Positions 1 to 64,000 of a stretch of 64,000 nt of DNA are shown here, in pieces. Source of the stretch: Nageia nagi (Eukaryota; Plantae; Pinophyta); contig JBITNC010000001.1 in the NCBI GenBank assembly GCA_050084985.1, positions 154,566,001 to 154,630,000 of the forward strand. The letters are read 5' to 3'. The notes under the pieces are model-generated. The model searched no databases. It worked only from the letters and a program-made list of their open reading frames with translations, and had not been told where the DNA came from. A program made the translations under genes and the position numbers. Within the stretch, counting starts at the first letter, position 1. The number at the start of each line of letters is the position of its first letter.

Positions 1-50
<50 letters not shown>
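1..50. repeat. (TA)n microsatellite, truncated by the window edge
   Basis: 25 perfect TA units at positions 1-50. Confidence 0.98.
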
Positions 51-52
<2 letters not shown>

Positions 53-1190
53 GTATTGTAACTCTTCTTGAAAACTTACTAATTTTATTCCCTCTATTTT
101 TTTTTAAATACAATAATTATTTAAAGTGTTCTACATGTCTAGTGGTTATATTAATGTTAAATGTATTGATTCCTATTGTTGCAAGTAGTAAGAGTGGATA
201 ATGTTCTATATATGAAGTTATTTTAAGTAATTTAAAAATTGCATCAATAAGATAAGATTTTATTGTCCTTGATGTTCCTTGTTCCTTGTATTATCATACA
301 TAGAGGAGGTGCATTTTAACCTTCATTATAGTGTTCTTTAATTATATCAAAATGTTTTTTCTATTTCATGCTTAAGATTTCATATGGGTAATTAGAAATG
401 GTATCGTTTGGAATGAGCAAACCATTTTCCTTCATAAAGGATATATGTTGTATAATTTTTTTATGCAATCTTCTTCTTAATATTCTATATCCTATGGTGC
501 AAGTCTATCAATATCCATTATTCTAAATATTTCACTTACTTACATGAGTTACTACAATATAGTTTAGATATTATTTTCCATTCATGTTTAGTTGTATTTT
601 GTTTTATTCTTAAGTCATCATCTTTAGAATTATTGTAATGTTCTTCTATATTATTTGGCCTACTTATCCTCTCAAAGCATCATGAGTTATAATTGAATGG
701 CTCCCAATTTGAGATGATTTTATCATCATTAAACCTTATATCTTTCTCTCTATATTTTTGAATAACTTGTAAAGTCATAAATATGACCAAAAAAACTCAA
801 CAATTTTCTTTTTATTGTCATTCAAGAATGGTGTTAAATTGTGGAAATACCCTTACAATTTAGATACTTCCTTTTTGGCACTCCATTTTAAAAGACTTTT
901 TCTCTTAGAATTAAATATCCATGATTTTGTTGCATCTATAAGTGAAATGCTTTCTATATTATAAGGTCATTGAATGTATTTATTAATTAAATATTTCCCT
1001 TCACTTTTGGTTTCATCTTCATCATTACATCCCACCTACTTAAATACTTTTTGTTCAACATTTAGAGGAAAACATACTCAAATGTATTCAATCAATGGAA
1101 GCTTTAATAACATATGAAATGTCTCTTGTGCTCCTATATGATCTCTTTCAATAGGTGTTTCTATTAGAAAATATTTATAAATGCATCAAA
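51..1190 (-). mobile_element. Degenerate Helitron-type Rep/PIF1-helicase coding fragment (copy A)
   Basis: Manual minus-strand translation gives ERDHIGAQETFHMLLKLPL (~1100-1155), a Helitron RepHel linker motif of the R-I-x-A-Q-E type. It also gives PLCMIIQGT..KSYLIDAI (decayed Walker A, ~240-310) followed by LLLLATIGINTFNIN (motif Ia, normally LLAPTGxAAxNI). Many stops and frameshifts. Confidence 0.75.
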
Positions 1191-1503
1191 TACTCTAGAG
1201 TGTAATTTTAAATCTAGAAAGTTCACTTACTATGTTTTCAGATACTTTTAACTTATTCATAGTATTGTTAATAAAGACATGATGGAATTTGAATATCTTT
1301 ATGTAAAATTACAACTACTAAAATGGGAACTTAGAAATCCCTTTTGTAAAAAAGGTGAGGGATATTTCAAATATTGTATTTGCATTTATGACATTTTAGC
1401 TATGTTGTAAATGATGTTTTGATCTGTAACTTGGCTAATAAAGACTTAAGGATGAAGATATATAATGAAAAGTTGACGTAAATAAAATTATAGAAATAAA
1501 TAA

Positions 1504-1663
1504 ACTAGCTTAGATATGTTAGACATATATCTAAAAGTGCTAAGAGGTATCAATATCAAGGTACCTATCTTGGAAATCACACTTTCAAGAAATGAGATAG
1601 GTGCCTCAAGATTGATACCTCTCAATAGTTTTAGATATACATATCTAAGATATCTAAACTAGT
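1504..1663. repeat. 160-bp foldback / MITE-like inverted repeat (~67-bp arms, 24-bp loop)
   Basis: 1504-1570 (actagcttagatatgttagac...ggtacctatct) is the near-perfect reverse complement of 1595-1663 (agataggtgcc...tatctaaactagt). Confidence 0.85.
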
Positions 1664-2039
1664 GGCATTCATGGCTAAACTATTATTGTATTATAATAAT
1701 TTTTAATTCCATCTAAAATAATAATTAATTATAATATTACATAATTACATTGATAATAAATATTTGAAAAAAAATTAGATACCTTGACAATAGCATAAAT
1801 ACATTGAAAACAAGAACTTGTAATATATAATTGAAATATTTTAAATAAAAAAAGATATGATGTATACAAATTAAGATTTCATTGATACTAATGATTATTT
1901 TTTTAAGAAATATACATAGATTGGCTTAGGCCAATTATTTAAATTTTAGTATTTAGTCACTCTTCTTCATCTTTTCTTTTAACCACTCCTTTTCCCAATT
2001 TTAATTTTTCATAATAGTCATACAAAAATGAAGGTAATA

Positions 2040-2735
2040 TTCTAAGTTCTCCCAATGCTTTCACTTATGAGATAAAAATAAATGTTAGACCTTATCTTTC
2101 CATTTTTCCTGTATCCATTGTTGCTTTATTCAATGTTAAGCCTTGGGACTAGTGGATCATCAATCATCAAGCTAATTTTAATAGAATTTATATTATCCTT
2201 CCCTTTTCTATTAGTGTGAAAAAGCTTGAGGAAGGGATGAATCTATCTTTTCTAATAATTTCTACTTTATAAAGCTCATCTCATCAATCTAATATATATT
2301 TTATGTGTTGTAACTCTTCTTAGACACTTATTAATTTTGTTTCCACCAAATTTTCAAAATCTACAACAAGAATTCAAAGAGTTCCATGTATAAATTGGTT
2401 AAACCAATGTTAAATGTAGGGACTCCTATTGATGCAAGTAGTAAGAGTAGACAATATTCTAGATATGATAAATTTTAAGTAATTGGCAAATTTCATCAAT
2501 AAGATATTACTTTATTCTTCCTAATGTTCCTATTATAGTGGCTTACTCATTCCAAATGATACCACTTCTAATTATCCATATAAAAGCTTAAGTATGAAAT
2601 AGAAAAATGACTTTGATATAGGATAAATATTGTATTATTTGTTATGTACTCTTCTCTTTGATCTATTCTACATTATATAATGCAAATCTATAAACATTCC
2701 TTCTTCTAACTATTTCACTTACTTCCATGAGTTTT
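2040..2735 (-). mobile_element. Degenerate Helitron PIF1-helicase fragment (copy B)
   Basis: Minus strand 2045-2190 reads LKLA**LMIH*SQGLTLNKATMD...GLTFIFIS*VK (PIF1 motifs V and VI). 2295-2735 is a diverged, internally deleted paralogue of 51-550. Confidence 0.75.
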
Positions 2736-2899
2736 GTTTTAGTAAATGGTAAAAAAGAGGGTTTTTTTATAAGGTACCTAAAACCTATTTTCACAAATTT
2801 AAATTTCCAATATTTATAACTTGTATCAAAAATCATACATTTATTTGGTAGCTTATGCAACATGTCTATGTTACAAATGATAGCCAACAAAAATAAATC

Positions 2900-3780
2900 C
2901 TAACCTAATACTTTACAACAAACAATTCTAATGATCTTTCTTGAACATTCTTGGATAAACTTAGTTGTTAACGTTGAGATTTGATGTTGCTTCTCTTATC
3001 TAGTTGAGTTTGAACTTTTCTTACTTTGCTTAAATCTGAGAAGGAATTTTTAACTTAGATTTTTGAGGTAGTACCTTTTCACTCCTGAACCTTCATATAC
3101 AAGTTGTAGACTTTCTTTCAATCTTCCATATTCCTCATCCAAAAAGGGACTCCTTAGATATGATCAACTTGTGTTTGGTAGATCCAAAAGGTGACATTGA
3201 TATCTTGATTTGTATCGAACATTGAGATTCAGTTGGCTCATGCATGGAGTCCTTCATTAAAGATTTCCCCATATTATTTTATGATAGACTTTTCTTTTAA
3301 CGCAAATTTTTATGCTTCCACAGATCCTCAGATCAAACCTTAAGATCAAATTTCATTTCATCTAGGGAAAGTTTTGATTTGCTTGATAGACCACCATCAA
3401 AGCGTGAACCACAATTCACATTAACCTTCTCTTCAAATTTTTGTTGACAACACCTATCATCTTGCCCTTCAAGCTCTTGATGGGAACATCTATCATCTTC
3501 CCTTTGCAGAGAGGTCTACCTCTAATGGGGAAAGCTCTAGCCTTGCATATTATGCATATAATTTTTCTTCAAATTAACCACTTGTTGGCAACCGTAACAA
3601 CATAGAAAGATATTTTCATATTCAACTAGCTGGGACATCACCTCTATTAGAGGATAGATTAATTGATTGAGGCCAAGATTTCATTGTATCCATCTAAGCT
3701 ACTAATCTAGCTTTACTCAAATTTAGCCTCTTTTCAACATTCTCAATGGTTTAATCATCTGGTAGCAGCCAATACTGTTC
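2900..3780 (-). mobile_element. Degenerate LTR-retrotransposon gag fragment
   Basis: Minus strand ~3545-3600 reads CYGCQQVVNLKKNY, a decayed CX2CX4HX4C zinc knuckle. Boundaries are approximate. Confidence 0.4.
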
Positions 3781-4338
3781 TTAATTTTGATAAAAAATTT
3801 CTTATTTTTTGCAAATACTAGAAATTTTAAAAAAAGTTGAAACATATAAAATCGAAATATAGGTGATCAACAACTTGAAAAAGATACGTGCGTGCCGTGA
3901 TCGGATTCGTAGCGATTTTTACAAGGCGTCGAATGCTGTAATTTTAAAGCTAGAAACTTCACTTACTACGTTTCAGATACTTCAGCTTATTCATAGTATT
4001 GTAAGTAGGGATGGTAGAACCTCAAGATCTTTCTGTAAATATACAGCTAGTAAAGCCGGAATCTCCAAACCTCTTTTGTAAAAAGGTGAGGGATCTTTCA
4101 AAACTCGTATTTGTATTTACAATATTTAAGGTATGTGCAAACGATGCTTTGATAACCCACCTGGTGAAACCACCTGCACTATTTGTACAACCATACAATC
4201 TATACTCCTACTGTCTTGTTTCATTTGGAAACCCCAACTGAGCGTTGCTTACACCTTTCTCAACGACCCTCTACAATCCGAGAACTCCATTATTGTTCAC
4301 TTTAGTATTCTTTGGCTATGTAAGTCTATTCCTTCACA

Positions 4339-4425
4339 TATAATTAAGTCCGTCTCTCACTCATCGATATCCAGAGTTGCTGGAAGCCTTATCGTTAACA
4401 TATTCCTAGCAGGGAAAATGGCAAG
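4339..4425 (+). promoter_or_regulatory. Upstream duplicate of the UGT core promoter/5'UTR ending in ATGGCAAG|GTGAG
   Basis: TATAAT at 4339 and a 19-bp exact match AATTAAGTCCGTCTCTCAC (4342-4360 = 4710-4728). Downstream sequence is similar, with ATG at 4418 (79 bp from TATA versus 83 bp in the proximal copy). Confidence 0.6.
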
Positions 4426-4500
4426 GTGAGACAAAAGCTTGTGGAGGTTGCCTTCACGGAATTGCAAATAATGTATGTCGATGTGATCAACGCTACTATT

Positions 4501-4730
4501 CACGTTATAATAAAAAATACTTAATAAAACATTGGAATAACACATGCACAAATTGTAGTTTGTGGTTGAGGTGAGAGATGGAATTTGAGTAAAATACGTA
4601 GCCTGATCAGTGTAGTCCATCCACGTTCAAAACCTAACCTTCAACGCAAATGTATAATCATTCGCTATTGCTATCGTTGGCGATGTATCTCAAGCCTTAG
4701 AGACTTATAAATTAAGTCCGTCTCTCACAC
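4501..4730 (+). promoter_or_regulatory. UGT proximal promoter: T/G-boxes CACGTT (4501, 4622), AC element ACCTAAC (4632), TATA box TATAAAT (4706), pyrimidine/Inr patch
   Basis: Motifs read directly; TATA lies 83 bp upstream of the ATG. Function of the short motifs is inference only. Confidence 0.55.
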
Positions 4731-4788
4731 ATCCATATCTCGAGTCGGATTGAGGATTATAGTTTGCAGCAAATCACTGCGAAAGAGA

Positions 4789-6350
4789 ATGGCCACAGCA
4801 ACAATGGCGAACCAGGCAGATATTGATACACATACTCTGCATGCGGTGGTGGTGCCCTTTCCTGCGCAAGGTCATGTCAAGGCTCTCATCACTTTATCCG
4901 AGCTGCTTCTCACCAGAGGATTCCATTTCATCACCTTTCTCAACACCGAATGGACTCACAAACGCATTTTCGGATCTGAAGAGAATTCTTCCGGACGTGC
5001 CAATTTCCGATTTTTGGCTTTTCCAGACGGTTTGCCCGCTGCCCACAATCGCACCACCAATCTGGGCGAACTATGTGCTGCTTTGCAGCACTGTGGGCCC
5101 TTCAGTTTGGAAATGGTGCTGCGTTCTGCTGTGGAGGATCTCACAATTCCTCCCATAACATGTATCATATCCGACGCTTTCATGTCCTGCACATATTCTG
5201 TGGCTGCAAATATGGGACTGCCAAGGGTTCTCTTCTGGCCTGTGTGCGCCGCCTTCTCCATCTCAGTTAAAAACACTCATTTCCTACTTTCGGAGGGACA
5301 CATTCCAGTGAAAGGTATTATATGACACCTGCTGCATATATTTTGGCACTTTTTTTATATTTTTAATCCTCGTGAACATCATAGGAACTGATTATTATGG
5401 GTTCAGATGCCAAAAATTGTAGGGAGAAAGTGATAAGGAGTCTGCCGGGAAATATACCACCCCTATTTCCCAGCGATTTGAATTCTTTCTGTCGTGAGCA
5501 GCACGCATCCGGACTTGTGTTCAAGAGCTTTCTCTATATATCTGAAATGGTGAATAAAGGGGTTGACTACGTACTTTGCAACACCTTTGAAGAAATTGAA
5601 GGAAAAGAAGCCGCAGAGGCTCTTTCCGTGAACAGGTGTCCAGCCGTAGGTATAGGTCCTGTATTTCTGCCCGGTTTCTTACTAGGAAGAAATGAATCCG
5701 TCAAAAGCAGTATGTGGGAGGAAGATGAGAGGTGTCTGAAATGGCTTGACATGCACCCTGTGGATTCTGTTGTGTATGTTTCGTTTGGCAGTTTAGCTGT
5801 CAAGTCCCAACAGCAGTTGGAAGAAATGGCGTTGGGGCTGGAAGCAAGCGGGCAGCCGTTCCTGTGGGTACTCCGTTCAGATCTGGCTGAAGGGAAATCT
5901 GCTGTTTTGTTGGAGGGTTTTAATGAACGGACTAAGGATCGAGCGTTGTTTGTGAGTTGGGCACCCCAGCTGAAGGTGCTCTCCCACCCTTCTGTGGGAG
6001 GATTTCTGACTCACAATGGATGGAATTCCACACTAGAGAGCATTAGCATGGGAGTACCAATGTTGGGTTGGCCTTATTTTGGCGACCAATCTCTCAATTG
6101 CAGATTTGCTAAAGATGTTTGGAAGGTCGGGATGGATTTGGGTGAGTTGGACGTGGACGATGAGAGATTGGTGAGGAGGGAGGAGGTGGAGAGTGCAGTG
6201 AGGAGATTGATGCAAAGTGAGGAAGGAATGGAAGTGAGAAGAACCGTGTTGAAGGCGAAGGAGGCGGCAGCTAAGGCGGTGATGCCTGGAGGTTCTTCCT
6301 TCCAAAACTTGGACAGATTCATCCGGGATATGTGCCAAAGTACAAACTAA
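4789..6350 (+). CDS. Family-1 UDP-glycosyltransferase (plant secondary-product GT, UGT85/86-like), exons 4789-5314 and 5407-6350, 489 aa
   Basis: N-terminal HAVVVPFPAQGHV (catalytic His) and CIISDAF (catalytic Asp). SVVYVSFGS motif present. Complete 44-aa PSPG box WAPQLKVLSHPSVGGFLTHNGWNSTLESISMGVPMLGWPYFGDQ (5958-6089), then C-terminal GGSS..NL..F. A phase-1 GT-AG intron (5315-5406, AAAG|GTATTA...TTCAG|ATGCC) joins the two ORF-track ORFs in frame. Confidence 0.95.
5315..5406 (+). other. 92-bp intron of the UGT gene
   Basis: GT...AG boundaries, T-rich interior, restores the reading frame (K-D-A). Confidence 0.9.
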
Positions 6351-8519
6351 GAGTTGTCAAGATCTTTCGCTCTTGCAATCATCTCTTGTTAGTTTCAGAA
6401 CGGAGAGGATCGGATTTAAAATTTCTGAATAAAGAAATATATGACAATTGCTTTCACATGACAAATATGCAAGTTGTATGCCTGAACTAATTCTTTTACG
6501 TAAACTTATCCTTAGAAATAAGAAAGAAAGTTTATAGATCAAAAGTGGTCTATAGGAGAATTGTACGGGGAATATATGGTTGGTAGGAATTGAACATAGG
6601 ATTTAAGATGCAACAAAGTCTGCATGTAATCAATTCAAGTCACAGCGGTACAAATAAATAACAAATATAAAATAAGTCATATTCTAGTGTTAAAAAATTC
6701 AAATGTGTGTAGATTTTTACTATACGTACATGAAAGGGTTTTTGAAATTCATCTTTTTAATGATGGAGAATATTTTTGAATTGCATATTATATAAATTGA
6801 TTATGATAAAAAAGTTAAATTTTAGTTAATATTTAATTTTTTTAATATCTAAGTTTGAAAATGATAAGGGATGATGTGGGTCTTGAAAAGGTCTAGTTAA
6901 TTCAGCATTTTCTCTTTCTTTTTTTAAAATCTTTTTTACAAAGACATTAGATAAATCTACAAATTAGACAACCTTACAAGGATATTTATAATTACAATTT
7001 GATCAACAAATTTTTAAACATAAATAATCAAAACAAAGTTAGTAATTTGATTATTCATCTTAATTATGTTAGAAATAATTATTCATATATATATATTTGA
7101 ACAAATTTTATATATCCTACAATACAATGTGTTTAAAAAGATGTTAAAAGACTTGTCTTATTTATCTATAGGTTCCAGAAAGTGGACTATGCCTATTGTT
7201 AACACATACATTTTGATTTTTATTTAATTGATAATCATGTTTTAGATATATATGTAATTAAAAAATTTATTTTAGGTATATCTGTGGAATAAAATGCCTT
7301 TTTATCTTTATGGTGATAGGTGCAAGGCAGGCTAAGAAAGAAGGCTCAACTCCATGATGGAATTTAATCTGTAAAGGGAGTATGGATGGGACATTGATCA
7401 CATTGGGATATTGATAGAGAATGATACTACAGTCTATACATGATATCTCTCAACACCACCTATAGTATGAGGTTTTGTACCCATATTGTCTATTGCATTC
7501 CTTATTGATGATATTGTAGTTTAAGTTAGATAGTTTTAACAAGAAGGATTAATGAAAAACTTGAGTTTGAAGGTATTGAGATTAGAGTTGTGACATACTG
7601 TACTTGTGAGGTAAGGAGGTTTGAACTTTAGGAGTGAGTTGTCTTGATCTTATTGAACTCAAATTTGCAATATGATCCATATGGAATAAGTAAATGCTAA
7701 GTTTGTAGTTTATTCTAATTTATACTTAATGGAGCTAGAACATAAAAATATTAGGTATTTAAAATTTATCTTACAATTAACTATGTTTTTTATTCAACAC
7801 TTTATTTATTATAATTGATATTAATTAAATGAGTAAAATAAATTGAAGTATAAAAAAATTAGTGAAATTGAATCTTTTGTAATGGAACTTAATTTAAATT
7901 AGTTATGATAGGGATAAGGACCAATCTTACAATTTAAATATTTTAATATTACGGAACCTATTGATATACAAGATTTCTTGATCATGTTGGTATAGATGAT
8001 ATTAGAGTTATTATTAGAAGTAAAGAGCAAACAAATCAAAGAAACAATCGTAATGGAACTAGGGCTTACAAAGCAAGTTGAAGAGATTAAAAATAAGATA
8101 AATGATAGTAAAAGAACTAATATTCTAAAAGATTCAATCTTTTTCTCTAATGAGATTCATAATACCATCATAATACCATGGCATTTAAGTATGAAATTGA
8201 ACCAAATTTTTAGACCTGTAGTGGGGAAGGCACTACAAGAGAATCGAGCTTCAATGATAATTGATTTATGATGGCTCTATGATGGTGGCTAAATAACCAT
8301 TGTAATATAGATATTAAAGGGTGATTTTAAATTAGGACTTTAAATTGTCATCATTAAATATATTGGATGATAGATATAAATGACAGGGTTTTTCATCACC
8401 CTCATATAAAAATATTAAGATGGGTAAAAACCATTTTACAAAATTGACATTAAAAATAAAAAAGGATTTGCACATGAAAGCATTACCCCTAAAAATTTAG
8501 AGTCTCACACCCAAGCTGC

Positions 8520-8730
8520 TTATCGAGAAAATATGATGAGAGGAGAAAGGTGATAGAGATGCTACAAAATGAGGAAATAAGAGGGGCAAACCTACAAAAT
8601 GAGAAAATGAGAGATGAGAGAAGTACAAATAAGGAAAATAATGAGAGGAGTACATATAATGCAAATAACAAGAGGTGAACATACAAGGTAAATGATGAGA
8701 GGAGAATAAATGAGGCAAATAATGAGTTTC
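8520..8730. repeat. Degenerate purine-rich minisatellite (~28-30-bp units, ACAAAATGAG..AAATAAGAGG type)
   Basis: Recurring aaatga(t)gagagga / tacaaaatgag motifs. Confidence 0.55.
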
Positions 8731-8744
8731 TTTCCCATGTAATT

Positions 8745-9656
8745 GAGTAAGTGCAAGAAGATGAGTCCCACTTTAGAGGAAGTCCCATGAAAAAATATAT
8801 GAGCACAATCTACATATAATTCTTCAAAAGTTAAATAAAAAATAAATTAAAAATGATAAGTTTTATTCAAATTATGCTTGCTAGACATGAGCATTTTTTG
8901 ATACAATAATCATGGCCAATAAAAAATAAATATCCATGAAAAAAATATAAAAAATATCCTCCACAATTTTTAGTGTCTTATGTATCTTTAACTAAAAGGA
9001 TTTAAAAAAATATTTTAATTTAGGTCCAATTATACTTGATGGACATGATGGGTATGGTCCCAATATTATATTTTTTAACAATGGTTTTGTATTTGTTTAA
9101 TAACTTTTTATTTTTTTGGAATTATGAAAAAAATAACATATGTGCAAAATCTAAATACAATTCTTCATAAGATTAAAAAAAACAAATTAAAAATGATAAG
9201 TTTAGGTCAAATTATGCTTATCGAACATAAGCAATTTTCGAAATGGTAATCATAGTCAATAAAAAATAAAATATTTATGAAAAAATTATAAAAAATATCC
9301 TCCATAATCTTTAGTGTATTAGGTATCATTTTCCAAAAGGATTTTAAAATATATATTAATTTAGGTCCAATTATGCTTATCAAACACAATGGAGGTATGG
9401 TCCTAAAACTATATTTTTTAAACAATGACTTTTAAACATGCTTACCAAATATTAATTTCTATCATCTGGGTATTATAATAAATTACATATTTGAAAACTA
9501 GTTGTTGAGAATGGCATTTTTACCAAAATGATGTTTTTAAAGAATCGAAATCTAAGTGCTTCAAATTTTGAGATCAATTATGAGAAAACCTAAAAATTAA
9601 GGAAAACACTTTCACTTTTTGGCCAAAATGTGGGACTCATCTTCATGCACTTACCC
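8745..9656. mobile_element. Non-autonomous TIR DNA transposon (912 bp, 27-bp TIRs, AATT flanks) with an internal ~340-bp tandem duplication
   Basis: Left end GAGTAAGTGCAAGAAGATGAGTCCCAC (8745-8771) versus reverse complement of the right end GGGTAAGTGCATGAAGATGAGTCCCAC (9630-9656): 25/27 identical. AATT at 8741-8744 and 9657-9660. Internal ~8787-9085 resembles ~9124-9430. Confidence 0.85.
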
Positions 9657-9729
9657 AATTATGATAACAACCCTAATAGACACCCCATATGCAAAATAAA
9701 CCTACATATATTATAATTATGATTTTTTA

Positions 9730-10010
9730 TTGCATCCAATTGTGATAACAACCTTAAGAGATATGTACTCAAATATGGAAGCATTAAGAAGGCAAGTATT
9801 TTTTGTTTGACAATATATGTGATATGCAAGGAATGGTTGTAATAAGGAAGCCATCATTAAACTATTGAAAAAAGAAGCCATTAAACTATTTAAACAAATA
9901 AAATATGTGGGAATTAATCCAAATGGTACTACATTTGTTAGTATATTATCTCCATGTAGTGAAATAAGGGTATGAATACTTCAAAATCATGAATGATTAT
10001 TATTATATTA
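9730..10010 (+). pseudogene. PLS-class PPR pseudogene fragment
   Basis: Reads DMYS-(K)-GSIKKASI..FD, YARNGCNKEAI, VGINPNGTTFVSILSPCS with stops and frameshifts. Confidence 0.75.
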
Positions 10011-10449
10011 CACTATCAAAAAGACTTAAAAGAAATAGCACACCAATTAAACCTTATGCAATTAGGGTAATAGCCAAGAATCAAACTTATTTTCTAAAGC
10101 TTGCAACTCAGTTAATTATCTCTAATCTTTTAGTGATAGAATTCTATATAAACCAAGTGCTTTAAAGACATACAATAAATAAAAACCTACTACACTAAGT
10201 AACAGTCACAAATAAAGGACCATAGGGAAGAAATATCTCATTTTCCTTATTTTCAGCATTTGGAGCCATGTGATATATTATCTCACTTTATCCTAAAATA
10301 CTAGCAATAATGTTTTGTATAATATCATCCATAAACACTTCATGCATGGCATGCAATGCCTAGAAAGAATTTGTAGCTTCCTCAGTTGCATACAAACATT
10401 TTATGGAATCCCTAAACCAATAATTAAGATCTATTAAATGATTGAAACT

Positions 10450-10800
10450 CATGAGCATAATCTTATTATTCTTTTCCACTCTTTGGCTAAGTGATATCAT
10501 ATAATTTACATGCATCATTGATAATTCCAATGATGTCATCTTCTACATCATTAGTGGTGGAGCATGTGTTTGATGCATATTCACCAAATCTAGAGTGTTC
10601 TTCTCCATGTAAAGTAAACTTGGTATATGCCTTATTAATCTCATTGATAATCAAGTGGTCATAAATCTTGGAAAAAATATGAATTTTTAAATTTAAGCAC
10701 TTCTTACATAGCCATTTAGTTCTTTCAGGGCTCATTGAATTCATTATTATGAAATCCAAGAATTGTTCAATACCATAATAATAATCCTCATTAATTTTAC
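10450..10800 (-). mobile_element. CACTA/En-Spm transposase N-terminal (transposase-associated) domain fragment
   Basis: ORF 10487-10759(-) plus upstream codons: YYYGIEQFLDF...LCKKCLN...IYDHLIINEINKAYTKFTLHGE, matching the CPCxxCxN...HL...G....Y..W..HGE signature. Confidence 0.75.
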
Positions 10801-11179
10801 AAAAATACCCTTAAAAAAATTAGTTATAGGTATACAAATAGATTTGATTAACAATATAACTTTTCTTTATTCATAGAGATAATATAATTGAAATACCTAG
10901 TTTCTCACAACCAAGTTTTGCCCATGATGCTTGATAAAATATCCCCTTTTAGAACTTGTAGAGATCCTAATTCAACATGAACAAGTTAAAAATATTTGTA
11001 TTTAAATAGATCAAGCATATTTATTAATTCAATATTAATACATCATACTCTAGTTTAATATTTTAAGTTTTTAATATTTAATATTAAATTACTCAAGCTA
11101 TTGATATAAAAATTTATGTTAGGTGATCGTATTCTCTTTTGCTAGCATCTTAATTGGCATCCCACATTTTATATATGAT

Positions 11180-12400
11180 TGCTTGAATTAGGGAGCTGGA
11201 TAGACCATGTTAGATTCCATATTTAAGATTGTTCTATGATTCGAACTAGATTCAATAACCTTTGCAAGTGTTCTTCTAACATGTTGCATCTTAGCGTATT
11301 TATAAGAGGTTGCATTCATCTATAGAAAAAGAGTAATAAGTGGATTTCACTCTAATTTTATTATGAAAAATGCTCTCATATACATGCATACTAAGTTTGG
11401 GAGCATACAAAAAGACCATATGCTCTTTGAAAAAATGAAATAGAGAGACACCATAACATGGATTGTAATGATCATAGGATATGCACATAATGAGTATGGT
11501 TTGGAGGCCATCAATTATTTTCAAAAAATGTAATTGGTTGGTTTCAGATCAAATTCAATAACCTTTGGTTTTGAGGTCCTCAAATATTTTTAAAAAATGC
11601 AATTGATTGATTTCAAACTAGATTCAATAACCTTTTAAATTATTCTCCTTATATATGAAACTTTTGTAGCTTTAAAATAGGGCATGCACATTCATGGATG
11701 AATAGCTAGATGTGGGTTTCTTTCATAATTGTGATAATAGACCTAATAGACATGTATTGAAAATGTGGGAGCATTAAGAATTGAAGTATTTTATTTGAGA
11801 AGATATGTGATACACAAATAGTTTCATGGAATACATAATCATTATAGGATATGCAAGGAATGGTTGTAGCAAGGAATCCATCAACCTATTTTAATAAATA
11901 GAATATGTGGGTATTAATCCAGATGATATTACATTTGTGAGTATGTGGAATGCAATGATCATAGAATATGCATATAATGAGTATATTTTGGAGGCCCTCA
12001 AATGTTCTCAAAAATTAATTGGTTTCATACTTGATTCAATAACCTTTGTAAGTACCTACATGTGCAACTCTTGCATCTTTAAAATGTGGTATGGACAAAT
12101 ACTAGATGTGGGTTTCTTTTATATGCAATTTTGATAGCATCCCTAATATACATGTATTCAAAATGTGGAAGCCTTATGCAAGAAAGTGTTTCATTAGATG
12201 ATATATGTGGTATGAAAGGAATGGTTGTAACAAGAAATCCATCATTAAACTATTAAACAAAGAAGCCATCAAACTATTTGAACAAATCGAATATGTAGGA
12301 ATTAATCTAGATGATGTTACATTTGTTAGTGTATTATCTCCATGTAGTGAAATAGGACTATGAATACTTAAAATTCATGAATGATTATTATCATATTATA
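11180..12400 (+). pseudogene. PLS-class PPR pseudogene (several P/L/S motifs)
   Basis: DSITFASVL, ALIYMHTKFGSI, RDTITWIVMIIGYAHNEYGLEA, LIDMY*KCGSIK, GINPDDITFVS, WNAMIIEYA; many stops. Confidence 0.85.
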
Positions 12401-12899
12401 ATAGTAAAAATAATTTAAAAAATAGCATGCTAATAAAACTTGATACAATTATGATAACATCCACTTCAATCAAACTTATTTTATGAAGCTCGAAACTCAG
12501 TTGCTTCTCTTTAATCTTTCACTAATAGGATTCTATATAAACCAAGTTATTCAAATATATATGATAAATAAAAAACCTACTAAGCTAAGTAATAGTCATA
12601 AAGAAATGACCATAGGGAATAGATACCTCACTTTCTTTATTTTCAACATTTGGACCCATGTGATATATTGTCTCACTTTATCCAAAAAAATATTTATATA
12701 AATTTTATATATAATATTATCCATGAACACTTAAAAAATGGGATGCAATGCCTAAATGGCATTTATAGGTTCCTTAATTGCATACCAACTTTGTTTTGGA
12801 ATAGTAATTAAACAATACATAATAAAAAAAAGACATATGCCTTTTTCTCCATGTAAACTAAAATTTAAAGTGAAAGTGAATAATTTCATGGATTTAAAT

Positions 12900-14400
12900 G
12901 ATTCCAAGGTATACAAAGAATTGTTTTATGAGAAATTATTATAAGGGATACAAACCATTTTCACCACTTCAAGGATGTATAGTGTTCATGTGGTGACTAC
13001 TGGTGATTGACTAAAGAATGTTTGTTATGGAAATGTAATGAATATTTTTTTAGAAAATAATATATTTTATAAATTAAGTAATTAAAAAGTGTAGAATATA
13101 AAAAACTTAAAAATATGCACAAAATGTATGTTGAAAGGGTCCATGAATTATTTGATACAATCCCTCATCAAGATGTAATCTCATGGACTGCAATGATCCT
13201 AGGATATACATAAAATAGGTTTTGTGAAAAAGGCTCTAAAGAATTTTAAGTAAATGCAAATATCAGGTGTAAATCCAAACTCTACAATCTTTTTCAGCAT
13301 TCTCATAGCATATGTCATCATGGGAGATTTCAATATTGGTATGAACATGTATCAAAGAGTAGTTGAAAATGGCTTTTCATTGAATATTATGGGTTTGAAT
13401 ACCCTAATAGACATGTATGAAAAATGTGGATGAACACATAAGGTCTAATAATTATTTGGTAAGATGCATGATGCAAACATAATTTCATGGAATGAAATGA
13501 TAGTAGGATATGCATAATATGATACAACATAGTTTCATAGACTAAAATAATCGTAGGATATGCACAAAATTGATACCTTGAAAGGGCTCATGGATTGTTG
13601 AGGCATACACTACAATGATCCCAAGATACATATAAAATGGGTTTTATGAAAAGTCTCTAGAGACTTTTAATAACATGTAATTTTCAATTGCAAAGCCATA
13701 CTCTACAATCTTTTCCAATATTCTTCTAGCATATTCCACCATGGGATATCTTGAAGAAGGTATAAACATCCATTAAGAAGTAGTTGGACATATCTTTTCA
13801 TCAAATACTAAGGTTTTGAACACCTTGATAGGCATGTATGCAAATGTGGAAGAATACACAAGGCTCAAGAATTATTTGATAAGATGCATGATGTAGAGAA
13901 GCTTCATGGATTGCAATGATTGGAGGATATGCAATTTATGAATATATAAAGAATGCCCTTAAACTCTTTGATTTGATGAAGTGCTTAGGAATAAACCCTA
14001 ACATCATAACCTTTGTATATATTTTACTTGCATACAGCCATGCAAATCTAGTGGATGAGCTCATAAGTACTTTAATAGCATGAGTCCCTTTTATTGCATT
14101 ATTGTTAGGGTGAATAATTATAAATGCATTGTTAAACTTGTTGGTTATGTAGGCTATCATTATCAAGATGCCCATTAAACCTGAATCAAATATGTGGAGA
14201 ATTTTCAATACTTCCATGACCCAAAATGCAATACTATATAAATATATTATTTAGCTTCTTGGTTGTGTTATGCATTTAGATGAAGCAAAATATTTAATAA
14301 ATAGTATTGCAATAAACTATATTATTGCATGGTGGAGTGTTTTGCTTTGTACCTTAACCACTCATAATATATGAAATTATACAATACATGTATGGTTGGC
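12900..14400 (+). pseudogene. PLS-class PPR pseudogene reaching the E domain
   Basis: DVISWTAMILGY, GVNPNSTIFFSIL, NTLIDMYEKCG, LFDKMHD, GINPNIITFVYILLAYSHANLVDE, IKMPIKPESNMW; stops and frameshifts throughout. Confidence 0.85.
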
Positions 14401-14899
14401 CTTCCTAGTCATGTTCATCATTTAGATAAAAATACTAGATAAATAGAATGTTGAATGATCTTCTTGACTATATTTCTACCTTCACTAGTTTGTAAGAAAT
14501 GGTGATGAATCGTAGTCACCTTCTTTTTTACCTAGTGGGAGTGAGAGCATGTTTCCTCGGAGTGGGAGTGAGTGGGAGTGAGACACTTTACAAATTTTGG
14601 GTGGGTGCCAAATTTTAGAATGTTCCTACCCAAACATTTTTATTTTTTATATATTAATATATAAAAATGATTCAACATTACCTAAAAAATGATATTATAT
14701 ACCTAGATAAATCAATAATTAAAAAGCATCATTTGAGAACTATCATAAATCAATCATCATTAAAGCCTGTGAAATTTTTTATTTTTTTTTTAAATAAAAA
14801 TTTATTTTCCTTTCTAGGGATGCCATGAGTGAGTCAATATCCTCCAAATATTGAATCATCTCTTGCATGTATCTAGCTAATTAAAATTTAACCCTATCA

Positions 14900-17800
14900 A
14901 GGGGTACCACATGTTTTCTACAATATTCTTGGAACTCAATGACTCCTTTTTAGCATTTGTCAAATGTACTTGATCTTAAAACTCTATATAGGGTAACCAC
15001 ACATGAGTTATGAAGTATTAAAAGAATCAAATAGCTTATTTTATAGATATTTCCTAGAGAATTTCATCAATTTATTCATGTTCAACTTTATACCATTGAA
15101 TCTATCAAAGTATCTTCTTCCAACTTTTGAATCTCTACCTTCATGTCTTGTAATTTGAGCTTAAATATGATGAAAGTATCATGTATTTGTATAAAACTTT
15201 GATCAATGATATCCTTGACTTCATTGGCCAACAATTGGATCTCAATTAAATTCTTTACACTTTCTTTTGATTGATTCTTCTCTAATAGAGCTCCATAATT
15301 GAAGAATTACATATGGGAAAATCCATGGTTCATTTTCCCATATAAGTCATGGTTGATTTTCCTATATGATCCATGTCTAATTTTCCCAATTAAACTATCT
15401 TGATCTTCCTTTAATTCATCTTCCAATTCCTTTAATTATTCTTTTAATTCTTTTATTCTTCTACATATAACACACAACTAGTTTTTCCATATAAGTAGTT
15501 CTATATTCATCTATTCATCAAATATATACTTTATCTATATGAATGATTAAACTTATTGCATCCTTTGGTCACCTTCATTTATTATATAATTTTCTTACTA
15601 AGATCTTCCTATCTTCTTCAATTCTCATAAAATCTTTAGAGTAATTTTGATGGTATTAATAGTGTATAAGTGTAATCATTATCATCATTATTTGAATCAT
15701 CATCACTTTTTATCATATCCTCAAGGATCTATAAATATGAATTTAGATCAACCCCTTCTAACCATGGTGCATTATTTACTTGTTATGGAGTTTATGTCAA
15801 AATTTTGAGAACTATCTATTTCTTATACTATAGGTCATCCTACTTTATTTTATTTCTTATTTCCAAATTCTCCCCATTACTATCATCTCCACCATCTATT
15901 CCTCCTCCTCCTTGATCAAGATTCTTTACAATACCAAAAATGTTTGATGCTTTTCTCATGATATTTTGGCTTTTTTGAGTGGGGTTTTCAGTGATAGCTT
16001 TTATGCTTTACTTGATGAAGAATATTTTTCTAAATTATGTATAGGTATTGTAATATATTATAATCTACCTTATTCTCCTCTTTTATCCTTTCTTGGAGAA
16101 GAGAAGTGAGGCTACATGGCTCATGGAGTTGGTGGCCACTTCTCCTTCTTCTTTACTATCTTCATAATCTTCAATGTTTATTTATTTATTACCATCATCC
16201 TCAATTCTAATTTTTGTTGAGCTATCCTACCTCAAAGAGATTCTTGAACTACTTGATCCTTCCCCATCTAAAGAATTGCCTTAATTTTCATTGGTATATG
16301 CTTGAAACTCTTTTTCTCTTTGATATATTATTAGATATTAGCCTTGATTAAGTTTTTCTTTATCAAAATTTGCTTTCTCATTGAAGGCTTGCATGACCTC
16401 ATCAACCAAGTTCATAGTAACACCATCTTTGGGATATTCTTTTGGGGTGTATGTGATTTGTAGCAAATCTATTATATTGAAATTTTCCATTGTACTAATT
16501 TGATCAATTTACATAAATTGGTTAGATGATTTTCCAATTAGTGCCCTTGTTTAGAGAGGTAGAGGAAATGTTCTAAGAATATTAGAATCATTTGGTGAAA
16601 GAGGGAAAGCATTTATCTTATCTTTATTATTTTCCTTCTCTAGGTCTCTTTTTATTTTTTTATCTACCTCAATTAATTCAATGTTTGAAATTATATTTCA
16701 ATACCTTTTGAGTTATCCTAATGACATAAGAGGATTTGAAATTATCTTTGAAATATTGATCAATGATTCCATTAGGTTCATAGTTATTTACTACATTAAT
16801 TGCACCAAGAGAGTAGTTTGAGAGTTCATCAACCATTATTGTAACCTCTACCAAATAGTTACATGCATGATACCCCAAGCTGAAAACAATCATTATCATC
16901 CTAAATTTCTTTATCAATAAATGTTCATATTGATACTTCATTTTCTTCATGAATTTAAAAATCATTATCTTTTCACCCACATATTTGGGTAGCTTTACTT
17001 GTTGTATATCAACCTCATAAATATAGATATATAATATGTTAGGATATTCCAAGTAGAAGTCTACAAATTCTTTGATTTCTTTCATATTTTCTTCTAATAT
17101 CCTCTCCACAATATAAGGTCTCTTAAAATCTTTATAGATTGTAAATTCTCATTTATCCTTTCTCATTTTTACATCTTCCCACATAGGATAGGCTAAGTAC
17201 ATAAGAACTCTAGGTTTTCCAATCCTTTCTTTTATACCACTAGCCTTTTATCTATTCTTGTCATGCAACATTAGCTGCATGATATAAGAATTCATGTATA
17301 ATTTGAATGTTCCTCTCATCAAGTCTAACTCTTTATCAATGCATTGCTAATCACTTGACTCCATCAAAGTCTCTTTTCATATATTAATTTAAGGAGTAAA
17401 ACTAAGAGATCCTTCTTGAATCTAGCATTTGTACCATGATTAATCATACAAATAAGAAAACTCAATAAAGTTCTATTATTATATTGAAATAAAATCCTTT
17501 CAAATAACAACACCCTTCGGTGATCTAAATCCTTATACTTTAGTTTGAGTAAGTCCCTAATGAGGTTTGTTGTCTTATGTACTTTATTGTACTTTGATTT
17601 CAATTATTATTTGGTATATACAATGCCTCAATTAGACTAGATGAATTATTCCATAATGCCTATAGAAGAAAAATTAGTTATGAATTCACCTTTATAATAT
17701 TTAACAACTCTACTTTTGAAATTATAATATCCCACAACTTCCAAGGTTAACTTTAGGAATTTTATAGCAAATGGGAATATAGCTAACTTGAATAGACCAA

Positions 17801-18010
17801 AAGAGTAGATGACATCATCCTATTTCTCTTTTTTTGTTAACTTATTTGCATCCTTGTATATTTTTCAAGGATCATTGTGGCTTCATTTAGTGTCTTTTAT
17901 GTATTTTAATCTATCATAGAATATTTATTCTTGGTTTGATCTTCCTTCCTTGCTCAAATCAATCAAAGATGCTTTGGTTAACCTCTTAATTACTCATTCT
18001 CTTCGAACAC
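14900..18010 (-). mobile_element. Decayed long accessory ORF of a Ty3/gypsy-type element
   Basis: Minus-strand remnants WSQVIS..IDKELDLMRGTFKLYMNSYI and DFYLEYPNILYIYIYEVDIQQVKLPKYVGEK, followed by acidic/coiled-coil stretches. From memory these resemble retrotransposon-associated hypothetical proteins of conifers; no pol domains seen here. Confidence 0.45.
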
Positions 18011-18399
18011 TCATCCTAAATAATAAAAAATATGAATTATAAATTTTATAATATAAACCTTTATTTTTCTTAGTTAGATTCAAATTTTTATCAACAAAAG
18101 ATGCAATCTTATTTAATAATTCATTTGGATCCACCCCAAAGAAATGATTTAAAACCTTTATTTATTCCAAGTTCAAATCAAACAATTCATATTGAGATTA
18201 TTGTTGATAAGTTCTTATTAATATCAATGTTGATTCTATTGATATGACCTATTGTTTGAGAGTTTATTTAAGTTATGATAAGGTTTTCATTATCCTTAAT
18301 TAGGTTTAAAATTTCTTCATCAATTCTAGAATATTTTTGGTAGTGACTAATTTGGGTCTAACAAACTAAGTTGTTCTTTTAAAAATCCTAAGTTCCATA

Positions 18400-21300
18400 G
18401 CACTTAATAGTGGTGTAAAGAACCAAACCTTTCCATACTACTAAAAGGAGGAAATTTTTAAAAAATTCTTTAGTTTTTGCTAAGTGTTATATTGCACTTT
18501 AAAGCATTACTGAGTATTCAAGATTCTTTACCATGTGTTGTAGGAATAAGTACTAGAAATATTTCATTTCTCCAGGAAATGACCATTACAAGATCCAAAC
18601 TTTAGGTCTTTGTAATAGATGGAAGAGGAAGGAACTTAACATCCTAACCTAAGTCACTAACATGCATGTCCCTTAGGTGTAGACTCCATATTTTTATGTG
18701 GGAGATTATATATGGATAATAATCTTTCCTCTACAAACTCTTGATAACATAGAGGTATTAAACTACCATAATTAAAGAATCATAGACCCCTTGACAAATG
18801 TGTCTAACTATAATTCACTCAAAGGATAAATACATAATTATAATTTAATGGTTTATGAGTTTGGGCTTACCCTAAAATCATAAACCCAATTCTCATTATA
18901 AGGAGACTCCCAACCATAATAGATATACAAAAGATAAGATATAATTCTCTAGATTGAATTGAACTAGCATCTATGACCAAAATACAAGGAAACATTCCAT
19001 GAGTTCGATCTAACACACTCCAAGGATTATACCTTATATATGCAAAACCCTAAATGGTACAAATAATTAGAACAAAATAGAAAATATTTGACCTACAAGA
19101 GTATTTAGGCCTATTGTTCAATAAGAGCCTTGAACACTACTACATAATCAACTTCAAATGCTATTTTGACTATTATACCATGTGACCTTGCTATCTTAGC
19201 ATAGTGAATACAAACCTTCTACATGGTCAATTTGAAAGGATAACCCTTATTGCTTGATATTATAAGACATAATTTAAGATATTCCCTTAATATATATACA
19301 TGATAAAAGATAAGATGACTATCATCTATAGTCACAATTTGTTTGAATACAACACACCCATAAAAGATAATATTATAGTTTATCATTGTTTCCCTTAGTC
19401 AGGTTTATATCATTGTTAATAACATTCAATATTTTTTGTAGTTGATCATTTTGGTTTAACTAACTAAAAAATATTTTGAAAAATCTAAGTCCAAAATTTG
19501 TAGGTTGAGTCAAGACATTTTTCGATAAGTTTCATATTTTCCTTATTATCATTTCTTCTATATGATCCATATTCTTCCTTAGAAAAATTTACCTCAAGTC
19601 TTCATAGTTGTCCAACTCATAATCATCCAAGTCACTTTGATCACCTAAAAGTATAAAAATGTTAATTAGATTGAGACAAGGTTTAAAATATTACCTTGGC
19701 TTTTTCTTATCATTTTCCTCGAAGATTTAACCAATGTAAATACTTGAGTTACCTTATTAATTGAGTTAAATCCAAGAGGAGGTTGATGAAGTCCAAATTG
19801 GGTAGTGATTTGCTTCAAAAAATTTGAACTTGATACAAGCTCTTTCTAGCTACTATAGATGACCTCATATTTATAAGTAATGGATGGTATTAAAGGGATA
19901 AATGATATGAATTAGGCAAGATATGTGATGCTAGATCAATGGTTATGAGTCTAGGTTTACATAGAGATCAAAGTGGGCATACATTAGCCAAATCGAGCAA
20001 TATGATGATGTGATTGGGGTAAACAAATGGAGGAAAATTTATTTAATTTGAAAAAGAGGAATACATTGGTTGTATTATGAAAGATGATAATAAAATACAA
20101 TGTAAGAGGTATAAGATTAACTCAATCCAACCTAAAGCAAAAAAAATGGAAAACTTGGATAATCAAATTGGGGAAGATGATGATACACATGAACCAAATA
20201 TTAACAATATGTTTGATATGAATAAAGGAAATGTGTTGGTTATATCAAGGAGGTTTATGAAAATAAATTTTTTTTGTTGAAAACCTTATCAATATGACTA
20301 ACTAGAAAATAACTTGAGTGAATTTATTTGGTCAAATTGGGGGAAATGATGATAATATTATTTAATGGAAATTGGATTTGATGGATTTTATTAACTAAAA
20401 AATGACTCAAATAAAAGCAATTAGTCAAGTTAAGGAAGGTTACTATAATGACACAAGTAACAGGTCAACCAACATGGCTATCAAGATGGAGACCACAAGG
20501 AACCAAAGATGAGGGTTGCAGGGAATAGATTGGTAAGAGTGAAGAAATGATTGGCATTGAATTACTAAAAACCACAAGGAATATTTTAGATCATGTAGAT
20601 GCATATCATCATTATCATGCTTTATTTCAATTTCAATAATGTATATGTGTATGTACTAATGAATTACCTTGTAAGACAAAGGTCATTCTAGGTAAAAAAA
20701 TGAGTTTTAAAATTATATACATTTTGAAAATTGTTTAATGAGAGAAGGAATATTCCAAAGGTCTAAATTCAAATTTTTAATTAGGAGAATTTAAAAAAAA
20801 ACTAAGGTGTAAATAAAATTAGTTTTCTTATTTTGTTAATTGCAAGTGGACTTGGAATTTTGGAACAATTATTTAAAGGTACCCACATAATTTGTCTTCA
20901 TATAGGAAATTATTATAAAATTTTTATATTGTAATAGGAGGTGACTAAAGTTTTTTTTAAGAGAATATGCCATCCAAAAATGTAATTTATTAACATCCCC
21001 CTCAAAGCAAAAAGTAAAGGACCTACACCTACCAAATAAATTAAATTAGTTTTGGAGGGAATATACAAAATGTGCCTATAAATACCCTTGGTTTCTTAAG
21101 GAAAATATATATCTCTCCCTATATTATTTGCTTTGGTTCCTATGAGGAAAAGAGTCTCCTCATTCTCAATTCACCAATTATATTATCTAGGTGTTCTCTT
21201 TCTTAAAACTTTTATTCTTCAATGTTAAAAATTTGACTTGAGATCTAGTCCTTGAAGAATGATATTTAATATCATAGGATGGAAGAATGTATTATGTTTG

Positions 21301-24113
21301 TCCTATCTTATTTATATGCTTTTAAAGCAAATATATAGTATTATATTAATAAAATACTCTTGTTGATTGATATAAGTATGTGTTTTTATTTGTTTCAATC
21401 TTAGAGTGATTGAATTGTTAAAGATGACTTTTCAGTTTGTACATAGAAAATTATGCTCATTAACTCTTTTGCATGAGGAATTAATGTATATCTTGTATTA
21501 GGTTGTAAGATAAACCTTTATTTTAAGTTTAGTATTTTGATATGATAGGAAATGATATGGGTACAAAATTGAAGAAGAGACACTTCATTGATATGAAAAA
21601 ACCCATGTGAAGTTTGTACCTTTATTGGTGGGTTTGGTAATCTATCCTATTGTTGAGAAGACCATTGTATGTGCTTCCTACACTTATTAGTTACATAACC
21701 ATAGACTTGTTAGAAAAACCCCTTTTGCATATCATGCTAGGATTACAATATGTATAACTAGGCCTTACAACCCATTTCAAAAGAACACTAGCTGATGTTG
21801 CAAAGTTTGGATTTACACTTGAAAACTACAACTGCTTAAATGCCCCTATAGCCTTTCCAAAGAATCCATTTTGCACATTAACGAGAAAATTGGTTAAGTC
21901 TGGTTTCATACTAATCTATTGCAACTATGTAGAATCAAATTATGGCCATTTCTAGATGAACAAGGGTAGAGGTTGTAGAGTTTCACTTTACACTAGATAA
22001 TTGCATCTATTTATGTCATTTGATGGCTTATTTTTGGAAGAATGCTAGTAGTGGTCATAAAGTTTGGCTTTATAGTTGATAGTTGCATCAACTTAAGTGT
22101 TGATGTAATCTTTTTATAAAACCCATTTTGTGTGCATCCTATCATATATGTTGGATCTTGCATACATATTTATTTTATCTCATGATGGTTCATTATAAAA
22201 TAATGCTATATCAACATTTCAGTGTATTTGTCATCGAACTCTATGAGAACACATTTTGATTAAACATAGTAGGACTATGCTTCACTAAAAACTCTATCAA
22301 CAAATTCTAGCCTCTTTTAAACATCAATGCTTTCTCCAAAATCTTCGAGCATTAGATAGAAAATTGATGTGGCTTTCTGTTAAGCAATTCATAGGTCTTT
22401 TCAATGCATCATTTATTTATTTATTTTATTTTATTTTTTCTTCCTTTTACATCCAATATTTTAGAAAGAAAACTTTATGTCAAATAAATCATAGGTTTTT
22501 AGACTATCCTTGTGGGCCATATAAACTTAGTAAGGTATTCTAAAAAAAAAATATTCATAGATCCTAAAGGTATAAGGAAGCACCTTATGAATCTTTATTT
22601 TGAATAAATTAGTGAAGTTCAAATTATTCAAATAAAATATGAATTTCTTATTTATAGACATTCAAGTATAAGAGGTGCAAGTATATTGTTTACAAGAATA
22701 AATATATACTTGTGACCCTTTTATAATTTTCATTAAAGGTACTAATGATCTTGTATAAGCCATGGATATGATGTCATAGAATGAGAAAATATCTATATTC
22801 TTTATTTATGTTGAATTTAATAAATAATTAGCATTTATATTTGATCCAAGAATGGTAACCTCTAGAGACCAAGAATAAGCTATTGCTTACCATGATTTGA
22901 CTTAGTTTTATGGGTACTAAGTTTCCCATTGTGTTATGAAAATTAATGAATGATGTTTTTATTTGACCCCATGATAAAGAAAGATAAGTAATTTATCAAT
23001 AAGGCCCTGAACCTATCAAATTTTGAATGGGGTGTTATTTGTGATATTATGACTTGAATTGGAAGATGTAATTGGAAAGTTATTAGACTTCATGGTCAAG
23101 GAAGATAGGTAGCCTCTATCGAGGTATAAATCCTATTGAGATCAAGTTGGAGTATTGTATGATTTAATTGTATGATATGTTGCATTAAGGATAGAATGAG
23201 TTTCATGAATCCAAAGAGCTATTCGAATCCTCATAAACTCTAACTAAATCCTAGTACTCAAAATTACATCACTTTGGTTTCCTTGGATGGAGGCATGTTT
23301 GAGGATGATAATAGATGGATGGAAGCTCATTAAAGATAAGTATGGTGACAAGGAGCAACTTAAAAGTTGAAAATGCTCGAAAAAGGGGTTATTGAAAATT
23401 GTACTATAAAGGCAAACTCTAGTTTGATATACTAAGTATGTAGAATCAATGACTCATGAAAAATATGATGTACTTCTAAAAATGATCACAATATGTGGTT
23501 AGGATCATACTAGAAGTAATGTGATTCTTTTATGGATGAACCATTGAAACACCTTACTTATAAATGTGAAGTCTTAGATGATTTATATGATGTATTCTAT
23601 AAACAATGAAGCTTTTGATAAGTTCTATGCCACATTGCTTTGTCACCTTTTTTTGAAGTAATGATTTTACTTATATTAATAAATTATGATTGAGTGTACC
23701 TTCTTAGTTTCATTATTGAGCTTTCTCAAATTACTTCTTTATTATGTTTGATGAGTTATTAATTTTGGGTTTGATAGACATGGTTACTAATAAAATTTAT
23801 TAGTCTCAACCATCCACTTGGGGTATTGTGAACTTAATACCCATGGCTCCCTAAGTTATGGGCATGGGGATGTCAAATTCCATGGTGGGCCTAGCTGATA
23901 GTTATGGGTAGGCTAGTGTCCCATACCCTCAACAAGATGTTAGATGAGGGTAGAAATCAATAAAAATATGATTACCGAGTGAGGGTAACTCATATTCACA
24001 CTACTTGCAATTAGCATATAGAAGTAGGATGATTTTTCCATAGGCAATGATGTTATCCATTCATATGGATGATTACCTAGTACAATCTATCTATTCCTAT
24101 AAATCAAAGAGTT
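18400..24113. mobile_element. Mixed, highly decayed LTR-retrotransposon sequence (LTR-like segments, gypsy pol traces ~22450-23600)
   Basis: LTR-like composition with TATA CCTATAAATACC at ~21076 and faint RT/integrase-like codon runs; no boundaries resolved. Confidence 0.3.
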
Positions 24114-24118
24114 ATCAT

Positions 24119-24434
24119 TGAGAGAACTATAATGTTCTTTATTACTCATAAAAATGAGTTACATATATAGGCTTTGTGAGCCATTCCAAGACAAGCTAAA
24201 TGGTTGAGATGCATGATTCTCACACCATAACAAATATCACAAATAGCACACCTACGTGAACTACAAGACAATAAGTGATGCCTATCCTAACAAATAGGCT
24301 AAGTATGGAATATGGTCAACATAGACCAAATATTCCTCATAAGCTAATATTAATACTTTAGGAAATACTCTTAGTCCTAATTAATTAATCCTAATAACTT
24401 AGGACTTAGGGATATGTAGGGTATAATTCCAACA
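24119..24434 (-). repeat. 3' LTR of the pol-less element
   Basis: TG...CA, adjacent to the PPT, 307/316 identical to 28394-28709. Confidence 0.97.
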
Positions 24435-24574
24435 TTCTCCCCTTTAATGCTAAGTAACTCATGCAAGAGTTCTTAAGCATCACAAAGTTGAAAGAAACAT
24501 AACCTTTTTTGTTTCCTCCAATCATACAATAAAAAATCAAAATTTTCAAGAAATAAGTGGTGGCACTCCTTCCA

Positions 24575-26241
24575 CTAGTTGTATGGAGTTTTCTTCATTG
24601 TTGTTGATGTTGCTCCTTCATTGAGTGCCTCCTTTTGTTGAGTAGCTCCCCCTTCAACAAAAGTCTCTATGGTCTTCAACAACCATATTCTCTCTTCTTC
24701 ATGGTCCTCAAACCATTCTTGTAGTGACATTCCATCAATACTATAAGTATTGGTTTTCAAGAACCAATCTCTCTCACAATGGTGTTTGAACCATTCTTTC
24801 ATCTCTCTCTCATTTTTTATATGGTGTTTAAACCATGTTTGCAAGTAGTCATTTGCTCTTGCATTCATTACATCATAGCATACTCCACATGAGTATGTTC
24901 TCATCATTTCACAATAATCATTATACCACACTACTCTCTCACAAATGTCTACACACACTTTGAGACAATACATAGCCACACATTGGCTAATTACATATGC
25001 AACTTTGAGTTGCTCCTCACACAAAGTTTCACTCAAAAAATCACACCTCACTAAGATTTTACAATCATCATTTGGATCCACAATTTTACCATCATTTTCT
25101 TCACCAAAGGAATACTCTCCTTCAAGGTTTCTTCCATAAAATCATCTTCATAGCATGTTTCCTCCAAAGTTATTTCAACTTGAGGATTCTTCAACCTATT
25201 TTCACAAAACAAATCATTAGTATAAAATTTTTTTTCACCTCTAATGGTGATTTCCTTTGTGCTTTTTTCTTCTTCACAAAGTACTATCTCACTATTCTTT
25301 CTCTCCTCCTTGAGATATGCTTTGTCAATCACTCTTGGTGAATGATCTTCTTGCATGAACATGGAGTTTATAGCCTCCATTTATTCTTCATTAATGACCT
25401 CTCTAAGATCATCATCCCATATTATCTTCATAAGACAATCATCATGTGTCTCCTCCATGAAGCATTCCTCATCTTCTCCTCTCTTCTCAACAAGAAGAAG
25501 ATTCTCACATACACTCTCCTCCTTGAGAGCTTCTTCTTGGTGATCTTCACATTGGGTGTCTTCACCATCAACTTGAGCAATGGAATCATCATTGCATATG
25601 ATTTGAGCCTTGTCTTCATTCACTCCATGTGAGTGAGTTTCATCTACTCCATGTGAGTAGTTTTCAGCCATGGAACACTCCTTCTCAAGGGTGTCTTCAT
25701 CTTGTTCTTTATCAAAAAATAACTCTTGCCAACATTGGGTTGACTCCTCCTCATTCTCCATCATAAGAATGGGTTCACAATATGCCTCTTCCATGAATCA
25801 TTCATCATCATATGGCTGAAATGGTGTCTTCAATAGACACTCTTCAAATGACTCCTCCATAAGACATGGATCATCACAAGGCCAATCTAATTCCTCTCCA
25901 AGGAATTCTCCTTCATAGTTTTCATCATATGTTTCTTCATAAGATTCTCTCAATGCTTTCCAAGCTATTGCAGCTAATTTACAATTAGCAATGATGGGAA
26001 AAACATTCTCTTTCATGGCTTTTCTCAAGTCCATGAGAGCTAAGCAATTTTGATATTGCTTTTCTTTTTTCTCCTCTCCTTCAAGAGAGCTCCAATTTGG
26101 GGGTTCTTCATAGCCTTCTTCTATAATGCTCCAAAGGTCCTTAGCCTTGAGCAAGGTATTCATTATTATGCTCCACCAAGCATAATTTTGTCCATCAAAC
26201 TTGGGCACCTCCAAGTTTTCATACATGGTGTCCATTTCCAT
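24575..26241 (-). pseudogene. Gag N-terminus + acidic repeat region + Cys/His/Trp-rich domain; ancestral ~555 aa, now 2 stops and 1 frameshift
   Basis: ORFs 25798-26241, 25381-25794 and 25051-25380 are in one frame separated by single stops. A 1-bp frameshift near 25125 links to 24575-25081. The N-terminus VPKFDGQNYAWWSIIMNTLLKAKDLWSIIEEGY...AWKALRESY is the copia Gag N-terminus. Confidence 0.85.
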
Positions 26242-28393
26242 TTGTGCAGATTTAATAAATATTCAGTAGCTTCAAATCTTCATTAATATGGATATCAGGT
26301 TCATGCATAAAAACACTCCCAATCATTCTTTTTAAAGTCTCAACACCAACTCTCTCTTTACCAACAATTTAACATGGACCTCCACATCACATCCATGAAA
26401 TGAGCACACTGTATGTATTTACAAGAGTGGTTGAATCATAACAACGTATTTGAGTAGCAAGGGCAACAGCTACAAATTGTGGACTGCACTGAACTATGTA
26501 GATAGCTTCCATTATTTTTTTCACACACGCATTATGTGGTCTCCTTCAGACTACTTTCTCTCCATGTACAACACTGCTCTACCTTCACCTTCTCCTCATG
26601 CTACTTGAAATGCAATGAATAGTAATAGTATTCCAACAGCGCTGCTCTTCAACAATGTTGGCTCCTTTAACATGCAACATAGCATGTGAACATCACCTTT
26701 GTGCTATCTTCGTGAATGTCTCCTTCACATGAACATCTCCTTCACCTCCATGCGGATCACAATCAGTTTCAGATCACCAAAGATATGGCTTTTCCTTGGT
26801 AGTATTGATTACACTAGTTGCTCCTTCAATCTCAAGTAGATAGATACTTCGGTAGTGGAAGAACAAGTACTGATGATTGATACTAGAATGAAAGGGCATT
26901 CCACTGGAACCAAAACAAGTAGAAGCTCCTTTGAAAAGAAGTGGTCAGGTGCTTTTAATGAAGAATGCTTTTCAATCTTCCATAATTTGCTCTCCTCTCT
27001 GCTCTGTTGGTGTTGTCTCGGTGGCACAATGTGAGATTCCTCTTAGGTAGGACTTATGGCATCCAATCCTCATAGCCTTCTCAGGTTGACTGTAACAACA
27101 ATGATCTTCAAATCGTATGCAACCTTGTGTGTAGCCTCCTTCAGCAACATACTCCTTCTTTGTTAGCTTCTCTATGTAGTTCTAATGTGTATGCACAAGG
27201 TGGGTGGTGGTTCTCTTGACAACAAGACCTCACTTCCACATTGGCATCCTATAGGTCTGTCTCCCTCTACATAGGTTACTGAAACATGGCCACACAAACA
27301 TCACGTGAATCCTCCATGTGATCACTATAGCATGACTTCTGACCACATAATGTTTTCTCCTCCGTGAGCTATAGACCATGAACAGCACATGAACATCCTC
27401 TACAAACCATGAATAGCTTCTCCTCCTCCTTCATGCAGGTCAAAAATGTCTCCTCCACATGAGTAGCAAGTCACCAAATGAAGGTCCTTCACACACTTCT
27501 GCTTCACATGATCTCCTTCATGGTGTAGGCCACTGTTTCTCCTCCATAAGCTTCAGCATGGGCTCCTTTCAATAACAGCTTGTCCAAGCAAACCTTGGCT
27601 TAGTCTCACTCTATCTTTAGTGATCATGGCTCCTTTGGCTCATAGGCCTTCTACAGATGCTCCTCCTTCACCGCTCTACCTTCATGCACATCTCTTCTTG
27701 TGAGCCATCAAATGCAAGCTTCAGACCAAATGCGAGCTTCAGTGCATGTCTCCTCCTCACTGGTATAGATCTGCTTCATTGCTTCACCAAATCTCCCCAT
27801 TGGCAGAGATTACAGTCTAGAAGCTGTGGTACCATCCAGACCTTGGGCATTACGCATGTCCTCAGCACATGCACTATAGGGAGGGATCGGTTCGCATCCC
27901 TTCTCCTCATGCAACTCCATCTATGCTTCCCCACCATCCACATCCTTCACATGCGCAGGTCACCAATCATAGCACATAGGTCTTTGGCAGCTCTCTCCTT
28001 GCAGCAATCAATTCAATGCATAGTCTTTCAGTGCAACACTCCTCACATGGGCCTCATAGCATGCGACTTCAGCTCCTCTTTTCTACTATGCGTGGGTTTC
28101 CTTCAAACCTCCTTTTATATTACGTAGACTCCTTTCTTATCACATCTCAGCTCTGCACATTTCACAGCTGGATTCCTCCTTTTCTCAAGAAAATTAATCA
28201 ACCAGATAATATTCCTCCATGTTGTGTGAGCTTCTCTACAAGATGTGGATCTCACACTTGCAAGAATTTGATAAATTCTTTGCAATGCATCCACAAGCTC
28301 AATAACTCTAATGACAGTCCTTGAGGAGCTTGATAAGATCCTTCAAGACTTCACCCACTCTAACCCAATAATCAACTATGCTCCGAAACCAAT

Positions 28394-28709
28394 TGAGAGA
28401 ACTATAATGTTCTTTATTATTCATAAAAATGAGTTACATATATAGGCTTTGTGAGCCATTACAAGACAAGCTAAATGGTTGAGATGCAATATTCTCACAC
28501 CATAACAAATATCACAAATAACACACCTATGTGAACTACAAGACAATAAGTGATGCCTATCCTAACAAATAGGCTAACTATGGAATATGGTCAACATAGA
28601 CCAAATATTCCTCACAAGCTAATATTAATACTTTAGGAAATACTCTTATTCCTAATTAATTAATCCTAATAACTTAGGACTTAGGGATATGTAGGGTATA
28701 ATTCCAACA
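28394..28709 (-). repeat. 5' LTR of the pol-less element
   Basis: TG...CA, adjacent to the PBS. Confidence 0.97.
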
Positions 28710-30099
28710 ATCATTAGGTGATGATGCTAACTTAGTGGAAGTATGATCTCTAGGGTGTTATGGGCCCCTAGTAGAAAACCACTACACCATTACCAGAAAG
28801 CTTGATGCACATGGGATGTGGAATAGGAATGGTGACATCACCTTTGAGGCATCTTCTCAATGAGGTGAACATTAAGGAGTGAACATCAGATAATTAATCA
28901 GGGTTGGTTATTCTAGACTCTACCAAACTTGCCATATGGGTGCTGGTAGCTGATAGTGTTGACATGCTCATGTGGACCACTTGACTCCATTCCTAGATCA
29001 TTTGAGTGTTTCATTTTAAAAAAAAATGGGTCTAAATTTTTAGGGTCTTATGAAATTTGAGATTAAGCTAAGCATTGAAGAGTTGGAGTGCTATAGAAAG
29101 TTTTTAGGATTTTACATTCTTGAAATTTTTGGGTGGTAGCAATCCCCTTTACTTTATTTTATTGGATTGTCTATGTTATTTGTTATTTCATTTAGAATTC
29201 CATTATTATTTTCTTTGGCTAATTATCATTCTCATTTGTAGGAAAGAACCCTAATGATTAGTGTTAAGATAGTTGCAGAATACTGGCTAACATGCATTAT
29301 ACAAAATCACTCAAAATGGTATTTAAGGAATGTGTGAAATAATTTTTAAAAAAATAAAAAGGAAAAATGTGTATCCAAATATAGATGTTTAAATGATTCA
29401 ATAATTAAACAAAAATAAAATAAATTTTTAACAAGTAAAAAAGTAATCTAAATGGTAATGAAAGATGTAGCAAAAGAGTAGCATTTAATAATAGTTAAGA
29501 ATAATAATGATATAATAACAAATGATGCCCTTGATATTCGAGATTAAATCAACCTATGAAATCCAAGAGATTAAATATGATATTAGAACATAAAGGATAT
29601 TTAAAAGTAGTTTTAAACCCAAATACCTTTACCAATGTTTATCCATATGTCGCCTAAATTAGCATCGCTAAAAATCAATTCTCTATGATGATGGTTAATA
29701 TTCATATGTTTATAGTTCCATAAATTATCATTTAAGGTACTAACTATATGGTTATAAACCATCCCATTAAACTATAAAAAATTGGTTTAGTATTAACACA
29801 TTAGTATTTAAGGGGAAAGTTTAAAATTAAATCTTCATAATTAATATTTGAAAAAATAAGTGTAGTTTAGAAGCATTCTACCATCATGTAAACATGATGT
29901 AATAATGCTTCCAAATTACACCATCCTTGGTTATTTGAGTTTTAACTCTAATATCAATCATAGTGTTTTCCATGGGCTTCCAAACAATATCCCAATGGAA
30001 CTAACAAATCATGGTTCAGTATCTTACCTAACTTATCTTAGTCTAATATTAGTGACACCTAAAGGAACACCTAACCAAAACTTTATAGTGGCCCAATCC

Positions 30100-33000
30100 T
30101 ACTAGAAATGGACCTAAGTTAACTTAACAAATTGACTTGAATTTATAAATATCTTTCTTTATTGGTTAGTTTTGATAAAATGAAGACAAGTTGGTGAATC
30201 ATGGGTGTGTTTGAGGTGAAACATGGACCCACTAATAAAACATTAGCATGTTTTTAAAACCTAATACATTTCAATTTCCATATACGTAATACAAGAATGT
30301 CAAATACCTAAATTTGCAAACTAAAATATAAGTATGTTCATGGATTTTATGATGAAACACTAACATGTTTCATTAGTATTTTATCTTTTGTAATGTAGCC
30401 ATTACATTTTCTTTATTTTGAGCAACTAAAGCTAGGTTTAGGTATGTATTGAGTTCAGACTCTTTCAAGTTAACTCTTTCAGTTTTAGAGTGATTCATCT
30501 TCTCTTGTACCATTGTAAATATGTATTTTTCATTCTTGTTGATTGATTCATACATTTGATCTTATATTATACTACCAAAGTGAATATACAACTCTCTATT
30601 GTTACAAGTGAATATTGCTAATTATGGGTCCATATTATTGATATTTGTTTATTTATTTTACTTATAAAACTCCATTTGGTATCAGAGCTTGTTTATTCTA
30701 GAGAGTTTGAGATATTTTATAGTTCCTATTATAATTTATCAATTTATTTTATAGGACCATTGTATGTTTATACACAAACTTTCTTTTGATTCTAGAATTT
30801 GATGGAGATAACTATGAGTATGAGACCATCAAATGAATACCTTATTGTTGAAAAAGCATCTATGGGATAGTGTTGAGGATGGGTATGTAAAACCCACTAA
30901 CTAAAATACTCTTATGGATCTTGATAAGGTAACAAAGAATTAGGCTTAGTAAAATAATTATTTGGTACTCTGTCATCTTTAATCTTCTTTGGATAAGAGA
31001 ATTTTCCCAAGGATTATTGGTTGTATAATAGAAAAAGAAGCATTGATAGCATCAAAGGATGGTTACCAAGGAAGCAACCAAGTGAAATAAGTAAAATTAA
31101 AAACTCTTATAGGAGAGTTTTAGAAATTTATGATGCAATATAATGAAAGTGTTGGTGATTATTATGTGAGAGTGAAGGTTATTGTAGAAAAGATTAACAT
31201 GTTGTTGTTGTGAAGAATGTGTTGAGAATACTTACATCAAAATGGATCCATATAGTTATTATCATTGAAAAGAGAAAAGATTTGTCTACTCTTAATTTTG
31301 ATCAATTAATTAGCTTTCTTATGTTTCATGAGGAGAGATCAAAATACACTATAATTGGTGGTGTTGAAGAAAAAGCATTCTCTTTAAAGGTGAATGAAGC
31401 AAGCTCTAGTGGATAATGAAGAGGCAATGGTGGAAGAGATAATAATTCCTCTAGAGAAAAAGGTAGAAGTAGAGGTGTTTCTATTGGAAAGGGAAAATTT
31501 TAAGACCCCCACCCTAAAAAAAAATGTTTTAATAGGAGGGTGATTAATCTTAAAATATGTTCGAAAATGAGGCAATCAATTTCAAATCATGTTAAACTTT
31601 TTTAAAAAGAAGGGTGAAATATATATATATAAGGTGAATAATCATTCAAATACTTAAATTATATATTTTATTTTCTTGTATTACCAAATTATAATGTTAA
31701 AATTTAAGTTATATATATATATATATATATATATAGGTATATATATCCTTGCAATAGGAAACAATGTTGGTGATATTTTTAATTTATAATTTTAAGAAAT
31801 ATAATGGGTCAAACCTATTCTAAATGTGGGTATAATTTCCCATAAAAATAAAAAATAAAATCAAGATGAACATGTTAGAAGAAGAATTTGTCTATATATC
31901 CAAATATAAAAAATGAAATCTTAGATGTTATCCATTTGGATATGGGTTAGCCACTAACATTTTCCTTGGTATTAAATGAGGAATAGTTGACAAGAAAAAT
32001 ATGCAATACCATCATTACAACAAGTTTGGACACTTTGAAAGAGACTATAGATTAAAGGATGCAAATGAAGGGAGGACAGTGAATTATGGAGAGAAGAAGA
32101 GATTATTGTAGGAGATAAAAAAACTTTCTTCTCATATAACAAGTTTGATAATATACTTCAAGATATTTGGATACTTTACATTGAACGTTTAAACCAAATG
32201 ACCAATAAGAGGGAGATGCTATCTTCATTAGATCATTCCTATAAATCAACCATTAAGCTTGGGGATGATAAATGCTTAGAGGTATCACTAAAATGGAATA
32301 TAAGATAGATAAAAAGAATGTAAATGATATCTACTATACTCCAAATTTTAAATATAATTTGTTGAGTGTAGGAAAATCATGGAGAAAAACTATTAGTTTT
32401 TAAATATGGGAAGTGTGTATTTTTTTACAATAACCATGAAAATATTATTATTACAATTGTTCCAATGAGTAAAAATAAATTATTTCCATTAAATTTTGGA
32501 AGATAAGGGGTTAGTCTTACAAATGTGACTATTGAGAAAAAAAATTAGCTTTGGCATCTTAGATTTGGGTACTTGAATTTTATAAGTTTGAAGTTGTGAC
32601 ATATTAAGAGATGATATATATATATTGCTAAAGGTAGAGGATCAAAAGACTATTTATTAAATATGAGCTTTAGGAAAGCATTCTAGATAGAATTAATGTT
32701 ATAGTATTTCAAGAAAGCATGTGATTATGATTATGATCCCAATTCAAGTACTACAATTACCTCATCAAGTGATAGTTCTCCAAACAATAGTTTTGTTAAT
32801 GTTATAAATACAAATAGAGTTAAAAAGGCACTTAAAGATCATTCTAATACTCAATTTTTGTACAAAAAATTTCATAGAATATTGATAAGGATCGAAACTC
32901 AAGAATTAGACCAAGTTGTTCAAAGACTTGAGAATATACAAATGTATGGAGATGAAGATGAAGGTGAACTAAAAGGTGATATTGTGAATTATGCATTAAT

Positions 33001-35094
33001 GGTTATTTATAATTTTGAACCTTATTTTTATGAATATTATTGTATTAATAGTATTTATATGCAAGCTATGAAAGAAGAGATAAATTACATTATGAATAAT
33101 GACACTTGGAAACTTATTGAATTGCCCAAGGAAAGAAATATGTGGGTTCCAAGGAGTTATACAAGAAAAGATGTAACAATGATGGAAACATTGAAAGGTA
33201 CAAGGATAGACTTATTGATAAGTTCTTAAATCAAAAATATAAAATTTACTATGAAGATACTTTTGCACTAGTAGCAAGGAAAGAAACAGTGAGCTTGGTT
33301 CTTTCCTTAGCTTCCCAAAAATAGTGGATTGTATATCACATGGATGTTAAAAGTGTATTGTTGAATGACTACTTGAATGAGGAGGTTTATGTATAATAAC
33401 ATCAATGTTTTGAGGTCAAAGGAAAAGAAAAACATTTATACAAGTTGAAGAAGGTCTTGTATGATCTCAAGCAAGCTCCAAGAGCTTGGTACACACAATT
33501 GATAGTTACTTTCAATAGTATGGATTCAAAAGGAGAAAGAGTAAACCAAACTTATATTTCAAGAAAGAATTTTATTATGCAATATATATGGGTAGTAGTT
33601 CCTTTTTGAATGATATTTTCATGATTACAATGATGATTAAGTTTGAGATGAATGATTTAGGTTTGGTGCATTATTTTCCTTGCATGGAGGTCCACCAAAT
33701 CAGGGACCAAATATTCATTTTTCAAACCAAGTATGTAAAATATATGATGAATAAGTTTAAGATGGAAAATTATAAACCTATCCCTAATCATATTGCTCAT
33801 GGAGAGATGTTTTGGATGGATGATGGGATTGAGAAAGTGAATGTGATAGAATATAGAGCCCTTGTTGGGAGTCTTATATTTCTCACAAACACAAGATAGC
33901 ATATTGATTATGACTTCTCTTTGGTATCTAAGTGCATGAGTGTACCATGTTTTTTTACACTTAATAAATGTAAAAATAATATTGAAATTTGTGCGTGGAA
34001 TCATCAATTTTGGCATCCATTATTCTTATTGTGAGAAGTTGGAGTTGATTAGTTTTAGTGATTCTAATTGGGTTAGTAACTTGGATAATAAGAAGTTTAA
34101 TTTTGGTAATTATTTCTCACTTGGATGAGGGTTGATTACTTGGATTTAAAAGAAGAAAGGATTAGTTATGCTCTCTTCCACAAAGGTTGAGTACATTATT
34201 ATTACTTTAGTAGGAGCATAAGCCTTGTGGCTTCATGATTTGTTGGAGTATATTGGTGAGAAGCAAGAAGGACCTACTTTATTTTTTTTTGACAACATGA
34301 GTGTCATTCAATATGCGCAAAATCCTGTCCACCATAGTCAATCTAAATATTTCTATTTGAAGTATCATTTCATTCATGACATGGTGAAAAGAAAAACATT
34401 GAGCTAAAGTATTATATAACTCATGATTAATTGGTATATATATTCAAAACAGAAGTGGATAAATCTCAATTTTTGAAGCTGAGAAACTCACTAGTGATTC
34501 CTCTTAGCATCAAGAGGGAGAATATTGCAAATTGACCTAAGTTTACTTGAATTAAATAACATCTTCCTTGGTTGGTTAGTTATAATAAATCATAGATAGA
34601 CTGATGAACCATAAGTGTATTTGAGGTGAAATATGGATCCATTAGTGAAATATTGGTACATTTCTAGAATATTAATGTGTTTCAATTTCCATGTATGTAA
34701 TATAGGAATGTCAAGTACTTGAGTGTACAAACAAAAACATTAGCACATTCTTGAATATTTTGATGAAATACTGACACATTCCATCAATATTTTATCTTTT
34801 GTAATGTAAGTGTTACATTTTCCTTTGTTTAAGTAACTAAATCTAGGTTTAGGTGTGTATTAAGTTGAGACTCTTCATTTTATCTCTCATGTTAACTCTT
34901 TCACTTCTATAATGATTCATCTTCTTGTGTAGCATTGTAAATATGTGTTTTTTTATTCTTATTGAGTGGCTCACATATTTGATGTAATGTTATGATTCCA
35001 AAGTGAATATAAATATATTTATTATTTTTTGTTCATTGATTTTTGTGGTTCCATACTATTAATATTTATTTATTTATTTTTGTTATAAACTCTA
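30100..35094 (+). mobile_element. Old Ty1/copia element (copia-1) with both LTRs and TSD; integrase core deleted
   Basis: LTRs 30100-30674 and 34523-35094 (diverged but collinear). TSD AATCC (30095-30099 / 35095-35099). PBS TGGTATCAGAGC at 30677-30688; PPT AAGAGGGAGAA at 34512-34522. Remnants of gag, zinc knuckle (~31990), protease (~32160), WHLRFGYLNF (~32550), RT (HMDVKS, LYDLKQAPRAW) and RNase H (DNMSVI..AQNPVHH). Confidence 0.93.
31490..31980. other. ~490-bp AT-rich insertion in copia-1 gag, containing (TA)n tracts and a small hairpin
   Basis: Interrupts gag between the GRG-rich segment and the zinc knuckle (contiguous in copia-2). (TA)n at 31711-31735; inverted repeat ttttaaga..caccct / agggtg..tcttaaaa at ~31497-31557. 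Confidence 0.55.
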
Positions 35095-35100
35095 AATCCA

Positions 35101-35480
35101 TGGATATGAAATTATCCAAATGTACCATATAATATGAAATGATCTAAATACAACAAAATATAATATGAAATTATATGAGTAAACCATATGATGTGAAATG
35201 GTCCAAGCACAAAATATGATATGGAATGATCTAAATGCACCAACATATAACATGAAACCTTATGAAGTGATAGAAGCATCAAATATATTATTTGAAACCT
35301 CAAAAAAATTAAAACCTCCCTCTTAAATACCTAAATAGACCATGATATAAAATGATTTAAATACACCATATGATGAGATATGAAATTATTTAAAAGCACC
35401 ATATGATATAAAAATTGGCATGGAGAAGGAAAGAAATTGTTCAACCTAAAATATTTCTAAGGGTCAAAAACCAATCCAAA
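35101..35480. repeat. ~28-bp minisatellite (ATGATATGAAATGATCTAAATACACC-like) block, duplicated at 38080-38375
   Basis: Multiple degenerate units; collinear copy including the unique spacer at 38080-38375. 35420-35545 is also repeated at 35860-35975. Confidence 0.75.
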
Positions 35481-36019
35481 AGTGGTAAGTTGATAAAACC
35501 ATGCTTGTAATAATTAGCCAAACAAAGACAAAATATATTGTTCCTAAGTGCTTCATGGGATAAAATTTTAAGTGATGAGATTGTATAACTTTGAAAATAT
35601 GAGAAGAAAAAGATCATCACCTTGAAATTATAAACCATATTGAGAAACAATCTCACTAAAACCCTCCAAAAAGTCATAAATATCAAAACCCCAAAAATAT
35701 AATGCACCTTGTAAAAATTTAAAAGGGTAATAAAAGCAATAGCATCCATACCTGAAAACATGCAAGGGTGGATATGTGTAAAATTATGTATATGCATAAA
35801 ATGAAAGGTTATAGAGACTTTTAAGTAAATGCAATTATTAGGTGTCAAACTAGCTTGGAATAGGAAAGCAACTATTCAACCTAAACAAATTTTAAGTGTC
35901 AAAAACTAGTGCAAAAGTGGTAAGTTGGTAAAAACATGATTATAATACTTAGCCAAACATAGGAAAAATATATATTAGAACTCTTTTATAAATAAATTAT
36001 GATATGTTGTAGTAGTATT

Positions 36020-36175
36020 ATAAAGCATATTTGAATCATTTAAGCATAATTAAAATTGCAAAACATATTTGAATCATTTGATCATAACTGAAACTATAGA
36101 GCATATTCGAATTATTTGAGCATAATTATGTAATTCTTGATCAAATAGGTATTCTTAATCATTTAAGAATAGTTA
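36020..36175. repeat. ~39-bp tandem repeat (AAAGCATATTTGAATCATTTAAGCATAATT core), 3-4 copies
   Basis: Core at ~36022, 36061, 36099 and degenerate at ~36145. Confidence 0.7.
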
Positions 36176-36784
36176 TTGAGTATGTTTCAATCTTATTGCA
36201 CTTATATTTATGTTCATGTTCCATCTACATTACATAACCTTCATGTCCAAAAATTTGGCCCAAAGGATGATGTGATTGTTGTAATAAACCTATGAAAAAG
36301 AGATAAAGTGTATTTTTCATGATTGTACCATTATACCACCATTTAACCAAATGATATTCATAATATCAAAATTTAAAGTTTAATATACCATCTTTTTAAA
36401 AATCATATTCTTATCGAAAAGGATCCCAAAAGATGTCTAAAAATTATATCAACTTTTTGAAAGTGCCTTTGATTCCTCTTGGAGGTGATATAAGAGCCAC
36501 ATACCAATTGGTTTTCATCATAATATACAATATTTTTAGATATAGTATTTAACCAAATTCCAAGTTATTATAATTTAAATAATTTACCACTCTAATTCTA
36601 ACAAATACTTCCAACTTAGATAAATTCTTTAAATATCACCAACTAGGGCTTTAGGCCAAATACTGCATACAAAATGCCCTTGTAAATAACAACATATATG
36701 TTTCTTTTGAAAAACATATTTCACATAAATATACATAAAACATATGCATATCCATGTTACATCAAAACTATGCATATCAAAGTA

Positions 36785-37480
36785 TATCATGTATGATGCA
36801 ACATAGTTTTATGGGCTACAATAATTAGAGGAAGTGCATAATGATATAGTACATAGTTTTAAGTAAAAAGGAAATCATGTTTCATTTTATTTTTTTAAAG
36901 TGTTATTAATAATTATTTATACAAATTGATAATTTTTTTTATGGATATAACAATGATGCCCTTAAACTTTTGATTTGATGAAGCACTTGGGAACCAACCC
37001 TAATAGAATAACCTTTGTATATGTTCTACATGCATTTCTAGTGGATGAGAGATAAAAATACTTTAATACCATGAGTGAATATTATAACATGAATTATTAT
37101 ACATCCATTTATAACCTCTTTCTTCATATAGGATATCTTGATGAAGCTTTGAAGTTCATTATCAAGATACCCGCAAAACCTAATTTGGATGTGTGGATGT
37201 GTCTTGTTGGTGCTTATAAATCATATAACAATGTAATAGGGGAATTTATGAAAACAATAATTTTATTAATGGAGCCTAAATATGCTTCATATTATTTTCT
37301 TCTTCCAAATATTTATGCTAAAGTGGGAAATTGGGATGATGTTCAAAGAGTAAGGACATTGATGATAGGAGGAATCAAGAAGATATGATTAGAGGATATA
37401 CAACATAATATGCATGATGAAAATATATTTTCATGAAATGAAATGATTGGAGGGTATGCAATTCATGAATTTACAAATAA
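36785..37480 (+). pseudogene. PLS-class PPR pseudogene, C-terminal motifs and E domain
   Basis: ORF 37071-37388: GYLDEALKFIIKIPAKPNLDVWMCLVGAYKSYNN...EPKYASYYFLLPNIYAKVGNWDDVQRVRTLM..GIKK (E domain). 36955-37070 is paralogous to 13955-14080. Confidence 0.85.
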
Positions 37481-38394
37481 ATTCTATATTCAAACCTTAC
37501 AAATGTATAACTGAATAAACCTTTGATACTTCTTCCTTAAGTACACAAGATATGATTGCATGCCAATATTTTATTAGGATTCATCATGATCTAAACATCC
37601 AACCGTTCTAAAAATTGTATAACATAACTTTATTCAATACAACATAATCACTTATACAATACTGATGAAATCTAGAGATACTACCCTAAAAATAATTGAG
37701 AAGGAAAATCATCATCTAAAATATTGGCACCCCATCAAAGGATTTCAATAAATGACATAATTGGTACTCTCCTTGCACTTGCATATTATAAGAAATAATG
37801 GCTTAATTATAAGTATCAATTTGTGAAAAAAACACTATGATAACTATGATAATAATGTAGACATAATTGAAAATTAAATGTGTTATTACCATAGTGTCAT
37901 GATTATTATCATAGTGGTATGTCTATATATTAATAATTCTATCTACATCATTATGATCTATCAATCATAGTAATCTCTCATAAGTTGATACTTATGATCA
38001 CATTATTTCTTTTTTCATCATTATCTAAGTTTTTCATGAAAATACATATTCAATATCTTCTAAAATATTGAAACTATAGCATATGATATGAAATGATCTA
38101 AATACACTATATGATATGAAAAAGTTATATGAGATTAACTAAGTATATTGGAAACCTTATAAAGTGATACAAGCATAAAATATATTATTTTTAACCTCCA
38201 AAAAAGTCAAACCTCTCACTAAAATATTCAAATATTCCATGTGATATGAAATTATTTAAATACACCATATGATGTGATATGAAATGATTTAAATACATCA
38301 TTTTATTCAAAAATTGGTTTGAAAAAGGAAAGCAATTGTTCAACGTAGAAATATTCTAATTGTTAAAAACCCTTGGGAATAAACCATTGCAACA

Positions 38395-38660
38395 AAACCT
38401 TTCTATGCAAATTAAATGTCTCACCTCACCTCTTGTCTACCACCTCCCCTTTGCAAAAATTAAATGCAAATTAAATGCCTTACCTCACCTCTCTAATCTA
38501 GCTCTCCTATACCCCCTCACCTTTGCAAAAAAATAAATGTAAATAAAATACCTCTACTCTCTTATCCTCTTCTCTCCTCTATCCTAATATTGCTTATGTA
38601 AAACACTCAAAAGAAAATCAAATGCCTCTCCTCTCTTCTCCTCTACTCCCTCACCTTGGA
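38395..38660. repeat. Degenerate tandem repeat alternating TGCAAATTAAATG and pyrimidine (CCTCACCTCT) tracts
   Basis: About 4 units of roughly 60-70 bp. Confidence 0.6.
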
Positions 38661-39309
38661 AAACTTGAAATACCTGATAACTTTCCCAGTGCCTACCTTA
38701 GTTCCTTGTGTGGGAATTTTTTTGTTATAATAAGAGGTGTCTACTAGATCCCCTAATCCTCTCATAGTCATGCCCCTTATTGTAAATCACATGAATTGGG
38801 TAAATAATAGGTTCTTTTCTTAAGTGGGATTCTTTACATAAAGTTTTTATTTAGATCCCACAAACTAGTCATAATACAATCAAAACACATCCAAACTACA
38901 ACCATGTAGCACCGCCAAGTATCCATCAAGGGGATTCAAACTTATGACATCATCCTATTGATTTGAATCATTTCACCTCCATGATGTTTGCTTGGTGATG
39001 AATTATTTTTTTGGGTTGAAATTGAGGGGAAATTTTAACTCACCTCCATATATTTTTAAAGGTCAAGTTAAAACCACCCCATGAAAACCACCACTAAAAT
39101 GCAAAAGAGAGATAGTTTAAAACCATTGCATAAAAAATGCCTCAAATTGACTATGTTTAATATAATTTTCTAGTATAATATTATATACCTATTGAATTAC
39201 ATCATAAAATGGATCATACACTATGAATAGGCCACATAGGTTACCAAATATGCCTTTGTAAGATCTAAGCTTGAATAAAGCTAGGTGTGTAGTGCCAATA
39301 ATTAACCTA

Positions 39310-42300
39310 TCAGTTTGGCAATTTAGAACAATTAAGGGTGAATTATCAAGTCATTTTTTACACTTTTCAGCTACTTTCTTCATCATTTTCCTTATATTTC
39401 TTTTATTTAAGCTTTAATATATATAAATAAATAATTTGAACTTATTATTGGGTTAATTTATGGTGTAAATTGGTGTAACTCATAGATTACACCTAGAATT
39501 GTAATGTAAATCATTTAAAGAAATGTCATAGTAAATTTTTCCATAATAAATCTTCATATTTATCCCAATTTTGTTTTGTATAATGTATTTATGTTTGTAT
39601 GGTGAATGTAAATGCATTTCACATTATAAGTTTATAGTAATAAAATTCATTTGGTATCAAAGCTAGAAGATCAAGGATTGATTTTTTTGTTGGGTTTGAA
39701 AACTATGGGTGTTGTGCAAAAGTTTAGAAAGAGTTTTTGCAAATCCAAGTTCTATTGAAGATTTAATATAATGGAAAGAAACTCAATTTAAATACCAATC
39801 CCTAAATTATATGGTATTGATTATGAATATTGGAGCATCATGATGATGAATCTCTTAGAAGGAAAAGATTTATGGGAGATTGTAGAGGATGACTACAAAG
39901 AGCTAGATGATTGGAGTGTTCTGAGTGAAGACAATAAGAGGGATACTAAGGAGAAGAATAAGAAGAAATTCTTTTCTTGGTATCATATCTAGGATATTCT
40001 TGATAAGAGCATATTCCCATGAATCTCTATCCACAAAAATGCTTTTGATGCATGGAAAGCTTGGAAACAAGGCTACCAAGGAAGTGTTAAAGTGAAGGAG
40101 TTCAAGCTTCATATCTTGAAAAGAGATTTTGAGAATCCCAAACAACATGAAAATTAGTGTGTGGGTGATTATTGTGTAAGGATTAAGGCCATAGTGAATA
40201 AAATGGCCACCCTTGGTGATAATATGGGTAAAGCTTTGGTTGTTAAGAAAGTCTTAATGACTTTACTATCAAAATGGGATAATGTGACTCTTATTATTGA
40301 AGAGACCAAATATATTTACACCATGGAGTTTGATCAATTACTTGACTCTCTTAAATCTTATGAAGAGAGGTTTTTGAGAAGATCCAACATTGGTGCAAGT
40401 CAAGATCAAGCATTCTCATCTAGGGAGAATGAAAGTTGTAATGGAAGAGGTCAAGGTAGAGGCCAGAATGGAAGAAGAGGAAGAAGATGCTCTTCTAAAA
40501 GAGGAATAGGGAGAGATCATATTCTTGATGGTTACCAAGCCAATAGTGCAAGTACAAGCACCAATGCAAGAAAAGGATCTAGTTCTATAGGTAGAGGAAG
40601 AGACAAGAAGAATGTGCAATGTTATCATTATAACAAGTATGGCCATTATGAAAGAGAGTGTAGACTCAAACAAGCATCTCAAAATAGTAGTAGATCAGCA
40701 AATTATGGAGAAGAAGAATCCTATGAAGTAGATTACTTATTTATTTCTATTTTCCAAGAGAAGAATTATGGTGGCAAAGCACTTCTTTCACAAGAAAAAC
40801 TAGAAGATTTCATCATTTATGAAACTTGGGTTCTTGATAGTTGTTGTTCCAACCACATGACCAGAAAGAAGGAGCTTTTTTCATCTCTTTATCATTACTA
40901 TAGTTCCAATATCAAACTTAGGTATGATAAAATATTGGAGGTGATTGCAAAGGGGTAAATGGCAATTCCTACCAAAAGAGGTACTATGAAGGTAAAAAGT
41001 ATCTATTTTGTTCCTAATTTGAAACATTCTCTCTTAAGTGTTGGGAAAATGCTTTAAAATAATTGTAAGTTGGTTTTTGAAGATAAAATATGCTAAATAT
41101 ATGATAAGAACAAAGGTGGAAGGTTGGTTACTATAGTAGAAATGAATAAAAATAAATGTTTTCTCATCAAGTTTGTTGACCAAGGGGGAGGCTTTGCTTG
41201 TGTGAGCATTGATGATAATGCAACTTTATGGCATCTAATATTTGTTCATGTGAATTTTAAAAGTTTATAGCTTTTATCTCCACTTGTGTTTAGTTTTCCA
41301 AAGGTCTAAGATACTATAAAAATTTGTGAAGGGTGTGCTCTTGGAAAGCATGTGAAGGGGTCATTTCCAAATAATGAAGCATGGAGGGTCCAATCTCTTC
41401 TACAACTGGTTCATAGTGATCTTTGTGGACAAATGCAAACACAAAGTATGGCTAAAGCTTCTTATTTTCTTATCTTTATTGATGATTTTTCCAAATATTA
41501 TTAGGTGTATTTTATTAAACATAAAGATGATGCATTTGAGTGCCTCAAGGCTTTTAAAGCTAGTGTCGAGAATCAAAGTGGGAATAATATTAAGTGTTTA
41601 AGGATCGATCATGGTGGTGAGTTTTTCTCTAATTATTTCTTGAATTTTTGAAGAGATTATAGCATTAAGAGGTAATTAACATCACCATATAGACCCCAAC
41701 AAAATGGGGTATTTGAAAGAAAGAACTAGACTTTGATAGAGATGGAAAGATGTATGATGCACATAAAAGGTTTGAGCAATTTTTATTGGATTGAAGCTAT
41801 AAGGATTATTATTTATATTTTAAATAGGATTAATTCAAGGAATTTGGATGATATTACTCCATATGAATGTTATCTTGGAAAGAAGCCAAGTGTGAAACAT
41901 TTTAATATAATTTTTCACAAAATTTTGGTGTCCATAGATGCTATTTTTGATGAAGGGGGAGTTGGAAGTCTCAAAAATTATGATTGTATGTTTGAATAAG
42001 TTTCCTAAAATGATCAAGGAAGTGTTCAACCCATCCATATTTCACATAATCAAGTTCAGCCTATATTTGATTCCTCATAAAAAATGGGATCTTCTAGTGC
42101 ACCATCAAGTCCACCATATGGTTCTTCTTCACCTCCATCACCAAGTGAGTGTGTAAATCAATCAATGAAAGTTAAAATATTGTTGAAAGATCATCCATAT
42201 TCCCAAATGTTAGATCCAAAATTCTCTTGAAAGTTGATAAGGAGTCAACATAAGGAACTTGATACTACATTGCAAAGGCTTAAAAACTTGCAAATGTTGG

Positions 42301-44425
42301 GAGATGAAGATAACAAAGAGTGTAAAGGTGATATGGTAAATTATGAACTTATTTCTACTACTTCTAATGCACATATTTCTAAATATTCTAAAGTTACTAA
42401 ACTTGATGATTTTCAGCCTTTTTGTTCTAAACAAGATTGTTCTAACAAAGTGTGGATGAAGGATATAAATGAGGAGTATATTCCATTATCAAGCATGACA
42501 TGTGAGAGTTATGTGATCTTCCCAAAAAAATAAAATATGTTGGATGTAAATGGATCTACAAGATCAAGGATAATAGTGATGGTTCCATTGAAAGGTATAA
42601 AGCATAGTTGGTAGCAAAAGGGTTCACACAAAAGCATGACATAGAATATGAGGAGAATTTTGCTCCTATTACAAGGCAAGAGATCATTCAAATGGTGCTT
42701 TCATTGGCTTCCCACAAGAATTGGAATGTGCATCACATGGATGTGAAAAGTTCATTCCTCAATGGCTATCTTGATGAAGAGGTATATGTGGGACAACCTC
42801 AAGGTTTTGAGGTTCAATGAAAATAGGATTAGGTATATGGATTGAAGAAGAATTTATATGATATGAAGCAAGATCCAAGAGCTTAGTACACATGAATCAA
42901 TTACTAATTTCTTAAATGTAGCTTTTAAAGAAGTAAGAGTGAGCACACTTTGTATTACATGAAACAAGGTATTGATATTCTACTTGTTTACTTGTATGTT
43001 GTTTATAGGAAGTAGCTCTTCATTATGTGATTCTTTTAAGGATGAGATAAAATATTAATTTGATATGATTTATCTTGGTTTTATTAGTTACTTTTTATGC
43101 ATATAAGTACATCAAACACATGATGAAATATTTCTTTGCCATGCCAAATATGCTAGAAAGATGTTGAAGAAGTTGGGCATGAGTGAATGCAAACTTGTAG
43201 CTATGCCAACTACCCATGGAGAGCTTTTGTGTTTAGATGATAGGGATGAAAAAGTATATAAAATAGAGTATTTATGGATTCTAATGATCATTTATAATAC
43301 AACGTCTAATATATGTTATGTAGTATCTCTTTATTCTATGTACATGGTTGATCCTTCTTGCTTACACTTGAAAGAAGCCAAGAGAATACTAAGGTATGTA
43401 TGTGGTACAAAACATTATGGTATTCATTACTTCTCTATTGATAATTTGAATCTTGTTGATTTTAGTGAAAATGATTGGGGGAGTAATTTTGATGATTAGA
43501 AGTTCACTAGTTGCAACTACTTCTCACTTAGTACTGAGATGATTACCTAGAATTCAAAGAAGCAATATACAATTTTTTTATCTTTTAATAAGGCTAGTGC
43601 ACAAGCCTTATGTATTAGGAAAGTTATTAATGATATTGGTGAGAAACAAGAATATTTTACTAAATTTTTTTATGATAACCAAAGTGCCATTAATTTAGCA
43701 CAAAAACTAATCCACCATGTATGCTCTAAATATTTTGATATCAAGTATCATATTATCAGAGACATGGTGGAGAAGAATTTGATCAAATGAAAGTAGTGCA
43801 ATACTAAGGACCAAGTTGTTGACATATTCATAAAATAATTTTATAGATCACAATTTTTGATATTGAAAGACTAATTGTTATCCCTCTCACCATCAAGGGG
43901 GAGTATGTTAAAAGCTTACTTCATCAAACTTCATAATTTGAGCTCAAAAATGGAAAATATAACCTTTCTAATGAAATGAATCCCCTAGGGTATTTCCTAC
44001 AAAAAAACCACCACATTTTTGAAATGCACTTGCATTTTCTAAAACATGCTAACCCAGTGCATTTTCCCTGAAACACAATTGTGTTTTAGTATGGTAGTTA
44101 AGAATAGTTAAGGGTGAATTATCAAGTCATTTTTTACCCTTTTGAATTGCTTTATTCATTTTTTTCCTTCTATTTTTTTCAATTAAGATTTGATATGTAT
44201 AAATAAATAATATGAACTTTTTCTTGGGTTGGATTATGGTGTAGATTAGTGTAACTCATAGATTGTACCTAGACTTATAATGCAAATAGTTTGATAAAAT
44301 GTCATAGTAAATTTTTCATTAATAAATCTTTAGATATTTCCCAATTTTATTTCATATAATGTATTGATGTTTGTATGGTGAATGTTAATGCATTGTATAA
44401 TATAAGTTTATGTTAATAGACTTCA
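39310..44425 (+). mobile_element. Old Ty1/copia element (copia-2), complete gag-PR-INT-RT-RH order, degenerate
   Basis: 5' LTR remnant ~39310-39649; PBS TGGTATCAAAGC at 39652-39663. Gag (LWEIVE; ORF 40161-40958 with VQCYHYNKYGHYERECR and WVLDSCCSNHMT). Integrase (LQLVHSDLCG, PQQNG..ERKN), RT (HHMDVKSSFLNG), RNase H. PPT AAGGGGGAG at 43895-43903; 3' LTR 43906-44425. No TSD found. Confidence 0.92.
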
Positions 44426-46522
44426 TCTTGGGCTTAAAACAAATTTTGGTAAGGATGATATCTCTCCCATAAAAAAGGTACAATGAAATCTATTTTGTAT
44501 AAAAAATCCCATAAGGAACTATCTTTAGCATTTTTATCTTCAAAGGATTTTACTTTCAATTATACATGATTTTCAAGTAAATTTGTTGCAAATACATTTC
44601 CATTTCTATCATGTATTGTGCTTTGAGGTGTCAAGGACTTACCCATTTTGATGGAAACTATGGATATGAGTTGGAAAATTAGATTTGAAGGTAGGAATGT
44701 TAAAAGCTATGAAAAACCTAAGCTTTTAATCACTTGAAAATGCAAAGGTAAAATGAATAAGGTGCAAACTTGAAAATGGGGTTAAAAATGAATTAAAGAT
44801 TCCTAACTACCCTAATTAATGCAAATATGCACCTTAAAAACCATGCATGTAAAACTTTAAAATTACATATGTACATATAATACAACTTATGCAATTAACA
44901 CATGATGTAAAACTTTCAATGCTGGTCATTTATTGTGATCAAAAGGCTCTAACCATATACTCCCTCTAATTTGAATGTGTTGTTCTAGATTTCTTAAACA
45001 ATGAGGTAAGGTATAAACCATAGAGAATCAAACTTTTAGTGATTCCTAAGCTTGGTACAATCTTTATCTCATTTAAGAACTAGATCACCAAGCTTGAAAG
45101 AAACAATAGATGCATACCTTTTATCAAACCATTTCTTCACTACATTATTTCTCTTTTGAATTTCTTTGTATGAATTCTTTTGGAGTTCATATAAATAGAT
45201 AAGAATAAATGTCCTTACCTATAATGAATTTGCATCATTCATCTCATATAAGTTAAGAAATTGTAATGCTGGTAACTTGATGTGAGATGATAATGTAGCT
45301 ATTTTTTCATAAACTATAACATAAGAAGAATTTTTGATGGACTATTTATAAGTGATTCAGTTCACCCATAATGCAAAGTCAAGATTCTTGTCCCAATCTC
45401 TATCATTTTCATCTAGTTTCCTCTTCAAGATTCTTAATAGATTCTTATTGGTTGACTCAACTAATCCATTACCTTGAGGGTAATAATTGGAAGAGGTTTT
45501 CTAGTAAATACCATACTTAAGATAAAACTTTAAAACTCTAGCTCCCAAAAATGTTGGATTGTTATGTTGTATAATAATTTGTGGGATACCAAATCTTATA
45601 ATAATTCTCTCCATAAATGAGATGATTATATCTTGATCTTGGTATTTAGTAGCAGAGGCTTCCATATATCTTGTAAAATAGTATGTAGCTATCAAGATGA
45701 ATCTATTTGTAGATGAAGATCCTAGGTTGATCATGCTAATAAAATTAAGGCCCCATTACTAGAATGAATCTTCTACTATAATAGGTTGCAATGGAAAGGA
45801 ATCCATTCTTCTCCTTCCCACAAATCTATCATATTTATTATACTCTTTAGCAATTTGAAATAAATTTATATACAAGGAAGGCCAATAAAAACCTTCTTAT
45901 AAAACCTTTGTAGCAGTGGTATATCCTAAATAGTGTCCTTTATAAAATATAGAATAAAATTCCTTTAGAACTTAAATAAATTTCTCTAATAAATATATCT
46001 CAATAGCATCCCATCATGGTTTCTTATGTACAATACATGGTCCATATTGTAATAATTGAGAGCATTTAATTTGAACCTTCTTCTTTGTCAAGCATTGAGT
46101 CCAAATGATAGTCTAGCATTATAAAAATATATACAAAGTTGTGTTATCCAATATTTTGGTTCTTCTGGAACTTCCATAAGTTCTCCATCATCATATTCCA
46201 CTTCAATAATCATGATATGTTCAAAACTCTAATACTTAGCCAATTGTTTGTAAATATCTCTCCCTTAACTACCTTAGTAGGATAAATTTCAACATCATAC
46301 TTTAAAATCTTTGTATTCCATCTAGCTCCACTAGAATCCATCTCACCTTGTAGGATGTAACTTCTAACATCAGGATGAATGATAAGCACTATAATTTTAT
46401 TATGAGAGATGTAATTCTTAAACTTATTAAGGGCTTTAATTATAATGAACACCTATTTTTTAATGAATCCATACCTTTCCTTATCATCATGTAGATTTTG
46501 GATAAATAATGCTATATGATTT

Positions 46523-49500
46523 TGTAGAAACCCAAAAATGACTCTTCTTTCAATAAATGAAGGAATACAAAAAATAAAATGAAAATTAAAAATTTAACTA
46601 TGTTATTCTAATTGCTAGCATTCAACTTTAATTTTTGGTGACTTAGGCCAGATGTTGACATTCTATACTTGGATTCTAATGACTTTATAGTTGGAAAAAG
46701 CAAAATAAAAATAATAATTCCTAAAGTGTATTGGGAAGAAAGCAAAGGATAACATATGAATCATCATCCATCCCATGCATCCCAACTTTGGATCATAGCC
46801 ATGAAAAAGTTGGATAGGATTTTCTATCTTAATTTTTGTCTCAAAAATGAAAACTTTATTTGTTTTTGAAATCTATAAATAAATCCTTCTACAATGAAGA
46901 AAGGGATGCAATTTGAATGCAAAGTTACTCTATCGAGATACATCCAAGTTTACTAAGTTAAGTGTATTAATGTTTCAAGTACTTACATGATTTTTTAAAG
47001 AGAACATCATAAGGAATTAAAGAAAATAGGGAGACCTATATTTCTTGTAGGTTTCAAAATATGGTTTTTGAGGCTTACAGACATTGACAATAGGCCTACA
47101 AAGGCTTGAATATTATTTTATAAAAAACCCTTTTGCAAGGAAATGAATCAAAACAAATTTGTAATTTGTATCATTGAGGTATACTCAAGAGTAATAAAGA
47201 AAAATTTTGATCATGACATATCTTATCTTGTTTGCTAATAGGGGTTACCTTTTGAGTATGATATTCTAGTGATTGATGCTATGGCTTCAATCAAATATTT
47301 GGTACCTAAAAACCCTCATCAACAAACTATTCACATCGAGATAATCCAAATCACTCAATCCTCATTAGAAATGAATGAATTAGACAATGCAATTCTTAAT
47401 ATTACAATGGAAGATAAAAATTTATGGCATATCCAATTAGTGAAGTTTCTAAGAGATGGAATTTTATCTATTAATTTAACAAAATTAGCTAGGAAAGCAT
47501 TCAAATTAAAATCCTCTCATTTTTGTATGCTAGGAAATTTTGTATATTGTAGAGGTTTTGATAGAATATTACTTAGATGATTTGAATGGGTAGATTCACA
47601 AATTACAATCTTATGTGCACATGATGGAATATGTTGAGGGCATTTTAGTAGTCTTGCAATAACAAAATGACTAATGTGTATGGGGTATTATTGGCCCACT
47701 ATGGAACAAGATTGCAAGGCATATGTTTAAAAATGCATTAGATACCAAAAACATTCTAATTTATTTAATTAGCCATCATAATAATTACAACCCATGAAAT
47801 AATTATGTCCATTTCCAAGATGGGCATTAGATCTGATAGGTCAAATATCCCCTATTTCCTTAAGAGGTAATAAACTTATGATAGCAACTACATAATACTT
47901 CACAAAATGGGTTGAAGCCATTCCTATGATTTCAACAAAAGGACCAAATATAGCAAAATTCATATAGCATCATATCATTTATCATTTTGGAAGTCATACT
48001 CAAATTATCATAGATAATAGAAAGAATTTCAAAAAAAAGGAGTATTAGCTTTATGCAAAGGATATCATATCTGAATTAGTTTTTCAACACCATATTACCC
48101 ATAGGGGAATGGAAAATATGAGGCTATAAATAAAACTATTCATAGTATTCTACTCAAAATAATTAACAACTCTCACAAATATTGGCAAGCAAGGATTCTA
48201 CATGCTTTATGGGATTATTGCACTAGTATTCAAAATCCCACTATGGCAACCCTATTTTCTCTAATATATGGGTCAAAAGTAGTATCACCCTTGGAAATAG
48301 AAATTCCATATCCATGAATTTCTTTACAATATTATATCATAGATGAAGCAACCTATCAAATGTGATTAGACCAATTATTGCTCCTATATGAGAGAAGAGT
48401 TAATGCATTAGAACACATGCATACCTATCAAAGTCGTATTAAATGAGATTTTCATAAAATGGTTAAAATTCATGAATTCAATATCGAAGACCTAGTATTA
48501 AAATAAAATCAATAAACTTTGTGGATGGAAAGGTAACTTCATGACAAATTCACCCCTAACTGGGTAGGACCTTACATAATTAAAAGAAAATTTGGTTCAA
48601 CAACATATCACTTAGCCAACTTAGAAGGTAATGAAGAGTGTACACCAATAAATATCATGCATCTTAATCTCTTTTATAGTTAAACTTAATTGATTTTAAT
48701 TGTATATATTGTAAGTATTTACATAATAAATAATAAAATCTTTATAGTGAACTAATAAAAATACATGAATTTAATAGATGGTAACCAAAAGGATTAAGAG
48801 TGTTCATGTACCATTGGAAATAAAAGTAATAAAGGAAGAACCATGGTTTAAGAAGTCTAGATATTTGGGAGATAGGGCCATATCTAGACTCATAGAATTC
48901 TCTTTCGAAGGAGCACAAAATTTTCTTGGATTACCCATTGACATACAAAGGGATATAGCTTTGAGGCATTATCCAAGTATATTTGATGGTTAGAAAATAT
49001 GTGTTAAGGGATATAGCCTTGAGGCAAAATCAAACCAACCATATATACAAAATTCATAATTTATCTCATACTAGCTTCAGTAAATGTTCAACAACATAAA
49101 GGCTTATCATGTACCTACCATAAACAACACATAGTATTGAGATAGATACAAGCATCATTTTGGTATACACAATAATGGTTTATAAAATGTGATGAAGTGA
49201 AAAAGTGATTAGAACATGAGTTGATCATGATTTGACCAATCAAATTTGACTTATTCACAAAAATTAGCTAAAATTAGAACATCAACCAAGCATCAACATA
49301 AGTCAAGGTACTTAGATAAAAATCCCTCATCAAAAAAAATCAAATAAAATCAAAATAATGATGACCAGCATAGCTAAAAATACATAAAAATCTTAATCCT
49401 TCCTTCTAGTTTAGGTTTAGCTTAAGCCTAAAAAATAAAATATATAAATACTTAAGTCCTCCTTCTAGTTTAGGTTTAGCTTATGTACATAACAAAAAAT

Positions 49501-51055
49501 ACAAAAATGATTTAAAGCCTTCTTTTTGCATAGGAATCTAGATGAATAATGTGCACCCTAGGTCCCTTGTAAAGTAAAATTAAGAATAATATCATCAAAT
49601 GCCTCATACACTAGGCTAAAAAAAAGTAAAATTAAAAATTAAAAAAGAAAACCCTAAAAAATTGAAAATGTGTCAAAGGCAAAATGAAACAAGTTTTTCA
49701 CTTATTAATTTGACTAGGGTCAAGCATTCAAAAAAACTAAAACCTATGGATAATTCTAAATTCAAAAAATGACCCTTCTTTTGACAAACAAAAGATAGAC
49801 ATGGTTCGATATGACTAAAAACATGTATTGTATGAACTTTTACGTAAGATCATTATGTAACCTAATAAGAGTATTCATAGGGAAACTTCTTTATCACATG
49901 CTAGCTTTGGCATATGTAAACAAGGTAAGCATCATCACATACCTACCATAAATAATACACAATATAGTGATACTAAAAAGTTCCACTTTGATAATACAAC
50001 CATACTACTTTCAAAATATGTTAAATGCAAAAGATCAAAAGATGAATTTAATTATAATTCAATCAATCAAATTTATATTATTCATAAATAATAGGTTTAA
50101 TCTAAAATAGTGGCTAAAGTTAAAAACACATGTGAAGAAACTTGAATGCATCCACCTTCAGAAAGGTAAATTTTTGAATTATCCTTTGCTTACAAACTAG
50201 TAGATAATTCAAAAAGGGGCAAAATATAAAAACCCAAAAATGAACCTTATTTTGACAGATGAAGGAAGATAAAAAATTAGAAAAAAATTAAAATATTTAC
50301 TATGTTATGCCAATTGCCAATTTCCAACTTCAATTATTGGTGACTCAAGCCAAACATTGGCATTCAATAGCTAGATGCTAGTGAATTTGTAATTGGAAAA
50401 AGCAAAATAAAAATAACAACTCTTGAAGAATCTTGGGAAGAAATCAAAGGATAACGAATGACTTATCATCCATCCCATGTATCCCAACTTTGGATCATAG
50501 CCATGACAAAGTTGGATAGGCTTTTTTTATCCTAAGTTTTATCTCAAAATTGAAAACTTTATTTATTTTTGAAACCTATAAATAAAGTCTTCTACAATGA
50601 AGTAAGGGACTCGATTTGAATACAAAGTTACTCTATCGAAACAAATCTAGGGTTACTTAGTTAAGTGAATTAATGTTTTAAGTACTTACATGATTTTTTT
50701 AAGTTCAATTTTATGCTTATTTCATGATATGAACATGTATGTTTGATGTTTTTTTTGTTTGCATATGTATAGGCTCCATAGGTGTAGAGAAAAAAATTGA
50801 ATAGAGAACATTATAAATATTTAAAGAGAACAAAGAGATCCATATTTCTTTCAAGTTTCAAAAGATGATTTTTGAGGCTTATAGACACTAAAAATAGGCT
50901 TACAATGGCCAAAATATTATTTTATTTGCAAGGCAATGAATTGAAATAGATTCATAATTTGTATCATTGAGGTTTACTCAAGAGTAATAAAGAAAAATGT
51001 TGGTCATGACATATCTTTTCTTATTTGCAAACAAGGTTACTTTTTTAGTATGATA
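46523..51055 (+). mobile_element. Nested Ty3/gypsy (Tat-like) element, internally deleted: LTR-aRH tail-INT-3'UTR-PPT-LTR
   Basis: LTRs 46523-47263 and 50225-51055. TSD GATTT (46518-46522 / 51056-51060). PPT AAAAAGGGGCAAAA ending at 50224. Integrase remnants AHDGIC*GHF, MGYYWPTM, WALDLIG, YFTKWVEAIP, FTPNWVGPY (47600-48680). Confidence 0.9.
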
Positions 51056-52479
51056 GATTTTCATCATAACTATCCTTTTTTTATATTAGACCTGTTGCTA
51101 TGGTCTTCTCTTCTTCATAATCATATAGGATAAATTCCTTTGAGAAATTAGGATTATTCAAAATTAGAGAGGATATAATGGTTTATTTTATTTGTTAAAA
51201 GGCCATAACACATTTTTTTGTCCACTTGAAAGGTATTTTATCCTTAAGCAATTCTATTATTGGTCAAATAATTCCAACAAAGACTTGAATGAACCTCATT
51301 ACAAAATTAATTTTACCTTAAAATGATTGCTTAGAAATAGCTTCCACTCTCTTCAAATCAACTAAGAAGCCTTATTTTGAAATGACAAGTCCAAGCAACT
51401 TTCCTTGATCTACTAAAAATATAGATTTCTCTAGATTCAATGAGATTTTGAATTCTTGACATTTTTAAATAGTTTCCCAAAGATGGTGCACGTGGTCCTT
51501 TTTTTGAGAAAATTGTGATATCATTAGAAGTAAATTAAAACTATTTTATTAATAAAATCAACAAATGTATGATCCATAACACTTTGAAAGGTTTCCCCAA
51601 CATTGGAAAATCCAAACAACATTAGTTAAAGCAAATGTGCCCCACTTTATGGTGAATGTTATTTTATATTAATCTTCATGCTTCACCTAGATCTGATTCT
51701 ATCCAAAGAAGCCATCAAGAAAAGAAAACACTTTGATCCTATAAGAGTATATAGAATTTATTTCATAGGAAGCAAAGGATAGTTGTCTTTATGTGTGGTT
51801 TTATTAAGATTCTGGAAATCTACATAGAGCCTAATATCTTCATTTTTCTTCCTAATTGACAGCAAGCCACCTAGGTAGAATATTTGATGGGATATATGAT
51901 CTTACCTTGAAATAATTTTTGAATTTCCTATTATATTATCACTTTGATTTTAGGATTCAATAGTCTTTATTTGTTTCAAAAAGGGATTACCTCTTTCATA
52001 AGCTCTATGGTATGTTAGATAACATATTTATTGAACACCTTTAAATCATCATAGCTCCATGCCATGATACCAACATAATCCTCCATGAATTTAGCTATCT
52101 CCAACATATCTTTAGGTGTATTCTTGATACCAACATTTGGAACTTTGTTGGGAGCTATTTCTAACTCTTTAAATTTCTTAGGAGACACTAAAATATTTTC
52201 TTTTCTTACTTGATCATTTCTTTTAAAGAGACTTTCAAATGTAATAATACCTATATGTAAAGTATTATTTTTTAATTATAGTATATCTTCATATTTGAAA
52301 GCCTCAACCAGTGACTTGGATATTTGAGCATAACAATTGTATACCCAAGAAAGCATTAATGTATTTATCATCATAAAAAACTTGCTATAAATAGTCATTT
52401 TCCAAGATAGAAGGCCTAAAAATCAGCTGAATACCTTTCTTCCTAAGCCAATAATGTGCAAAATCAAATCTTGATCCCT

Positions 52480-52855
52480 TTTGAGCTAAGACATCAGCTT
52501 CATAATTCTAATCCTTGGGGATTATAGTAAAGTTGAGGGCATTGAAACTCTCCAATAGGTGCCATACTCTATTTCTATATTTTTTGAGATAATGATATTT
52601 TTCTAAGCACTTATCTATCACTTGGTTGATAACCATCTTTGAATCACCAAAAATGGAAAATATTTTATTTTCAACTTACTAGCCTATTCCATCCCTCAAC
52701 ATAGGGATTCATATTCTGCTACATTTTTTGTACAACTCCAAGTTAGATTGAAAGCATACTTTTTTTATTTTACTATAAGGGGATCTCAAAACAACCCCAA
52801 CCCTAGCACCATTCTTAGACTTAGCTCCATTAAATTGCATTATCCATAATTCTTG
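52480..52855 (-). mobile_element. Additional (archaeal-type) RNase H domain of the Tat element
   Basis: WIMQFNGAKSKNGARVGVVL...NVAEYESL...IFGDSKMVINQV...NYEADVLA. Confidence 0.85.
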
Positions 52856-55800
52856 TTCATTTAGTTTTTGAAGGGTAAGGGCCAAAATATTAGTGATATC
52901 TTCAATAATTACATAATACCCATTCTCTTACTCTTAATTTGATTGATTATAAGTTCATAAACCAAATATTTAGAGTCTAATTGCATATCAATATTATTTT
53001 TTAAGAAGGTCTACTTGCTAATCATGTTAACTTGGGGGAGTTTCTTAGTGAGAAATCCTACAATAGGCTCATTGATAATATTAAACATTATATTATTTAA
53101 ATAAACAAACATATGGGAATAATACATACCTAATTACCCTCCCAATTTGAATGTAAATTCTCTAGATAAGCACAAACCAAACATAGGGGAAGGTATACAA
53201 CTATGATATCTTAGATGATTGATATCTCAGATACCTATGAAGCTTCATTGGGATATATTTAACTATATTAATGGTTTTGATATTTATTTCTTCCAAATAG
53301 AGAATTATATGGGAGTCTCTAGTGTAGACAAGTCCAATGACATCAGATACCTTCTTAGGCATAACTGTAATGGTTTCCCTTTAATCTATCATGTAGTTAT
53401 GGATAATATGTTCTTCTAATTCAAGGGTAATGGAAAAAGGAGGAGGTATATTTCTACCCACATCTAGTAATTTTACAATTGTATCTAGATTATAATTCAA
53501 TCTATCATCTCCTTTAGTATGTATCAATAGTGCTACCTTTAGTAGATCAATTTATTTGGGTATGTGCAAGGCATCAAAGAGTGATGCTCTTGATGGTATC
53601 TTCTTCAACCCATCTATAATATTTTATAGAGCAATATAAAAAGAAATTTCTTTTGGATATTTTCTTTTATAGGATTGAGTTTTTTCTTCTCTATGGGCCC
53701 TTATCAATGATGGAAATTTGAACTTCTTAGTTCCTATCTCCCTTTCTTGAATCTTAAGAGAAATAATAGGTTGAGTGGCTAGTTGTTTTCTCAAAACTTA
53801 ATTTTCCAAAAAAAAAAATTGTTTGTAGTCACAAATTTGCTAATGGATCTCTTTGATAGAAATTTAGAGTGAGAATGAGATAGTGTTTAAGTAGAATTAA
53901 CTAGGAAAGATGGTATCTACCTCTCGGGCTGAAACTATCTAACCATAGGTCTAGTTTCAATCGCTCTATTAAAGGGTTTTGGTAGAATCATGAGGTTAAG
54001 TTTTGATGCTGATTCATGCACATAGTAATTAATATTAACTACATTTTTAACTAATTTATTTTGGTGTTGGTAGATAAGATAAGAGTCTTGGATATGAGGG
54101 TCATTACAAGCTTGAAACTAATATTGATTGGGAGGCAGGATTATATGCCTTTGAAGAAATATAAACTCTATTAGTCCTAGAAAGATCCATTGGTGGTGGT
54201 TATTATTGATCTCTAGTAGGTAAGTGATATCTCCTTTTTTTCCTCTATCATCTCTTCAATCATATATCTAATCATAACTCAAATCATAATAACCTTATCT
54301 TTGGGCTTCCCTCTATTTAGTTATCCTCTATTTTGATAAATTTCTTAACAAAGATTCCAACTTAGCAATATTCATTTAATTGGAATTTTTTATTACAAAA
54401 TGCTAGTAAGAGTAGGTGCAAAAAGTTCTAATTAATAAACAAGAGATGGTAAGGTAAGTTGTGATTATGTAGCAAGCAAAACAAGTTGATGTTACAATAC
54501 TAACAATTGCAATAGTGGTAATTAAGGGGATGGAGTCATAGGCAGATAAGGATAAGTTTGTACTAAGGGTTACATGGAGGATGGGGGTGTAAATATGAGA
54601 GGTGGAAATACTCTACTAGGAAGCTTTTCTACAACAATGAGTGTAGCTTCATCTTCTAAAGCATCCTTGTAAATATCCAAAAATTATTATGGTTTAGTCA
54701 TCTAAACCCTAGATTCTAGATCCAAGGTGAAATATATAAGATATAACATTAAAACCATGTAAGAATGTGGCCTTATAGTCAAAGGCACTCTAGCCAAAGA
54801 TTTTGAAAACCTAAGGTAAAAATTAGAAATATTATTTATAGGATGTCTTTGAATAATAGTAAACTATGATAGGAATGAGTAGGGATCACCAACCTTGTTA
54901 ACTTTAAGAATGAAGGGTTCTACAAGATAAGTCCATGTAAAAAAGGAATTGGCTGGAAGTGATTTCTACAATTCCAACACTTTTCCAAAGAGAGACATGG
55001 CAATAAATTTGAGCATTACATCTTTATGGACTATGTTATGCTACTTAGCTATTTTCGTAATATCTTACAACATTTTTTATGCAATATTTTTGTAACTATC
55101 CCAATTTTGAGAAGATTTTATGGCTTGCACTAGAATCTCATAGGGATTTACAATTTGGAGAGATTCAAAAGCCTTCCATTATGGGTAAAGCATAGGTGCA
55201 ATAGTTTATTGAACCACATGAACAAGATTAACTATGTTCCTTATATTAAATAGTGGAATATAATTTAATGCAAAAGGATACAAAATATGAGTAAGGTTCA
55301 TAAGAGATTTGGATTTCCTTACTAGGGTTTCAATAGATCTTTGATAACCTTTAGTAATAGAAAACACTTTGGCTTTTTTAGTTTGGGACTATGTTCTAAT
55401 AATTAACAAAAATAGAAGAAGTCGAACCTTAAAGGAATTTTTTCAATTCAAACTTTATAGAGTAAAGAACATATTTCATCCTAGTGGAGTCACCATCATG
55501 ATACAACAATCATGCATAGTTCAAAACATGGTAGGAGATGGTCCCACCTAGCATGCTAGAAAGAATTATAATATTGTTGACAAATATTATGCAATTTTTT
55601 TATGCACACATGTATCAAGGTCACAACTATAATTATGAATGATATGATTTTTATTGCTAGAAATCTATCTTCAAAGAAGGTTGGTTCTTATAGGGATTGA
55701 ATTGAGAAATACAAAAGCAAAGAAATAGAAAGAAAAATTACAAAACTAAAGAAAATATAAGATACTAAGTTAGTGCATGTAAATAAGCAAAATAAAAAAT

Positions 55801-56949
55801 TCATACCAACATAGGTATTCATTGTTGTAGAATCTGAACTAGTTAAATAGTTTGATTTTGTAGGCACTGAATAATACATGACATTTCAAAAGATAACAAT
55901 CCTACAAATGCTTTACAGATACAAGTTAACTACTAATAAATTTTTGTAATCCATGAAGTGCAAATAAATATATAACACAATGATTTAAGAAAAATGATAA
56001 GAAAATCATAGTCAAGAGATCAAGAAGAAAATTATATTCTATTATCTTTGATGCATGTACATAACAAGGGTATTACCTACTAAATTTCAACCCTTCTACT
56101 ACAATGGAGGAGATACTTATAGATTTACCTTCATAGAATATTTTCTAACTCCTAAAAAACTATAATATATAAATTATTTGTAACTATCATATCAAATTTG
56201 ATATCTGATCAGATTTTCAAATCAGATTTTGATTTACAAGTATCTAGAATAATCCTATGAATGTGCAAGCACTCTTTAGCTCGTATGGAACTTAAAACCT
56301 TGAATTTGAAAATCAAAATTGCCTCCTTATAATGAAAATGCATTTCATTGGGGTTATAACATTATTTACAAGTACTTGCTTTATAAAAAACTCATAGGAA
56401 TCAAATACTACACAAAATAGACTATTATGATGGAGTTCTTCACCTATGATTAGATCAAGATGATCGAAACTGGATCATCAAAACTAGAATATTTATGATG
56501 ATTAATGTGATTGAAATCCTCCTTGGTTCATAATAAAATAATCTTTAGCAAATATAGAAATGTAGAAAATACCTTATATGACTTTCTCACTATTATGACA
56601 GAAATGGGTCCTCTCTACTCTATCAAATCTCTACCAAAATCAAATATCTTAAAAAACATGAGAAAATAGCTAAGTGTGACACTATAGTAATTCCACTACC
56701 CTTATATCAATGCTCAAACATTGCCAAACTATTGGAATTCCTCCAAAATTGAATACTACAAGAAATGCTCTAAAATTAGCGAAGTCCATGCACTAATTGA
56801 TTCTATTACCATTCCTTTGAACTATGTGCATATCAATACTGTCAAAGTTTCTTCAAAATCAAATATCAAAATAATATCTAAATTTGACTAGATATAAATC
56901 CTTCAATTGATAGTAAAGGATGAAAAAAGAGAATACCCTTACAAAACTC

Positions 56950-58480
56950 TTCTTATAAATCTAAAATATACAAGTATATGCCATAATTAAATTCTAACAT
57001 TATATTACTAGTTACTAGGTATTTATTCACATAGATCATGTAGCTATAAGGTATTTAATGAATAATCCAATGGTAAGTGGAAGGATTATAGTATTATTAT
57101 TACTATTATAAGAATTCAATATAAATATTATTGATAAACTAAGAAAAGCTAATGTTGTGGTAGATTTCTTGTCAAGATTAAATATATTCAAGAGTGATGA
57201 TTTAGTGGAGGATTCATTTTTAGATGAAAGATTTTTCTCCATTTTTTTATAATCACCTTAATTTGTAGATATAGCTAATTATTTGGTAATAGTGAAATTC
57301 CTCCACATTATGCTCAAAGGAAAAAGAAAATTTTAATAAAATAAAGTGAATCATTTAAATGGGTGAATGGAATTCTATTCAAATGTGGTCTTGACTAAGT
57401 TCTTTAGAGATGTTCTAAAGCTTATCATGATGAACCAAAAATATGACATTATTTAGTAAAGAGAAAAATTCATAAGGTGTTAGGATTATGCTACTATTTT
57501 CCTTCCCTACATAAATATGTAGATATGTGCATCAATATGATCAATGTTAGAGAATGGGAAAACCCACTTCTACCACTCAGATGCTACTTCAACCACAAGT
57601 TGTAATAGAATCCTTTGAATAGTGGGGAGTGGATATTTTGGTCCAATCAATCCTCCCTCACAAGGTAAAAAAATATATATTGGTTTGTACTAATTATACT
57701 ACAAAATGGATAGAGGTGTATGCTCTAGTACAAGAAAAGAAAGATAAAGTAGCATAATTTATGTAAAACAACATCATGTAGAGGTTTGAAGCACCTAAAT
57801 TTTTGGTTTTATACCAAGGAACTAAATTCATGTCACACATGATTGAGAATTTTGTTAATCATTATTGGATTGAACAAAAAAGGCTTCTCCCTATCACCCA
57901 CAAACTAGTGGCCAAGAAGAGGTTACTAACATGTAGCTAGAAAGAATACTGACCAAACCTCATCATATAGAAGATATTGTGAAGTTAGATTCCCTAAAGT
58001 TGTTTAGGCATATAACGCAACTTGTAATTCAACCATAAAATTTTTACCATATGAATTAGGATTTGGGAAAAAGCCTCTTCTTCCAATAGAGTTTGAAATA
58101 CAAATTTTAAGAATAGTTCTCAAACTAGGACTTGATATTACAGAAGCTCAAAGAGATATATTGCTGCAATTAAATGAATTAGTTGAACTTAGATTGGAAG
58201 CTTTACATCAAACCAAAATTATGCAACAATAGAGGAAGGTATTGCATTATAAAAATCTAAAATATGTGTGATTTTATGTAGGTAATTGAGCTTTTTTACT
58301 TGATTCCAAATACTAGGACTTCATGGGAAAATTATAGACTAGGTGGCTAGGATCTTATTTCATTTTACAAGTTTTGATAATGGTTCAATTCAACTCTAGC
58401 CAATTGATGGGTCCATGAGAGCATTATTGATCAATGTGCATCAAATTTGATCCTATATTCTTCTAATTACCAAAGAATAT
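56950..58480 (+). mobile_element. Degenerate Ty3/gypsy RNase H tail and integrase
   Basis: KANVVVDFLSRL, DIANYL, ESFE*WGVDI.GPINPPS, YILVCTNYTTKWIEV, SPYHPQTSGQEEVTN, WLGSY. Confidence 0.85.
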
Positions 58481-59619
58481 TTTACTTAGAACATGAAGAC
58501 AATAGACATGTGTTTGTTTCAGGGAGAATGTTCCTCAAGTAAACATACTTGATCACATTTATCAATAGCTTGAATAAAGGTTGATTTTATAAATAGAATT
58601 AACCTAGACCATGGATGATAATTGGGAATAGAGGTAGTCAGTTGAATGAAAACTAGGTACCTAGTAGTTGAGTAGGTGAAAATCACTATTGTTAGTATTC
58701 ATAATGTGTCTTTAAAAAAATGGATGTAATTTGTATTCTGAAGTCTTTTTCAAGATATAGTCATTATAGTACAATGATATTCAATATCAACATGGATCCA
58801 AATTGATCCATTTTAGAAAGCTTTGGAAAATTTTGTTAGACTAAACTATAGAATATTTTCTTAGTGAGCTCTAAAAGGTTTAAACCATATTAAGCTCTAG
58901 AATATTCTATCAAGAAGCTTTAGAAATCTAGTTAGACAAAGCTTCAAAATTTTCTAAGTTATAATCTCCAAAAATGTTGATTATATAAACTCCAAAGAAA
59001 TTTTATCACTAAGGCTCCATGAAATTTATAATGTTAGCTTCAAAGAGAGTAAATCATGTGAGATTTAGAATTTCTCTTCAAAAGAGACTCCATATTCCAA
59101 TGAGGTAATAATGGTTCATAATTATATATAATTAAATAAGATACAAAAATGATGCCAAGGCCACATCAATTGAGTAAGTTAATAGTATTCATTTAGTAAG
59201 TTATGTTATCATATGGTGAGAAATGAGGAGTCAAACTATCAATACATTTTATGCATATCTATTTCATCATATCCAATAGCCAATTGCATATCACATCTAT
59301 GACATATCAACCTCATAATCATCATAAAAAGGTATGTATTTAATTTTAAATTGACAATTAGATGGTATTTAAATATTACTTAGTAAATAAACATGTGCTC
59401 CAAGACTTTGATATTTAGTCATAAAAAAATATGCAACATGTGAATAAAAAGTGGCAATTGAAGATTTAACATCGATGTACTTCCTCCATTAGTTCACATA
59501 CAAGGGATAACAATCATATTCGATAGTTGAATATCTTATCCGTTTATTACTTATGGAGTTGTTTGATAGTTCAAAACTAGTCTTGTAGTTATAAAGTGCA
59601 TGCAAGAAAAATAAGGCAC

Positions 59620-60560
59620 AAATAGAAGTAGGAGTCAAAAAGCACAACATAATTAAGAAAAGATGTTAAAGTATCGAAGCTGTTTCATAAATTTAACTTA
59701 CTAGAATTCTTTGATAAATTCTAGGGATATAACAAGAAATTGAAATTAGAGTTTTTCCAAAACTTTATGGCTGATTCTATCACCTTGGGAGGGAACATAA
59801 TTTTGATTATAGAAGAATCCATTTATGACTTTACTAGGTTTCCTATGACTAGAAAAGATTTGCTTAAAAGATTATAATCTATTGAACAAATTCCACTTGA
59901 AATAGGAGAAGCAAGTTGATTTATATGTCACATTTAGCCATATTGAAAGAGTTTAAAGAGAAACCTTACTAGAATAGTGGAATAAGGTTACAAGTTGGAT
60001 AATGAGATACATTATATGTGAAGGAAAACATGTTACGCTAATTGTCCATCACTTAAAATGTTTGATGTATCTAAGGTATGTTTCTTATATCAGTTACAAT
60101 ATTTTAAATTTTATGCATCAAAGTTTATAGAAGATGGCAAAAAGGGTTAGGGAAAATGAGAGAAATAAATTAGCAGCCCTAAAACACCATGGTATGATTA
60201 CACTTTTGTGTAAAGAAAATTTTATAAGAAAATAAAATAGTAAACCCCTTTAGGATGAGTTCTTGACTGAATTTCCCTTTGAAAACACTTCTATTAAGGA
60301 TGAGAAAGAAGAATCTTTAGATACTTATTTATTCATCAAAGTTAATACTAAGATACATCTTGCATGTAACTATATTTCAAAATTATCTATAAAGTCCTCA
60401 CACCCAAGATGTGATGTAATTCTTGATAATATACAAAGTTTTTTGTATTTTAATATTGATAAAAATGAAGTTGAATTAATCTTTGAGAAAGATAGTTATA
60501 TAGCCAATGTTCCAAAAACATCTTAAGGTGAGAGACACCAAGAAAAAATAAATAAATTTT
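59620..60560 (+). mobile_element. Decayed extra ORF downstream of the gypsy integrase
   Basis: FFDKF*GYNKK..., ITEESI-like and W..V....RYIICEGKH..LIVHHLKCLMYL remnants about 1.2 kb 3' of the integrase on the same strand. Confidence 0.45.
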
Positions 60561-60809
60561 AGTTAAAAAGGGTAAGATAGTAAAAAATCCCATATTTTTT
60601 CAATGGAGGTCAAGAAGGTTGAAGGAAAAATAAGTTTTTAAGGAAACTAGTTCACTAAAGAAAAAGTAATGGATAGATAGAATGTTGATCATATGATTAT
60701 GTTGGTGTTCTCATTATTGTTAAAGGTTATCAAAGAGCATAAGTAGGCAATGTTAAGATGTTCATGATTTTCACAATGCTAAAATGTTTAAGATAAGTTC
60801 ATATACAAA

Positions 60810-61185
60810 GCTTATCTAGTGCAAAGAAGGCTTATGCAATGGACTACATGTTTATGTGATGTGTCACATGCTTATGTAGAGAATAAAACCCTTATGTGGC
60901 TAGAGATTATACTATGCAATAGAAAACATGTTTATGTAGAGTAAAAAATCCTTATGTGGTCAAAGGATGCCTTATACAACTAGCAAATAAGTTAGGTGGT
61001 GAAATAAAAGTGTTATATGGTGCCAACAATATCTATGCAGACACAAAGGAGCTTATGTAGAGCAAGATGGGTTTATGTAGTAGTCAAGGCACTTGTGTAG
61101 TGAAGAATGGGCTTATGCAGAGCTTATAGTCCTTATGTAATAATGTAAAAGCTTTATCCAAAGGCCTAAATGCTTATGTGAAGAA
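60810..61185. repeat. 20-bp-period array with conserved core (C/T)TTATG(C/T)(A/G)G, ~18 units
   Basis: Core recurs at ~60831, 60851, 60871, 60892, 60931, 60951, 61052, 61072, 61112, 61132 with variable sequence between. Confidence 0.85.
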
Positions 61186-61254
61186 GGAATATGAATACAT
61201 GATGTTAGGGATCTCTAAAGTGTATATTTCCTTGTATTTCTAATTTTTTGTAAT

Positions 61255-61730
61255 GAGAAGAGATGTGATGATGTCAACACCTTTTGAAGTGCAAATTTCC
61301 TTTTTGTTATGATTTTTTTAGGGTTTAAAGAGATGTGATGATGTCAACACCTTATAAAGTGTAGGTTTCCTTTATACTATGGTGTTTTTGAGATAAAAAG
61401 AGATATGATGACATTAACACCTTTTGGAGTACAGAGTTCCTTTGCACTATGGTGTTTTCAAAGTGCAAAGAGATGTGATGATGACTATACCTTTCATATT
61501 GTATATTTTCTTATTATCACTATGTTTTCAAGGTGTGAATCAGCTTGATGATAACAATACCTTATAGAGTGCAAATTTCTCTTGTAAACATTATGCTTTC
61601 AAAATGTAGATTTTCCTTGTAAACATTATGCTTCCATAGTATGGATTTCCCTTATAACATTGTGATTCTAGAATGTAGATGAGCTTGATGATGTTAGCTC
61701 TATTTGGAGTGTGTATTCTTCATAAGACAA
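61255..61730. repeat. 70-bp tandem repeat (AGAGATGTGATGATGTCAACACCTT...), ~6-7 units, with 35-bp half-units
   Basis: Anchor AGATGTGATG-like at 61261, 61331, 61401, 61471, then diverged at 61541 and 61681. Confidence 0.9.
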
Positions 61731-61784
61731 TGCAAAATGAGCTAGTTTAGATACAAATTACCTCAAGGAGAATTCAAATGGTCT

Positions 61785-62255
61785 AACATCTTATGCAAAA
61801 GTACAAACTCATATTTGGAGGACTAAGTAGTTGCACAAACAATAGAGCTTGTGTAGAATGTGAAGTTTCACAATCTTGTGTGAAGATGAAATAAGTTATG
61901 TGGATTTGCAATTGATTATGTGGAGATAAAATATGTTATGTAGACAAGTGAGGGATTATATGAAAGTTGATGTAGAGTTTCCAAGTTATTATGGTGAGAT
62001 TCCAAACCTCATGCAAAGTCCAAAAAACTTATGCAGATAATTACAATCTTATGTAGAGTCATAGAGCCTTATACAAAGAGAAATGGTGTTATGCAAAGAA
62101 GTGAGGTCCTATGCAGAGAAGGAATGGCCTATGCAAACAAAGATAGGCTTTTTTAAAGAGATGCCAGAGGTGGCCATTAGCTTAATGCAAAAGATAAATT
62201 CCTTATGTTATCTAGTGAGGTCTTGTGTGATGATGAAGTTGATTATGTGGAATGA
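61785..62255. repeat. Second 20-bp-period TTATG(C/T)AG array
   Basis: Same core and spacing as 60810-61185 (e.g. 62028, 62048, 62068, 62088, 62108, 62128). Confidence 0.8.
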
Positions 62256-64000
62256 ATGTCTTAACATAGCAACTACTAGGATATATGCAAAAAGCTCAAA
62301 GTTGGTATTTAATGGAAGGCATGATGATGGTATTCATGCATGAGGCTTGATCTACTAATTTAAGAATGATTTCAATCTTTATAATACATTTAATTTAATC
62401 ATGATGACTAATCTTGACATGAACCTCATGGAGAGAGTGTCGATACTAAAATTAGAAGCCCTAATGCCTACAATAGTCATATTTAATATCAATAGTAGTG
62501 GAGAAATAGTCATGAAGTAAGTTCTTCATGTCAAGGATTTATGGAACTATGGACAATAATTAATTTAATCCTCATTCAAGCCTAGCACTTGGAGCAAAAT
62601 GTGATGGGTGTGCTTGTAATTATTGATAATGTATATATAGGGTTTGCATATGTATTGAGCATGCTAGTGATCATTCCTATGATAATTAATGCTAGGTTGG
62701 ATGTTTAAAGAGTAGAATGGATATTTTAAGAAGTTGTTAAAAAAATTATGAGTGATTGAAGGCAAGGGTGTATTGTGAGAGTGTTTAGTAACTACCATAG
62801 TGTAGATGGAGATATCAGAATAGAGTTATTGATTGTAGGGAGTTGTAATCTTTGAGATTTTTCTTGAGTATACTACCATTGAGAAAACCAATATTAGATT
62901 GGAAATGAAGGCATAAGAATGGTGATGAACAATCACTATAAGTCATACATATTTAGCTAGGGTGTGTATTTGCTGAGCTAGATCATTAAGGAGTTTTTGG
63001 GACAAAGTTAGCAAGTTTGCCAAAATTTCATTTCCATAATGTACCAAGTTGGTGCTTAGCAAAATGGGTTTGGTGCTCATTGCAATGGGTGCTACAAAAT
63101 GTAGAGTTGGTGTTCCATCTAATGGGTGTTGATAAACTTTTGTAAAGTGGTTGGTTTACTATAGAGATGGATTTGGACCATGATATAAGAAGCCTTTTCC
63201 TAAGGAATGTAGTCAAGATGATGAACCTCATTAAATGCTTTGTTATGTGTTGATACTATTTTTTTTGAATTATTTTCAATTCTACATTTATTTATGAGCC
63301 TCAAGTTTTAATTACACACTAATTCACCCCCCTCTTAGTGTCATTTCTAGTCCAACAATTGGTATCAAAGCCATGTTCCTTCTTTAAAGTCTAGTCAATT
63401 GAGGAGATCCAAGAAGTGACATAATGTTTAGTGGAGAAGGTTTCTATTCAAATAGAACACCATTTTTTTTATGAAACAAACTATTACTTCTAGAGAATCC
63501 AAATGAAAACTTATCTTAGTTACTTAAGTAATGACATTTGGGAAGTTGTTGTAAATGCATACACAACACCATCCACACCTACAATAGATCCAATCAATAA
63601 CAAGTTATGTGAAAGTGATTCTGAGGCCAAAAATGCTATCATGTGTGGTTTAGTTGATAATAAGTTAGTAAAAATCATGGGATGCAAGAGTATCCATGAA
63701 GGTGATGACAAGATCAATGAAGATAAGCTATAAACTTTTAGAGCTCAATTTGAAGGGTTGAAGATGAGTGATGAAGAAGACATTACAACCTACAAGGTCA
63801 TAGTGAATGAGGTTGTCAATTCCACCATAGGAATAGGTGAAAATATTAAATAAAATATCATTTTCAAAAAGATCCTAAGATTCTTAACATCCAAATTTGA
63901 TGCCAAAATCTCAACTATTGAAAAAGCAAAGGATTTGTATTTATTTACCTTAGATGAAATGCATGGCTCTTTGACTACCTATGAGATGAGGATTGGCAAG

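Follow-up and report, generated by a model that had tools for sequence, protein, structure and literature searches.

Why would an LTR retrotransposon that carries no pol keep one half of a Gag protein, joined in frame to a long stretch of unrelated protein? The question is raised by a 4,591-bp element in the window, the whole 64,000-nucleotide stretch of DNA analysed here.

Structure of the element and of its half-Gag

The coordinates in Table 1 bear out the original prediction of a pair of 316-bp LTRs, flanked by an ATCAT duplication and accompanied by a site for primer binding (PBS) and a polypurine tract (PPT). Both LTRs start with TG and end with CA; their nine differences comprise four transitions and five transversions (K2P 0.029). 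The PBS has two mismatches to the copia Met-i motif. The LTR pair is the youngest in the window, as had been proposed, with 96.9% identity; the three remaining pairs reach 83.0, 82.8 and 74.7%. The 2.1-kb leader is atypical, and most of the family carries something else.

Table 1. Features of the element, in positions of the window.
Feature	Position	Strand	Basis or remark
Target site duplication, left copy, ATCAT	24114..24118	.	
Target site duplication, right copy, ATCAT	28710..28714	.	
3' LTR, 316 bp	24119..24434	-	
5' LTR, 316 bp	28394..28709	-	
PPT	24435..24445	-	Form shared with L001, L002 and a neighbouring copia (43.9 kb)
Second PPT-like purine run	24646..24655	-	Encodes the conserved EGG motif
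Met-i-like PBS	28380..28391	-	
Non-coding leader, 2.1 kb, 71 ATGs	26242..28379	-	In sisters mostly missing or replaced
N-terminal half of copia Gag	25930..26241	-	DUF4219 + Retrotran_gag_2 positions 1–76 of 172
Acidic linker, 29% D+E	25083..25929	-	Predicted disordered in sister; variable length; in-frame internal duplications
Stops inside acidic linker	25798–25800 and 25381–25383	-	
Frame break of the window copy	25075..25090	-	Multi-base gap versus sister L001
C-terminal part of the ORF	24473..25081	-	Helix (hydrophobic, cysteine-rich) and short WFxxH repeats; motifs F.EGG and P..W KEC..F..F.FLL conserved
Conserved helix, ~45 residues	24884..25018	-	Only confidently predicted tail element
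Internal stop, C-terminal part	24575–24577	-	Not common to sisters
End stop	24473–24475	-	Aligned with the L001 stop

Four open reading frames had been joined into a protein of about 555 residues. The pieces and the residue count stand, but the frame extends past the internal stop of the C-terminal part to the end stop and comprises about 590 codons. It is mostly open, as claimed, although the supposed two point stops and 1-bp frameshift became four breaks: three stops, and a frame change at about 25082 that appears as a gap of several bases when aligned with sister locus L001. The three stops look private to this copy and, like the frame break, most likely date from the insertion or later.

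The start of the frame matches the Pfam profile Retrotran_gag_2 (PF14223, E 1.5e-8), covering only the positions given in Table 1, together with DUF4219. The similarity stops near residue 104, close to the residue 101 originally indicated; in the sisters, Gag begins at the second Met (26235). The C-terminal Pfam part of Gag (101–168) is present in the neighbour's Gag and absent here. The claimed lack of pol and of a zinc knuckle was likewise upheld: no CCHC knuckle occurs in the six frames of the element, a tblastx comparison with two neighbouring copia pol regions gave one match at E 0.45, and neither Pfam nor tblastx detected a protease, integrase, reverse transcriptase or RNase H.

Pfam position and length suggest that the kept half corresponds to the capsid N-terminal domain (NTD). 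In Drosophila Copia this domain comprises residues 1–90, and NTDs build the capsomer spokes, according to PMC11835246. In the model of a 641-aa sister protein, built on a shallow alignment, residues 11–100 have a pLDDT of 60–80. Fold searches with this model returned nothing at E <= 0.001 and no capsid domain such as the Copia, Ty3 or Arc NTD; what they gave were generic helices, the best with Z 6.3 and an rmsd of 5.5 over 77 aligned residues. This counts against the NTD reading, yet is compatible with a capsid fold.

Sister copies and the tail

The pol-less layout of half-Gag plus tail is a family trait and not a one-off deletion. The 641-aa sister (P0003) is unbroken and has the same Gag–tail junction in a single frame. 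Two sister loci, L001 and L002, show 67–86% DNA identity: L002 holds half-Gag, acidic part and helix, in a broken frame, with some 2.2 kb between the start of Gag and the PPT, and L001 provides a tail open for 247 codons together with a 3' LTR. A 3,631-nt contig with partial LTRs from the probable RNA run X14 runs in the order 5' LTR, leader, Gag, tail and 3' LTR, and a 2,827-nt contig from a second study (run X15) matches this layout. In the X14 copy, 2 nt are deleted at 24802, within the final fifth of the reading frame, and this copy is abundant in two probable RNA runs; X12, X14, X15 and X19 are classed as RNA by an automated guess, and no listed run is recorded as RNA. An intron or splice origin of the tail finds no support, as the long contigs retain it.

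No pol was seen in P0003, L002 or the X14 and X15 contigs, so that the predicted pol-less satellite family, with half-Gag fused to another protein, withstood the comparison. Its multi-copy status was also corroborated, by more than a thousand variant contigs from the four DNA runs together (2,643, 2,309, 1,229 and 20, most at 80–95% identity), which represent three organisms. Protein searches yielded one of 124 candidates, the query alone among 2,484, and six of 3,817; a search of representative proteins gave 11 matches. Of these, a Clostridia protein (P0011, 28%) was set aside because it probably matched by chance, and a 43-aa piece (P0013) was excluded from alignments. In a metagenome scan, none of 98 pattern matches to P0002 was confirmed, and two of 17 were with alignment A2; a scan of viral contigs found no family member.

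After the half-Gag, about 480 residues without relation to Gag follow in frame. Structure prediction divides this tail into an acidic linker that is disordered and a single conserved helix, hydrophobic and rich in cysteine (modelled in the sisters with a pLDDT of about 90), with no known fold matched. Tail length and middle part vary freely among members. The helix motif persists in relatives down to 25–29% identity, and helix and C-terminal motifs together are retained at 25–45%. Among 21 family pieces only Gag families of Pfam matched more than one member; PDB sequence searches with family proteins gave no match below E 0.03, the ESM atlas no usable match (best 0.82), Rfam no match, and no host-protein match for the tail was found.

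Selection on the half-Gag and on the open frame

Between the window copy and L002, the half-Gag has a pN/pS of 0.38, a value as low as this occurring in none of 500 position-blind shuffles; a frame-blind alignment gave 0.40, against 1.14 and 1.17 when the remaining frames are read, and the residue changes are conservative. The substitution pattern thus indicates purifying selection on the half-Gag (pN/pS about 0.4) between two subfamilies, neither of which has the remainder of Gag.

The tail frame is preserved far beyond chance. In the window copy it contains three stops in 1,455 nt, where the best chance frame has at least 18 (two sets of 3,000 Markov simulations). Across three pairs, which share sequences and are non-independent, new stops in the C-terminal tail fall below the null in every case (P 0.051, 0.005, 0.002), and residue changes do so in two, clearly in only one once stops are set aside. 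Net indels there are multiples of three in 9/10 cases (L001–L002) and 5/6 (window copy–L002), but in the poorly alignable acidic part in only 2/8 and 1/3. Between subfamilies the non-Gag frame is thus preserved in the C-terminal part, and the three conditions set at the outset to refute the family (a single copy, sisters with normal pol, neutral evolution and frequent frameshifts in the non-Gag part) mostly did not hold. Amino-acid constraint on the tail appears weak: pN/pS is 0.62–0.82 by pair and 0.71 pooled, with an interval reaching 1 (95% 0.50–1.06), similar to the 0.62–0.68 of LTR control frames. The tail is predicted to be mostly disordered; with this ratio and the 2-nt deletion in an expressed sister, the "cargo or regulatory domain" once proposed is unproven.

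Related systems and possible explanations

The element is TR-GAG-like, but its half-Gag with a foreign tail sets the family apart. As in TR-GAG elements (Chaparro et al. 2015, PMC4350172; AT5TE33540, PMC8704663), there are TG..CA LTRs, PBS, PPT, a 5-bp duplication, a single ORF with UBN2/Retrotran_gag_2 similarity (HMM E < 1e-5; one frame in P0003), no pol, many copies (at least two being expected), apparent transcription and no identified helper. By contrast, the Gag described for TR-GAG1 comprises 433 aa and includes a zinc knuckle, whereas here Gag ends at profile position 76/172, short of a whole precursor, and the in-frame tail follows. The window copy, at 4.6 kb, exceeds the TR-GAG length of <4 kb, which the X14 contig with its partial LTRs does not; the HMM route of PMC4350172 accepts 1–6 kb.

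Copia-type Gag and PBS point to a Ty1/copia origin. Two full but decayed copia elements of the window (30.1–35.1 and 39.3–44.4 kb), with DUF4219 + UBN2 Gags, share the Met-i-type PBS and PPT form, and their Gag N-termini are 32–37% identical to the half-Gag; unlike the family, they carry C-terminal Gag, pol and a knuckle (the latter in the 39–44 kb element), and their LTRs do not align with the family LTR. No close helper was found. LARDs are non-coding and the family codes for protein, and this class was rejected. Extra or env-like ORFs of Athila and Tekay (PMC11728184) likewise encode unrecognised proteins that are conserved within a family, lack order over most of their length and have a single helix, long or hydrophobic, but stand as separate ORFs in pol-bearing elements.

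We consider the element a degraded member of a multi-copy LTR family that lacks pol and descends from copia; its protein of half-Gag, acidic tail and helix would likely bind helper Gag through the half-capsid and favour the family's own RNA, a reading to which we give a probability of roughly 0.45. Transcription would run from LTR to LTR, as the contigs of probable RNA runs suggest, and an autonomous copia of the same lineage would supply reverse transcriptase, integrase and full capsid in trans. The half-capsid may dock co-translationally at helper assembly sites; the acidic part could then provide a flexible spacer, and the helix an anchor in membranes or oligomers. Docking on helper capsid is plausible. 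A more specific version, in which the NTD serves as a docking module on a new membrane-anchored or lipidated adaptor that recruits helper particles to satellite RNA, and is kept as such across deeply diverged subfamilies, is doubtful. Against the main reading, the protein is acidic and knuckle-less, with no evident means of RNA binding, and the low pN/pS of the half-Gag could stem from recombination with intact helpers.

A serious though less likely alternative is that the open frame itself matters and the tail protein hardly does: translation up to the 3' LTR would shorten the 3' UTR and shield genomic RNA from nonsense-mediated decay (NMD) and silencing. Strong stop avoidance and in-frame indels under weak residue constraint fit this, as do the freely varying tail and a frame that ends at or past the PPT in six members (the window copy, L001, L002, P0003, P0004 and P0018) with differing last residues, and in some relatives enters the 3' LTR. 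Oberlin et al. (PMC5580714) proposed that NMD would degrade RNAs for copia Gag whose 3' UTRs are long and rich in stops. Selection on the half-Gag and the retained helix and C-terminal motifs would nevertheless go unexplained, and the sister frameshifted in its last fifth is still abundant. That the window copy is a normal copia whose interior went missing once it had inserted, with purine-rich filler open by chance, is the least probable reading. LTR elements often decay through deletion and the window copy is broken at four places; yet the layout shared by P0003, L002 and two probable-RNA contigs, the scarcity of stops and the missing pol remnant already largely refute it.

Two further readings would give the protein another role. 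By analogy with Ty1 p22, the N-terminal half could join helper capsomers and, having no C-terminal dimer domain, restrain the helper, which we judge improbable. Truncated Gags do restrict Ty1 and Ty1' (PMC8458377, PMC10951436), the half-Gag is under apparent purifying selection, and a bulky acidic tail replacing the C-terminal domain might be expected to disrupt the lattice. The earlier p22 analogy is imperfect: p22/p18 and yeast DRT2 are likewise truncated Ty1/copia-group Gags, but these carry the capsid C-terminal domain (which is what p22/p18 represent, PMC8458377) instead of the N-terminal half, their source is an internal transcript or one domesticated locus, and they are not extended by a long foreign tail. 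A helper-dependent, multi-copy family, which is not one domesticated locus, would also profit little from blocking its helper. Still less probable is that the tail is a membrane protein, env-like or taken from the host, whose helix, as a transmembrane or lipidated anchor, tethers Gag to membranes. The helix's maximum hydropathy over 19 residues spans 1.3–2.3 across 11 members and exceeds 1.6 in nine, its cysteines are spaced four apart, and plant elements have extra ORFs with a transmembrane helix (PMC11728184). Against this, the window copy and P0003 reach only 1.53 and 1.34, charged residues are conserved in the helix, and the Pfam, PDB, atlas and host-protein searches gave the tail no match.

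It is an open question why Gag is retained by pol-less TR-GAG elements, and another by what route LTR elements that are non-autonomous enter helper particles (PMC4350172, PMC8704663). Here a family without capsid-building or knuckle-based RNA binding still appears to keep a selected half-Gag and a long open frame, and thereby separates supplying Gag from docking or from RNA protection by translation. With numerous copies in nature, some open and some broken, the family allows these options to be tested without engineering.

Anatomy and age of the element

The 316-bp LTRs of the element differ at 9 positions (K2P 0.029), the ATCAT duplication bounds it at both ends, and a Met-i-like PBS and a PPT are present, confirming the structure first described. 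The pair is the youngest of the four LTR pairs in the window, so that the claim of the most recent insertion was upheld. The insertion dates to 1.1 Myr with the PMC4350172 rate of 1.3e-8 per site per year; slower conifer rates would make the element 6.6-21 Myr old. Matches to UGT and to the PPR E motif mark the host as a land plant.

Pfam recovered DUF4219 and Retrotran_gag_2 positions 1-76 of 172, and the remainder of the frame beyond the half-Gag had no Pfam match above cut-off. A zinc knuckle was looked for in the element and none was found, whereas one is present in the copia next to it at 39-44 kb. The absence of pol was borne out, since tblastx of the neighbouring copia pol regions against the element gave no real match.

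Features of the window in and around the element
Feature	Position	Strand	Details
Pol-less LTR element	24119-28709	minus	LTR pair, TSD, PBS, PPT
Host repeat of the element (flanks)	23787-24118; 28710-29020		High-copy
Leader piece 1	26272-26312		Matches long, otherwise unrelated contigs (probable RNA runs, two organisms) and a DNA contig of a third organism; possibly a captured host transcript fragment
Leader piece 2	26401-26508		Matches as piece 1 in the probable RNA runs; possibly a captured host transcript fragment
UDP-glycosyltransferase gene	4793-6350		Two exons, intact-looking
PPR gene relics	11.4-14.2 kb; 36.8-37.5 kb		Decayed; E motif match 37059-37385
Old decayed copia	30129-35089		PBS at 30677; RT remnant; Gag 32-37% identical to half-Gag
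Old decayed copia	39312-44431		PBS at 39652; knuckle; Gag 32-37% identical to half-Gag
Further LTR pair	46525-51055		~80-83% identical, flanking a short interior
Tandem array	61245-61594		70-bp unit

DNA-run contigs joining 24118 to 28746 and 23872 to 28723 represent the empty-site form of the host repeat.

Family members and the transposing unit

With P0002, a C-terminal piece of the window ORF, as query, 124 candidates yielded a single longer protein, P0003, an unbroken 641-aa sister with the half-Gag, acidic middle and C-terminal region of the window copy. Among 1.84 billion representatives searched, 11 matched, 10 of them family-like (37-76% identity). Two sister loci, L001 and L002, were retrieved, being two of 17 pattern matches. 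L002 packs half-Gag, acidic part, helix and PPT into ~2.2 kb, broken in places and with no pol; in L001 the tail stays open for 247 codons and a 3' LTR comes after it.

Four DNA runs from four organisms contained 2,643, 2,309, 1,229 and 20 matching contigs, most of them 80-95% alike. Single contigs with 0-1 differences to the C-terminal region reached depths of 285-718, many others 2-8, contig depth not being equal to copy number; it is the number of contig variants that shows the family to have many copies. Four probable RNA runs held 11-51 contigs each, the RNA label being an automated guess and the contigs giving neither strand nor level. A 3,631-nt contig from one of them (X14) runs from the 5' LTR through leader, Gag and tail into the 3' LTR, too short to accommodate pol, with a different leader (~1,360 nt) and 417 nt of other sequence mid-tail. 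A 2,827-nt contig from a separate study (X15) has the same differences. Pol was seen neither in L002 nor in this X14 contig.

The ~555-aa frame with two point stops of the original prediction needs correction: there are three stops, and the frame continues to 24473-24475, aligned with the L001 stop. This follows from the absence of stops 25381-25383 and 24575-24577 from sister contigs (a comparison covering these two, as 25798-25800 has no row in the read tables) and from P0003 being open across all three positions. LTR divergence would predict ~25 ORF changes since insertion, enough for three stops. The supposed 1-bp frameshift is a multi-base gap near 25082 relative to L001. In L002 and the relatives P0004 and P0018, the frames continue into the LTR.

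Summed depth across the leader (26400-27900) was 0-36, whereas the ORF and LTRs reached hundreds to thousands; contigs either bridge the leader stretch or carry other sequence there. What transposes is therefore the Gag-tail layout without pol, its leader being variable; the proposal that the whole structure was the retrotransposed unit holds for the layout, and this leader is atypical of the family.

Frame maintenance and the fusion protein

AlphaFold models of natural sisters had low overall confidence (pTM 0.30), with a helical half-Gag (pLDDT 60-80), disorder at residues 104-281 and one confident tail helix of 41-45 residues (pLDDT ~90). This helix is cysteine-rich and hydrophobic, a pattern kept at 25-45% identity, although conservation is partly selected for because the relatives were found by similarity. 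Distant relatives P0009, P0016 and P0019 (23-32% identity) keep the helix behind different upstream sequence, and the first two also keep the C-terminal motif. The tail had no family, structure or atlas match in Pfam, PDB, the ESM atlas or fold searches. The Drosophila Copia capsid has its NTD at residues 1-90 and its CTD at 91-186 (PMC11835246). In the window, a neighbour's downstream Gag ORF covers Retrotran_gag_2 positions 101-168. By position, the retained Gag part would correspond to the capsid N-terminal domain; a fold search of the sister model gave no confirmation of this.

A hand tally of two read tables, covering listed rows and joints whose insert length is known (a further 5 indels and 14 joints stand in unlisted rows), found indels in frame in 7/8 cases inside the ORF and 0/8 outside (Fisher P 0.0014). 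In frame-blind alignments of the window, L001 and L002, C-terminal indels were in frame in 9/10 (L001-L002), 5/6 (window-L002) and 2/4 (window-L001) cases, the remaining two of the last pair adding up to a multiple of three. LTR indels were multiples of three in 2/7 and 0/2 cases. Frequent frameshifting of the non-Gag part, which would have spoken for neutrality, was not the pattern of the C-terminal region but did appear in the poorly alignable acidic part (2/8 and 1/3 in frame).

Candidate roles and classification

Most likely, RNA would be made from LTR to LTR, translated into the half-Gag-tail fusion and reverse-transcribed by an autonomous copia from the element's own lineage, as PBS, PPT and Gag type suggest; the decayed copias of the window are too distant to be this helper. 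Between the window and L002, half-Gag pN/pS was 0.38-0.40, a level that none of 500 shuffles reached, and the substitutions were conservative. Because the remainder of Gag is already missing from both subfamilies, this constraint would postdate the truncation, unless recombination with a helper refreshed the half-Gag. The leading reading, at a probability of roughly 0.45, is that the protein serves the element, its half-capsid docking on helper Gag. Interference with the helper, in the manner of the truncated Ty1 Gag p22, is improbable.

Tail pN/pS was 0.62, 0.68 and 0.71 for three pairs in a first estimate and 0.62, 0.82 and 0.81 with frame-blind alignment (pooled 0.71, 0.50-1.06), values that post-insertion decay moves towards 1. 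As LTR control frames lie at up to 0.62-0.68, residue-level tail constraint is weak, and these three sequences do not establish it. In a sister from probable RNA runs, 2 nt are deleted at 24802, beyond the helix in the downstream direction, which speaks against the extreme C-terminus being needed. Maintenance of the frame mainly for RNA protection is rather unlikely, and an env-like membrane role of the protein slightly less probable even than p22-like interference. Over its 1,455 nt the tail frame contains 3 stops, against 16-46 in other frames and at least 18 in the best simulated frame; a chance decay product is very improbable. Anatomy and frame maintenance are strongly supported, a function of the half-Gag moderately, and any specific tail role weakly.

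The element works like TR-GAG, LTR elements keeping gag without pol, and falls within the operational filters of PMC4350172, this 4,591-bp copy lying in the 1-6 kb that the HMM route of that paper allows, but it lacks the TR-GAG feature of coding for a Gag precursor. For this reason we would file it as a TR-GAG-like variant rather than TR-GAG proper. No description of the half-Gag-tail architecture was found in the literature searched, which covers few subscription papers, and the TR-GAG family structures in PMC4350172 S8 and the sugar-beet tables could hold similar truncations; this is a real, family-level variant, apparently not described before.
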